A stretch of DNA of 63,216 bases, counting the filler, from Asterionella formosa (lineage: Eukaryota), in the NCBI GenBank assembly GCA_002256025.1. It is 25 parts of 25 records of this genome, joined end to end, with 100 filler letters (N's around TTAATTAATTAA, not from the genome) between each part and the next. Parts side by side here need not be neighbours in the genome. Positions count along the whole stretch, not along the records: positions 42,491 to 43,993 come from NKIB01002170.1; 24 more parts are not named here. One strand, written 5' to 3'. This document shows positions 1 through 63,216 of this stretch, in pieces. A program made the position numbers and the translations under genes. The stretch's first letter is position 1, and each line of letters opens with the position of its first letter. The notes beneath the pieces are model-generated. The model was not told the origin of the DNA. It did not search any database and worked only from the letters and a program-made list of their open reading frames with translations.

Positions 1-1505
1 GTTGCAAATTGCCATTCGCACATGCTCTGCCTTTAATGCTCTTGTCTCTGCCTCTTTTCAACCCAAACAATTTAGACTTTCCATTGCACGTCGCTTTTCG
101 ATATTGGTTAGGTCTTCAATCCTAATCGGTTCAAATACAACTCTATCATGTAGTTGTTTCATTTCTTTATTCACAGCGTCTCTTCCTTTCTGGCCAAATT
201 TCTTGAGGCCTTTCCTTAAGCTGTATGACTGAACAAATTGAAATGCTTCTTTATCGATACACATCTCATTCATATAACACGTTGTCTTTGCGATCACTTT
301 CGCATTATCAGTCGTGTATTCTTCTCGACAGTGTGCTTGGGTATGCAAATGATTTTGGACCATAGTTAGTTTTGATGGTGGTCTTGAGACTTTTCCAGAC
401 CTTGCTTGTAGTTCTAACATTCGGTTCTGTGTCATCCTGAGTGCTTGGATTGACTTCTAACATTGCCTCTTCATTTTCAGTTTCATTTACTGGCTCTTCA
501 TCCTCGTCTTGGATTTCATCTGCATTCATTTCAACATTATTTTCATTGTTGCCCTCAGGTTCAGGGTCATCCTCTTGGATATTGTTGTTTAATTCGAGCT
601 GTTCTGCTTCATATATTTCATCCGGAGTCATTTCATCATATTCTTCTTCTCCGAGAATTTCATCGTTGCTTTTGTCATCACTAGTGTGTTGATCTTCATA
701 ATCTTCATCTTGTGCATCTTTAAATGCTTCATTATCATAATCCACTCCTACAATCCAAGCACTATCATAAAAAAATTGTCTCGTTCGATTTGCTATCTTG
801 AGACCATCTGGCATATTTTCCTGCACAGCAAGGGCGTGTACTTGATTCATGATTGCTGGGGTAAGTGGTAGAGGAGTAACTGTTCGTTGATTCATGATTG
901 CTGGGGTAAGTGGTAGAGGAGTAATTGCCGTCTAGTGATCAATGAATTTGTAGGTAGGTGTAACAATTCATGACCTCCTTGCACATTGTCATTGAAGCGT
1001 AGAAAAATGCAATCTAGGCTGCGAGGTGCATTAGTGTTTGAAAACACAGGTTCTTCATGTGCTTGGACATAAGTGCCAAATGTATACAGGCAATGTCGAG
1101 TATAGTCCTGGTTTTGCTGATGTAAAATCATACGAGGACTGTAATACAGGGATATCCCGTTTTTTGCCGGAAAGAAATTCAGTGTCTTTGCAGATTCTGT
1201 CGCTAGAATCTTAATCATCAGTTGTGGCAAATGTTTGAAAGGTAATCGATGATAAGCTGCGCGCACGCGTTCTTTAATCACTCGATTATTTCGCTCCGCT
1301 TCAGGAACATGTTCTTGTGGGTTTGCGTAGTTCATAGTGACTTGAAATTCATTGGAAATTTGTTCCATCAAAGGTCGAAACTCGTTGTCACAGTGGATTG
1401 TTGTAATTTTAAATCCTCCGGTATTATAAACACGGAATACCTGAATCAAAGCATCTCGATAGACTTCAGCTGTCTGATTCTTGACCCATTGCGCTGTCCT
1501 ATACA
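1..1505 (-). mobile_element. Ty1/copia (CoDi-like) retrotransposon fragment: integrase core, acidic linker and start of RT; frameshifted
   Basis: Integrase motifs IHCDNEF and EHVPEAERNNRVIKERVR (ORF 892-1449). The end (QSYSLRKGLKKFG...KEMKQLHDRVVF) is nearly identical to the start of the RT ORF at 44096. Split over three ORFs. Confidence 0.92.
843..924. repeat. Direct tandem duplication (period 44 bp) that frameshifts the copia pol
   Basis: TTGATTCATGATTGCTGGGGTAAGTGGTAGAGGAGTAA occurs at about 843 and 887. Confidence 0.9.
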
Positions 1506-1605
1506 NNNNNNNNNNNNNNNNNNNNNNNNNNNNNNNNNNNNNNNNNNNNTTAATTAATTAANNNNNNNNNNNNNNNNNNNNNNNNNNNNNNNNNNNNNNN
1601 NNNNN
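1506..1605. other. Artificial contig spacer (N44-TTAATTAATTAA-N44), first of 24
   Basis: Identical 100-bp spacer with stops in all six frames. Others start at 3110, 4715, 6319, 7923, 9527, 11124, 12728, 37582, 39185, 40788, 42391, 43994, 45597, 47200, 48802, 50404, 52006, 53608, 55210, 56812, 58414, 60015 and 61616. Confidence 0.99.
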
Positions 1606-1848
1606 GAGCATTTGCCTTCCAGTGGCATCGTAGGACTGAAGCGCATCCAGAAAGATACGCTCCTTTTCGGCTACTGTGAGACGAATGAGTTCCCCACTTT
1701 CCGGATCGACGACACAGTATTCCTCGTCAGGAATGCATTCTTCTTCCTGCAAGTTAGTCTCAAAGAATCGTCCAGACTTGGCGTCGTAAGCGATTTCTCT
1801 CATTCCGCTCGTAATGGTGATCTTTTCGTCGCTTCCTTCTTCGGCCAT
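1606..1848 (-). pseudogene. PGRL1: PGR5-like 1 (PGRL1-like) plastid protein fragment, copy 1, runs off the contig
   Basis: EEYCVVD...RLTVAEKERIFLDALQSY.ATGRQML matches the PGRL1 N-terminal conserved block. This copy has YD where copy 2 has YY. No signal peptide in frame upstream. Confidence 0.72.
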
Positions 1849-1954
1849 TAAAAGTGGACCAGCAACAGGACCAGCTGTTGTCTTTATCTTCCTTAAAGTT
1901 CGATGATCTTAAATTCATTTACCGGTACTGTCCCGCTGTAGTAGCAGCAGTCAA

Positions 1955-2230
1955 AGACATATGGTGTTCTATTTATACAATCCTAAAACTATGATGATTT
2001 ACTATGGTGTTCTATTGCTTGCTTATTACTCCGACTACCGGTACCGCTTTTCAGTTTCACGATCATACAATCCTAAAACTATGATGATTTACTGTCCCAC
2101 TGTAATTGCAACAGTCATGAACATATGGTGTTCTATTTGTTTTTAGTTTTATGATCATACGATCCTAAAACTATGATAATTTACTGTCCCAATGTAATTG
2201 CAACAGTCATGAACATATGGTGTTCTGTTG
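1955..2230. repeat. About 90-bp tandem repeat array next to the PGRL1-like fragment
   Basis: Unit GATCATACAATCCTAAAACTATGATGATTTACTGTCCC...CATATGGTGTTCT starts at 2061 and 2153, with a partial unit near 1960. The homologous arrays at 60497-60850 and about 62535-62880 have one more unit. Confidence 0.9.
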
Positions 2231-3528
2231 CTAGTTTACTACTCCGACTACCCCCAGTATATCACTTACTAAGTGCTACTGGTACTCTGTATATATATAT
2301 ATGATATATTGTTATTGTCATATGATGTACCGGTACACATGAAGAGCTCCCGACCAAAAAAGGGGCTTAAACAATTTGCTACCAAAACCCTGGCGGCTAT
2401 TTAACGGTCTAAATAATTAGTTTCAACGGACGTAGAAAATATCGATGCAAACAAATTTCAGAAACAATTCCGGTACACGTAGTCGTGGAAAACAATGGAC
2501 ATATAGCTAGTGCATTGAGTATTTTCGAATTATGTAAATGCCAGTATGATCATCTCAACCATATCAGATGTCCATATCGAGAGCGCCTTTGAATTTTATA
2601 AATGTATAACACTTTATATATATATATATATATTTACAAATTTTATTTCTATATTCATGGCATATATATTTTTGAAATCGTTCTGTCATGTTAACAAACA
2701 ATGCCTGCTGCTTCATGAAAAGATACGTCTTAGTAAAGCACATTAAAAGAAAAGAAAATTTTCGCAATACATAACGAAAAACATTGTGACTTCGACACAT
2801 TGCGCATTCGAAGGATGGAGAATGTTTAAGGTAATGAAGCCATCAATGTGCGTAGTACTTGGATGACAATCGTTGGGAGACAGGCAGCACAACAACAAAT
2901 TGTTAACTAAACGCAGCCACATTTCCTTTTTTCTCAGTTGATTCAACAGCTCGTTTCGCTTGTTGGGGAGCACCAATGTAAAACAAAACCAAATTGGTAA
3001 GTGCTCTTGTCGCTCGTTGGACCTATTCACTTCTGTTGGAACAAAGCTGACAAAACGTTTACCTTCTCTCAAAGTTAAGATGACAAAAATGTACCGGTAA
3101 GTTTTATTCNNNNNNNNNNNNNNNNNNNNNNNNNNNNNNNNNNNNNNNNNNNNTTAATTAATTAANNNNNNNNNNNNNNNNNNNNNNNNNNNNNNNNNNN
3201 NNNNNNNNNTCTCATACTCCTTCCCGTCTGACGGGTTTCCTCTTACGTAGGACTTGCATGTTATACCACTACCGGTAGTATTGTTATCTTCTTTCTGCTG
3301 CTAGCCTTTGTGCTAGTTTTTGCTATTGACCTTACTCTGTCAATTCTCATTGCTTCTTAATTATATAAGCTTAAACTAAAATTAAGTTTCAATCCCATTC
3401 ATCACACTTCGAGAATCTGTTCTTCGTGTTCCCTTTTCGTTGATGTAAACCTTCTTCTGTTTGATCTAAGACATCAATCTCGTTAGCAAGCTTCTTGACA
3501 TGGGAAAGCACCATTTTGACTCATTGGA

Positions 3529-4576
3529 CTATAGTCGAGTCCACAGTCCTTGTGACTCACTATAGCCATTGATGCTATATTCTTGACATTGATGATCTGT
3601 TTGGCCGCTTCTCACATCAGGCCATCCGAAAATCGAGGTTCCATTCTTGTGATAAGTTTGATTCAATGATCTCAGTAAAGATTCTTTCCAGAATCCATCA
3701 AGCACCAAAGACGGACCCTTCTTACCCCCATGCAAGCACTTGAGCAGCAGCAAGACCGAGATCACGGTGACCAGCCATGCAAACATAGCTTGGCAGGTCA
3801 TGTCTAATAAATGAGGTTGCCTCCTCCAAGTTAGGAATACTGGTAGTTTCACTAGTCTCTGCTGGATCCAACTCAGTGTCATGGTCTGCCTTCCGATTCT
3901 GATGATGAATCAAGATTTGACTGTCCCTTGCTTCTAAAAGCAGTGGCAGTGGCAGTAGCAGCAAGCTGAACTGCTGACTCACAATGCTTCAGAACTGTCA
4001 ACAGCATGGAAATTGCTGCTGGAAATTCATCCACACCATTACTCAATTTAGGTGAAAGAATAGCATTATACCAGTTAAAATAATGTTGTCCATGCTCCTT
4101 GATCGCTTGTCATTTTGCCAAGGATGAAAGACGTGAGATTCCAAGGGGCATTTGTGTGAGAGATACCCAAGCCAAGCCAACCCAGCAGCATACAAAGCCT
4201 TGAAAAAATGGAAACGGAAGCATCCAGAGCACTGCTGCATGCCAAATGTGCCACACACCTGTTCTATGTTTAGCTGGAGTTTTGTTGGTCATGATGTAGG
4301 CCAGGTCAAAAGAACAGGAGGAACAACTTCAGTAACTAAGATGCCAATCACCACAAATGTTGCCAAGACTCGCTCTCCACCCTTGACATAACAACAATAG
4401 GCTTTTTCAAGAACTGCTCCTTGGTCAAAAATAGAGGAACTGGCAATTTCAGGATCATCGACAAGGACAGCATTGAATAGTATTAGTGTGGCAGGTTCCA
4501 GCTGGCCATGTTCATCCTGAACCTCGTTGGTCCTAGCGGGAGCAGGGTCGACATGCATGCGAAACGGAATCATCAT
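3529..4576 (-). mobile_element. Highly decayed non-LTR retrotransposon 3' region (tentative)
   Basis: Broken ORFs with GLAWLGYLS and LL...WL..V patterns resembling the C-terminus of LINE-type ORF2. CpG-poor. Confidence 0.35.
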
Positions 4577-4852
4577 CGTGTGGAATGAATCGCGGTCCTC
4601 TTACTGGTTATGCGCCAGGTTGTGCTTGTTGCCACAGCTTGTCGAGGTGGAGCTGCAGACAATACCACAGGAGCAGCTAAAAGGGCAGAAGAATCGTTGT
4701 CATCTTAAGTGACANNNNNNNNNNNNNNNNNNNNNNNNNNNNNNNNNNNNNNNNNNNNTTAATTAATTAANNNNNNNNNNNNNNNNNNNNNNNNNNNNNN
4801 NNNNNNNNNNNNNNGAGCGAATCCCACTGTCCACTCTCCTGGAGTGCTGAAA

Positions 4853-4914
4853 GGGGAATGGCTTAGTGGCTAGCACACCTCATGAGGTGGCGGGTTTGAT
4901 TCTTGCACGCTCCA
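4853..4914 (+). other. tRNA-like / SINE-head-like sequence with Pol III A and B boxes
   Basis: A-box-like TGGCTTAGTGG (4859-4869), palindrome CACCTCATGAGGTG, B-box-like GGTTTGATTC (4893-4902), ends CTCCA. Does not fold into a full cloverleaf by eye. Confidence 0.35.
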
Positions 4915-4929
4915 ACATAAACTGCAGCA

Positions 4930-5320
4930 TGTTCTGGGCCAGGCGAAATAGTTCAACAAGACAGAGTGAAGTTATTTGGCTTAGCCTCAGCACTGAAGTT
5001 CCTAATGGAATTTATCTATTTCCACAAGATAGCTAATAGCTAAACATTCGGTTGTAAACATATGGACAGGTAGTGCTGCAGCACTGGTGAGAATAAACTT
5101 TCTATCATGGAACAATCACACAGGTCATCACCTTCCAGAAAATGCTGATATTATGTCTCTCATAGAAGAAGTTATCAATACTAGCCTACTACCAGTCACA
5201 GTGAAAATCAGGTGGACTCAAAAGCTCAAGCAAGTGCAATTAAAGTCATCAGTGCAGCTGAATGTAGTGGCTGACGCCATCATGACGCGGTGCCAGGCAG
5301 ACTGCAGCCAAAAGAAATAA
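4930..5320 (+). mobile_element. Decayed RNase H domain of a non-LTR retrotransposon
   Basis: SSTR/ELFGLASAL, PENADIMSLI, VKIRW and VQLNVVADA resemble RNase H motifs (S.RAE..G; N..AD..A). Frameshifted. Confidence 0.55.
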
Positions 5321-6418
5321 TAAGTCCCCTCATTATCCAATGATGCAGGCAGGGCAGCTTACTTGTTGATCAGTGTCATATACTACACACAGCCACTGCT
5401 GAACACATGCAGCAGAATATAAAGCTTAGAGAGTACAAGCAGTGATCTGAGGAGAAATATGACAAAAACAAGAAGAAAGTGGACGACTGGGAAAAACGCT
5501 TAGCTGAATAAAGGGGAGAGGAGCGAAGAACCACCACAACAATGCTTGCTTACTAAATACATCCATGGTTTTTGGCTGGTTTTCAACAGGAGCACGAAGA
5601 CTGCTAACAATGCATCAGGGAATAGACAAGCGGAGCAAGAGAAAACAATAAACATATCATGGCATGTCAGCATCCAAAAAATCATGTTTATAAGAGATAC
5701 ACATAGCTAGGTCCACAATGTCAAGGAAAGTTCACCAAAGCAACCACAACAGGAAAAAGTAACATCAGTGTGGATAGAAACCTTTAAACATTTTATCTCC
5801 CAGACCACGGAAAGATTCATCCTAAGATTTGCACCAGGCCCACAGTATCAAACATGCAAAAATAAAATTCTCTAAGAAAACCTATGACTTAACAAGGGTA
5901 CTGCCACCACACATCAGCAAAACCACTGGAGCAAAACTCAACCAAAGTGCAAAGTAATCTTTGGTCTGGGCAACCACAGTAATACGAACCCAACTATGAT
6001 ACTACTAGGAGGTGATCAAGGCAGCATGACAGGAACCAGACAACACACTCCACATTGGAAAGAGCAACTTAATATCAACGCAATTGGAATATGATGGAAA
6101 AACTTAAGACATGATATTATTTCCACTAATGCCCTGTCAAAATCCTTGAACATGTGAGAGTAATCACAGTGGATAATTCAATGTAGAGGACGATAGTATG
6201 GGATGTGACTCATTGGTCATGATGAAATAGGCACGAAGAAATAGTCAGGAATCAACTGTTGGCTGATTTAAATGATTCCTGAGGCAGCAACATGTTCAGA
6301 TAGTAGGGCGATGTGGGANNNNNNNNNNNNNNNNNNNNNNNNNNNNNNNNNNNNNNNNNNNNTTAATTAATTAANNNNNNNNNNNNNNNNNNNNNNNNNN
6401 NNNNNNNNNNNNNNNNNN

Positions 6419-7922
6419 TGTTGCCCGAAAGGTTGCCGCCGTTGACCAGGTTTGAAGTAGCGTGGCCTTCATTTAGAATTATATTTGGGCAGCTGTTCGA
6501 GTTAAGGGCATCATATGCAATGTGAAATGCTTCGAGTTCGGAATCGGCAGAAGGCGTATCTGATTCTAACAAGGCAGTAACGGCGTAAGATGCATCACTT
6601 GCCGACATGAGGGACTTGTATCCTGTGACGCGGACAAAGCTGGTGAATTCGAGCTTGTCGAGGCCATAGTCCTGAGATTGAGTTACATTGTGTTAGACCT
6701 TCGTCAAGTAGCATGCTTCGCAAACAAGAAAATAAAGCCTACCATTGCATAATCAGACATCTTCTCCTTGATTTGCCTTCGAAACTTTGGTTTCATGAAA
6801 GCATATGGCTGACGGCATTCGTCTAGTGGAAAACCCATCTTTGCCAAGAGCTCCTGTAATCGCTGCATGCCTTGTGACGTCCATAGTTGAAGCCGAGTCG
6901 AAACATAGGAAGAATAAATCATGCTGTCCAGCAAAGAAGTGTGCCGCAATAAAAAGAATCGATAGTCTTGATCTGTCAAAATGCGTCCCGTTTCGCTCAA
7001 CGACACATGAGTTCCCCTCTGACCAGGGGCCACTACGGTGCCCGCTAAATCTTCTGCCACGATATGATCTCTACTAAAGCTATCATCTGGGAAGAGCTTT
7101 CCGCATGACTGTTTCAACTCCATTGAAAGGGCTGTATACCCTGTTAAGTCAATACGGGCGTGCATGTATGCATCCGTGAGACCGACACATGCCAACCACA
7201 ACAAGTCTCCCTTGTTCCCAAACCGGAGTTGGGAAGCAAGTCGAAATGCGATCCAGGCGACGGGAGACCCGTAGAAGGAACCACCGGAATAGTACATACG
7301 AAGCCGGTCCAGACGTTGCTGATGCAATACGCGAGGAGACAAGTCAGTACGATCGTCCTTTTCGGGACTATTGTCCACTGTCTTGGTGGTGACGCTTTCA
7401 TCATCGTCTAGCTTACGTTTCTTGGCATCGGGAGACTTTGGTTCGTCAGCATCATCATCTTCGACTTCTCCGTCATAATCTCGATCACTATCATCGCTGC
7501 TAGATGCCTTCTCTTGATCCCTGCCATTTCCTTTTTTCATAAACTCTTCGTCGCCTCCGCTATTGTCATCATCTTTATCATCTTCCCTGCCTTCGTCACT
7601 TTCGTCATCTTCACTGTCTTCACTCTCCTCTTCGGAACTAGTGTCATCTTTTCCAGACAAGTTATCTCCATCAGATGGGACGTCGTCGGGCTGAATCGAA
7701 TCCCAAAAAATGACAATGTTCTGGCCTGCATGCACATTTGCGAGATGGACGGGTCGTCGACAATCCATGACATATACTTTCGAGCATTCCTTTAACAGTC
7801 TTGGTCTAAAAAGCTTGGTCAAGTTACGAGATGCACCAAGATTCAACAACAAGATTGCCTTGCAATCATCTGCCTCCTCGAGCATTCTCTCCAAACTGCT
7901 GTAGGTCCAACAAGGGCGAAGT
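6419..7922 (-). CDS. CDC45: Cell division control protein 45 (replication helicase component), internal part, two exons
   Basis: ILLLNLGA, VYVMDCRRPVHLANV, acidic loop, LLWLACVGLTD, FFLLRHTSLLDS and ELLAKMGFPLDECRQ. After the intron it continues GLDKLEFTSFVR...SASDASYAVTALLE. Confidence 0.96.
6672..6742 (-). other. 71-bp GT-AG intron in CDC45
   Basis: ATG|GTAGGC...CTCAG|GAC. Splicing gives ...DYAM-DYGLDKLEF in frame. Confidence 0.88.
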
Positions 7923-8824
7923 NNNNNNNNNNNNNNNNNNNNNNNNNNNNNNNNNNNNNNNNNNNNTTAATTAATTAANNNNNNNNNNNNNNNNNNNNNN
8001 NNNNNNNNNNNNNNNNNNNNNNGTTCTTGTGCACTTCACGTAAATCATATTTACTATTATAGTACTGAACAAGATTACTTGTCGTGGTTTCATGTGATGG
8101 TTCACAATCATGCGGTTATTTCCAAGGCAGTACTAGTTGATTTTAAAACTAATTATTATAGAAGTGCAAGATAACATTTTTAGAGGATAAATCATTGCGA
8201 AAGACAAAATACTGATTGATCATACAGAAATAATGATTGATTGATTAATATTGCTGCATTGATCTTGCGTATAATTACCATAGATCATATACATATTATG
8301 AAATGTGTAATCGATTGCATTTGTAACATTAATGACGAATCACATTTAGTAGTATACACTCATCATATATATATATCAATTAGTTTCAAATAAATAGATC
8401 ATAAAATATGCTTATGATCAATACAGCACTCTCACTCTTATTATCAACTAACATTTTGGTGTTCGATCTAAAGATAGTAATCGTGAGATCAAATCAGTTA
8501 TTGATTCGATCTAACCTTTGGAATACTAATATCAAATAGAATTTTTAGCTTCCGATCTAACGTTCATTACTACTGATCTAACTAATTTCTCTCATTGATC
8601 AAACCTATTATCATGTTCGATCAATGATGAACACAAATCGAATTAAATGGATTGCCATTTAATACTCAAAAATTCTACTTCTGGTCACCCATACTTTCCA
8701 CTGAGCATCCTCTATCAGAATGAGCACACAGTGGTCTTCAATACCTTAATTTTAGATCATTGCCTTTTCAAAATGAAATGAGAGAGTAAACAAAATTGAT
8801 GATGCTTTATTCGAACCCCTACCA

Positions 8825-9270
8825 TTGCGAATGGCAGCAAGTCACATTCTGCAATGTTCTTGCACGACTTTCCTGTAAGAGATAATAACAACAATGTTAG
8901 CAAAACTGTTGCATCAAGTAAGCAAGGCAGCCATCTAAACATAGATACGTGCAACAAAACGATCACATGAACAATCCATCACTCAAATTTCCGCATGAGC
9001 AGGCAATGTGCATATTACTTACCTGCGCTCTCATGGTTGATTGTTGCTTGCATTAAGAATGGTAGCAAGCCACATTCTCCAAGGTTCCTGTATGATTTTG
9101 AGGAGATAATATCAATGTTAGCAAAAGTGTTGCAATGATTAAAGCATCTCCAGCCACACATGTGCCATGAACTGATGACATAAACAATCATTATACTAGT
9201 AACTTCACGTCATTCTAATCGATATAACAAGTATCAAATGAGATTATAGTAACTTACCTTTGCTCTCACT
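8825..9270. repeat. Two diverged direct repeats (about 230 bp) carrying minus-strand GTAAG donor-like sites
   Basis: GAATGG(C/T)AGCAAG.CACATTCT...AATGTTAGCAAAA.TGTTGCA at about 8829 and 9057. ACTTACCT motifs near 9017 and 9252. Confidence 0.6.
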
Positions 9271-9904
9271 GTTGATTGATGGGTGACAGGTCGCGTTGTT
9301 AACCCTCACATCTGCATATATGGAAGGGAAAGATGTTATTAATGTCGAAATCCAAATTATTGGACACAGACACTACAAAGCCTCTGCAGCATTGTGCACA
9401 AAGCAAATTAAGTCCTGTTTCTTACCTTGTAATTAGGTTGATTTTTATCGTTGGTCCTGAGGAAGTGTAGATACTTTGAGTGGTAGCAGCGCACACGAAC
9501 AACGATACAATTTTATAGTTTGCTTCNNNNNNNNNNNNNNNNNNNNNNNNNNNNNNNNNNNNNNNNNNNNTTAATTAATTAANNNNNNNNNNNNNNNNNN
9601 NNNNNNNNNNNNNNNNNNNNNNNNNNACAGAGGCTGCTCTATTGCTACCGGTATTATAGTCGAATGCGCGAGCGTGCGGTCACATCAGCTCCGCAGCTTC
9701 CATGGGAGTTCTCGATATTATGTGTGTTGTGTCCATCCACTGTCCACTGTCCATTGTATGTATCAAAATGGTTCCATTCTATTACCATCACCCGGTAGCG
9801 AAGTGTCCAAGGCCTCCTATCAACAACTGTTCAACAAACATGTAATTCAAGTTGGAACATGGGAACACGAGAAGAGCATGGTGTGGTACGAAATGATTAT
9901 TTCG

Positions 9905-10140
9905 TGAGATCTGATCTTATTTCATTTTATCTGATCTGATCTGATTTCATGTCATTTGATTTCATTTTATCTGATCTGATTTCATGTCATGTCATCTGAT
10001 TTTATATGATTTCTTTTCATCTCATCTCATCTCATCTCATCTCGTCTCATCTGATTTCTTTCATCTGATCTGATCTGATCTGATCTGATTTCATCTCATT
10101 TTATTTCATCATCTCATCTGCTCATCTGCTCATCTGCTCA
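9905..10140. repeat. Degenerate pentanucleotide satellite (ATCTG/ATCTC/ATTTC/ATGTC), mirrored at about 12208-12440
   Basis: Read directly from the sequence. Confidence 0.92.
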
Positions 10141-10993
10141 CTATTGGAGTTTTTGATGAACAGTGTAGGTACCCGATCAAAAGCCTATTCGATACGTGTA
10201 CGCCCGGTCGGTCCGGTGTGGCAAGCATGCTGGATTCATTGCAAACTGGAGAGATATGACGTTGACATAAACAAACTCAATTAATGTCTGGTTGGAAAAG
10301 AGCACACCTTCGGGGATTTTTTCCCTCTTATTGGAGACATTTATACGTTGGTTCCCTTGGAGATCGCGGCGGGTGAGAAACTGTTGCCTGCCACCAAGCC
10401 TGTTGGTGCCCAGGTTTTAAATTAAATCAGTTACGGTCGCTAAGGGCTTGAATCGCAACAAGTGTCGTTCACTATATTCGTGTCTAAAACCCTAAAACCC
10501 AATGATGATGATTATGTCATTCCAGACTACCGGTACCAGTATTTCGAAGTGTACAAATGTTTGTTACCGACTAACGCAAATGCACCTACAATGCAGAATG
10601 TAGAGATGAATATAAGATGTAGCTATAGAGTCACTATAATGAAATAAGTCCAATTGTTCTATAGCTATAGCGATAGCTATAGCTTCTATAAGACAAAGTA
10701 ATCGTCACACCCGAAAATAAGTTAATGCCTTCTACTATAATACAAAGTAGTCATCAACGAAAAGAAAAGCTTCATAGCTCTATAGCTCTATAATACATTG
10801 TTGTAATTCGCCGCCTCATTGGTTTGTGAGAACGGTCTACCTGTTGTGAGATCAGACCAGAAGAAGACAATTGAACTCGAGGGCGTACCCCCGTAGGGGT
10901 TACTGGGTCCCAAACCAGTTGTTACTTGAACGATCGAGTGTGTCTTCTAAGGAAACATTTCACAGCGAGCAAACCGAACTTGATAGAATTTCA

Positions 10994-11023
<30 letters not shown>
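10994..11023. repeat. (GTT)n microsatellite, mirrored as (AAC)n at about 11324-11353
   Basis: Read directly from the sequence. Confidence 0.95.
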
Positions 11024-11025
<2 letters not shown>

Positions 11026-11321
11026 TCGCTGTATTTGTTGTTTTTGTTCTTCATTTAGTAGTTTTGTTCAGTTCAAGTGGTGCAGACGGTACATTTACAA
11101 TAGCAGTCACACTGATATCTTTCNNNNNNNNNNNNNNNNNNNNNNNNNNNNNNNNNNNNNNNNNNNNTTAATTAATTAANNNNNNNNNNNNNNNNNNNNN
11201 NNNNNNNNNNNNNNNNNNNNNNNGAAAGATATCAGTGTGACTGCTATTGTAAATGTACCGTCTGCACCACTTGAACTGAACAAAACTACTAAATGAAGAA
11301 CAAAAACAACAAATACAGCGA

Positions 11322-11353
<32 letters not shown>

Positions 11354-12832
11354 TGAAATTCTATCAAGTTCGGTTTGCTCGCTGTGAAATGTTTCCTTAG
11401 AAGACACACTCGATCGTTCAAGTAACAACTGGTTTGGGACCCAGTAACCCCTACGGGGGTACGCCCTCGAGTTCAATTGTCTTCTTCTGGTCTGATCTCA
11501 CAACAGGTAGACCGTTCTCACAAACCAATGAGGCGGCGAATTACAACAATGTATTATAGAGCTATAGAGCTATGAAGCTTTTCTTTTCGTTGATGACTAC
11601 TTTGTATTATAGTAGAAGGCATTAACTTATTTTCGGGTGTGACGATTACTTTGTCTTATAGAAGCTATAGCTATCGCTATAGCTATAGAACAATTGGACT
11701 TATTTCATTATAGTGACTCTATAGCTACATCTTATATTCATCTCTACATTCTGCATTGTAGGTGCATTTGCGTTAGTCGGTAACAAACATTTGTACACTT
11801 CGAAATACTGGTACCGGTAGTCTGGAATGACATAATCATCATCATTGGGTTTTAGGGTTTTAGACACGAATATAGTGAACGACACTTGTTGCGATTCAAG
11901 CCCTTAGCGACCGCAACTGATTTAATTTAAAACCTGGGCACCAACAGGCTTGGTGGCAGGCAACAGTTTCTCACCCGCCGCGATCTCCAAGGGAACCAAC
12001 GTATAAATGTCTCCAATAAGAGGGAAAAAATCCCCGAAGGTGTGCTCTTTTCCAACCAGACATTAATTGAGTTTGTTTATGTCAACGTCATATCTCTCCA
12101 GTTTGCAATGAATCCAGCATGCTTGCCACACCGGACCGACCGGGCGTACACGTATCGAATAGGCTTTTGATCGGGTACCTACACTGTTCATCAAAAACTC
12201 CAATAGTGAGCAGATGAGCAGATGAGCAGATGAGATGATGAAATAAAATGAGATGAAATCAGATCAGATCAGATCAGATCAGATGAAAGAAATCAGATGA
12301 GACGAGATGAGATGAGATGAGATGAGATGAAAAGAAATGAAATCAGATCAGATAAAATCAGATGACATGACATGAAATCAGATCAGATAAAATGAAATCA
12401 AATGACATGAAATCAGATCAGATGAAATGATATCAGATCTCACGAAATAATCATCTCGTACCACACCATGCTCTTCTCGTGTTCCCATGTTCCAACTTGA
12501 ATTACATATTTGTTGAACAGTTGTTGATAGGAGGCCTTGGACACTTCGCTACCGGGTGATGGTAATAGAATGGAACCATTTTGATACATACAATGGACAG
12601 TGGACAGTGGATGGACAATGGACACAACACACATAATATCGAGAACTCCCATGGAAGCTGCGGAGCTGATGTGACCGCACGCTCGCGTATTCGACTATAA
12701 TACCGGTAGCAATAGAGCAGCCTCTGTNNNNNNNNNNNNNNNNNNNNNNNNNNNNNNNNNNNNNNNNNNNNTTAATTAATTAANNNNNNNNNNNNNNNNN
12801 NNNNNNNNNNNNNNNNNNNNNNNNNNNAGAAT

Positions 12833-14296
12833 TTGGCAGCGACTGAAAACAACAAGGGGAAGATTGTTCACGCAAAAGGTATCGCTCTGATTTTGTTTGC
12901 GATGAAGACTCATCCATACAATGCTAATGTACAACACTATGGTTGTGCAGCACTAGGGAACTTTGCTTTGAATGATGAAAACATCAGAGTGACGATAATA
13001 GATGCTGGTGGAATATATGCAATTGAATCTGCTAAGCACAATCACTCATCCAATGCTGATGTGCAAGAAAAAGGTGAAGAAGCACTTCGCATATTAACCC
13101 CAACCCAAGTTCCAACCACTTCAATTTCGTCTCCCATTGCTGACATTCAAGAAGAAGGTCTCATGGGGCTTTCGAACTTGGCTTTGCATGACAACAACAA
13201 TGTGACAGAGAACGCTAAAACAGGAGGGCCTACTGCCCCTGCAGGAGTTCCTACTTTCCCTTCAAGTTTGTCTCGGATTTCTGCGACTGTTTCAGCAACT
13301 CTTTCAAAGATGCAAATAAATGAGCAGGATGCTGATATTCAAGTTGATGGTCTCAAGGAGCTTGGGAACTTGGCTGTGGATGATGAAAACAACCAGGAGA
13401 CAATTGCTCAGTTAGGAGGTATTGCTAGTATTGTGTCTGCAATGAATGATCATCCAAAGAATGCTAATGTCCAAAAATATGGTTGTGCAGCACTTCAGAA
13501 GTTGGCTGAGAATGTCAACAACCCAGAGGCAATTGCTGACGCAAAAGGCATCACTCCAATTCTGTCTGCAATGAAGGATCATCCATCCAATGCTAATGTA
13601 CAACACTATGGTTGTGGAGCACTTGAGAAGTTGGCAGAGAATGACAACAACAAGGTTTTGATTGCTGATGAAGGAGGCATTGCTAGGATTGTGTTTGCGA
13701 TGAGGAGTTATCCAAACAATGCTAATGTCCAAGAATATGGTTGTGCATCACTAGTAAACTTGTCTTACAATAATGATGCCAACAAAGTGAAGATCGCAAA
13801 AGAAGGAGGTATCAATACAATTCTGTGTGCGATGAAGACTCATTCATCCAATGCTTATGTGCAAGAAAATGGTTGTGCAGCACTTTGGAAGTTGTCTGAG
13901 AATGACGACAATCAGGTGAAGATTTCTGACAAAGGAGGTATTGCTAATATTATGACTGTGATGAATGAACATTTAGACAATTCTGATGTGCAAGAATATG
14001 GTTGTGCAGCACTTTGGAACTTGGCAGAGAATGACAACAACAAGGGGATGATTGCTTTAGAAGGAGGTATAACTACAATTCTGTCAGCAATGAAGACTCA
14101 TTCACCCAATGCGGATGTACAAGAGTTTGGTTGTGGAGCACTTTCGAACTTGGCTTTGAATGACAAGAACAAGGGGATGATTGCTGATGCTGATGGTCAA
14201 GCCATAATTATGTCTGCTTTGGGAAATCATGCATCCCATTCTGGTGTCCAAGACAATGGTAACACAGCACTTTTTACATTGACCATTGGAAATTGA
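12833..14296 (+). CDS. Armadillo (ARM) repeat protein, 5'-partial
   Basis: About ten repeats of ~42 aa (GGI..I..AM..H..NA.VQ.YGC.AL.NLA). Open from the contig start to the stop at 14296. Confidence 0.93.
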   Translation: MAATENNKGKIVHAKGIALILFAMKTHPYNANVQHYGCAALGNFALNDENIRVTIIDAGGIYAIESAKHNHSSNADVQEKGEEALRILTPTQVPTTSISSPIADIQEEGLMGLSNLALHDNNNVTENAKTGGPTAPAGVPTFPSSLSRISATVSATLSKMQINEQDADIQVDGLKELGNLAVDDENNQETIAQLGGIASIVSAMNDHPKNANVQKYGCAALQKLAENVNNPEAIADAKGITPILSAMKDHPSNANVQHYGCGALEKLAENDNNKVLIADEGGIARIVFAMRSYPNNANVQEYGCASLVNLSYNNDANKVKIAKEGGINTILCAMKTHSSNAYVQENGCAALWKLSENDDNQVKISDKGGIANIMTVMNEHLDNSDVQEYGCAALWNLAENDNNKGMIALEGGITTILSAMKTHSPNADVQEFGCGALSNLALNDKNKGMIADADGQAIIMSALGNHASHSGVQDNGNTALFTLTIGN

Positions 14297-15001
14297 TCAA
14301 AATGGTAATTTTTAGGAGGATCAATTAGTAGTTTTTGTTGTAATTACGTAATTGTTATATGTTAGGAATTTATGCTGTCCTGATTGATGCATTCATGATG
14401 TTAGGGTTAGGGCTTAGAAGGAGCCCCATGTACCTGGTACTGCTGGGAGTTCCAGGAAAGTCCGAATATTGCGAATATTTGTCCCTTTTTCTGTGGGGCC
14501 GCAACCTTAATGTACTATAAAATTTATTTGACAGTTTTGGGTACCAGTAGTCAGTATTCATATTTAAACAGTATTCAAGGGAAAATCACTGTAGCCTGGA
14601 ATGTGAGTGACATAGCAAATATGGCAGCACTCCCCAACACCATACACCTCAACTTCTGTCACTTGAAAAGAAAAAAGAATCATTATTTGATCAAAACCGC
14701 TGACTTCGAAAGCAACCTTGTTGAAACGGAAGACTGGCTCGAGCAGTAATGACTATGAAAGCAAGCTCAGGAGCCCATGGAAGGAGGATAACATCGCGTT
14801 AATACACCAAAATGGTTGTCCATAAAAGGCATAAACGTTTCATCAATTTGCTTTTCTACTGCGCAGCTGCATTCCTCCTTCACAGTCGACTCCTACACCA
14901 ATCGCAACAGGTACAACTGGAGTGTCACATCACACGACACTTACCATGGCTCAATTTCCTGCGTGTGTAGTTGCATTGCTTACTATACCACAAGTCGTGA
15001 A

Positions 15002-15940
15002 ATGACATCTACAGGCGACTACGCCATGCGCTTCCGAGACCCTGATTTCGACTGCCTTGATGGTGATTATTGCCGCATCTATAAGACCACTTCCGCTTTG
15101 GGCCTGGAGGTGCTCAATGCCAAACAATTTGAGAACAGGATAGTTAGCAGCAGTGAAACCAGGCATCAAGCTTTCGCTGTCACACTCTGCATGAATGACA
15201 TGGAAAACATCGCCTGTGTGCATCGTATCTTCTGCTACCCAGGATCCTTCACCGAATCCTCCCCTTGGGATAACAAACTATTCGGAATCCTTGGAGACAT
15301 CACTGCAAACCAGATACCCTTGGTGCGCATTGCTCCTGAGGTATTTACTGTTGCTGGTTTGCTCGGCGTATGCTCCTACCCTCGTAACTATGGATGAAGC
15401 ACTAGCAAATTGGGAGCCGCACTCTGACGAAAATGGGGAGTTCATAGGCCCCATGTCTGATGCAGCTGGAAACTCCCTTTATGGTCAATATACTGAATAC
15501 ATTACAGTGCGCAATATTGTCCATTTACCACCCCGTTATGCCGCTATGCTAGTGAGCCTGGCTAGAGATAGGTAGCACTAGAAATACTGAATACATTACA
15601 GTGCAAAATATTGTCCATTTACCACCCCGTTATGCCGCTATGCTAGTGAGCCTGGCTAGAGATAGGTAGCACTAGAAGAAAAGATGGACTTACCAGGGAG
15701 TGTGCCGACATACTCACTTAGTTGCGGACTGCTAACTGCTGGGGCAGATCTGATGATGGTGACCCTGAAAGTTGTATCCCCCCCCATTGTGGCGACAAAA
15801 GCCCTACAATATGTCATGCCACTAGCTGGAATCTAGCCATGTATGCTGCCGCCCGAAAAATAGCACTGGATTTTCCACAAGTCCAACAAAAATTGCCTGA
15901 CGTCTCAACAAACAACATGAACCCGGAGCATTTTGCTGCA
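15002..15940 (+). pseudogene. Decayed ORF, possibly ORF1/gag-like of a retroelement
   Basis: VHRIFCYPG..SSPWDNKLFGILGD..NQIP block, then a frameshift and an internal duplication. Family assignment is uncertain. Confidence 0.3.
15490..15677. repeat. 94-bp direct tandem duplication
   Basis: Copies at 15490-15583 and 15584-15677 differ at two adjacent bases. Confidence 0.93.
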
Positions 15941-16025
15941 TCAATATATCTATCAATGACACATTATTCATACCACAATATACATCAACATGTATTGATA
16001 TTTTAGAGGAAAGGGTCAAGAGATT

Positions 16026-16990
16026 ATGATTGGTCCCCAACGGGAAATGATATCTCAAATTTGCTTACGAATGGCAACATTTCATGGAATGAAACATTAC
16101 CTTTATCTGATTAGGAAGTTCGGATCTCCTCTTAATTTCTTTGGTGGATATTTAGAGTCTTTTTTGAAAGACAAATTGAAACGACCCAGTAAGCGTGTCA
16201 ATGGACAATTACATCGATTAAAGCATGACATTTTAACAATGTCATATGAAACAAGGCAGTTTGCCTTGGCACGAAAAATTGTTTTTGTAAGTGATTCAGT
16301 ACCTACAGAAAACAAACAAAAGAAGATGAGTAGAGAAAATACAATCAATGTAAATGAGGGTATTTCAACAGAAATTGATTTCGAAGGAATGATTCCGGAT
16401 ACAATGATGTTGCCTAATAGGTCGCCTGAAAATTTTGGAATATCGCCTACCAAAATCCATTAACCAGCCCTTCCTGTTAAAGTTCAATTTTCTGTTTCAT
16501 CATCAAATGGTCTATGGACTATAGCAGGTGTCCCTAATAATATTGGGCATGTATCACGGAGTAAGGATGCACCCTTGTCTCAATTGGTTCATCCTGATTT
16601 ACCGAAGGGGGCCACGTAAAGAGCATTGCGAATTCAGCAATAGAAATAGCGAAAATCAAAAATCTTGAAGATGGGATTGGGCCTGTTTCCATTTGTAAGG
16701 ATTGAATTTTATTATCATATTAAAATTGAAAGTAATGTTCCCGGCCAAACTACTATTTTCAGATGCCATCCGAAATGGAATAATGATTCAAAGGCAGGAA
16801 TCTCTGGTCGTGAATGGTTTGACTGGGTCGCAAGTGGAAGTGAACTGGGAGAAGGGAGATCGTCAATTAGGGGAACATCAGCTAGTAGTACTATACTGAA
16901 AGCGCCGCTTTTCATCATTGGCGATGATGACGTTTCTTTTTCAGTTATTGATAAAAGAAAAATGGCTCCTGTTGATGGTACTAGCCATTA
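16026..16990 (+). mobile_element. Plavaka-like transposase C-terminal half, pseudogenised
   Basis: FHGMKHY..LIRKFGSPLNFFGGYLESFLK..KRPSKR and FRCHPKWN...WFDWV/EVNWE. Homologous to the relic at 28753-29560. Confidence 0.6.
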
Positions 16991-17998
16991 ATAACAACTC
17001 CCGGATGCAGATGGACAACATGGTACCATATCATAAATTTTCTAATTGCACAGACCAACAAGTACATGACAAACTGAGGGAAAAACATTTTGCACTTCTT
17101 GCCAAAGGATATTATCAATTGGTCAGTTCACTCAATCACTGCAAAGGTGCATCGTAATTCGGTTCAAAACTCTTCCATACGAGGTTATCAAGAATCTTCA
17201 ATTTCAGCAGGTTTATCAGAACGTCGTTCCTGCTTACCGCTTAGCTAAAATTGAACCATCAATTGTCATAAACGTTGTGAGTTTTATTTTCAAGACCAAG
17301 AAGTTTTGCTGTGAACATGTAAGCTTGAGGTCATAGTTCGTGAATTGCAGGTACTGTAAAGCAGAATATCAAGCTTATGTGCTTTTTCTGTTCCCAAAAG
17401 AGAATCAAACAGTATGAAAGGCATTTCCAATCACAAACAGGATTGGTTTGCCCAATGTTGACCTGCCTAACTTGGCTATACACAGGGAAACCGGAGTTAG
17501 GCAAAGAAGTGGAGAGTGACCCAGAGCTTGCCGATTTCATATGGAATGGTTCTGATGCACTACTTCCAATGAATCAGACCATTGAACGTACCAAAAAGGC
17601 ACATTTAGATTACATCAAATCAACATTTGGTGGCATGTGCATTACAAAGTAGAGCGAAAGAATATCAGAATGTATTGAATAATCAATTTAAAGTAATCTT
17701 AGGTAAGTTCTTGCAGGGAGATGCTCTGAAAGCATGATGTTTTGAGTTGGTGATTATATTCTTATCAAATATAGTTCAATTTAACAATGCTATGGCTGGG
17801 TGCATGATCGAAGAACATATAGTAGCTCTAGTTGGCCTGGTACAAACCATTTTTTCTAAAAATAAAGCTAAATATTTTTGCGCAATGAATCTCTTGTTGT
17901 TACAACCATCACCATGTTGATTGCGCTCGGTTGGTTCCCTTTGCTTCCCTCAAGTGCCTTGTGTTTTGCTATATATTATTAGAACCGTGATCATAGCG

Positions 17999-18450
17999 CT
18001 AATCGGAATCCAAACAGCCAACTTTTAGTTGTTTGGACGATATTTTTCTTTGGTGATTGCGTGTGAGAATTATGCATTTCTCATGTGCCCTTGCTCCCTG
18101 GTGCCAGGGGCGCAGTGTCATTGGGTATTCAAATGTTGATGTGCGTATGATGGTATGGCTGTGGTATTGAAGTATCTGTTGCGTTTCCGGGTTCCCCCTC
18201 ATTATTGTATTGACGATTGGATTGGTAACTTGCTGCCGGATTGGGTCCAAGCGGATCTGGTTGGGTCTCTTTGGACAGTTGGTTGATGGCGAGCCATGCT
18301 GCGGTGTAGCGATTCTTCTTTTGGCATAATAAGGGTTTTTGGGCGATGTGTTCATTCCACAGCCAGTCAGGGAAATCTGAATGCTGAGGGTCTTCTCATC
18401 TTGCTGATATTTGGTGCATGTTGGACAGGCTAGCGCGCCATTGCAGACAA
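17999..18450 (-). mobile_element. Decayed non-LTR retrotransposon C-terminal fragment (tentative)
   Basis: CPTC motif followed by QIRLD and TLRPW patterns. Broken frames. Confidence 0.3.
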
Positions 18451-18929
18451 TGCCTAATGATTATGAGACCTATAATTGAAACTAGACTTATCTGTTATTG
18501 ATTCGCGTCTTACTTTGGTTATTGTCAAACTGCATTTATTCGTCTCAATATTTGCTGGTTTCCCTCATTACGGAGTCATCACTATGTTGGCACTGGATTC
18601 CGGCCGACCTCCTCATTCACTACATGAACCAACAATACAACACTGGAAGCGACATGCTATTGACTACGCGAACATTGATGACATACATGAACAAGTGCTA
18701 CCCTACAATGTCCTATGATCCCAATAGAATCACCATTCCAAGTGGCACAGTGGTGGACTTCTATTGAGCCAACTGTCAAGTAAAGAGCGTCTGCTACAAC
18801 CTATTCTTCTTTTCTGACCATGGTTCTCCTGCTCCATTGTTTCCGAAGAACATTAATTTCGCTTCTTTTCTTAATAATAGCATCACAAAGCGACTATTAG
18901 GGGGTTCAAGGCAAATTCGAACTGGAGAG

Positions 18930-19540
18930 GTGATGGATAATCTTGAAGTTGGATCACTCAACAAACGAGCCAAATTGATGAACTCAAATGAAGCTGATAC
19001 TCCCTCCATTGAAGCCTTAAATCAATCTAAATCATCATCGACAATTTCGGATGCTATAGAGCAAGAGCAGACTCTTCCTCAGCATAGATTATTGGAAGGC
19101 AGGTGAGGCCAGGACACTATTTGCTCCCAAAGCAAAGTATGGAGATGAAGCCAATGTCAAAGGAGTTGTTATTTCCCGAATTGAGCTGTTCGAATCAATT
19201 AATAGACATCCCAACCATTGGAAATTTTTGTTGAAAGGGGGAGATGCTGATAAGCACTGCTCCGAATTCGAAATCTTCATGCTGAGACAGAGGAGTTTAT
19301 ATTTGGCCTGTGCTTGCTTTGAGGCAGTTTGTTCAGAAGGAAATTGGGGAAACCAGATGGACCTGGCAGCGGTGCCTTCAATATTCAATTGGAGTTATGA
19401 ATAATCTTGGAATAGAAGCCTACTCCAATGTGAGGACTCTTGGAAGGTGGCTTGGCCGACTGGCATACAATTTACAAGATGCTTCCTGTAAGTCGCCAAT
19501 CAAAAAGAATAAGATCCCTCCATTCTTCCCATTCGACATA
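18930..19540 (+). pseudogene. Decayed ORF resembling the N-terminal region of a DNA transposase
   Basis: Near-continuous reading with one stop and one frameshift. WTWQRCLQYSI...NVRTLGRW looks like an HTH block. Ends just before a (TA)n(GA)n tract. Confidence 0.3.
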
Positions 19541-21059
19541 TACATATCACATAATATATATATATAGAGAGAGAGAGAGAGAAAGAGAATCTTCATCGCT
19601 TTATGTGCATATACCAGTTCTACAATCTGTACTCCAATCGACCACTATGTGTCATGCATACAACCTGGCGGCTCGGCAAATATTTGAAAGTGCACTCAAG
19701 GAGCTGGACGCGTACTATGTCCAGTGATGATCATCTACGTCGTGAATATAGCACCGGACTGTCAGTACACCCAAGAAAATGTTACATGTTTATCCAATGT
19801 GGCCGGCGTGGGTTTGCAAGACCTCGCAAACCAGGCCAATCAAACAGAGGAATGTAATTCACGTTCACCAATCATATTATATATGTGGAAGCGGGCACTT
19901 ACAATGGAATTTTTTGGAAAAGAGATGTTAGGACTAAAAATTCCGGTACACGACTACCATTCCGATGATGACGTTTCGGCACCTAATAATTCTGCTTCCG
20001 ATTTTTTGGCGAGCGTAGAAAAGGCCGATTTTGTCGATTTTTTGGACAACAATAGCTAAACGTTGGCTGGGTCTGATGGCGATTTAGATACATAGGTAAC
20101 TTTCAAATAGCATCAGTATATAACTTCTGGCGAGAAACTGCAGAAAGGAATTTCGGTTTTTTCCTTTGCCAAATAAACAGATTTCCCCCGAATTTTCGAG
20201 TCTTTTTAGCATCTAAGTCCTGCAAGGAAGAAGGTTGTGACGGTTGAAGGAATAGCCAAGTGGCAGAAGAGACTGCGGCTCAGTTTAGTTATCTCATTGT
20301 TTTGTGGATTCAATTCGAATTGGCGATGTGAAGGTTTCTATGCCATTCAGGCCAACTTTTAACGATAATTACATCTTGAACATCTAACCACAATTGATGT
20401 GAGTAAGGAACATCCTGATACACAATTTAGCGGTTCTCAACAGAGTCACTCATTGACAAACTGACCATTCTATCCTAAGAACCGCGTCTCTACTTTACTA
20501 AGCTACAAGGGGATAAATAATAGAGCCAAGGCGTTTCCTCAAAGATTGACGCAGCATAGTCTTGTATTTCTTCCATCTTCCTGATGAGAAACTTTCAACA
20601 CCTCAAGCCGAATTCAATGAATACAGGCACATTAGCTACTTGCCATAATAAGGTCTTACACTATTAAAGATTCACTCCAAGGTTTCAACAATCAACCAGA
20701 GTCTCTAGCACAAAACATCACCGCTGGCAACGCAGGATTTATCCGACAAACCTCCACAAAAACACAAAAAAGGAGGAAATCACAGCTTTCCCCGCCAACA
20801 TTATATCCAAGACGATACCTTAACCACACAGTTAGCTATCACACCAGTCAACACTAATCATCATAGTAAAATAGGACACTCACCTATGAATATGTCCTCA
20901 TCGTCCATAATGAAACATCTGGTATTGAGGAGTGGGGTTGCCCGGCATACTAGTGGCATCACATTTGCCCTAACCACATAACCACAAAATAAAACGTACT
21001 GATTAATGAAGACGCACTACGATAAGCCCTTGGCACCATAAGTCCACCATAGACATTGT

Positions 21060-22275
21060 AACCAGAACTGGATTTCCCATGGTTATTCCTAGACATCAGA
21101 TTTATTAGAAATAAGCAAATTTAATATTCCGTTTCCATGTAAACCTGATATCAATGGACAACACCGCCCAGTGCCTTGTACCCCACTACCAACAAATAAT
21201 ATACCAGTCCACGTACGTACCCAGTCTCACATGGGATACACTAGGTCTTGGCATCCGAATAATTCGCATTTTTACGTTAGGTCATGACAATTTGAATGCC
21301 TCCCTAGCTTGTTGGTTTAGCATCCAAAACTTGCCTGTCCAGCTAGGAGCTGACATCCGCAAAAGGCCCGTTCAGCCGCAACAAAAAAATTAAACAATCC
21401 TCAATCCTTCCCAGCACGAATATAGCCAACGTGGTAGACTACTCCTACATGGTACCGCCGTTTTTGGTCACTGGTCAATAAATAATATTGTCCTACACAC
21501 CATGTACATCACCCCGGAAAAACCATTTCAATTTTTTTCACCGGAATCCACCATATTCCGTCATGGATGACAGTATAAGAAATTACAATACTACGCCTAT
21601 AGACCTTCACTACAACATTTCGCAAATAAGTCCTCCTAAAAACAGGGCTTACCATGATCATAACGACACCACTTCCTACCTCCCCACTTTATCAATACAT
21701 AGCCCCCACAATTATCAACAATAATGGTGAAAAGCTTAATCTAGTAACAACTCTTCCTCCATCAAATCAATAGCTATAAGCAGGCACCTCACTGGCACAG
21801 ATGCATTCCAAGGTTTCAATTATAAATTGGACGAGTCTCTGACACACAACATCACACCACTCCTGCTGGTAAGTCGGAAATCGACAGACATTATAATCAG
21901 AATTTACCTTACCATTAAAATTATTGGAAGTACCAGTAAGCAAGTTTAATACTTTGCTTATAACAAATCCGGTATCAAGGAATAAAAAGACACAACCCCT
22001 CCCCCACTCCCCCACATTGATCCACACAACAAAACACCAGTACCACAGCGCTAGGATACCACCCGGCGCACCGTACCCCATAACTACAGTACAATAAATG
22101 CCGGTACACCAGACAATGCAGGTACCCACCACACACGGGGCCGGCATGGTCTTGGCATCCGAATTAATCAGAACTACGGTATTATGTCTACTCCCATTTC
22201 GCATTCAAACGCCTCCCTAACTTGGTTCAGCATCCGAACCTTGCCTATCCGGCTCGGGTTTGGCATCAGCTCCAA
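21060..22275. repeat. Pair of old diverged direct repeats (about 21060-21365 and 21890-22275)
   Basis: Shared blocks TTATT.GAA.TA..AGCAA.TTTAATA, GGTCTTGGCATCCGAAT, GCCTCCCTA.CTT and AGCATCC.AA.CTTGCCT.TCC. Confidence 0.7.
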
Positions 22276-22643
22276 TCCAGCTCAGCATAAATAATTACAG
22301 TAGTCTACCAGGTACCATAAAGACATTACTGGGTGGTAAATGTTCTTGCTGGACTGATACCGGTGTATACTGGATAAAAAGTGTAATAGCAGGTAATTTC
22401 TCAAAATGTCCTTATCGTTTTCATAAACAGAGATCCATCCTGTATTCTTTAAGTTTATATATAGAATTAAAAATATATGTGTGACTAACAATATTGTCCG
22501 GTATACCTGTATGATGGACCAGAGTTCTGGCATGGTTACGACTTCGACTAAGTGAAGAATTACAAATACGACGATGCGAAGAGAAAAAGGCTTTTCATCA
22601 CAGGTGCCATAAAAACAACCAAATCAACGAAAACAAAGCGAAC

Positions 22644-23831
22644 ATGGTTTTCCAATACTCCTCTACCAACAATAATCCTCCAGTTACGACTAGTTATGGC
22701 GTACAAGCCGCGGTCATTAATAAGTGGGGAGCTCATTTCTGTCCTTCTCACCCTGACGTTATTCTGACCACATTGAACATTTGGCAACTATGTACGACAA
22801 ATATAATCCGAGACAGCTGCCCTAAATGCGATGATGAACAAGGTAATCTTATTGAGGCAATTATTCAAAAGATGAAAGATCAGCCTAAAGAGGCTCGCAT
22901 TCAAAAGAGAGGTATCTTCGACCTAAAGGGATTGGCTGCTTTTAACTACCAGGATAAGATTGCTAAAGAAGGAGGTATCAATGCGATTCTGTCTGCGATG
23001 AATAATCATCCAAAGAATGTGGATGTGCAACGGGATGGTTGTGCAGCACTTATGAACTTGGCTGTGAATAACAACAACAAGAGGAAGATTGCTGACGCAG
23101 ACGGTGTCATTACGATTCTGTCTGCGATTAAGAAACATTCCTCCAATGATGTTGTGCAAGAGTATGGTTTTGCAGCACTTGTGAACTTGGATTTGAATAA
23201 GGAAGAAACGAGAAGTGCGATTGCTGGAGAAAGTGGCATCAGAACGATTGTTAAAGCTATGGTAAGAAATCCAAAGAATCGCAATCTGCAACGCTATGGT
23301 TGTAGAGTACTTATGAAACTGGCTATGGATGACAAAAACAAGTTGAAAATTTCCGCAGTAGGAGGTATCAATAAGATTCTGTCTACGATGAAGGCTCATT
23401 CCTCCAATGCTGACATACAAGAATATGGTTGTGCAGCACTTCGGAACTTGGCTGTGAATGACAACAACAGGAACAATATTGTTACAGAAAAAGGTATCAC
23501 TACAATTCTGTCTGCGATGCAGAATCATCGATCCGATGCTACTGTGCAAGTATATGGTTTTGAAGCGCTGGCGAACTTGGCTGTGAATGACAACTACAGG
23601 AACAAGATTGTTAAGGAGGATGGTATCCCTATGATTTTGTCTTCTATGGAGAATCATCAATCCAATGCTACTGTTCAGCAGTGTGGTTTGAACTTGGTTG
23701 TGAAAGACAGAATCAAAGATAAAGTTGGAACAAGAGGTATCGCAGCGATTAAAGCTGCTATGAAAATTCATCCAAACAATCATACTTTTCAAGGAAAAGC
23801 TCAAGAAGCACTTGGCTTATTGCAATCGTAA
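22644..23831 (+). CDS. ARM-repeat protein with an N-terminal C-x2-H-P...C-P-x-C motif, apparently intact
   Basis: 395-aa ATG-to-stop ORF. HFCPSHPDV...SCPKCD followed by about 7 ARM repeats like those at 12833. Confidence 0.88.
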   Translation: MVFQYSSTNNNPPVTTSYGVQAAVINKWGAHFCPSHPDVILTTLNIWQLCTTNIIRDSCPKCDDEQGNLIEAIIQKMKDQPKEARIQKRGIFDLKGLAAFNYQDKIAKEGGINAILSAMNNHPKNVDVQRDGCAALMNLAVNNNNKRKIADADGVITILSAIKKHSSNDVVQEYGFAALVNLDLNKEETRSAIAGESGIRTIVKAMVRNPKNRNLQRYGCRVLMKLAMDDKNKLKISAVGGINKILSTMKAHSSNADIQEYGCAALRNLAVNDNNRNNIVTEKGITTILSAMQNHRSDATVQVYGFEALANLAVNDNYRNKIVKEDGIPMILSSMENHQSNATVQQCGLNLVVKDRIKDKVGTRGIAAIKAAMKIHPNNHTFQGKAQEALGLLQS

Positions 23832-24759
23832 TCCCGGCTCCTAGACGGCTTCCCTATGTAGCAACCAGCCCTTCTAGGGCTGGTGGGCATGCACATGGTA
23901 TGACTTATTCTAGAGTATTACCGGGTACTGTTATAATAAGCATTGTGTTAGTATCTGTTGTTGTTTATGCATAAAAACATGTCGAATTCAATGGTGTTGT
24001 AGACTACTTACCAGAGCGGATTCTTTCCGGCTAGGCTGATTTCAGTCCAATTGACTCTGGATTCAGTCTGGGTTTTCAATCCCTTGCCTTTATATCAAGT
24101 CAACGGATATTTCATTTCTGAAAAGTTAATCTAAGTCTACAGAACTGTAGGTTTCTGGAGGTATGCATGGCCACAAGCTTATAGGTTTACAAAAAATTTC
24201 AGATACATGAGAAGCCTACCAACCGAAAAAATCTCAAAAATGTTTGTGCGGGATGGCGCGAAAACGAAGATTGACCATGGGCAAAGGTGCCGTCGTTTCA
24301 TGCCTATCCAAGTACATTCATCCCTCACACTGTGGGTCCAAAATCATCATCTGAACATTGGAAAAGGTCATCGACTTGAAGGAATGACAGTTCTGTAAAG
24401 GGAGCTCAAGAAAATTTGAGGTAAAGAGGTGATGGCCATTGTGGTCACAGCCCCCGGGACTGTGGATGATGCTGATACGACTGAGCTGTATGCTCTTGAA
24501 CAGCACTTCAAGATCATTTCTGTAAAAACTAATTTTACTATGGCGAAGGCGATTATGTACCTGAGGAGGCAGTAGAAGATGAAGAGATGCCTTCCAAGCT
24601 CTTCGAACTTGTCGACTGTACTGGCACAATTTGAGATGCTGATGACGTTGCCCTTGCAGCTAGATTTGTTGCTATTGATGATGACAATGCCCCAGCACCT
24701 GAAAATGTTGATCATCCCAATTAATTAATAAAAAATTTGTTTGAGGATGAGTAAGGACA

Positions 24760-25385
24760 CTCAGGAATTTGCTACAGGAGACTGACCAGTGCATCAAATT
24801 GCAATCCAAGACTTTCATCATTTCCAACTCAGTTGAAACCGTCTGTCTTCCAATAGTTCGAACTATTTTTCTTTCTGAGTTCTTGAAAGATAATGTTTTT
24901 TATCAATAATCTAAAGATAGAGGGCAAATCTGTTACCAATGGTGAGCTACTCAGATGGATTGGAATATGGTTTTAAATGGCAACAACGCAGGGAACAAAA
25001 CGGCATGATTTTAGGTCTTGCACCTACAAATATTTTCGACAATGCCTCATTTCGGCTGAATCACCTCATGTATCGTGATCGATTCGATTCAATTCTTAAG
25101 GCTATAGGCTATACAATTTGGCCAGCACCTGATTATCCGGACCGTTTTCATGAAGTAAGGGGAATGATTGAATCATGGAATGAAAACATGCAAAATAATT
25201 TTAAGCCAGGACACATTGTATGTTTAGATGAATCATTGTCTACATGGGCATATCTGTCCTGGATTCATGTTTGTTCCCCAAAAGCCTTGGCCATTTAGAA
25301 ATGAATACCACACAGTTTTCTGTGGCAACACAGGAATCATGTTTGTGATGGAAATAGTGGAGGGAAAAGATGCTCCCCAATCATC
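24760..25385 (+). mobile_element. piggyBac-like (DDE_Tnp_1_7) transposase pseudogene fragment
   Basis: MYRDRFDSILKAI, DRFHEVRGMIESWNENM..FKPGHIVCLDESL and PGFMFVPQKPWPFRNEYHT..CGNTGIMFVMEIVEGKD. Confidence 0.85.
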
Positions 25386-27229
25386 GTCTGTGAATAGATT
25401 TTCCATTAGATCTAACGTTTTACTCAGCAAACGTTAAAAAACTGATTGATTAATCAAATTTTTTGATTTGTTGATGATAATTTTGATATATCAACGGCAG
25501 TGTCTGTATGATCAATCAAATTTGTACATTAGGTTAGTAGCAAAGTACACATATTAGGTTATGCATACATAAGAACTCGTATATATTAGTTACCAAATCT
25601 AATCGGTTAATCCAAATTGTTGATATATTGATCAAATGTTTTGTTACATTGATGATAATTTTGATATATCAATGACCGTGTCGGTGTGGTCAATCAAATT
25701 TGCTTGTCAGATTATTTTCTTAGACACGTCAGGTTACGCATAGATAGAAGTCATATATATTAGTTATCAAAACTAATATGCTAACCAAGTGCTTTGATAT
25801 ATTGATACGTTGTTTGATTGATCAATAGCTGTTGTTGTTCTTCGATCAATTATTGTTTTAGCGAAGGTTATGACTTTACACAGATCACCTTACGTGTATG
25901 TAAACCTTGTACCCAACGATGCTATCAGAATGAATTCTGTGCAACAAGGGTGCATTCCTTGTTGCCGTTCCGATTTGAATGCTCTACCGGTACATGCTTT
26001 GATCCAATTCTTGTACCGGTAGCTAGTATTCTTCATTATCTCTCCATTCGCATATCAGTAATCGAATTTCTTACAAGCCATGTGCATTTGTTGAATCCCT
26101 TACGAGCTACCTTCTTGCGTGGACGACGATGATCTCAGTCTTATAACGAATGAAATGGTCTCGATATTGATGGGGAATTATGCTGGCGAAGTTTGATTGT
26201 TTGTTTGTTACTCGAAATCAAAAGCTTTGGTCAATTTGTACGACTGAATTGGAGAACGATGCATTGAAGGCCATACCTGATTCCAATTCCAACCGAAATC
26301 AAGAAGATAATACCTTTTGATCATAATTCGCCCATTGCGAACATCGATCCGTATTTCGGATCTGTTCTTCAAGATGAGATGTGGATCAAAGTGAAGATGG
26401 AACAGATGGCGGCGCAGTCTGTTGCTCATGGCCTTAATCATGGGTCTTCGATTATCATTGACTAGCTATTGGCAAGAACATTTGTATGCTGCAGAATTAG
26501 AGCCGCAACATCACTAATCAGGAAGTAGCTTCATTTCATTCAGGAAATAGTAGCATCACATGGACCTTGAATAGCAGGGGGTTCGAAATAACAATTGTAA
26601 CTTTGCTTAATAACATTGTACTATCCCATTGTTTTAAGAAATCTCTTTATCGGCAACAACAGAGGCAATCTATAGAACAGCCTAATCCCATCGACTTCCT
26701 TGGAGCGTCTAATTGAGTCTATCGAATCTGATAGACTTGATAGAAAATCTCCCCCTTCCAAAGCAAACAAAGCAAAATGTAAATTAAAGGCAACTCCAGA
26801 CATGGTTGCCAATCCAGAAGAAGCAGTCCATAACTTGTCACCAAAGAGTTCCGAAATTGTAGGAGTGATTGTGAAAGTTTAAAAAATCAGGTTGAGAAAG
26901 AAAGTGATTTGTCCCATTTATGCAGTAAGGACTTGGAAATATTGAAACAGGACATGGTCGCCAGGCTGGATGTAATTCATGATTACTTACCAAAGATTTC
27001 CGAAACTGTTGCAGTCACTGGGACAGTAATTGAGCAGGTCAAGGAGATATGTGATTTATCCTGTAATGATAAACCATTATTGAAATTATTTGATGAAGGA
27101 ATTCATAAATTTTTATGCGAAAGAGCGAGGAGAAGTGAAGAAACATCAATTACTTGTATCGAAAAAATCGATAAATGGAAAGGTAGCAGCTGCTGTTTCG
27201 GGATATGGCAACGAATTGGAATGTTTCAA

Positions 27230-28673
27230 TGATCACCTTTATAGTGTTTCACCCTCTTTTTTTTGTGTAAAGCATGTCCCGCCCATTCTGCGTGAATTGC
27301 CAAGTATTTGATTCACCTTTCCGGTTCCCACTTCCGTTGGGTTCGGAGTCACATAAGCTTTACTACAATACATACTCTCGTTACCCCTCAGAAGTTCGTC
27401 AATATTGCAGGAATGAGTATTCCTTTATATTGTCAGAGAAGCAGTACAGGGAAAATTGTATTGAACTGGACAATTGCTGTGCATATTGGGATATTGAAAT
27501 TGTGACCGCCATTGTGAAGTTCATTGTTCATGAACTGCATCCCTCAAACATTCATGTAATTGTTGAATCTCAAGACAGAAATGACTGGAATATTGAACGT
27601 CCTTATCCATTTAACAGTTTTTATCTCCAACCCTCCATTGAATTCCTTATTGTGATTTATTTACAAACACGACATCATCAACATTATGTTCTATATTGTT
27701 TTGATCTAAACGAAGAAAACGTTGAAGTACGTGATCCTGAACATGGAGTTAGTTTGAAAAGTCATTTGAAATGCATTCACGAGATTGCACGCAAATATCG
27801 TATTTGCCCTGGTGTAGATATTAACAAAGAAATTATTCCCTCCAAAGCTATGGTCAAATTCAAAACCGAGTTCGAAAAATGGAAATCTGGCATGAAGAAG
27901 GCTCGATCAGAATGTCGAGAGAGTTTTCTGAAAACATTCAGTGAGATCCCAAAAATCCGAGGTTACACCGATGGGGAACCTCAATTTAAGGTGGGTGGTG
28001 GTTTCCGTGGGAAAGGCCTCTGAAACGTTTTATAGCAAAACATTCAGATTCAAAGACTTTCCAACCAACCAAGGATGGTGGATGGTTATGTGGTCCCTTT
28101 ACAATTGTGAAGTTTATGGAATTACTATTACAACTACGATACAGTGAAGAAACTTATTTTATGGGGAAACGAAGGGAGTCATGTTTAACAAAGGATGGTT
28201 GGAATACCTTTATTAAAATGAAATTTAAGGGTGAAAATCAAAATGGATGGTCATTTCCTGGTAGTCCAGAAAATGACGTTGAAGATGCAGTTATGATGTA
28301 TGTTCTCAACACCATTGTGAGTTCATGTGGTGACAAAGTTGCAGCAATGGAGTTCAATCCTGAATTCGAGTTATCTCCGATGTTAACTACAACTGAACTA
28401 ACGTATCTTAGTAAAATGGTTCATCATCCCTTAGAATCTTACCATTGGCATGGTAATAAAGAAACCTTGAAATTTGAAAAAGAATACGAACGTGCTTTCG
28501 TTGTTGCTGAGGGCATGCAGAAAGTGAGCAGGTATGCTGTCCTCCTGAATGACAGCCAGCATGATATACTATACAAAGATTTCAAGAGTTTCTTGAAATC
28601 TTCGGAAGAATCAGTGGATGATGACAGTTCATTTTCATCGTCAGGTTCTCAAAAAAAAGAAGAAAAATCATAA
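27230..28673 (+). pseudogene. Ulp1/SENP-like (C48) cysteine protease domain gene, frameshifted
   Basis: FLIVIYL...QHYVLYCFDL..VEVRDP gives His and Asp. In the frame of ORF 28107, FQPTKDGGWLCGPF gives Cys at 28089-28091. Confidence 0.6.
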
Positions 28674-28752
28674 AGATAAGTAAACTATGAATTCGGAGGC
28701 AGCTATTAAATGTTGAAGTATATTGTAATAATTTGTATTGTGACGATTAGTG

Positions 28753-29560
28753 CTACTTCTCTGTACTTAAAAGAATATCCCAACCAATCAATTTCCATTG
28801 ATTTCGTGGTGGTAATGCAATATAATAATCTGTATTTTCCATGGCTTCAACGGTTTCTCGTGTACTCATACATTTACTCATTGTAGCTGGTGCTAAAGCT
28901 GGGACTACAAATGCTGTGGAAAGAATGTTGTTCTGCTCAACAACACTTAATCCAGTCTTCTCATCACAAATGTAATCACCTGTAGCAAAAAACATGCGAT
29001 GATGGGCTGGCATGACAGTGGTACTCCTCAAAGAACGTATAGATGCAAAGAGTGTTTCAGTTCCATCTGAATAAACGACATTACCCCATAAAAGTAGCTA
29101 ATTTTGCTGGTACACTGTAATTTTTCCCATTTCGACTTTCCCAATTTACTTCAACCCAATCAAACCAAGAATTTGATTGATGAAGAGCGACTCTTGTCCT
29201 GTTTGTTCCATTTTGGATTACATCTTAAAATTGTTTTCGTACCGTCATCTTTGGAGATTATAGTAACATGATAATAGAAATTGATCCGATCTATCTCTAC
29301 AGACGCAGTTCCAGTAGAATTTTTGTCCTTGCATGGCTCCTGTACGGCAGGTTTACCATGTTCGTTGTCTGGGTGAAACAAGCGGTAGTATACTGTCCCA
29401 TCTGAGCGTTTTCGTTGTGTACACAGTTGTTTAATACCGCCGGAAATGTACCAAATTCCACATTGGTCTTTCTCCGCTGAGAAAGATAATTGTTTGGGTT
29501 TCACAACAATGGATGCCTCTGCTTCCTTTCTAGTGTTTATCAAATTTGTATCTTCAAATA
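28753..29560 (-). mobile_element. Plavaka-like transposase C-terminus, pseudogenised
   Basis: ILRCNPKWN, WFDWVEVNWE...VPAKL/LLWGNV and ILSTAFVVP...LPPRNQW. Two frameshifts. Confidence 0.6.
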
Positions 29561-29746
29561 CAGATTAATCTGATTGAACTGTATCAGTACCTCCGCCGCT
29601 CACCAACAGTGACATGGTGTAAACACTGGGGAAGAGAACTTTCCTGGCAAGTAAATATTTTCTTCCTTCATAACTCCTCAATAATATATCATGTTGGAGA
29701 CGATGTGTATGACCATTGACTCGTTTACTTGTAAATACACAAAATT

Positions 29747-30145
29747 GAAATGATAGGTTCTTGGTACTGGATATTCCATAACTTTACAACCATGAGACCT
29801 TTCCATAAAGTTGAACATCTTAATTGACTGAGGAGTAATATAGAATGATATTGTATCCACATCTCATTCTTGGAACAATCACCAACCCCATAAAATGGTC
29901 ATCATGTGATGTTGCAACATAAACACACGAAATGGAAATGATAGGTTCCTAGTACTGGATATTCCATAACATTACAAGTATGAGACCTTTCCATAAAGTT
30001 GAACATCTTAATTGACTGTGGAGTTATATAGAATGAGATTGTATCTATATCTCGAAATAGTAACAATCACCAAAGCCATAAAATGGTCATCATGTCATGA
30101 GCAAGGTTGCAGCATAAACACACAATGTTGAAATGATAGGTTCCC
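29747..30145. repeat. About 190-bp tandem repeat, two copies plus the start of a third
   Basis: GAAATGATAGGTTC recurs at 29747, 29935 and 30130 with conserved sequence in between. Confidence 0.9.
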
Positions 30146-31212
30146 ACCACTGCTTCTTTTGTAACCGTATGATTGTACTACTGATTCATCGATAGCGTTA
30201 TGAAGTTGAGATCTTTCCAATTTTTTTTACAGATTAACTCACTGGGGGAACTACTTTTGAATAGATTATAGCATCCATAGTATTTTTTTTCTTGTTACAT
30301 TTACAACGACCAATTTCAGGTCACTAGAAGGTATTATGATATAAGATAGTATCAATATATTAGAAAAAAGGCAACATTTCTGTTACCTGATTACGTTATG
30401 TCTTGTATGATAAACCCTGCTAAGCATAGACCTATCTTGATAATTTATAATCATCGAGTGAACCTAGGAGTGCGCAATTTGCGCGTACTGGCGCATTGAG
30501 CGCATTGTTCTTGATCAGTAGACTGTACCATATATTTACCAGTATCAGTATACCAGTATACTGTTGGATTGGAATAAAGTAACTGTAATAATAACTGTTG
30601 GGACTCCCCAATACCATACTGCCTGACGTTAGTACAAGTATAACTGGTATACTGCTGGATGCCAAAAAATGTCTTGCAGTTAACTGCAGTATAAAATCAC
30701 CGACCTATGCCAGGTACCATACCAGGTACCTGGTACCTGTGTACCACGTAGCAGATGGGAGACCTGTGTTAATCCATGGAATTGATGTACCGTACGATGT
30801 GCCGTTCAGCCAGTGCCAGCATAGCCACCAGATCTGGTACATACCAAGTGTTGCGATAATCGAACGACAGCCATAGAACATACCGGTGGTCATGATATTG
30901 TAGCACACCTTTGTTAATGACAAGGTTCCCCTCAACAACCTGCACCTATCATAGGTATACCGGTATATGTACCACTGTACACGCACTTACATTGGAGGTA
31001 TCACCCAATTAAGAACAATAGTATGCTGCCTTTTCTCATGGTAGACAATATGTATCCGTAATATCTCTCTATGGCTGGTATTAGTCAACAGTATAAAGCT
31101 AGTTGGCGTCAAAATCATTATTTCTTACATTTTTTCATGTTTATATTGAATCTAGAAACCATCATACATTTGCACATTCTGAATTAAATTAAATTAAATT
31201 AAATTGTAATAT

Positions 31213-31480
31213 TCCAACCACCTTGATTGTTGATTGCTACACTTGATGAACTTGCTTGCTGTAGAGCCACTCGATGCATATGTTGTTGCACCATTCTTCC
31301 TGATGCTGTGAGTACCAATATCCTCCACCTCATATCCATCTAGATCGCCTTCATGTCCATGTAGCAACCTCTTGATATTTTTTCTGAATCAATCCTCCTG
31401 CAGGTGAATCTCTTTTGAGATGCACAAACTATTTCTTCATTGTCTGACATGATATTTTGATGTGGCAGTGGGTTGCTTCC
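31213..31480 (-). mobile_element. Crypton-like tyrosine recombinase relic (absent from the ORF track)
   Basis: Manual translation: QED*FRKNIKRLL...GYEVEDIGTHSIRKNGATTYASSGSTA/SSSSVAINNQGGW. Confidence 0.75.
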
Positions 31481-31807
31481 ATAGGTATATTGTTGATTGT
31501 TTTTGTTCTCAATTGATGTTCATAATTGGCTGAGTCGGAACCCCTAGTACTACCGGGGGTATAGCTATTAGCAGTAAGCTATCATGCATGTACTGTCAAC
31601 GTGAATCCTACGATGGTACAAAAATGAACGCTGTTTCTACATGTTTTTGGGAGAAAAGTCTTCCCAAAAAGCCGCTGCTGACGGGGCCGCAGAAAATACA
31701 CGTGTTAAAAGCTAGAGGGGAATAAACGTCAGCACGGAAAAAGGGGAGAATTTCTCCCCAAAAATGTAGCAGGATCTCCTACATTCTCCACATTTTTCCA
31801 CGCTTCT

Positions 31808-33680
31808 ATGAAATCGCTTGGTATCAAAATGACAGGTGTGATGTATATATGTGAAGGATGTGCGCTAGCTAAGGCTAAATCAAAAAGTGTTCCTAAAATC
31901 ACTATGAGCAAGGCTACTCAACCGGGCGAACGTTTGAGCACAGATATCAGCGGTCAATATAAAAAGTCGATTTTAGGAAATGACTATTGGATCCTTGTTG
32001 TTGACGATTACACCGGAAAATCTTGGAGTTTCTTTGTTAAGAAGAAGTCACAGCTTGCTTCAAAGATTGAAGATTTGTTGACTAAACTCAAAACGGCTGG
32101 GTATGTTACCAAGTTTCTCCGTTGTGACAATGTGGTTGAAAACGTCTCAGGTTTGACAAAGCTATGTGACAATTTCAATATTCAAATTGAGTTTACGGCA
32201 CCCTACACGCCACAACAGAATGGAATTGTTGAGCGAAAGTTTGTAACCATTCGTCAACAAGCTTGTGCAGCAATGTTTGCTGCAAAATTTAATGATGAAT
32301 TTCAAGGTTTATTTTGGGCAGAGGCCATCAACACCAACACACGAATCACGAACATTGTGGCCACATCCAATGTTGTAAAAAGTGCAGATGAGAAGTTTTA
32401 CAAAAAGGTTCCAATGATTTAAAATCATCTAAGTCATTTTGGCAGGATTGGATGGGTGAAAATTGGTGCTAAGAAAACAAATAAACTCGAAGAAAAGGTC
32501 ATTAAATGTGTGATGGTTGGTTATTCTCATGATCATGCTGGAGACACTTGCCAAATGTTTAACCATCAGACAAGAAAGATTTTAAATAGTCGAAACATTC
32601 GCTGGGCTGATTGGCATGGCCAAACAAGTCCAAACGCAGGTTTGAGGGGGGATTTCAATGTGAAAGGGGACTTAGAAATGGTTGTTATTCCAATTGATGA
32701 TGAAAAGCAGGACGAAGATGTTATTCCTGCTGTGCCACCTATCCAACAGGATATTGATTTGGAAACGTCTGTTCCAGTTGTGAAACAAACAAGATTTCAT
32801 CTATCCGAAGCAGTGGGGAAGTTAGATGATGAGATCAACAAAGATGCTTCGAAGAAAGCAAAAAGTTGGAACGAGAATTGAAACGCCTTGATGGTTGGAA
32901 AGAAGTTACTGGCAAACGCACCAGTGCTCGGCGCAACTTACAACTAGATGACAAGGACAAAGGATCAATTGAAGAGATCGATTATGCTGAAGCGGCCAAT
33001 CAAGATGATGATAAACTATTTCTAATTGAAGAAGGAGTAGAGAGGTTCTATGCATATTCTACTACTCTTGCTTCAGATCCTGGTGAGCCAAAGCATTAAA
33101 AGGAGGCTATGAAAGGAGATAAGAACAAGCAGTGGACCATTGCTATTAAAAATGAGATCAACAATTTCTACAAGCGAAATGTTTGGAAAATGGTTCCTCG
33201 TGACAATCTCAAGGGCAGAAAACCCTTAGGCACACGCTGGGTATTCAAGAAGAAATCCGAGCAGGATAAAAGTATTCAATACAAAGGACATATTTTAGTG
33301 AAAGGCTACGTTCAGATCCCAGGACTTATTTGCTCCAGTTGCAACAGATGCTTCCATGCGTATGATATTCGCTCTCTCGTTATACAAATGGGATAAGTCT
33401 GAAGAAAAACGATGGGTTTGTGAAATCATTGATGTTGATGCTGCTTTTCTTGAAGGAGACATGGAAGAGCAAATCTATATTGAATGGCCAGATGGGGTTT
33501 TAGACTTTGGTTTCGTAACACAAGAAACAATGAAAAACAAATGCATGGAGTTGGAGAAGACCATGTATGGCACAGTTCAAGCAGCGCTACAATTCTTCAA
33601 GAAGATGGTTCAAAACTTAACCAAAGTTGGATTGCGGCAAAGCAAGATCGATCTATGCGTATTCTTTATAAAGGAAAACA
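31808..33680 (+). mobile_element. Ty1/copia pol pseudogene (GAG-pre-integrase, integrase, partial RT)
   Basis: CEGCALAK, LVVDDYT, LRCDN, PYTPQQNGIVER, WAEAINT, EPK, RWVFKKK, IDVDAAFLEG and MYGTVQAA. Several stops and frameshifts; truncated at both ends. Confidence 0.95.
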
Positions 33681-34368
33681 ATCATGGTTTGTGTTTAAAC
33701 ATTATATTGAATCTATGTTGCTGAATGCAGTTATAATACTACTGGCCGCACAAAGGTACATAAAAAAATCAGCTCCCGGTACCGGAGTACCAGAGTACCA
33801 GTATATTGATACCTGGTACCTGGTACCTCGTACATAATTTTGGTTCATGGTGATGGAAGACATGATGAAACGACCGATACCCTGCTACGAGGTTCCGGTA
33901 GTACTGACTTTACCTGCCGGTATAGAGTACATCTAATACGTGTGGTTCAAGTTTGGCTGGCGTGATTTTACAAGACCGGAATACTTCAGCCAATCTGGAG
34001 CAGGTGAGTAAATTCAATTCAACCAATCAGAGTTTATGTAGTGACACGGCAACTTACCCTGGAGTCTTTTAAGACTAAGAATTATGTAGCAAAACATACG
34101 AGAACGTTTTTGCCAATACAAATTCCGATTCCAGTATTTTGGCGACTGTTGGAAAAGCCGATCAGTTCGACTTTTTGGAGAAGGATTGCTCTACATCTGC
34201 GGGGTTTCATGAAGATAAAAGTAGATAGCTGTGTACCCTATAACGTCAGGAGTTAACTTCTGGAGAGAAACTGCAATTATGTATCGTAGATTTTTAGAAA
34301 AGCTTCGTAGCCCCTTTTTTGACTACCGTATTTTTGCGAAGTTAAACTAGGGTTGAAATGCAGGAATA

Positions 34369-34428
34369 TTTTAATTTTTGCCAAGGGGTTAAGGTTTCTG
34401 CATTTTAACCCCTAGGCAAAAATTAAAA
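34369..34428. repeat. 24-bp inverted repeat (23/24 match) with a 12-bp loop; arms end in TTAA
   Basis: TTTTAATTTTTGCCAAGGGGTTAA (34369-34392) and TTAACCCCTAGGCAAAAATTAAAA (34405-34428). Confidence 0.85.
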
Positions 34429-34799
34429 AATTGTTTAGGGTTGCCAAAATTCCCTGGAATTAAGAATTTAAGTAGCTAGGTATTTTTTATCTTAGCATGA
34501 TCATAATTCTCATCGATATCACTGTCTAAAATAGGATGAAATTGATCGATATTTAAAACTATATTTAAGAATGGTTTTATGTTTCTATATCTTGAATGGC
34601 TACAGAATGTTCTACAATGCTCTCATCGTAATGATTGGTGCTTCAGCTTTCACTTTCACTTCCACATTCCCCCAAATCCAATTCTGAAGGTTGTTGTACT
34701 GGTTGCCTTGCTGTTGTTTCCTTGCTTGCTTTGTTCCATTTACTCCGCCTGAGGGTTCTGAGTTTGCATTCACGCACTATTAAATCCGTTTCGTTGTTC

Positions 34800-35230
34800 C
34801 AATCAGCCATACTAATAAAGAGAAGCAATTCATTGTTAGCTGTTCATGTTTTGCTTACACAACAACATGCATTTCGCTTCTATCTGCCTTCACTTACCAC
34901 AAATTGAGGAGGTAACTGATGCATATTTCTGTAGAAGAATGTGTCAGTCGAAGATTGAATGAGAAGCAAAGTATCGATGAATAAATGGGCTCCAACACTG
35001 CTCTTTGTAACTTACAAACACTGTTTGTCTACCATTATCCTGAAAGAAGCAACACATGTGTGTCAGTTTTTCTAACAGTTGTAGATTGATCCAAAGATGG
35101 CTGATAGGCAGCACTTACCGATTTCTTTTGTCCACAGCCATTGATGGTTTGCCAGTCACCAAATCGAAAAGGAGCTATTGAATCACTGAAAGGGGACGAT
35201 TCATTCCGTAGTTTTAATCCCAGAAATTGA
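34800..35230 (-). pseudogene. Intron-containing gene fragment of a repeated family, homologous to 43490-43890
   Basis: Both copies share GTAAGTGCTG...CAG|GATAATGGTAGACAAA.AGT.TTTGTAAGTT and a second GTGGTAAGTGA donor. Confidence 0.5.
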
Positions 35231-37681
35231 TCATCTTGGCATTTGCTCTTGACAAACCGTGATGCTATGCACAGCTTGTTGATTCCGCCCGCCCTTCTCC
35301 ATCATATTCACTCATTCTTATCGTGCTGTATTGTCACTTCAGTTTTTCGCATCATGTGTTGCTTGAGATCCTTCATTTCTGGAAATGGATGCAGCATGAC
35401 AAAGAACATGAAAGGCATTTGCTGTTGCCTTACTACCATCAATTGATTCCGCCCTTCTCTTCTAAGCCGCAAGTATCATTGTGCTGTATTATCACTTTCG
35501 TTTTCCGCGTCATCATCTGTGTTAATCCTTCATTTCAGGAGCAAAGTGTATGCATGACAAGGAACATGAAAATTAAATGTATATATAGTTGAACATTTGC
35601 ATAGTTTTAAACACGCTCATTATACAGCACATCCTGTGTATACTAATATAAATTTTGATTATACATAATTCAAATATATACAATGCATGATGAGTTCATA
35701 GTTTTCCACGACCTGTTGAGTTTTTTCAATATGTTTTGTGTCAATTCTTGTACCTACAAGTCAGTGGCTGATTTAATTAAGCCCCTTCATAAACAGGATT
35801 CATCACCAATTTTTCAAATGGTCGAAATCATACATTTATGTAGCTATATATATAGACATATTGACCAAAATTCATATGGCCTACCGGTAGTACTGTATAA
35901 TTGCTGGGAATTACTTCCATCATGGAAATACCACAATAGTGCAGCGGAAAACTGAATATGCTCATGTGTTTAGGATCATTTGATCATATTTTTAAGATCA
36001 ATTAATCCTGATTCTTGAAAATAAATTTTGATTGTTCATTTTCTCATCAAAGACAGCGTTTATCATATGATCAATATGTTATGATCAAAGTTATAGGATA
36101 AACGAATCAAAATTCATTGATTAAAGATCATAGTTTTTACCGGAGTAGTTGCTCATGCATGCAATGACCCCTTCCCCCCCCTGCTGTATACAGTATGGAA
36201 GTGATAACCCCCAAGCTACCAAATTTTTATGTCTGGTAAGAATTATCGCAGCATGCATGCATTCATGACTCCTACTGGTATATACAATACGGAAATGATG
36301 ACCACCAGACTACCAATCCTATAGGTCCTCTAGAATTATCACAACATGGCTGCATTTCTAATGAATGGGCGGGAGGAGTAATCCATACTGCACCTGTATA
36401 GTATGAAATTTGAAATGATCAAATATAGTCTACACAAGGAGCAGTGCATCACAAATGCCCTGCTGTTGTAATTTTAATTCCTATGAAATCTCTTGATCTG
36501 TTCTGCGCTTTTTTGCCATAATTGTTTTCATTGGCTGTTTCACTGGACAGCATTCGAATTGATTGTGCTTTGAACGAAGCAATGCTTAAAGTCCACCCCA
36601 TTGCAGAATGGTGAGTCTCACAACTAAGTATCAGCCAGTCGATTAAAATTGTACTGTCTTTTGTGCACCCTCGTTGTGTTTGTACATTGACTTTGACTTG
36701 GCAGCTGTCAGCCAAGAGCAGCCATGGCATGCCACCATCTATTGTCTATACAAGTTTCGAATGCATTCAGCTATGATAACTTTTGCTCCCCCCTCCTAAA
36801 CACTATCTCACCACCCTTGTCATAGATTTTTCTTTTTTCTTTATCCTTTGGCTTTACAGGCCCAGGTTACTACTCAATGCCTTCATCTGCAAGATCAGCC
36901 AAGAAGGCCCACGTTAGCGTCAAGAAAACCTCAACCCCGATTTTCCTTACATGCTCCACCCATTGACTTCTTCATTGATGAAGTCGAGGTAGCCATATTG
37001 ACGACATCAGGTGGCGCAGGCTTGTGTATAGATTGATGATGCTGAAAGCAATGCTTCCTTTTCCCGTAGGTACCTATTTGTCAACATTGTTTGGGTCAAT
37101 CCATTCTTGTTCCCGCAAGGAGACCAGAAGCAATTATCCCTTTACTTCTCCTCCTCCCAAGAACCTTAATTTCTCTTTCACAATTGTCCTGATTTTTGCA
37201 GAGCATTTTTAGTTGTTCCTTTTTGATTCTTCCACTGGTTTCGTTCCCTTTTGCATTCAAGTCAAGTAACAAGCAACTCATTGAGATTTCTGGAGGTTTT
37301 GGTCAGTGGCACCATAAAGAAACAATCAACAGATCATGGCGGCTGTTATCCATTTTCTGTAGCAAGTGACATTCAAGAAGGGACTGGGATCATTGGGAAG
37401 AAAAATTAGTAGGATTCTCTGTGTTTGCCCCCGCCCGTTTGGCAGCCATTCTATCATTGCTTCCTCTCAATCAATACTAGCTAGTATAGCTAATGAAAAC
37501 CGTAATTAGATGAAATGTGACTTCCGGTTTCTAATATTGTACATTGTTGCACTACTGAAACTTGAATCCATAAATGGGCATNNNNNNNNNNNNNNNNNNN
37601 NNNNNNNNNNNNNNNNNNNNNNNNNTTAATTAATTAANNNNNNNNNNNNNNNNNNNNNNNNNNNNNNNNNNNNNNNNNNNN

Positions 37682-38565
37682 CGTCCTCGCAGATAGATAG
37701 GGCATTCTGAACATAAGCGTTGGGCATAACCAATGCGATATATTATCTTGTTTTTGACGTCATTCCATCGGTCAATCCAACCATCTGTTTTGGGCAACCG
37801 AATTGCTCGAGCCGAGGATGCCAAACTGTAGGAAACCAAACCTAATACTGTTGCAGTTGTTGGCTTTGACCTACCATGCAAGGATCGCATATCCAAGTCA
37901 AGCTTGGGAAGAGCATTCCATACAGGCTCTTCTCTATGCCACCTACAGGAATGTGTCATCATCATCCCTTTGGCGACGCCGGCTTTGAAAGGAAGCTGTA
38001 GGTCTGTGGCAGCGGACAGAAAGTTTAACTGCACCTGACAAACAGGACACAGTGCAGGTTCAAACAACTGTTGTGTTGGTCCAACTGTGGCTTTCGATTC
38101 ATGAGATAATACCGCTTCTGTTAATGTTTGAAGTTCATCCTGACACTGAGGCTGAAAGTTAGACATAGCACCCATAAACACAGCCATCATCTGCGCCATA
38201 TCAGATCGTATTGCTTTCAACTCTTCCCGCAGCACTGGAATACCCTCCTCCTCCTCCTTCGATGGCGCAACTTTCAATGATCCAGAGTCTGCCTCAGCCT
38301 GATCAGGTCGAAATTTCCTTTTCTCTCCTGGTATTTTTTTTAGCGACTCCGGTGTTTGGACTGGCCCATCACTCCTGAGGGCGCGTTGTATACGCGGCGT
38401 TTTAGTTATGAATGCACGCTTTTGAGGAATGGGATTGAATCGCCTTGCCGATAAGGCTGTCAAGGTAGTGGCCGCGTCAATGGCTGGTTTGGTAGTCATG
38501 TCAATTTGCGGTTTCTCATAACGATCCTCCTTATCCAGATGCTTACCTTTTGTCTTACGATTCAT
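37682..38565 (-). CDS. Hypothetical protein, 3'-partial (coiled coil, CPVC motif)
   Basis: About 295 open codons from an ATG. No recognised family. Confidence 0.5.
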
Positions 38566-38889
38566 TATGATGGGAGCTCGACAATGGATGTAACAAATTC
38601 ACTAAAATGCGTACCACTGTTGGAACTTATTGCACCTGGCTGATGTGACCTTTTGAAAATATTTGGAGGTTGTGTTTGGGTTTATCATAACCAAATTCGA
38701 ATAGTGTTGCCACAGGCAAACGACCATTTCTTGCCCTTAAATAAACAATACAAGAAAGGATAAGGATACCTCCTATGTAAGGGTTTAGTAACAGGACGTA
38801 ACTACATTACAATAGCACGCCATATGAGCAACAGATAACAGTATGATGGGAGAGGAATTGCACATCGAATGTATTGGAGTAATATACAT

Positions 38890-39184
38890 GTACATATAAC
38901 CGCTTGCCATATATACATATCCAAACCAGATATATATAGACTCATAAAAAGCCAACACTTTTCGACTAAAGCAATATACCCACGCTGTAACCGCGAGCCA
39001 TAAATATATTGATACCATTTATAGTTAAAAACACGTTTTCCACTGAACAAATGTGCCCACGCCTTAACCGCGAGCCATGTATATATATCCACACCATTCA
39101 TATTATAGATTCAGAAAGAGCAGCAATTTTTTACTGAAACGCACTACCGGTAGTGGCGCTATGGCTCTGTAACCCTAACCCTAA
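38890..39184. repeat. Short direct repeats followed by a hairpin and (CCCTAA)2; possible transposon subterminal region
   Basis: CCCACGC..TAACCGCGAGCCAT twice plus a degenerate copy, CACTACCGGTAGTG at 39142-39155 and TAACCCTAACCCTAA at 39170-39184. Confidence 0.5.
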
Positions 39185-39284
39185 NNNNNNNNNNNNNNNN
39201 NNNNNNNNNNNNNNNNNNNNNNNNNNNNTTAATTAATTAANNNNNNNNNNNNNNNNNNNNNNNNNNNNNNNNNNNNNNNNNNNN

Positions 39285-40400
39285 TAAATCACTAAGAATC
39301 TGTTCCATAGTTTCTTGTGCTATATCAGATGATTGTTTCACCCCCATAGGGAGACGTAAATATTTATATAAACCAAATGGAGTGGAAATAACGCACAAAT
39401 TTTGACTCTCCACATCTAATGCGAAGGTATAGTATTGCATAGAAACATCCAATTTGGGGAAAAATAGAATAGTTTGTATTCGAGGTAGTAAAGGGTATAT
39501 ATTGCGATTGATGACTTTATTGAGTTCACGAAAATCTGATACCCATCGGACACTTCCATCCTTTTTAGGAATAATAAAAGTGGGAGACGCCCATTTAGAA
39601 GCAGCACATTTTTGTAGGACTCCATTGTAATTCGGTTTTGAAAACTTCTAAATGAATATGAGCGACAGGATATGCTCGTTGATGACGAGGGATGGCATTT
39701 GATAATAATTCCAAATGTACCTGTTTATGAGGATAAACTTTTAATTTTCCATCAAATAACATTTGATATTTAACCAATATAGTTTGCAGACATGACCGTT
39801 GCATTGTTGTTAAATGCATCTGTTTATTCACCACTGTATCAATATTCACATAATTATATTCAGCAGCTTTAATTTCCAGTGCATATGAAGATTCCATAAT
39901 CATAGGTGCATCAAGATATAATAATACATCACGTAAACATTCTGCATCATCAAAGAATGTGAGAGAATGCATAGGATCAATCATATCCATACAGGACATG
40001 GTGTTATTTACGAAATCAATGATTAAACCAACTTGACGAAGAAAATCACGTCCTAAAATAGCATCAAATGTGCATAGACCATTAAAAACTTGACACTTTT
40101 GTTGTAAAACACGAGCAGATCGATTAAATTCAGGTAGAATCAGGTCATTTAAAATAACACTGGCATGAGATGAATAAGTACCAGCTATGGTATGTATTAA
40201 TTGGGAAGTCTCGTTAGACAAAGAAATACCTTGAGGCATAACCCGTTCATGTATTGAGGATAAGGATCCTCCACTATCAAATAATACTTGTAGTATTTTA
40301 TGCATAGGCATAGCATCCACCAATCGTGACGCTAAAAAAGACATCGGAATCAAATCAATTGACGTTAATCTATCCTTAGAAGTAAAACAGGAAACCGGAA
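39285..40400 (-). mobile_element. Ty3/gypsy pol pseudogene (aspartic protease and RT)
   Basis: [34 protein letters not shown] and [24 protein letters not shown]. Frameshifted. Confidence 0.93.
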
Positions 40401-41624
40401 TTGGGCCCTGATATGTATGTGGAACGTCATGTCCATCGATACATTTATATATGTCCTGCGTTACAGCAACAGCGGTATTCATAGTGCATTCAACCTGTAA
40501 ATAAACAATATTATCCAGGAGATGACTAACGTGAGATATACTAAATGAGTCATTATAAATAGCATCGCTATTATCGCACATACCTCTGTAATGGCGATCA
40601 GCAATCAGCTGTTGTGTAGTAGGGACAAAAGTCATCATCTGACCAGCAGGAGGGTTTGTGACCACTGAAATTTCCTGGGCCGATGTATTCTTGATAGGAT
40701 CGGCACATGGCACGGTACCCCAATTGGATGGATGAGTATTACGAGCCCATGTATTTAACATACGAGTATGTGGAACAGACACAGGGTNNNNNNNNNNNNN
40801 NNNNNNNNNNNNNNNNNNNNNNNNNNNNNNNTTAATTAATTAANNNNNNNNNNNNNNNNNNNNNNNNNNNNNNNNNNNNNNNNNNNNTCACAAATATTCT
40901 TTGGTGAAGTAATATGTAATCTCATCATTGCGCTCTGATACTCGAATTATTTTAGATTAAAATGATAATCTCTTTCATAGCCCATTTGTACTCGACTCCC
41001 CTTTTTCAAGGCAAATATTCATTGTGGTACCTGCCAACACCCCAACCACCTTTCGCAAAAAGATGATCCTCGTAGCAACACCATTAGGGGAAACTCCGAC
41101 CGCCTAGGAAGATGATACACACTGCTTGTAAGGGGTCAAATCCACTATTTTTCGCACATCAGGCAAGACCAGCCATATGGGACGTTAAGGAGTGTGGAAG
41201 TTGAATCCAAAAAATTGCGGGACAAATCAAACCACACAACTTCAGATCAAAGGCAATATGATGCTCAACCAACCAGCTACTGTACTAAGAAGCCATTCTA
41301 TCCAAATTATTTTAGATGGTGTACCTTCTTGTGTGTTATGCCTCCGCTCTCCTCTTGATAAAGAGGAAGTATATGAGTTCCATAATTTCACCATCATTGG
41401 TCACTGCCCATGTCAACTTTTCGCTAATCTTGTTATGATGAGCATGATGATATCATGATCATCACATGGCTACTGCCAGCAGCATGTGATACTATAGCCA
41501 TAAACAAGACTCCATCATTTAGTGACAGTTTGACTGTTGATGAGGTCAGAAAGAGGAGAAGCAGCAAATTCAGCACCAGGCACCACAGCATCCACTGTCA
41601 AGTCCATTCTGGACTTTGTTCAAC

Positions 41625-42020
41625 AGCAAGCATAATGATGCTCTCATCACATTGTGCTGTCTTGACCATGATTTCTCCATTGAGCTCCTACACCAACTAT
41701 TCAAGCCCAGTTTCTGTTACTCCCTTTCGGAAAAATATGGATTCATTGTTAGAAGTTTAACAACCAAAAAGGGTTGGCCCAGATTCGTCAGTTCCATCAG
41801 TTGTCTGGTGCTCAGGTTAGCATGGACCAGGACTCATGGTTCCTTGAGTGTTTGTTTGAAGTTTTCAAAGTGTATTTTTAAAGTGCTTCAGACAAATGAA
41901 AATGCCATTGTGAGAATCCCTACAACTGCAGACAAGCAACAAAACCACCTTGTTGCAACCATGATCAATCAGAAATACCAAATTATAAGAAATTTTTTGG
42001 GAGCAAAGATGGATTGCACA
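41625..42020 (+). mobile_element. PIF/Harbinger-like (DDE_Tnp_4) transposase relic
   Basis: DALITLCCLDH, KGWPR....CLVLRLAWTRTHGS and IVRIP...INQKY..I....GAKMD. CpG-poor. Confidence 0.6.
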
Positions 42021-42122
42021 TCATGCAATAATATAGTTTTTAATTTCATACCGCACGCAACATCGCTCAAACAAGCTAGTGGTATAAAATAATTTATTCC
42101 CCTAGCATTACTGTTGTTCATC

Positions 42123-42390
42123 ATGATCTCTCTCCTTCCTATGCTCCTCCCCCTCCTTGTCATATTGCTAGGCTTCAACTGTCCCGCGGTTGCGTCAGCG
42201 TCGACACCGGTGATTGGAATTCTGTCCCAGCCCTTTACCAACGCCGACACGAATGAAACAGAATTCATGATCGCCGCATCGTACGTCAAGTGGCTCGAAG
42301 CCGCCGGAGCGAGGAGCATCGCCATCCCCTACGACGCGTTCGACGACGTGGATCTATATTTCCCACAAATCAATGGCTTGCTATTTCCTG
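42123..42390 (+). CDS. GGH: Gamma-glutamyl hydrolase (peptidase C26), 3'-partial, with signal peptide
   Basis: PVIGILSQP, IAASYVKWLEAAGARSIAIPY and INGLLFP. Hydrophobic N-terminus. Confidence 0.93.
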
Positions 42391-42490
42391 NNNNNNNNNN
42401 NNNNNNNNNNNNNNNNNNNNNNNNNNNNNNNNNNTTAATTAATTAANNNNNNNNNNNNNNNNNNNNNNNNNNNNNNNNNNNNNNNNNNNN

Positions 42491-42662
42491 ATCGGTACGG
42501 GTTCGAACGAGGTCGCTTTCCTAGGTATCCTTTCGTCTTGGGCGGTTCAGAGGACGAGACCATTTGCAATGTCGATTGCCCCATATTAAAACAATGCGGC
42601 TGCATGACTAGGGCGTTAGCTGTCACAAGCAATAGATGCATCCGAAGTAGTACTGTCAACAT
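42491..42662 (-). CDS. N-terminus of a possible plastid-targeted or secreted protein
   Basis: MLTVLLRMHLLLVTANAL followed by a transit-like stretch ending STLQM. Runs off the contig. Confidence 0.4.
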
Positions 42663-42714
42663 TCTGACCCGCTGCCTGTTTTGCTTCTGCGCCAAAGGAG
42701 ACAGAGCTGCCCTT

Positions 42715-43060
42715 GATGTACCGGTAGTCAGCTGTTAAATTATGTCAACACCTGGTACCTGGTACCAGGTACCAGGGTTACTGTAGTTCGGGCATTGACG
42801 ATGGATCAAATTACCGGTGAACCGGAATGTAACATACCGGTAGTTTTATTTTAGATCTGGTACCTGGTACCAGGTACCAGGTACATGGGTACTACTACCA
42901 GGTACCATCAAGTACCAGGTACATTATTTTATCATCTGCCGGTATATACCACCTTTGCTTTTGTCGACATGAAAGAGCATACCACTGGCAGTCGTCACCT
43001 TGTAGCTCATTATACTCCCTCAGTACCCCTGGTACCAGGTACCCTGGTACAGGTACTACC
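42715..43060. repeat. Dense cluster of TA-CC[A/T]GG-TA and TA-CCGG-TA units
   Basis: For example TACCTGGTACCAGGTACCAGGTA at 42861-42883, a similar chain at about 42751-42776, and TACCGGTA at 42719. Confidence 0.9.
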
Positions 43061-44093
43061 GTATATTTATTGCCTTGCTTCATATTTTGGCTATTTTTGT
43101 ACAGTATATGCAATCAGCACCCGATGACTGTCATTTTCACATCCAAGATTGATTCATCATTTGGTTGCAGCCCTTTGAAATCCTATACATATACCATATA
43201 ATACATTTATATTTGAAACCCTATACATTTGCAAAGTAATTATTTAAGTACACATTATAGAGCCTTGACTATGGTGGAGTTCTTCAGGTTGCTCTATAGC
43301 ACACTGTGTTTGATTCTGCCTTTTCATTGATCTGCTTTGATTGTTTTGTCTCTAAAGTAACAATGCAAAGCAATTACTTGTTTGTCATGATACTTTTATG
43401 CCACAACATGCAGTTCCATTATATCTTCACTAACTACAAATCGATGTACTCTTTTCGCTTATTCCTGTAATATAACGAGTCAGTCGATCCATTTTGTTGG
43501 TCATCACTGTAGTAACAAATGGGAAGTAGTTACTTGTTAGTCTTGTTTTGCTTAGATTACAACATGCAGTTCCAGTTATTGTACTGTCACTTACCACCAC
43601 AAATCCATGTTCCGTTCGCATATTCCTGTTAAGTATTGTTTGAGTCCAATATTGCACAAAGTATTCATCAATAAAGCGTGCACACGCTGTTGGGCTGTTT
43701 CGAACTTACAAATACTTTTTGTCTACCATTATCCTGATAGATAAAAGGCGCATGTGTCATTTATGCTATAACAGGTGTTCCTGGTGTAAATTGAAACAAC
43801 GACAGCACTTACAAATGGTCTTTTTTCCACATTGATGCTGTCCCACCAAATTCACATATTCAGCTATTCAATCACTTGGAGGAGAAAGCACTCATTTAGT
43901 CAGTATTGTCAACCCAACAATCAAAGATCCTGATATATTCCCTTGACCTACCTTGGCTTATTTCGTTCACCTTTGGTATGTATTTTCAGTACCNNNNNNN
44001 NNNNNNNNNNNNNNNNNNNNNNNNNNNNNNNNNNNNNTTAATTAATTAANNNNNNNNNNNNNNNNNNNNNNNNNNNNNNNNNNNNNNNNNNNN

Positions 44094-45596
44094 AAGTGAT
44101 CGCAAAGACAATGTGTTATATGAATGAGATGTGTATCGATAAAGAAGCATTTCACTTTGTTCAGTCATACAGCTTAAGGAAAGGCCTCAAGAAATTTGGC
44201 CAGAAAGGAAGAGACGCTGCATATAAAGAAATGAAACAACTACATGATAGAGTTGTATTTGAACCGATTAGGATTGAAGACCTAACTGATATCGAAAAGC
44301 GACGTGCAATGGAAAGTCTAATTTTTTTGGTTGAAAAGAGAGACAAGAGCATTAAAGGCAGAGCATGTGCCAATGGCAGTTCGCAACGTGAATACATGGA
44401 AAGAGATGAAGCAGCTAGTCCAACTACCATGACTGAATCTGTTATGATAACAGCAACAATTGATGCGAAGCAAAATCGCGATGTTATGACTGCGGATATA
44501 CCCAATGCATTTGTGCAAGTGGATATCGATGAGAAAGAAAAAGGGGAACGAATCATTATGAAGATTAGAGGTTTGCTTGTCAATATGTTGACAGAACTCA
44601 GCCCCGAGACTTATGAAAAATATGTTGTTTATGAAGGGAACAACAAGGTCCTATATGTTAGGATGATCAAGGCATTATATGGCATGTTACAGTCATCATT
44701 ATTATATTACAAGAAATTTCGGAAGGATATTGAGTCAATTGGATTCAAGGTAAACCCATATGATCCATGTGTTGCAAATCGCATTGTTAATGGCAAACAG
44801 CACACAGTTACTTGGCACGTAGACGATTTGAAATCAAGTCACGTGGACAGGAAAGTGAATGATCAATTTTTGGAATGGCTCAAACAGAAATACGCTTCTG
44901 ACGAAATTGGTGAAGTCAAGGTCATGCGTGGAAAGAAGCATGATTATTTGGCTATGACGCTAGATTACTCTATTCCAGGAGTGTTGAGGGTGGACATGAC
45001 CAAATATGTCAAATCAATGATTGATGATTTTCCAGTGAAACTTGAAGGTGTTGGAAAATTCCCTTGGACAGATAAATTGTTCACAGTTGATACAAAATCA
45101 AAGAAGCTTGAATATGAAAAAGCAAAAATATTTCATACTTTTGTTATAAAAGGAATGTTCCTATGTAAGCGAGGAAGACAGGACATTCAACCAGGAATTG
45201 CATTTCTGGCAACCCGAACTATCGAACCGAATGAAGGTGATTGGGTAAAATTAGTCAAGATCATGAATTTCTTGAAAGCAACTCAGAACGAGGTTGCATA
45301 TATGAGTGCTGATGACACTCAGAGCATTAAATGGTACGTTGATGCGGCGTTTGCAGTGCACAAAGATTTTAAAAGTCACACTGGAGCTATAATGTCACTT
45401 GGAAACGGAATTGTTTGTTCTATGTCTACAAAACAGAAAGTGAACACTAGAAGCTCGACTGAAGCTGAGTTGGTTGGTGTCGATGACATCATATCAAAGG
45501 TGTTGTGGACGAAATTATTTATTGAAGCACAAGGACACAAGGTGACTACGAATGTCATTTACCGTGACAACACTAGCGCAATGAAGCTAGAAGCAA
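44094..45596 (+). mobile_element. Ty1/copia (CoDi-like) reverse transcriptase and RNase H, uninterrupted frame
   Basis: IKGRACANG, ADIPNAFVQ, KALYG, NPYDPCV, WHVDDL, WYVDAAFAVH, SHTG, SSTEAELV and YRDNTS. Confidence 0.96.
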
Positions 45597-45698
45597 NNNN
45601 NNNNNNNNNNNNNNNNNNNNNNNNNNNNNNNNNNNNNNNNTTAATTAATTAANNNNNNNNNNNNNNNNNNNNNNNNNNNNNNNNNNNNNNNNNNNNGA

Positions 45699-46001
45699 TT
45701 GGGTCCGTCTTCGATCAATTTCACTGATCCAAGATTACCATCATCCTTGAGAAATCAAAGCCCCGGTGTCTTTGCAATTATTCACTCTTGTAAATATGCC
45801 TCAGAATCTTTGCACAACTACTCAAGGTTGCTGTTAGGGGCTGATCTCACATTGGATCGACATGGAAACAAAGGACTTTTGTTTGTTCCCGTGGATTGCA
45901 TTCATTCTCCTGCTGTTGTTGTTCCTAATTTAGGAGCCTCTCCAGGTAAGGTGATTCAAATCAAGCCGCAGTCTGCCTGGGCATCCCTGTTCCATTTTTG
46001 A
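45699..46001 (+). mobile_element. Plavaka-like transposase extreme C-terminus
   Basis: FAIIHSC...VPVDCIHSPAVVVPNL...IKPQSAWASLF aligns by eye with the end of ORF 28753-29031. Confidence 0.5.
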
Positions 46002-46211
46002 TTTGCTGGTTGATGCGATTGCATAAGGCAATCTATGAAAGAAATGTTAAGAAAAAATTTGTAGTTGATGATGTGGAAACGATTAATATTACTACAAAAC
46101 CAACAAAAAAGGGAAGTAAGGTAACATATAATTATCAATTTTTATAGAAATCATTAATCTCCTTGATTCATTAGTAAGGTATTAGGAGATGCTAAACATT
46201 CACTCATTTAC

Positions 46212-47199
46212 TCACAATGCAGATTCATAGTCAGAATCAATCACTTTGGACTGGTCCTCCTCATCTAACTTGGAATCCGATTTTTCACCACCAGTAGAGG
46301 TTTCACAACTAGTTGAGGACACAGCAGAAGACGAGGTTTCAGAGGAGGATGGGGTTGTAGATGGAGAACGTAAAAGATTCTCGCCATCGGCAGGGACATG
46401 GATGAGAACTTTTCCTGGGATGGAAACATTCTCCGAGAGAATAGAATATTTTTGAAGGCCTTTTTTGGGCATCGTATTACCTTTTTCTTTTCGAGCAACA
46501 TTAACTTCATTCTTTGCAAAGAAAGGTGGGACAGTAGGTTGGATTTTTTTGACAGATTTTTCAACAGATTTGAGAAATTCCAAAGAAGGACCATCCTCGG
46601 AGACATTGGAACTATCTTCGTCTTGGCTTTGTGAATTCAGCTTGCTGGTGTGCTTTGTTGGAGGCACAGGTTTGGGTACCGGTTTGACATGATCCTTATT
46701 CTGGAGAATAAGACGAAGTCTACCCTTCGTGACCTCATCATCCTTCTTGTCGACCGCAGGCACCTCCTTCACACTTGATTTCTGAACAGACTTGAGAAAT
46801 TCCAAAGAAGGAACATCCTCTGAGAGAATGGAACTATCTTCGTCGTCTTTGCCTTGCGGAATCACTCTGGTGGTATGCTGAATCACTCTGGTGATATGCT
46901 TGGTTGGAGGCACAGGTTTCAGACCAGGTTGGGCATGATCCTGCTGAAGGGAGATAGAATGTGGGAGCTTGATGATAGACCAGGTTTCACCTAAAGTTTC
47001 ATCTGGGTTCCTATCTCGCTGGAGGGTAAGATGTGGACCCTTCTCGACCTGCTTATGATCCTTGCAGTTGATCCCAAGCAACTTCATATTCGATTTTTCA
47101 ACAGAGTTGAGAAATTCCAAATAAGGACCAGGAACTGAGGCATCCTCTGAGGCGATGGAAATATCTTCTTCGTCTTTGCCTTGTCGATTAGCCTTGGTG
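46212..47199 (-). CDS. Low-complexity protein with three DED.S..SED.P.LEFL.SV.KS repeats, 5'-partial
   Basis: Long open frame with internal repeats of about 80-105 aa. Converges on the Plavaka-like ORF. Confidence 0.55.
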
Positions 47200-47299
47200 N
47201 NNNNNNNNNNNNNNNNNNNNNNNNNNNNNNNNNNNNNNNNNNNTTAATTAATTAANNNNNNNNNNNNNNNNNNNNNNNNNNNNNNNNNNNNNNNNNNNN

Positions 47300-48801
47300 T
47301 CTACCGGCAAACCAATCTCGCTTGTACCGACACCTGGACCAACGTCAAGTCCAACATTTAATCCAACACCTCTCCCTACCGGCAAGCCAATCACGCTTGT
47401 ACCGACCATGGACCCTACGGCTCCTCCGACACCTGGATCAACGACTAGTCCAATCTTAAGTCAAACATCTCTTCCTACCGGCAAGCCAATCACGATGGTA
47501 CCGACGATGGACCCGACGTCTTCACCGACATCTGGACCAACGATTACTCCGACTCAGAATCCAACACCTCTCCCTACCAACAAGCCAATCACGGTTGTAC
47601 CGACCATGGACCCGAAGTCTTCACCGACATCTGGACAAACGAATACCGCGACATTGAATCCAATATCTTCCCCTACAGTTCAGCCTACATCAAAACCAAC
47701 ATTGCTACCGACAGGTGCCCCTACTCATCGGCCTACACCTTGGCCAACTCTATGGCCAACAGTTAGACTTACACAATTGCTAACAGCTCAGCCTACTCCT
47801 TGGCCGTCACCTGCGCCAACTGGTATGCCGACAGCTGACCCCACTTCCTTACCAACATCAAAACCTACACTGCTACCAACAGCGGATCCTACTTTGTTAC
47901 CAACAGTTAGGCCGACAGCGCGGCCAACTGCAAAACCAACTTTATTGCCAACAGTTGACCCGACACCTTGGCCGACATCTAAACCAACATTATCACCAAC
48001 TGCAGTCCCGACTACTTCGCCGACATCCAATCCAACGTTACTGCCCACTGCAGACCCGACAAGTTGGCCGACATCAAGACCTACAGATCAACCCACGATT
48101 GCCCCAACGCCTTGGCCGACATCAAAACCTTTATTGTCACCGACTACTGACCCAACCCCTTTGCCGCTAACCAGACCAACAGCGGATCCCACTACATTGC
48201 CAACTTCGAAACCAACGTTGCAACTTAAAGCCGCGCCAACTCCCTGGCCGCCGATATCCAACCCAACATCGCTACCAACTGCCGATCCGACTCCTGGGCC
48301 TACATCTAGACTAACATTGCTGCCAACAGCTGCTCCCACCCCACGGCCAACATCTAAACCAACATTGCTGCCAACAGCTGACCCAACTTCTTGGCCGACA
48401 TCTAAACCGACATTGTTGCCAACAGCTGATCCAACTACTCCGCCAACACCTCGACCAACGTTGCTACAAACGACTCTTCCAACTCCTTTTCAAACCTCCA
48501 AACCAATATTGTTGCCAACAGCTGACCCGACTCGTTGGCCCACATCTCAACCTACATTGCTTCCAACAGCTGTTCCAACTCCATTGCCAACATCTATACC
48601 AACATTGTTTCCAACAGCCAACCCAACTCCTTGGCCGACATCTAAACCAACTTTTTTGCCGACACATCGACCGACATTGCTGCCTACAGCTGTTCCTACC
48701 CCATTGCCGACATCTAAACCAACATCGCTACCTACAGCTGATCCCACCCCATGGCCAACATCTAGGCCAACATTGCTGCCAACAGCAAATCCAACTCCTT
48801 G
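47300..48801 (+). CDS. Pro/Thr-rich (PT-repeat) mucin-like protein, internal fragment
   Basis: About 500 open codons of PTxxPT with a 16-aa unit close to [16 protein letters not shown]. Third codon positions vary between units. Confidence 0.85.
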
Positions 48802-50179
48802 NNNNNNNNNNNNNNNNNNNNNNNNNNNNNNNNNNNNNNNNNNNNTTAATTAATTAANNNNNNNNNNNNNNNNNNNNNNNNNNNNNNNNNNNNNNNNNNN
48901 NACTGAATATATCGATGTTCAATTTGTTTGAATAATTTATTTAGATGCTAATAATTGAAGTAACAATTGCAAGTTTATGCTACTCGCCTCTACATAACTA
49001 GCTAAAAAAACTCATTTTTTCGAGTTAATCAACCCTATTCCATGCTCGCCCTAAAAATAAGCTGCTCGACACTGGATTCACTGCAAATTGAAGCAATTGT
49101 TTTCTCCCAGAGGGGTACAGCCAATCATGGTGACTTGCAAGCTAGTTTGTTGCAACAAATTGATAGGCAATGACAACAATACAGCTACTGTTGTGAATCA
49201 AGGAGCAGCAGATGCATTGAGTAATACCACAAAAGTCTATATTTGTTCATTCAATATCTACAAACAAGTATAGTGATGAGTATGTCCTTCTAAAGAATGG
49301 TGACATTGGAAGATCATTGTTTGATATGGACTCACTATGGGACAGGCACATTTTGCTTCTTCCAAGTGTACCCACCTGCACCTGACAACCTCCTTTCTCC
49401 TGCCTACTACAGCAATTTTTTAAACATTATCATCACAACAACCAAGACTCCATTGCCAATTTTCCCCTTGCTATGCCTTCTATATCAGTTCATGATGCAC
49501 TTCTCCAAATGGAATTGTAAACAGGTCAGGAATTTTGTGAAAGAAGCGGATCATCCTAAGATGACATTCCAGCAATGGCAATCAGCAATAATGATGCTGA
49601 GGATCACAAATCTTCGAAAGGTAAGTGAAGAAGGAAAAGGGTAGGTGATACATTTCATAAATAACTGGAACAAAATTGGGCTTGGTACCCAAAGCATCCA
49701 CCAAGAAAGAATAACTTGGATTTGGTGAACGACTGTTCCCCATTCTGCAAAGGACACACTACCTGGTACCAGGTGAAGTATCTAACTAGAAGTAGTAGTA
49801 TTTGTTGAATATATGAGCTTATTTGTTAATCCTTGTGTGTAACTCGTTCTCCAAGTCGACACCAAAGTATACAATGAGGGTTAGTCGAGTTCTCTCATTA
49901 TTGAGTTCTGATACATATATGATATAACACTAACCCTATATACATCTGTATTGATGCGCAAGATCGCTCACTCTCCCACACCAAGGGAAAACCTTTTACC
50001 TTTGAAAAGGTTTGATGTAATGGATATTAATTCGTTCCGTTGTATGCATAGTTTGTTGAAAAGTAACTGTACCATAGGATTCGATAGTGATGTAGGAATA
50101 ACAATACGTCAAGTATCTCCTGGATTCTTTACAAAATACATGAAATGTATATGATGAAAATTGATAGAGGGAAAATTTA

Positions 50180-50403
50180 ACAGATGTGTTTGGTTTGTTG
50201 ATTGAGAATGAGATGAGTTGTTTGATTGAGAATCAATTGTATATCCAGCAATTGTCTATCATGTATTGAGTAATATTCCAGAGGATATTGAATATTGTCT
50301 GCCAAAATTGGATGATTGAGGGAACAGGTAAACAAAGGTTCATCATCTACTTCAATTGAGAAAGTAGAAATGGATGTTGATGCTGAAGATTTCGGTCCAA
50401 TAT
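50180..50403 (-). mobile_element. Short gypsy-like pol fragment (RNase H to integrase linker)
   Basis: Manual translation FSIEVDDEPLFTCSLNHP...QYPLEYYSIHDRQLLD. Confidence 0.4.
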
Positions 50404-50503
50404 NNNNNNNNNNNNNNNNNNNNNNNNNNNNNNNNNNNNNNNNNNNNTTAATTAATTAANNNNNNNNNNNNNNNNNNNNNNNNNNNNNNNNNNNNNNNNN
50501 NNN

Positions 50504-51662
50504 TAATTCGAACTTTCTGATTCTGTTTTGGGTTCTGTCATTTTTCTTCTTCTTGGTGGCGCCTTTTTGTATCAGCAAGAGAGGTCGTATGAAATGCATC
50601 AAGAGGATCCGAGAGCGACGCTGGAATGTGTATATGGAACCAGAACAAGAAGAATCGTGGTATCGAGGGGCGTTGGAGCGATATGAACGGTACGTTTTGT
50701 TTCTGAGTGCGAGAGTCATGATGAAAATCTCATGGAACACGTTGTGTGTGCAGACAAACGTCATCATCATACTGACCATCACATCGAACTTTTTTTTCCC
50801 ACGGATCGCCTTCATCAGAGCCAGAGCGGCTGCCCAAGAGGAACTGGAGTCCGGTGCTACTGCCAATAGTCATGCTGCCCTTGTTCTGTCGAGCACGGAA
50901 GCCAAACAAATTCGTCAGTTGTACTTGATGGACTGTCTGGGCAAGTACAGTGCCCCCGTCAAATCAGAGGATATCCATGTCAGGTCGGGAGAAGATGTGG
51001 AGTCCTCTGGGTATCGACATCACTCATTCATCGCCATCAACGATGATGATGATGATGATCATAACAACAAGGATGACTGCAGTACAAATAGTAGTGACAA
51101 TGACGAAGGGACATTATACATTGATTTTTCTCTTGTACAAACATCGGATACATATGTCCGTGTCAAGTGCGCTGGACAATCGATTGATGATCATGGCAAT
51201 GATGATGATCAACACAGCTCTAGAAGGGACGTGCCCAATGGATGTGCCATTTGCTTATCAGAGTTTGATGCTGGTCATCGCATTACATGGGCATCCAACC
51301 CAGAATGCCCACACTGCTATCACGAAGATTGCATTTTGAATTGGATGATGACTGTTGGCAACAAGAAGAGACCACAGAATCGTCAGTTGCTGGACCAACA
51401 GCAGGAAGATCCAGTGCATGCAGCCATTTCATTTCCAAAATTATGCCCTTGCTGTCGACGTCCTTTTATTGCTTCCACGACATCAGATACCTTGCAACAG
51501 AACACTACTTCAATGGAGCAAGGAGCATCAAGACGCAATGTAATGACCACAGATCAAGAGTCTGTTGCACCAACAACGAGCGCAGCTAGTTTGCCATCTC
51601 AAAGTAATGCTGCAAACTCTGTTGATGAAGATGGGTCATTCCATGATGCTGCCACACCCTGA
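50504..51662 (+). CDS. RING-H2 finger protein (putative membrane E3 ligase), 5'-partial, one intron (50690-50818)
   Basis: CAICLSEF...CPHCYHEDCILNW...CPCCR. Hydrophobic segment at the contig start. Confidence 0.9.
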
Positions 51663-52105
51663 TATGGGAAACCTGAGCTAGTAATGAACCAGTTCATCAA
51701 TCAAGGAATTTAATTGTCCTCACAGTCTCTCCTACAACTGTCCTTCTGTCATTGTGTAACAAGAGTATTTCAATGACATAAAATTTTAGCTTTCTATAGC
51801 AATTGTGTCTCATTAACAAAAAATCTGTCGACGATGGATGATGAACTTGACTCCCAAACTATGATCACCACATTCCACTATTTATGGGGTACAACTTGAA
51901 CAGAATCACCACATCCATTGAATTAGATATGTTGATATCCATTTGCTTGTGTCCACCATTATGAAATAAGGAAAATCTAATATCCAGAACCATCACCGTT
52001 TCTCANNNNNNNNNNNNNNNNNNNNNNNNNNNNNNNNNNNNNNNNNNNNTTAATTAATTAANNNNNNNNNNNNNNNNNNNNNNNNNNNNNNNNNNNNNNN
52101 NNNNN

Positions 52106-52955
52106 AGTTAAGGAAGTGGTAGAAATTATTGATCGAGCTCAGAAGTTATTTGAATGTTTCCGCGACTATCGTGACTCTTTGAAGAACAAGGAGACAGCCA
52201 CTGCTCTCAGAAAAGGCAGGCGACTTTCCAGTTGTAAGACTGAAGTGGTATATCTTCAGTTGTTGTGTGGACTGACGCTCCAGCCACTTGTCTCGTACAA
52301 AATCGAAACGGCAAAATATCGGATGCAAATCGAACAGTTTGCAGAGATAGGGGCCCAGTTGTGTGCTGTTGGAGTGAAAGTTGCCATGCTATGGATCGTG
52401 GCTGGGGGAATGGCAAAAGCATTTGGGTATCCTATTCCCACGCTTCCAGGTGAAGTTGTGAACAATGTCAAGAATTTTCTTGATGAAGTGAACAAATCGT
52501 CACCTGTTGAGGGTCTGATGGAATACAAGAAGTCTGGGTTTGACCTGAACAACCAGCTGAATGATTTTAAAAATTTTGTTGAAGCTCTGGAACGTAATGG
52601 TAAGATGTGCCATTGCTTGGAAGAGTTTGACAAGGAAGCGCTGAAATCCAGCTCTTGGCAGTTTGCGCTCAAAAAGCATGTGCTTATTCATTTGGCAAAT
52701 TATGAAAAGCAAGTCACATTTATCTCTGTCCACTTGAACAACAATTTTTGCGCTGAAGCAGGAGAACTTGAAGAAATTGATAATGGATTGCAAGCGTTTG
52801 AAGATTATAGTTTGCTGCATGCCCAGTCTGTGCCGGTCCAACTTAAAGATGTTCGATTCCAGTACATGTTTACCTTTCTCACCGCTGATAAGTTTCGAAC
52901 ATTCAAGAGCACATTGATGCCCAAGCCGTCAATGGATTCCCACGCTTCCAGGTGA
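52106..52955 (+). pseudogene. Fragment resembling the COR-like C-terminal domain of Roco/LRR proteins, rearranged
   Basis: YLQLLCGLTLQP..SYKIE and AKAFGYPIP motifs. Segment 52434-52719 is duplicated at 52936-53220. Confidence 0.4.
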
Positions 52956-53218
52956 AGTGGTGAACAATGTCAAGAATTTTCTTGATGAAGTGAACAAATT
53001 GTCACCTGTTGAGGGTCTGAAGGAATACAAGAAGTCTGGGTTCGACCTGAAGAACTAGCTGAATGATTTTAAAAATTTTGTTGAAGCTCTGGAACGTAAT
53101 GGTAAGATGTGCCATTGCTTGGAAGAGTTTGACAAGGAAGCGCTGAAACCCAGAACTTGGCATTTTGCGGTCAAAAAGCATGTGCTTATTGATTGGCAAA
53201 TTATGAAAAGCAAGTCAC

Positions 53219-53387
53219 ATGAAAATTCATTCTACTAGTGCTAATTCTAATGTGCAAGAGTCTGGTTGTGCAGCACTTCAGAAATTGGCTGGGGAAAATG
53301 AAGACAACAAGGTGACGAGTGCTGAAGAAGGAGGTATCAATACATTTCTTTCTGTGATGAAGTTTCATTTAGACAATGATAATTTGC
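53219..53387 (+). pseudogene. Isolated ARM-repeat fragment
   Basis: MKIHSTSANSNVQESGCAALQKLAGENEDNKVTSAEEGGINTFLSVMKFH, same family as 12833-14296. Confidence 0.8.
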
Positions 53388-53759
53388 AACCCTAACCCTA
53401 AGGGCTGGGTGCTCCATAAGGACAATGCCTACAGGCGTCTTCCCTTTTCCCTTACCCTCACAGACAAAAATGAAACTGTATTCACAAATATTTCAAGGGG
53501 AAATACAAATAATGACCAACACAAGCAATGCAACAAAGAATGGTCAGTCGAATGTTCATATAATCACTGGAAAGGAAAAACTTTTTCCAGATATCTCCTA
53601 ATGCATGNNNNNNNNNNNNNNNNNNNNNNNNNNNNNNNNNNNNNNNNNNNNTTAATTAATTAANNNNNNNNNNNNNNNNNNNNNNNNNNNNNNNNNNNNN
53701 NNNNNNNCATCAACTGAAAGCAGCAGCAGCACCATTTCTGTCACTGCAACCCTGCCCTA

Positions 53760-54780
53760 TGGTGGTCATCCAAAGAAAAAGTGAAAGAATGTATTTCCAA
53801 TTCGGCAGCAGAATATATGGTGAGAGAAGAGGAAAAAGAAAAAGGAGGAGAATCACGAGTGAAGCCAAATACACTTACCTGTGGAATACTGAGAGAAAAG
53901 GAGGCAATTGGTATTCTTCCTGCTGTCAATATTAATTTCGAAACAGTTAGAACATGTGCAAAAAGAAAAAAACATCAAGGAACAAACACAGAATGCCTCT
54001 CACCTATGCTTGAAGTGGAACTTTACATTGTGGAGCTCATTGATCAGTTGAGTAAAATGCGTTCGCCCATCACATGCCGAGAGGGACTGCAACTTGCAAA
54101 TTCACTTCTTGGGAAAAAAGTTTTGCGAGATTACGCACAAACAAAAAAGCGGTAGCAGAGCGAGGCTGGGGACCTTTGAACTATAATTGCTTGTTGAATC
54201 CTGAAATACAGCTGACGAAATTTGGTGTTGTCCCATTGAATTGAATCTCACACAGCAACAGAACCTCTATTACACCTGACCAGCTCAACCTGCAAGAAGG
54301 ACTTTCAGGAACTCTTACAAATCAAATTGTTGAATACATAAACAGAGAAGATGTGCGAAATGGTAATGATGCAGCAGAACATGCAAGGAAAAGAAAGGAA
54401 ACAGCACAAGCAGAAATCGACACATGCAAATGAATGACCACAGGACTGCACTTTGCTGTTGGAAACACTTGTCTAGGACCACCGCTTTTTGAGCATATGC
54501 TGGAAATCAAACACCGGCATGAAATCCAGGAACAAAACAAGAAGCAGAAATTTAATCAACGGTTTTTTGAATTGTCACAGAAGGTACAGGCCATCAGATA
54601 GACTGGAAAGGAAGCTGGAAGCTACAACGTAGCTGAACTGAAAACAGTGGTGACATGGTACAAGCGCAACGGCGATGCGCAGCTTCCAATAACCAGACAG
54701 AACTTGTTGGCAAGATATTTGGAGACTTGTTGCCGTGGAGAAAAGGATTCTCCATATCCAATTCGGCCTCTTGATGTTGT
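53760..54780 (+). mobile_element. Internally deleted pogo/Tc5-like (Tc1/mariner superfamily) transposase relic
   Basis: SPMLEVE..IVELI.QLSKMRSPITCREGLQLANSLL (CENP-B-like HTH) joined directly to C-terminal KKAVAERGWGPLNYNCLLNPEI and VVTWYKRNGDAQLP. No DDE core. Confidence 0.6.
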
Positions 54781-55309
54781 GCTGGTACCTGGTACCATTT
54801 ACAACCAGGACCTGGTGCGTCCTACATACGATGTGATGCTCCTTTGTTGTGCGTGAGCCCATTCTGATCATGAGCGAAGTTTTTGCTTACCTGGTACCTG
54901 GTGTCAAGAATATTAGCCCGAGTCACAAGGATTGTGGACTCGATTGTAATCGAACGAGTCGAATATTGCATTGCCACGTCAATCAGCTGTCTAACGAGAT
55001 CAGAGATTGAAGATTTCTATGGAAATGTTAAGTGGAAACTCGAAGAGAGTCTTAGAATGACTTTGCAGGAAGCAAAGATGCATGGAAAGGAAACATTTAG
55101 TTTAGCTTATAATTTAATTTGAGATTTAGATTATCAACCGAGGAAACAGTGTGTTAATTGACAGGAAGGTCAATTAGTCTATCTAGCAGGAAGGCTAGAA
55201 GCAGAGACANNNNNNNNNNNNNNNNNNNNNNNNNNNNNNNNNNNNNNNNNNNNTTAATTAATTAANNNNNNNNNNNNNNNNNNNNNNNNNNNNNNNNNNN
55301 NNNNNNNNN

Positions 55310-56811
55310 GGTAATTCTGTACCTATCTGCCATTTCGGCATAACTGAAGATGTTTGTGATTGCCTTTTCATTAAACCATACTTCTCCCCATTCTGGAAGA
55401 TCAGCCTTCATATTAGTTACCATGGATCCACCATTTGTGGCCAGGTGCATGCTTCCGTTGGTTGACATTCGAATGTTATTAACCATTTTTGGATTGCAAA
55501 AGACTGTGACACTTGATTGATTATCCAATAGTATCCAGTCACGCATCTCAGATGCTTGGTAAAATTGTAGTTTCATATGAGCTCCCATCCATCCAAATTG
55601 ATTGGCATTTGCTTGTTGTGAAGCTTGTGATGACGGCGGGTTGTTGGAATTAACAGAGGTAACTGTACTCGTGTCGGATGTATTAGCCTGTGCCTGTGCA
55701 TGGCTTTGGGCCTTGTTAATTGCCCATTCCTCTTTGGGTTTATTCTTGTCTCGACACGAAGGAGATTTGTGACCTGCTTTTCCGCAGCAGTAACATTTTC
55801 CTTCTAACTGTGCAAACGATAAGTTCACATCTTCGTCTTCCTTGCCTCCATCCTTTTGTTTCCTCTCTTTATCATTATCTCCTGGTTTCTTGTAGACAGA
55901 TTTATTTGTTACGTCAAACCGATGGTTGCTGAGAACATTATTTGATTCGGTGATGGTCTTCGGGTATTGATCGTTGCCGAGTGACTGTTGAGTGTTCAGC
56001 CCGGTCATAATTGATCCGTATTTGGCCTTGTCGGCATTATCGAGATATAAATATGCCATAAATTGACTGAAAGCTTGTTCACGAAATTTATCTCGTTGCT
56101 TGATGTCGGTCTCGTTGTATCCATCTATGGCTTCAACGAACTTGGTGAGGATAATGGGTCCTCCCATGTGTGACTTGAGCACATCACGTGCCACACGGAA
56201 TCTCTTGGTGTAGTCTTGTAGACTTTCTCCCTCTTTCTGCTTTGTAAATAAAAGCGTTTTCATCGCGTCTAAAATGATCGACATAGAATATCGATTCTCT
56301 TGAAAATTTAATGCGTGTTCTTTAATTGCCATAAGCAATGTTATTGGGTTATTTTTGATCCTATTGTAATCGGATCTTGCTTCAATCTTGTTCTTCATGG
56401 CTTTGTTGCATCTTTCCCAGAGCAACGCATATGCCTTGGTATTATTATTTTCGTAGGCCTGTACCCTTTTACTGTAGGTGTCATAGTCAGCCTTGAACTC
56501 AATCTCATATTGTCGATTCTCTGCAGCGCGATCTTCTTCTGTTGTTGCAATGCTCACTTGCATTCTTGGCTTCCATGCCAATGTGCTCATTGGTTCTAAT
56601 AACTCGAGCGCGGTTCCTATGTCGTTGCCATAGTCGAACACTTTCTTGATATGATTGATGAGATACTCAGTAGTAGTCTCATAGTCAGATGCCTGCTTCG
56701 ATGATCCGAGGTAGTAGTTATAGTCATTGACTGACTTCTTGATTGAGTGAGAAGCAATATTGCTTCCTCCCTTGGCTTGAAACTTGCCCTTGGCTTGAGC
56801 CTTCTTGGTAA
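55310..56811 (-). mobile_element. Ty1/copia (CoDi-like) gag and protease, uninterrupted frame
   Basis: QKEGESLQDYTKRF, DQYPKTI, zinc knuckle CYCCGKAGHKSPSC and protease WILLDNQS. Confidence 0.93.
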
Positions 56812-56911
56812 NNNNNNNNNNNNNNNNNNNNNNNNNNNNNNNNNNNNNNNNNNNNTTAATTAATTAANNNNNNNNNNNNNNNNNNNNNNNNNNNNNNNNN
56901 NNNNNNNNNNN

Positions 56912-57998
56912 TGGACCGAATTCCTTGCGTCCATTGGATTTTGTGATGTCACCGATCCATTCCTCGCCAACCTCTCCCCAGAACAACGCATTCGACTCAT
57001 CGGAGCGTTCGCGCATGCCGTCCGGCAGGCCGAGTTCAGTACACATCGAGACACTCCTCTGGCATCAGCGACAGTCCGTGACACCATCGCATCTCTATCG
57101 GCGACCTTTGTGGAGAACGACAGACCTGACCCCGCAACAAACATACACGGCAAAACTCACCGAATTCTACGCCTCCAGTTCTCCGCTTATCAACATACCG
57201 ATCCAGCCGTTAAACATCAACGAGCATTAACAATCGAATTTATTTTAAAATTATATTTTCAACACGCAACACCGGTCGACACTTGCATGGGCCCACTCAT
57301 TATCTTCGCATTTTTCTTCGCGATGCGCTCCTGTGAATACTTGACCATCCACGGTGAACGACGCACCAAACTGCTACGCATCCAAGACATTCGCTTCTTT
57401 CAGGAGCGCAAAGATATCACACAAAATCGCGCGACAAACCATCTTGCCGACATCATCTGCATCACATTTCGCGACCAGAAGAATGGGGAGAAGGACGAAA
57501 CAATCACATTGAGTCGTACCACAGACCCAATCATGTGTCCTGTCCGTCAAGGCGCTTGTATTGTCAATCGCATCCTCGCCATCCCTGGACAAACCGCAGA
57601 CTCCACAATAAACACCTACCAGTCCGGGAACCACACATACACACTAAAATCCGAGACCACCATCAAACGTGTTCGAAAACTGGCAACGGCACTCGGAGCG
57701 AAGTGATCAACTCGGACATGATCCACTTGACATAGGACTACACTCCATACGCAGCGCTGCAGCAATGGCGATGATTCTATCAGGAGTGCCAAACTACATG
57801 GTCATGCTAATTGGTCGCTGGAAATCGGACGCATTTCTAATTTACATCCGTAAGCAAGTGGCGGAATTTACGAAGTCAGTTAGCCAAAAGATGATCACGA
57901 CAACGACATTCTTCCATCCGCTGGCAAATACAATAGCATTCACATCTCGATCAACAATGGCAGGGCGAGACGCGCATGCCACGGCTCATCTAGCATAA
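56912..57998 (+). mobile_element. Tyrosine recombinase of a DIRS/Ngaro-like retroelement, one frameshift near 57700
   Basis: FFFAMRSCEY (R), QKNG (K), CPV, HSIRSAAA (HxxR) and IGRWKSDAFLIYIR (W, Y). Confidence 0.85.
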
Positions 57999-58616
57999 TT
58001 CGTCGTGACTAGAAAGTGGACCGGCAAAAGCGCAACTCGACTGCCGCTGAACCCGGAGATTGGATCCGCATTTTGAACCCGGATTCTGGGAAAGGGACAC
58101 GTTTACTTAGCACCGAATTCAAAAACCATTTATGCTACTTCTACTTAGTATTTCTGGCTCGCTATTCTAGTATTTGATGGGTCGATTTATTTATTGCAGC
58201 TAAGTACCCACAAAGCTAGTACTACACAGACTACATATGGAGAAAGACGAAACTGACGAGACGGTAATTGTGTCGAAGTTACTTCGATACCCACAGTTGT
58301 TATGCACAGTATGTACCGGTATGTGGTAACTGTATACACCATCACGCACCGGCAGTGGGGTACCGGTATGTAGTTTTCCAAGATTCATCGCCAACAGTGT
58401 AAAGGCAATCTTCNNNNNNNNNNNNNNNNNNNNNNNNNNNNNNNNNNNNNNNNNNNNTTAATTAATTAANNNNNNNNNNNNNNNNNNNNNNNNNNNNNNN
58501 NNNNNNNNNNNNNATCATAAATGCCGGCGCTACCGGGTACTCGTCCATCTATCTACTCCTTCCCGACTCGACTGAACCACATTAGCACCCTGACTACCGG
58601 CGATAACATAGACTGG

Positions 58617-59573
58617 ATGATGATCGCGGCCTTGGGAAGACAGAGAGTAACGCAACAGCTGGTAAGCACAGTCTATCAGCACTCGGCCCGAAAGATCCGA
58701 ATAGTTGGATCGGTGTGCAATCTCTCGACCGGTCCTTCAAACTCCTGGGATGCGCTGGAAGCCAAGGTTTCGAAATACGCTGTTGTAGACCACGGAAAAG
58801 CCTACGAGGAGGCCATGAATGGTAGGCACGGTGCGCAGCTGGCCTTGGCACAAATAGATGGGGTGGGCAAAGATGACATGCCCTTTGATCCATTTGAAGG
58901 TCTGGGCAAGGACCTCGTGGATGAGTATTTGAACAAAATCGACCCTGCCGACCTTGACGACGACAGGGAAGAATACGCCGAGGCCGAGATTGTGACCGAG
59001 ACCACATATCCAGAAAAAGAAACCGCGGAAGACGAAGAGCTAAACGACAAAGAAGAGGAAGAGGCTCTCGATTACATTGACGATCTGTCCGACGAACTTT
59101 CCATGTACAAAAATGATGGATCGCCAAGGTACTCCAAGTCGCAGCTCGCGACTTTCCGTGCTGGATATCCTGCTGGAGGCTTGTTTGCAGTCATAAACAT
59201 CATTGGATCTCAAAATAAAGTCACAGTCGACGACGTGTTCATTGTGCATCGACTAAAACCTCAGAAGATGTGGCCAATTGGAAGCATCCACACCATCAAG
59301 GATGTCCTGCTTGTCGGATCCTCACATAAAACTTTGGTCGGCATGCCAAATGTTGCAGGTGCAGAAGTTGATGTAATGGTAGAGGAGATCACCAGAGATG
59401 CCAAAGTAATTGTGTACAAGTCACGCAGACGAAAGAACTCGCAGACACGAAATGGGTTCCGACGAGATGTCACCATGCTTCGAGTGCTAGATATTCGCTT
59501 CCCCAAAGACGAACATGACCATATACATACAGAAAGGGTGAAGGTGAAGCCTTATATGAAGCGTCTAAGCTAG
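58617..59573 (+). CDS. MRPL21: Ribosomal protein L21 (bL21), mitochondrial type with a long N-terminal extension
   Basis: FAVINIIGSQNKVTVDD, VLLVGS..TLVGMP.V.GAEV and KVIVYKSRRRKNS....GFRRDVTMLRV. Basic presequence-like N-terminus. Confidence 0.92.
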   Translation: MMIAALGRQRVTQQLVSTVYQHSARKIRIVGSVCNLSTGPSNSWDALEAKVSKYAVVDHGKAYEEAMNGRHGAQLALAQIDGVGKDDMPFDPFEGLGKDLVDEYLNKIDPADLDDDREEYAEAEIVTETTYPEKETAEDEELNDKEEEEALDYIDDLSDELSMYKNDGSPRYSKSQLATFRAGYPAGGLFAVINIIGSQNKVTVDDVFIVHRLKPQKMWPIGSIHTIKDVLLVGSSHKTLVGMPNVAGAEVDVMVEEITRDAKVIVYKSRRRKNSQTRNGFRRDVTMLRVLDIRFPKDEHDHIHTERVKVKPYMKRLS

Positions 59574-60114
59574 AGCTACTCAATACTATCGCCCATCGTT
59601 GATACTGGCCCGAACAAGGTTATAGCAACTAGTGTCTGAGACATGTCGTCGCAAATGAGGGGACTTAAAACTAGCAGCCTGGTCAAGTGACTTAACCCTA
59701 AAGAGGGCTTGAATTGTCAGTAACACATTTAATTCCGGTGCAATTTTTTCGCATATAAGATTTAGCCTGTTCGTGCATCTCCTATGATTTGGCTGCCGGT
59801 AATTTTGCTAATCAAGAGTAGCAAGCCCATTACCGGATCGGTGATGCTCGTCTTGAAATTTCGTCCGAACAAAAAAGTCATTCATCAGGAGTCGTCTTTA
59901 TTAGAGTTCGCCCCTTCTATCACGAATCCATGTACCAGTATTTGTGGGTCTAGCTATGTAATTCGGGTGTCAATCTCGATTATAGATTTCCCTCCAGCCA
60001 TATTATTCTTTCCTNNNNNNNNNNNNNNNNNNNNNNNNNNNNNNNNNNNNNNNNNNNNTTAATTAATTAANNNNNNNNNNNNNNNNNNNNNNNNNNNNNN
60101 NNNNNNNNNNNNNN

Positions 60115-60379
60115 ATAGGTCAAACTCATCATCCTTGAGCATTTGCCTTCCAGTGGCATAGTAGGACTGAAGCGCGTCCAGAAAGATACGCTCCTTTTCG
60201 GCTACTGTGAGACGAATGAGTTCCCCACTTTCCGGATCGACAACGCAGTATTCCTCGTCAGGAATGCATTCTTCTTCCTGCAAGTTATTCTCAAAGAATC
60301 GTCCAGACTTGGCGTCGTAAGCGATTTCTCTCGTTCCGCTCGTAATGGTGATCTTTTCATCGCTTCCTTCTTGGGCCAT
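60115..60379 (-). pseudogene. PGRL1: PGRL1-like fragment, copy 2
   Basis: ...EKERIFLDALQSYYATGRQMLKDDEFDL, with the same flanking repeat as copy 1. Confidence 0.75.
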
Positions 60380-62997
60380 TAAAAGTGGACCAGCAACACG
60401 ACCAGCTGTTGTCGTTGTCTTCCTTAAAGTTCGATGATCTTAAATTCATTTACCGGTACTGTCCTGCTTTAGTAGCAGCAGTCATAGACATATGTATATG
60501 GTGTTCTATTTATACAATCCTAAAACTATGATGATTAACTATGGTGTTCTATTGCTTGCTTATTACTCCGACTACCGGTACCGCTTTTCAGTTTTACGAT
60601 CATACAATCCTAAAACTATGATGATTTACTGTCCCACTGTAATTGCAAGTCATGAACATATGGTGTTCTATTTGTTTTTAGTTTTACGATCATTTGATCC
60701 TAAAATTATGATGATTTACTGTCCCAATGTAATTACAAGAGTCATAAACATATGGTGTTTTTTTGGTGTTTTTTTACGATCATACGATCCTAAAAATATG
60801 ATGATTTACTGTCCCACTGCAGTAGCAACAGTCCTGAACATATGGTGTTCTGTTGCTAGTTTACTAGTCCGACTACCCCCAGTATATCACTTACTACCTG
60901 CTACTGGTACTCTGTATATATATATGATATATTGTTATTGTCATACCGGTATGATGTACCGGTACACATGAAGAGCTCCCGACCAAAAAAGGGGCTTAAA
61001 CAATTTGCTACCAAAACCCTGGCGGCTATTTAACGGTCTAAATAATTAGTTTCAACGGACGTAGAAAATATCGATGCAAACAAATTTCAGAAACAATTCC
61101 GGTACACGTAGTCGTGGAAAACAATGGACATGTAGTGCATTGAGTATTTTCGAATTATGTATATGCGAGTATGATCATCTCAACCATATCAGATGTTCCA
61201 TATCGAGAGCGCGTTTGAATTTTATAAATGTATAACACTTAATATATATATATATATATTTACAAATTTTATTTCTATATTCATGGCATATATATTTTTG
61301 AAATCGTTCTGTCATGTTAACAAACAATGCCTGCTGCTTCATGAAAAGATTCGTCGTAGTAAAGCACATTAAGAGAAAAGAAAATTTTCACAATACATAA
61401 CGAAAAACATTGTGACTTCGACACATTTCGCATTCGAAGGATGGAGAATGTTTAAGGTAATGAAGCCATCAATGTGGTAGCTACTTGGATGACAATCGTT
61501 GGGAGGCAGGCAGCACAACAACAAATTGTTAACTAAACGCAGCCACATTTCCTTTTTTCTCAGTTGATTAAACAGCTCGTTTCGCTTGTTGGGGAGCACC
61601 AACGTAAAACAAAACNNNNNNNNNNNNNNNNNNNNNNNNNNNNNNNNNNNNNNNNNNNNTTAATTAATTAANNNNNNNNNNNNNNNNNNNNNNNNNNNNN
61701 NNNNNNNNNNNNNNNAAACGTTTTGTCAGCTTTGTTCCAACAGAAGTGAATAGGTCCAACGAGCGACAAGAGCACTTACGCAATTTGGTTTTGTTTTACA
61801 TTGGTGCTCCCCAACAAGCGAAACGAGCTGTTTAATCAACTGAGAAAAAAGGAAATGTGGCTGCGTTTAGTTAACAATTTGTTGTTGTCCTGCCTCCCAA
61901 CGATTGTCATCCAAGTAGCTACCACATTGATGGCTTCATTACCTTAAACATTCTCCATCCTTCGAATGCGCAATGTGTCGAAGTCACAATGTTTTTCGTT
62001 ATGTATTGTGAAAATTTTCTTTTCTCTTAATGTGCTTCACTATGACGTATCTTTTCATGAAGCAGCAGGCATTGTTTGTTAACATGACAGAACGATTTGA
62101 AAAATATATAGGCCATGAATATAGAAATAAAATTTGTAAATATATATATATTAAGTGTTGTACATTTATAAAATTCAAACGCGCTCTCGACATGGAACCT
62201 CTGATATGGTTGAGATAATCATACTTGCATATACATAATTCGAAAATACTCAATGCACTATATGTCCATTGTTTTCCACGACTACATGTACCGGTATTAT
62301 TTCTGAAATTTGTTTGCATCGATATTTTCTACGTCCGTTGAAACTAATTATTTAGACCGCTAAATAGCCGCCAGGGTTTTGGTAGCAAATTGTTTAAGCC
62401 CCTTTTTTGGTCGGGAGCTCTTCATGTGTACCAGTACATCATATGACAATAACAATATATCATATATATATACAGAGTACCAGTAGCAGGTAGTAAGTGA
62501 TATACTGGGAGTAGTCGGAGTAGTAAACTAGCAACAGAACACCATATGTTCAGGACTGTTGCTACTGCAGTGGGACAGTAAATCATCATATTTTTAGGAT
62601 CGTATGATCGTAAAAAACACCATATGTTTATGACTGTTGTAATTACATTGGGACAGTAAATCATCATAGTTTTAGGATCGTATGATCGTAAAACTAAAAA
62701 CAAATAGAACACCATATGTTCATGACTGTTGCAATTACAGTGGGACAGTAAATCATCATAGTTTTAGGATTGTATGATCGTGAAACTGAAAAGCGGTACC
62801 GGTAGTCAGAGTAATAAGCAAGCAATAGAACACCATAGTAAATCATCATAGTTTTAGGATTGTATTAATAGAACACCATATACATATGTCTATGACTGCT
62901 GCTACTACAGCGGGACAGTACCGGTAAATGAATTTAAGATCATCGAACTTTAAGGAAGACAACGACAACAGCTGGTCGTGTTGCTGGTCCACTTTTA

Positions 62998-63216
62998 ATG
63001 GCCGAAGAAGGAAGCGACGAAAAGATCACCATTGCGAGCGGAACGAGAGAAATCGCTTACGACGCCAAGTCAAGACGATTCTTTGAGAATAACTTGCAGA
63101 AAGAAGAATGCATTCCTGACGAGGAATACTGTGTCGTCGATCCGGAAAGTGGGGAACTCATTCGTCTCACAGTAGCCGAAAAGGAGCGTATCTTTCTGGA
63201 CGCGCTTCAGTCCTAC
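62998..63216 (+). pseudogene. PGRL1: PGRL1-like fragment, copy 3 (absent from the ORF track; runs off the window)
   Basis: MAEEGSDEKITIASGTREIAYDAKSRRFFENNLQKEECIPDEEYC. Contig 61716-63216 is the reverse complement of the same repeat unit. Confidence 0.72.

Follow-up and report, generated by a model that had tools for sequence, protein, structure and literature searches.

Short palindromic cores set between two TA dinucleotides occur far above expectation in the window (the whole stretch of DNA that was analysed, 63,216 nucleotides from Asterionella formosa, filler included), and these motifs are heritable micro-insertions, in which TA becomes TA-core-TA; in two diatom lineages they accumulate at hotspots that lie mainly promoter-side of genes. 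Of the models that fit, the most specific takes them for footprints left when TA-duplicating cut-and-paste elements of the IS630-Tc1-mariner kind excise, as an earlier note on this DNA had proposed; this reading is held tentatively, with somewhat less than even confidence. Within it, we infer a transposase as the break maker, element ends as the source of the added bases and earlier footprints as the preferred targets.

Sequences examined

N linkers connect the 25 contigs that make up the window; 24 of these measure ~1.5 kb and the remaining one 24,754 bases. Contig 7 recurs in reverse as contig 8, and contig 2 recurs as contigs 24 and 25; removal of these three redundant contigs (8, 24 and 25) leaves a de-duplicated window of 56,310 bases. 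Besides these known copies, no similarity was found between window contigs. The open reading frames (ORFs) are eukaryotic nuclear in type (CDC45, ARM repeats, Copia), with no tRNA and no Rfam match, and an organelle, virus or prokaryote source was rejected on this basis; the chain pattern was also absent from viral contigs in a scan. The long contig is mostly very high-copy repeat, and the part at 20.3–24.0 kb has near-identical contigs in one other study. In a read comparison, no indel at a motif site was present among the 12 of 126 indels listed. A metagenome scan showed that other assemblies carry like sequence; 24 long contigs (loci) from it, 261,523 bases in all, form the sample of the second diatom, and the loci set numbers 123, with L049 and L063 as its sole diverged allele pair. 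Among named organisms, Fragilariopsis, Fistulifera and Amphora stand closest to the window, and Seminavis and Mayamaea to the second diatom.

Enrichment of TA-bounded palindromes in the window

The octamer TACCGGTA occurs at 25 sites in the whole window against 0.25 expected from shuffles (largest shuffle 2), a count that includes all 16 positions listed in the earlier note and nine that it did not list. The duplicated contigs it had warned of do contribute, and the enrichment persists after de-duplication (16 sites vs. 0.35 expected). Under an order-2 Markov model, TACCGGTA is the most over-represented 8-mer of the window, at 62x. Similarly, TACC[A/T]GGTA is present at 17 sites in the whole window vs. 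0.17 expected, and at 17 vs. 0.43 in the de-duplicated one. The third proposed scar class, TA-GC-TA, is present with modest enrichment only (TAGCTA, 23 vs. 8.6 in the de-duplicated window), and the Sleeping-Beauty-type word TACWGTA is not in the list of enriched window words.

The TA boundary is specific, since CCGG and CCWGG are often flanked by TA on both sides in the window (16/97 and 17/94, respectively) and control palindromes are not (GGWCC 0/46, GGCC 0/90, CTGCAG 0/16, GAATTC 0/16). TACCGGTA is mostly solitary, in unrelated contexts. TACCWGGTA is seldom so: 23 of 34 half-sites run on into CC, and the real unit is thus GGTACC-W-GGTACC. Where two TACCWGGTA share a TA in the window (n = 5), two pairs have the same orientation and three the opposite. 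Around the 16 + 17 non-redundant sites, the flanking sequences have a bias of 1–2 bases in common and nothing beyond, so the units are not fragments of a dispersed repeat; a dispersed repeat or miniature element as the source of the motif was rejected for this reason.

The chains at 42756–42771, 42861–42883, 30720–30735 and 49760–49773 and the compound chains at 26014–26028 and 35882–35897 are as the earlier note described them. The principal sites are as follows, without assigned strand.

42719..42726: TACCGGTA (TA-CCGG-TA), opening the flagged stretch
42749..42776: chain CCTGG-TA-CCTGG-TA-CCAGG-TA-CCAGGG, central T and A mixed
42835..42842: second TACCGGTA, 116 bases after the first, with TACCGGT/ACCGG half-sites in between
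42856..42921: chain TA-CCTGG-TA-CCAGG-TA-CCAGG-TA, then degenerate GGTAC pieces and two TACCAGGTA (42896, 42913)
43025..43058: degenerate chain GTACCCCTGGTACCAGGTACCCTGGTACAGGTAC
26014..26028: compound chain TA-CCGG-TA-GC-TA-G-TA, with TACCGGTA 29 bases upstream (25985)
35882..35897: compound chain TA-CCGG-TA-G-TA-CTG-TA
30710..30741: chain CCAGG-TA-CCA-TA-CCAGG-TA-CCTGG-TA-CCTG
49760..49773: TA-CCTGG-TA-CCAGG, exactly where homology to the related contig L027 starts
33775..33830: GTACC-rich cluster (CCGGTACCGGAGTACCAGAGTACCAG...TACCTGGTACCTGGTACC) within a frameshifted Copia reverse-transcriptase region

Around this last cluster, the intact Copia of contig 14 is too distant for comparison (no tblastn match) and the downstream frames are too degenerate.

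Indels between copies

The allelic indels that the earlier note predicted do occur. Among the 11 indels between contigs 2, 24 and 25, two are +CCGGTA and +GCTA exactly at TA. The sites compared between copies are listed below; strand is given where assigned.

60944..60951: polymorphic unit of contig 24, TGTCA-TACCGGTA-TGATG (allele comparison)
2504..2509: polymorphic unit of contig 2, ACATA-TAGCTA-GTGC (allele comparison)
62423..62440, minus strand: CpG-to-TpG decay variant TACTGGTA in contig 25, opposite TACCGGTA at 2328 (contig 2) and 60957 (contig 24)
9646..9653: TACCGGTA common to alleles c7 and c8 (copy at 12701)
1920..1927: TACCGGTA kept in each of the three copies, ahead of a minus-strand ORF whose start codon lies ~85 bases downstream

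Opposite the contig 24 unit, contig 2 (TA at 2321–2322) and contig 25 (within 62434–62449, reverse strand) read TGTCA-TA-TGATG. Another TACCGGTA lies 5 bases downstream of this unit in contig 24, and the +CCGGTA allele accordingly has a possible template 5 bases off, with TA microhomology on both sides. Opposite 2504..2509, contig 25 (62252–62267, reverse strand) reads ACATA-TA-GTGC and contig 24 (61126–61141) reads ACATG-TA-GTGC; no GCTA lies within 35 bases on either side of the +GCTA allele. The site 1920..1927 reads attTACCGGTACTGTCCC, and the corresponding place in later repeat units reads attTACTGTCCC. The three indels between c7 and c8 are all of microsatellite type, and alignments of c1/c14, the c19 internal repeat and the c9 internal repeats held no TA-unit indels.

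TA-unit indels were also found outside the window. Two 97%-identical Copia copies on L035 differ by 14 indels, of which ~5 are TA units (e.g., actTAGaac vs. actTAGCTAGCTAGaac), and one of these copies carries three TAGC-type differences inside 150 bases. The orthologous contigs L063 and L049 differ as ACC-TA-AGC vs. ACC-TA-CAGG-TA-CGC, plus further chain indels. The empty allele is thus a single TA opposite TA-CCGG-TA and TA-GC-TA (contigs 2, 24 and 25) and opposite TA-CAGG-TA (L063/L049); the exception is a 29-base chain in L049 facing GC|TG, without TA, in L063. At the TA orthologous to 9646, the related diatom contig L049 carries TA-CAGG-TA-(CCTGG-TA)x4-G-TA, and different units at an orthologous TA mean that the same site is a recurrent hotspot.

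Sites are common to copies that otherwise differ by 2–6%, and with the CpG decay variant this shows that the units are inherited DNA. The window is made of short metagenome contigs, which speaks for a sequencing, adapter or assembly artefact, yet such an origin is scarcely credible: apart from these shared and decayed sites, the same words stand in many separately named assemblies (56 loci with GC 0.42–0.50 hold 295 TACCWGGTA and 40 TACCGGTA outside the seeding chains, vs. 0 TACCGGTA in 34 high-GC chance loci), and units are ~100-fold rarer inside ORFs. A library artefact, which the earlier note had named as a possible refutation, can be set aside, as the motifs occur in many independent assemblies.

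Several of these indels count against the footprint model, namely the +CCGGTA allele with its template 5 bases away and the L049 chain facing a TA-less site; each indel may be a gain or a loss. A serious rival, possible but on the unlikely side, is that the units are transposon-free repair scars, in which microhomology primes the copying that mends recurrent promoter breaks (end joining of polymerase-theta type, or template switching). Since every unit has a TA-containing palindrome (GTAC, CTAG, GGTACC) at its centre, a 3′ end could anneal to a neighbouring unit on either strand and copy it both ways round, so that the vocabulary would spread locally and, as further palindromes arise, feed back. 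This origin would suit the nearby template with TA microhomology on both sides, the three TAGC-type differences within 150 bases of one Copia copy and the presence or absence of a chain at a TA-less site. However, isolated units in unique DNA, without a local template, speak against it (about half of the window TACCGGTA sites and the +GCTA allele).

Unit grammar in the second diatom

In the 24 loci of the second diatom, runs of at least three TA + core units make up 5.6% of non-coding DNA vs. 0.14% expected. The core counts exceed expectation for CCWGG (309 vs. 3.8), GWC (171 vs. 30), GC (201 vs. 65), CTCGAG (13 vs. 0.5), CTCSGAG (6 vs. 0.2), CWG (173 vs. 62), CSG (97 vs. 35) and a single C/G (1870 vs. 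696), and CCWGG is flanked by TA on both sides in 309 of 735 cases vs. 0–1% for four control palindromes. Enriched cores are palindromic and come in pairs, one even and one odd (GC/GWC, CCGG/CCWGG, CTCGAG/CTCSGAG), with a restricted centre: in CC-N-GG it is A 159, T 150, C 4 and G 3 times; in G-N-C, A 76, T 95, C 8 and G 5 times; and in CTC-N-GAG, C 4, G 2 and A or T 0 times. A central base that is free only within A/T or within C/G is as expected from the joining of both ends of one inverted-repeat element. The dominant added lengths are 7 (CCWGG+TA), 6 (CCGG+TA), 5 (GWC+TA), 4 (GC+TA) and 3 (S+TA) bases.

Neighbouring units are not simply repeated. Adjoining CCWGG units have the same orientation in 40 cases and the opposite in 39, i.e., orientation is random, and 359 of 573 runs combine two or more core classes. 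By anchor, the runs fall into a GTAC series and a CTAG series; CCWGG, CCGG, CSG and CWG are found together in runs and avoid GC and GWC, which is how products of one end would behave. The earlier note had assigned CCG... ends to TACCGGTA and CCA... ends to TACC[A/T]GGTA, which is one possible reading; a single end CCA... fits CCGG and CCWGG better, because both co-occur in runs.

Slippage of ordinary microsatellites (7-base GGTACCW, 6-base GGTACC, 4-base CTAG, 3-base TAG/TAC), with A/T centres as later point changes, has been considered as another origin. Some chains are uniform, such as four consecutive CCTGG in L049, L049 and L063 differ in chain length, and the commonest class, single C/G cores, leans to the same orientation within its runs (421 vs. 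239 opposite). The random orientation of CCWGG neighbours, however, largely refutes slippage as the sole cause, in keeping with the earlier statement that slippage alone does not explain the chains. Point changes would also need to strike the central base alone, and as A or T; isolated units in unique DNA cannot be seeded by slippage; and most runs mix core classes, all of which makes this origin very improbable.

The orientation data, the mixing of core classes and the sorting of runs by anchor favour repair scars as well. Snap-back copying, on the other hand, would favour opposite orientation, which is not observed; templated repair copies any nearby DNA and does not predict a small fixed vocabulary in two lineages, nor TA-bounded even/odd palindromic cores with a restricted centre. 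Two further origins were rejected. P-nucleotide (hairpin-opening) additions would, by reasoning, copy the flank, and the empty alleles have no CC or GC beside TA. Fill-in duplication after a staggered GTAC/CTAG cut, rejected for the main cores, would yield TACGTA, which is not in excess (52 vs. 79 expected), and cannot make CCWGG.

Clustering and position relative to genes

Units are strongly clustered: 289 of 309 TACCWGGTA lie within 200 bases of another CCWGG and 20 lie farther away, and in the window 8 of 16 non-redundant TACCGGTA have another within 120 bases, as local copying in repair would produce. Neighbours sharing a TA number 30 vs. ~3.4 expected with random targeting, a ~nine-fold excess (outside the seeding chains), for which the footprint model needs a strong preference for earlier scars. 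The density of 305 units on 9,194 non-coding TAs would need a per-TA creation rate of ~1/3 of the per-base mutation rate, if decay runs through the nine bases of a unit.

Divergent gaps contain 5.0 units per kb, tandem gaps 6.0 and convergent gaps 1.27; within tandem gaps, the promoter-side half has 7.8 and the terminator-side half 4.2. This promoter bias is compatible with recurrent promoter breaks, and also with selected promoter elements, in which GTAC/CTAG palindromes serve as dimeric-protein binding sites or nucleosome-excluding sequence, are multiplied by slippage and are kept by selection. The TACCGGTA upstream of the start codon, conserved in three copies, and the keeping of both TACCGGTA sites between alleles c7 and c8 agree with selection. 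Yet open chromatin struck by transposons or breaks predicts the promoter bias equally, and the sole orthologous comparison keeps the position with wholly different content (CCGG vs. CAGG + four CCTGG + G). Moreover, chains appear and vanish between close copies, units also lie in degenerate window transposons (e.g., the Copia region 33775–33830), and a dimeric protein leaves even and odd variants of several unrelated TA-bounded cores unexplained. Selected promoter elements are thus regarded as improbable.

Proposed excision footprints and the search for donor elements

Under the footprint model, excision would leave on each flank a copy of the target TA plus the outermost few bases of the element, and joining of the flanks would give TA + E1..Ek + the reverse complement of E1..Ek' + TA. 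An end CCA... would yield CCGG (2+2), CC[A/T]GG (3+2 or 2+3) and CCG/CGG; an end GA... or GT... would yield GC and G[A/T]C; and an end CTCC... or CTCG... would yield CTCGAG and CTC[C/G]GAG. Every new unit would bring new TAs, and units would accumulate at hotspots. As cut-and-paste elements do not multiply when scarring, scars could far outnumber donors.

Several features of the grammar count against this model. Joins of whole overhangs are not enriched (CCATGG 4 vs. 0.6, GATC 2 vs. 4.4, CATG 2 vs. 7), and with the unprocessed join of a 3-base stagger, CCATGG, nearly absent, the model needs extra assumptions. Sleeping Beauty canonically adds 5 bases, unlike the lengths of 4, 6 and 7 seen here; one odd/even rule would have to hold across three or four families; and the commonest class is a single C/G whose runs are partly same-oriented, like a TAG/TAC microsatellite.

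The predicted TA-targeting families with matching ends did not appear in ~0.5 Mb. No TA-flanked inverted-repeat element with core-matching ends was found in the window (16-base arms, at most 3 mismatches, up to 6 kb) or in loci totalling ~480 kb (18-base arms with an exact seed of 7 bases, up to 4 kb), where the CC.../GTA... matches were all chain DNA matching itself; these searches cover a small part of the genomes, and short or diverged arms would escape them. One candidate transposon, at L050 5149–7729, was rejected with one arm inside a 771-aa ORF. Tc1/mariner or pogo transposases were absent from 91 of 116 window ORFs (at least 90 aa) and from 158 of the 160 alga-like-locus ORFs that reach 200 aa, and the transposon-related ORFs recovered were Copia elements and one piggyBac-type fragment only. 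Empty and scar alleles are present, and no allele with an element in place was found in c7/c8, contigs 2, 24 and 25, other window paralogs, L049/L063, or the window/related-contig and L035 Copia comparisons. The lack of a matching element, a transposase and an in-place allele in this DNA counts against the footprint model and favours repair scars. The footprint interpretation as a whole has stood in its structural predictions (indels at TA, palindromic cores, random orientation) and not, in the DNA examined, in its prediction of a matching element or transposase.

A broader and unlikely proposal is a TA-specific break-and-fill activity in diatoms, supplied by a Tc1/mariner-type transposase that is very low in copy number, highly mobile or domesticated, or by an uncharacterised nuclease, which would re-cut promoter TAs and write a palindromic unit each time.

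Implications

If the units are excision scars, cut-and-paste transposons would be makers of sequence and not just interrupters of it. From a very small alphabet, they would be building several per cent of the non-coding DNA, mostly on the promoter side, of an ecologically dominant algal group, and past transposon families would leave a legible record that outlasts the elements themselves. If they are transposon-free repair scars, they would mark hyper-recurrent promoter breaks and a self-feeding making of palindromes. Were a break-and-fill activity to exist, it would have composed a measurable part of promoter sequence de novo (5–8% of the non-coding DNA in one lineage), using a small alphabet and lineage 'dialects' rich in CCGG for the window's diatom and in TAG/TAC/GC/GWC for the second. 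For excision scars and repair scars alike, the TA-unit grammar offers an easy way to recognise such diatom DNA in metagenomes, and it constitutes fast-evolving promoter variation that is directly testable in transformable diatoms.

Comparison with known systems

No published description of the TA-unit grammar was found, the chain words had no literature match, and for the octamer TACCGGTA no genome-motif paper was among the matches listed. A term search of the main text of two diatom genome papers gave no mention of mariner, Tc1 or DNA transposons. It has been reported, in PMC7827188 and PMC2874221, that a staggered cut, TA duplication and end-joining give TA + end bases + TA. The Sleeping Beauty footprint is given as TAG(T/A)CTA in the latter (PMC2874221), where the earlier note had TAC(A/T)GTA; the second diatom has an excess of each word type (GWC and CWG, counts above). 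The IS630-Tc1-mariner group is present in stramenopiles, and mariner-like elements in the diatom Amphora appear in the reference list (PMC7386202, in part).

The units resemble the footprints of Tc1/mariner elements (Sleeping Beauty, Mos1, Tc1) in the duplicated TA, the few end bases between the TAs and the A/T-ambiguous centre. They differ in that neither donor nor transposase was found in the DNA examined, in cores of 1, 2, 4, 5, 6 and 7 bases beyond the known 3, and in being chained on shared TAs on the promoter side. Known members leave ~3 end bases + TA after a 2- or 3-base stagger, whereas 3–7 added bases dominate here. Minos is reported to leave four end bases + TA, a 6-base scar equal in size to CCGG+TA. 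To our knowledge, the density of the runs is far above any known for footprints.

Stowaway-type miniature elements are described, in PMC1925063, as TA-targeting, near genes and repeatedly gained and lost at one site. By contrast, at most 7 bases per event remain here, and none of these elements was found in the DNA examined. The ends of Stowaway elements start with CTCC..., and the CTC(S)GAG core would agree with this.

Polymerase-theta end joining leaves 'filler DNA', short insertions copied from nearby, direct or inverted, and clustered at fragile sites. The units are likewise short insertions that cluster, but filler varies per event, and here a fixed vocabulary of TA-bounded palindromes recurs at thousands of sites in two lineages. 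HIP1 (GCGATCGC) of cyanobacteria, which is bacterial and lies inside genes, is an 8-base palindrome many-fold over-represented genome-wide, and we do not know of its arising as an insertion between duplicated dinucleotides. The likeness lies in one greatly over-represented 8-base palindrome, whereas the units described here are eukaryotic, ORF-avoiding, chained and indel-like.

Excess of TA-Bounded Units in the Window

The 8-base unit TACCGGTA is the most over-represented 8-mer of the window. Its excess, claimed in the earlier note, holds (25 seen against 0.25 expected), TACC[A/T]GGTA is also in excess (17 against 0.17), and the chains of units sharing TAs and the compound chains described in the note are present at the positions given there. 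With the redundant contigs c8 (a reverse copy of c7, 97.8%), c24 and c25 (copies of c2, 93–96%) dropped, TACCGGTA occurs 16 times against 0.35 expected, TACCWGGTA (W = A/T) 17 against 0.43 and TAGCTA 23 against 8.6. TA stands on both sides of 16 of the 97 CCGG and 17 of the 94 CCWGG sites in the window, and of none of the sites of four control palindromes. TACCWGGTA mostly sits within GGTACC-W-GGTACC; the flanks of the motif sites are mutually unrelated, so it does not belong to any longer dispersed repeat. Runs of at least three units make up 0.32% of the non-coding DNA of the window against 0.01% in simulation, and units are placed upstream of an ORF (site 1920), within anonymous DNA and inside degenerate transposons.

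The window, 63,216 bases long, holds 25 contigs with linkers N44-TTAATTAATTAA-N44; one contig measures 24,754 bases and the other 24 about 1.5 kb each. It has no tRNA or Rfam match. Its ORFs are of eukaryotic nuclear type (CDC45, armadillo-repeat proteins, a RING protein, mitochondrial-type L21), together with Copia gag/integrase/reverse transcriptase and one piggyBac-type transposase fragment. Every named relative of the CDC45 fragment is a diatom (Fragilariopsis 54% over part, Fistulifera 43%, Amphora 39%), and environmental proteins match it at up to 95%; the window sequence is best represented in a run labelled algae metagenome, then in many freshwater metagenomes. The source is accordingly a freshwater diatom. 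In four sequencing runs the 24.7-kb contig is mostly very high-copy repeat (17600–20267, 24000–37581), with single-copy behaviour only at about 20.3–22.9 kb. Further features of the window are as follows.

24921–25295, long contig: piggyBac-type transposase fragment (DDE_Tnp_1_7, E 2e-12), lying some 700 bases away from the TACCGGTA pair at 25985/26014; the piggyBac target is TTAA, not TA
47300–48799: 500-aa open frame, nearly all PT repeats (Pfam PT, E 2e-36), open at both contig ends
39145–39184: CCCTAA telomere-type repeats ending contig 10, about 20 bases past TACCGGTA
14396–14439: interstitial TTAGGG x2, about 10 bases ahead of TACCTGGTA at 14431
2045–2230, 60580–60900, 62480–62800: tandem repeat of about 90 bases with TACTGTCCC, upstream of a small ORF, its copy number varying between c2, c24 and c25
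10620–10690, with a copy at 11665–11730: palindromic chain CTATAGCTATAGCGATAGCTATAGC of TAGCTA and TATA pieces, a GC-core counterpart to the GGTACC chains

Occurrence in Metagenomes

No viral contig contains the 3-unit chain pattern; it occurs in at least 124 metagenome stretches, of which 123 loci totalling 501,695 bases were analysed. The 34 loci with GC of at least 0.55 look like chance matches, containing neither TACCGGTA nor TA-S-TA-S-TA (S = C/G) outside the seeds, the matching chains. The 56 loci with GC of 0.42–0.50 contain, outside the seeds, 295 TACCWGGTA, 40 TACCGGTA, 239 TAGCTA and 762 TA-S-TA-S-TA. Some short loci have a window-like unit mix, such as L042 with 11 TACCGGTA over its 1,966 bases. 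Group A, the second diatom, comprises 24 loci chosen by eye (GC 0.42–0.48, at least 4.9 kb each, 261,523 bases), which may not be one species. It is densely packed with genes of ordinary eukaryotic kinds, a plastid-type sigma factor among them, and among named relatives its Noc2 comes closest to those of the diatoms Seminavis (60%), Mayamaea (49%), Epithemia (42%) and Conticribra (42%). DUF6824, presumably a diatom-associated family, occurs in at least five of its ORFs (L045, L078, L014, L061).

Core Vocabulary and Symmetry

An example of a non-coding run in group A is TAGTAGTCTAGTACCAGGTACCTGGTAGTACTACTAGTAGCTACCAGGTACCAGGTAGTACCAGGTA (L045 10724–10790). Each core X in TA-X-TA, with no internal TA, was scored in group A against an order-2 Markov expectation.

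Enriched cores in group A (sites seen; expected)
CCWGG: 309; 3.8 (somewhat inflated, since group A was picked through CCWGG chains)
Single C/G: 1870; 696
GWC: 171; 30
GC: 201; 65
CTCGAG: 13; 0.5
CWG: 173; 62
CTCSGAG: 6; 0.2
CSG: 97; 35
CCGG: 16; 3.8

The majority of the enriched cores are palindromes, occurring as even/odd pairs. CCATGG (4 against 0.6 expected), CG (52 against 79), CC/GG (106 against 141), GATC (2 against 4.4) and CATG (2 against 7) were scored in group A as not enriched. The central base is A in 159, T in 150, C in 4 and G in 3 cases for CC-N-GG; A in 76, T in 95, C in 8 and G in 5 for G-N-C; and C in 4, G in 2 and A or T in none for CTC-N-GAG. TA flanks 309 of the 735 CCWGG sites of group A on both sides, the next commonest flank pair accounting for 15, and four control palindromes are flanked in this way in 0–1% of cases.

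Turnover of Units between Copies

Among c2, c24 and c25 there are 11 indels, two of which are TA units of exactly the kinds that the earlier note predicted: +CCGGTA (TGTCA-TACCGGTA-TGATG in c24, TGTCA-TA-TGATG in c2 and c25) and +GCTA (ACATA-TAGCTA-GTGC in c2, ACATA-TA-GTGC in c25). Since the three copies are nearly equidistant, both can be read as gain or loss. A further, complex difference sets GCGTAGTAC against GGTAGCTAC, and at one site CpG decay has turned TACCGGTA into TACTGGTA. Both sites of the alleles c7 and c8 are common to the two, which differ by only three indels, of microsatellite type, and the other internal paralogs of the window have no TA-unit indels. Two tandem Copia copies in L035, with 97% identity, are separated by 14 indels, of which about five are TA units: +TAGCTAGC at actTAGaac, +TAGCAGTAGC, +TAC, +CTA and a partial +TAGC. 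Orthology between L049 and L063 extends for about 900 bases. Their unique parts are near-identical, and chain DNA accounts for most of their large indels, among them TA facing TA-CAGG-TA and a 29-base chain facing a site without TA. At site 9646, c7 and c8 have TA-CCGG-TA; in the related L049 the same conserved flanks enclose TA-CAGG-TA-(CCTGG-TA)x4-G-TA. The chain at 49760 is the exact start point of homology with L027, another metagenome locus.

Chain Architecture and Genomic Placement

The orientation of adjacent CCWGG units in group A is random (40 same, 39 opposite, as 18 + 21), and the seed pattern accepted either central base. Single-base cores lean to the same orientation (421 same, 239 opposite), so here slippage plays a part; as an account of the whole pattern, plain replication slippage is very improbable and an artefact scarcely credible, and each of these, like a dispersed repeat, was rejected as sole cause. 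With the seeds left out, 30 pairs of units have a TA in common, where random placement over all TAs would give about 3.4, and just 20 of the 309 TACCWGGTA units have no other CCWGG within 200 bases. More than one core class occurs in 359 of 573 runs, and by pairing within runs the classes fall into two sets: CCWGG pairs with CCWGG (79 against 21 expected), CCGG (10 against 2), CWG (30 against 16) and CSG (20 against 11) and avoids GC (9 against 24), GWC (6 against 20) and single C/G (105 against 225), while single C/G, GC and GWC mix with each other about randomly.

Runs of at least three units make up 5.6% of the non-coding DNA of group A against 0.14% simulated. TACCWGGTA occurs at 2.90 per kb outside and 0.03 per kb inside ORFs of at least 150 aa, TA itself being just twofold rarer within ORFs. 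Between long ORFs there are 5.0 units per kb in divergent, 6.0 in tandem and 1.27 in convergent gaps, and tandem gaps hold 7.8 per kb in the promoter-side half and 4.2 in the terminator-side half. The units might be selected promoter elements forming protein-binding arrays, which their turnover makes improbable.

Search for a Donor Element

The scan for TA-flanked inverted repeats gave nine hits in the window, only self-matching chain DNA, and 233 in the loci, where self-matching chain DNA was joined by a palindrome and by a transposon candidate in L050 that proved false. The palindrome, perhaps a foldback or a miniature element, has ends (AATTAAAG...) that match no enriched core.

L039 1919–2125: near-perfect palindrome of about 200 bases, TA-flanked, with 18/18 matches in the outer arms and further inner matches

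Pfam revealed no Tc1/mariner or pogo transposase in 91 of the 116 window ORFs of at least 90 aa (the other 25 being overlapping or duplicate frames) or in 158 of the 160 ORFs of at least 200 aa in the alga-like loci; the scans returned Copia, an RVT_1 fragment and the one piggyBac-type fragment. The main rival explanation, repair copying anchored on TA-centred palindromes at promoter break hotspots, would explain this missing donor as well as the clustering of units and the mixed core types, but it leaves the fixed vocabulary and the symmetry rule unexplained, and we hold it doubtful.

Units as Possible Excision Footprints

Tentatively, and with less than even confidence, the units are read as excision footprints of inverted-repeat cut-and-paste elements. 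Joining of the two flanks after excision would give TA, the first k end bases, the reverse complement of the first k' and TA. This formula accounts for the TA bounds and the palindromes, for a central base limited to one base and its complement, and for random orientation; k = k' or k = k' + 1 accounts for the even/odd pairs, and a single end CCA... for the co-occurrence of CCWGG, CCGG and CSG as its products. Cut-and-paste scars would arise without element multiplication, so that many scars may be compatible with rare donors. Against the footprint reading, no donor, transposase or element-in-place allele was found in the DNA examined, whole-overhang joins are missing and single-base cores predominate; it would also need the same rule for several families and a strong target preference for earlier scars. 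The remaining probability is kept for an explanation not yet conceived.

In the literature, the octamer TACCGGTA appears, among the matches listed, in primers, barcodes and constructs; the chain words have no match, and the matches listed for footprints, diatoms, palindromes and hotspots include no account of the pattern. It is thus apparently undescribed, a claim on which repeat annotations in diatom genome supplements may bear. Term searches of the main text of two diatom genome papers (PMC5124317, PMC8329260) turned up no mention of mariner, Tc1 or DNA transposons. As to known systems, excerpts of two papers present the TA-bounded footprint scheme as established for this transposon group (PMC7827188, PMC2874221), and an excerpt of a third places elements of the group in stramenopiles (PMC7386202).
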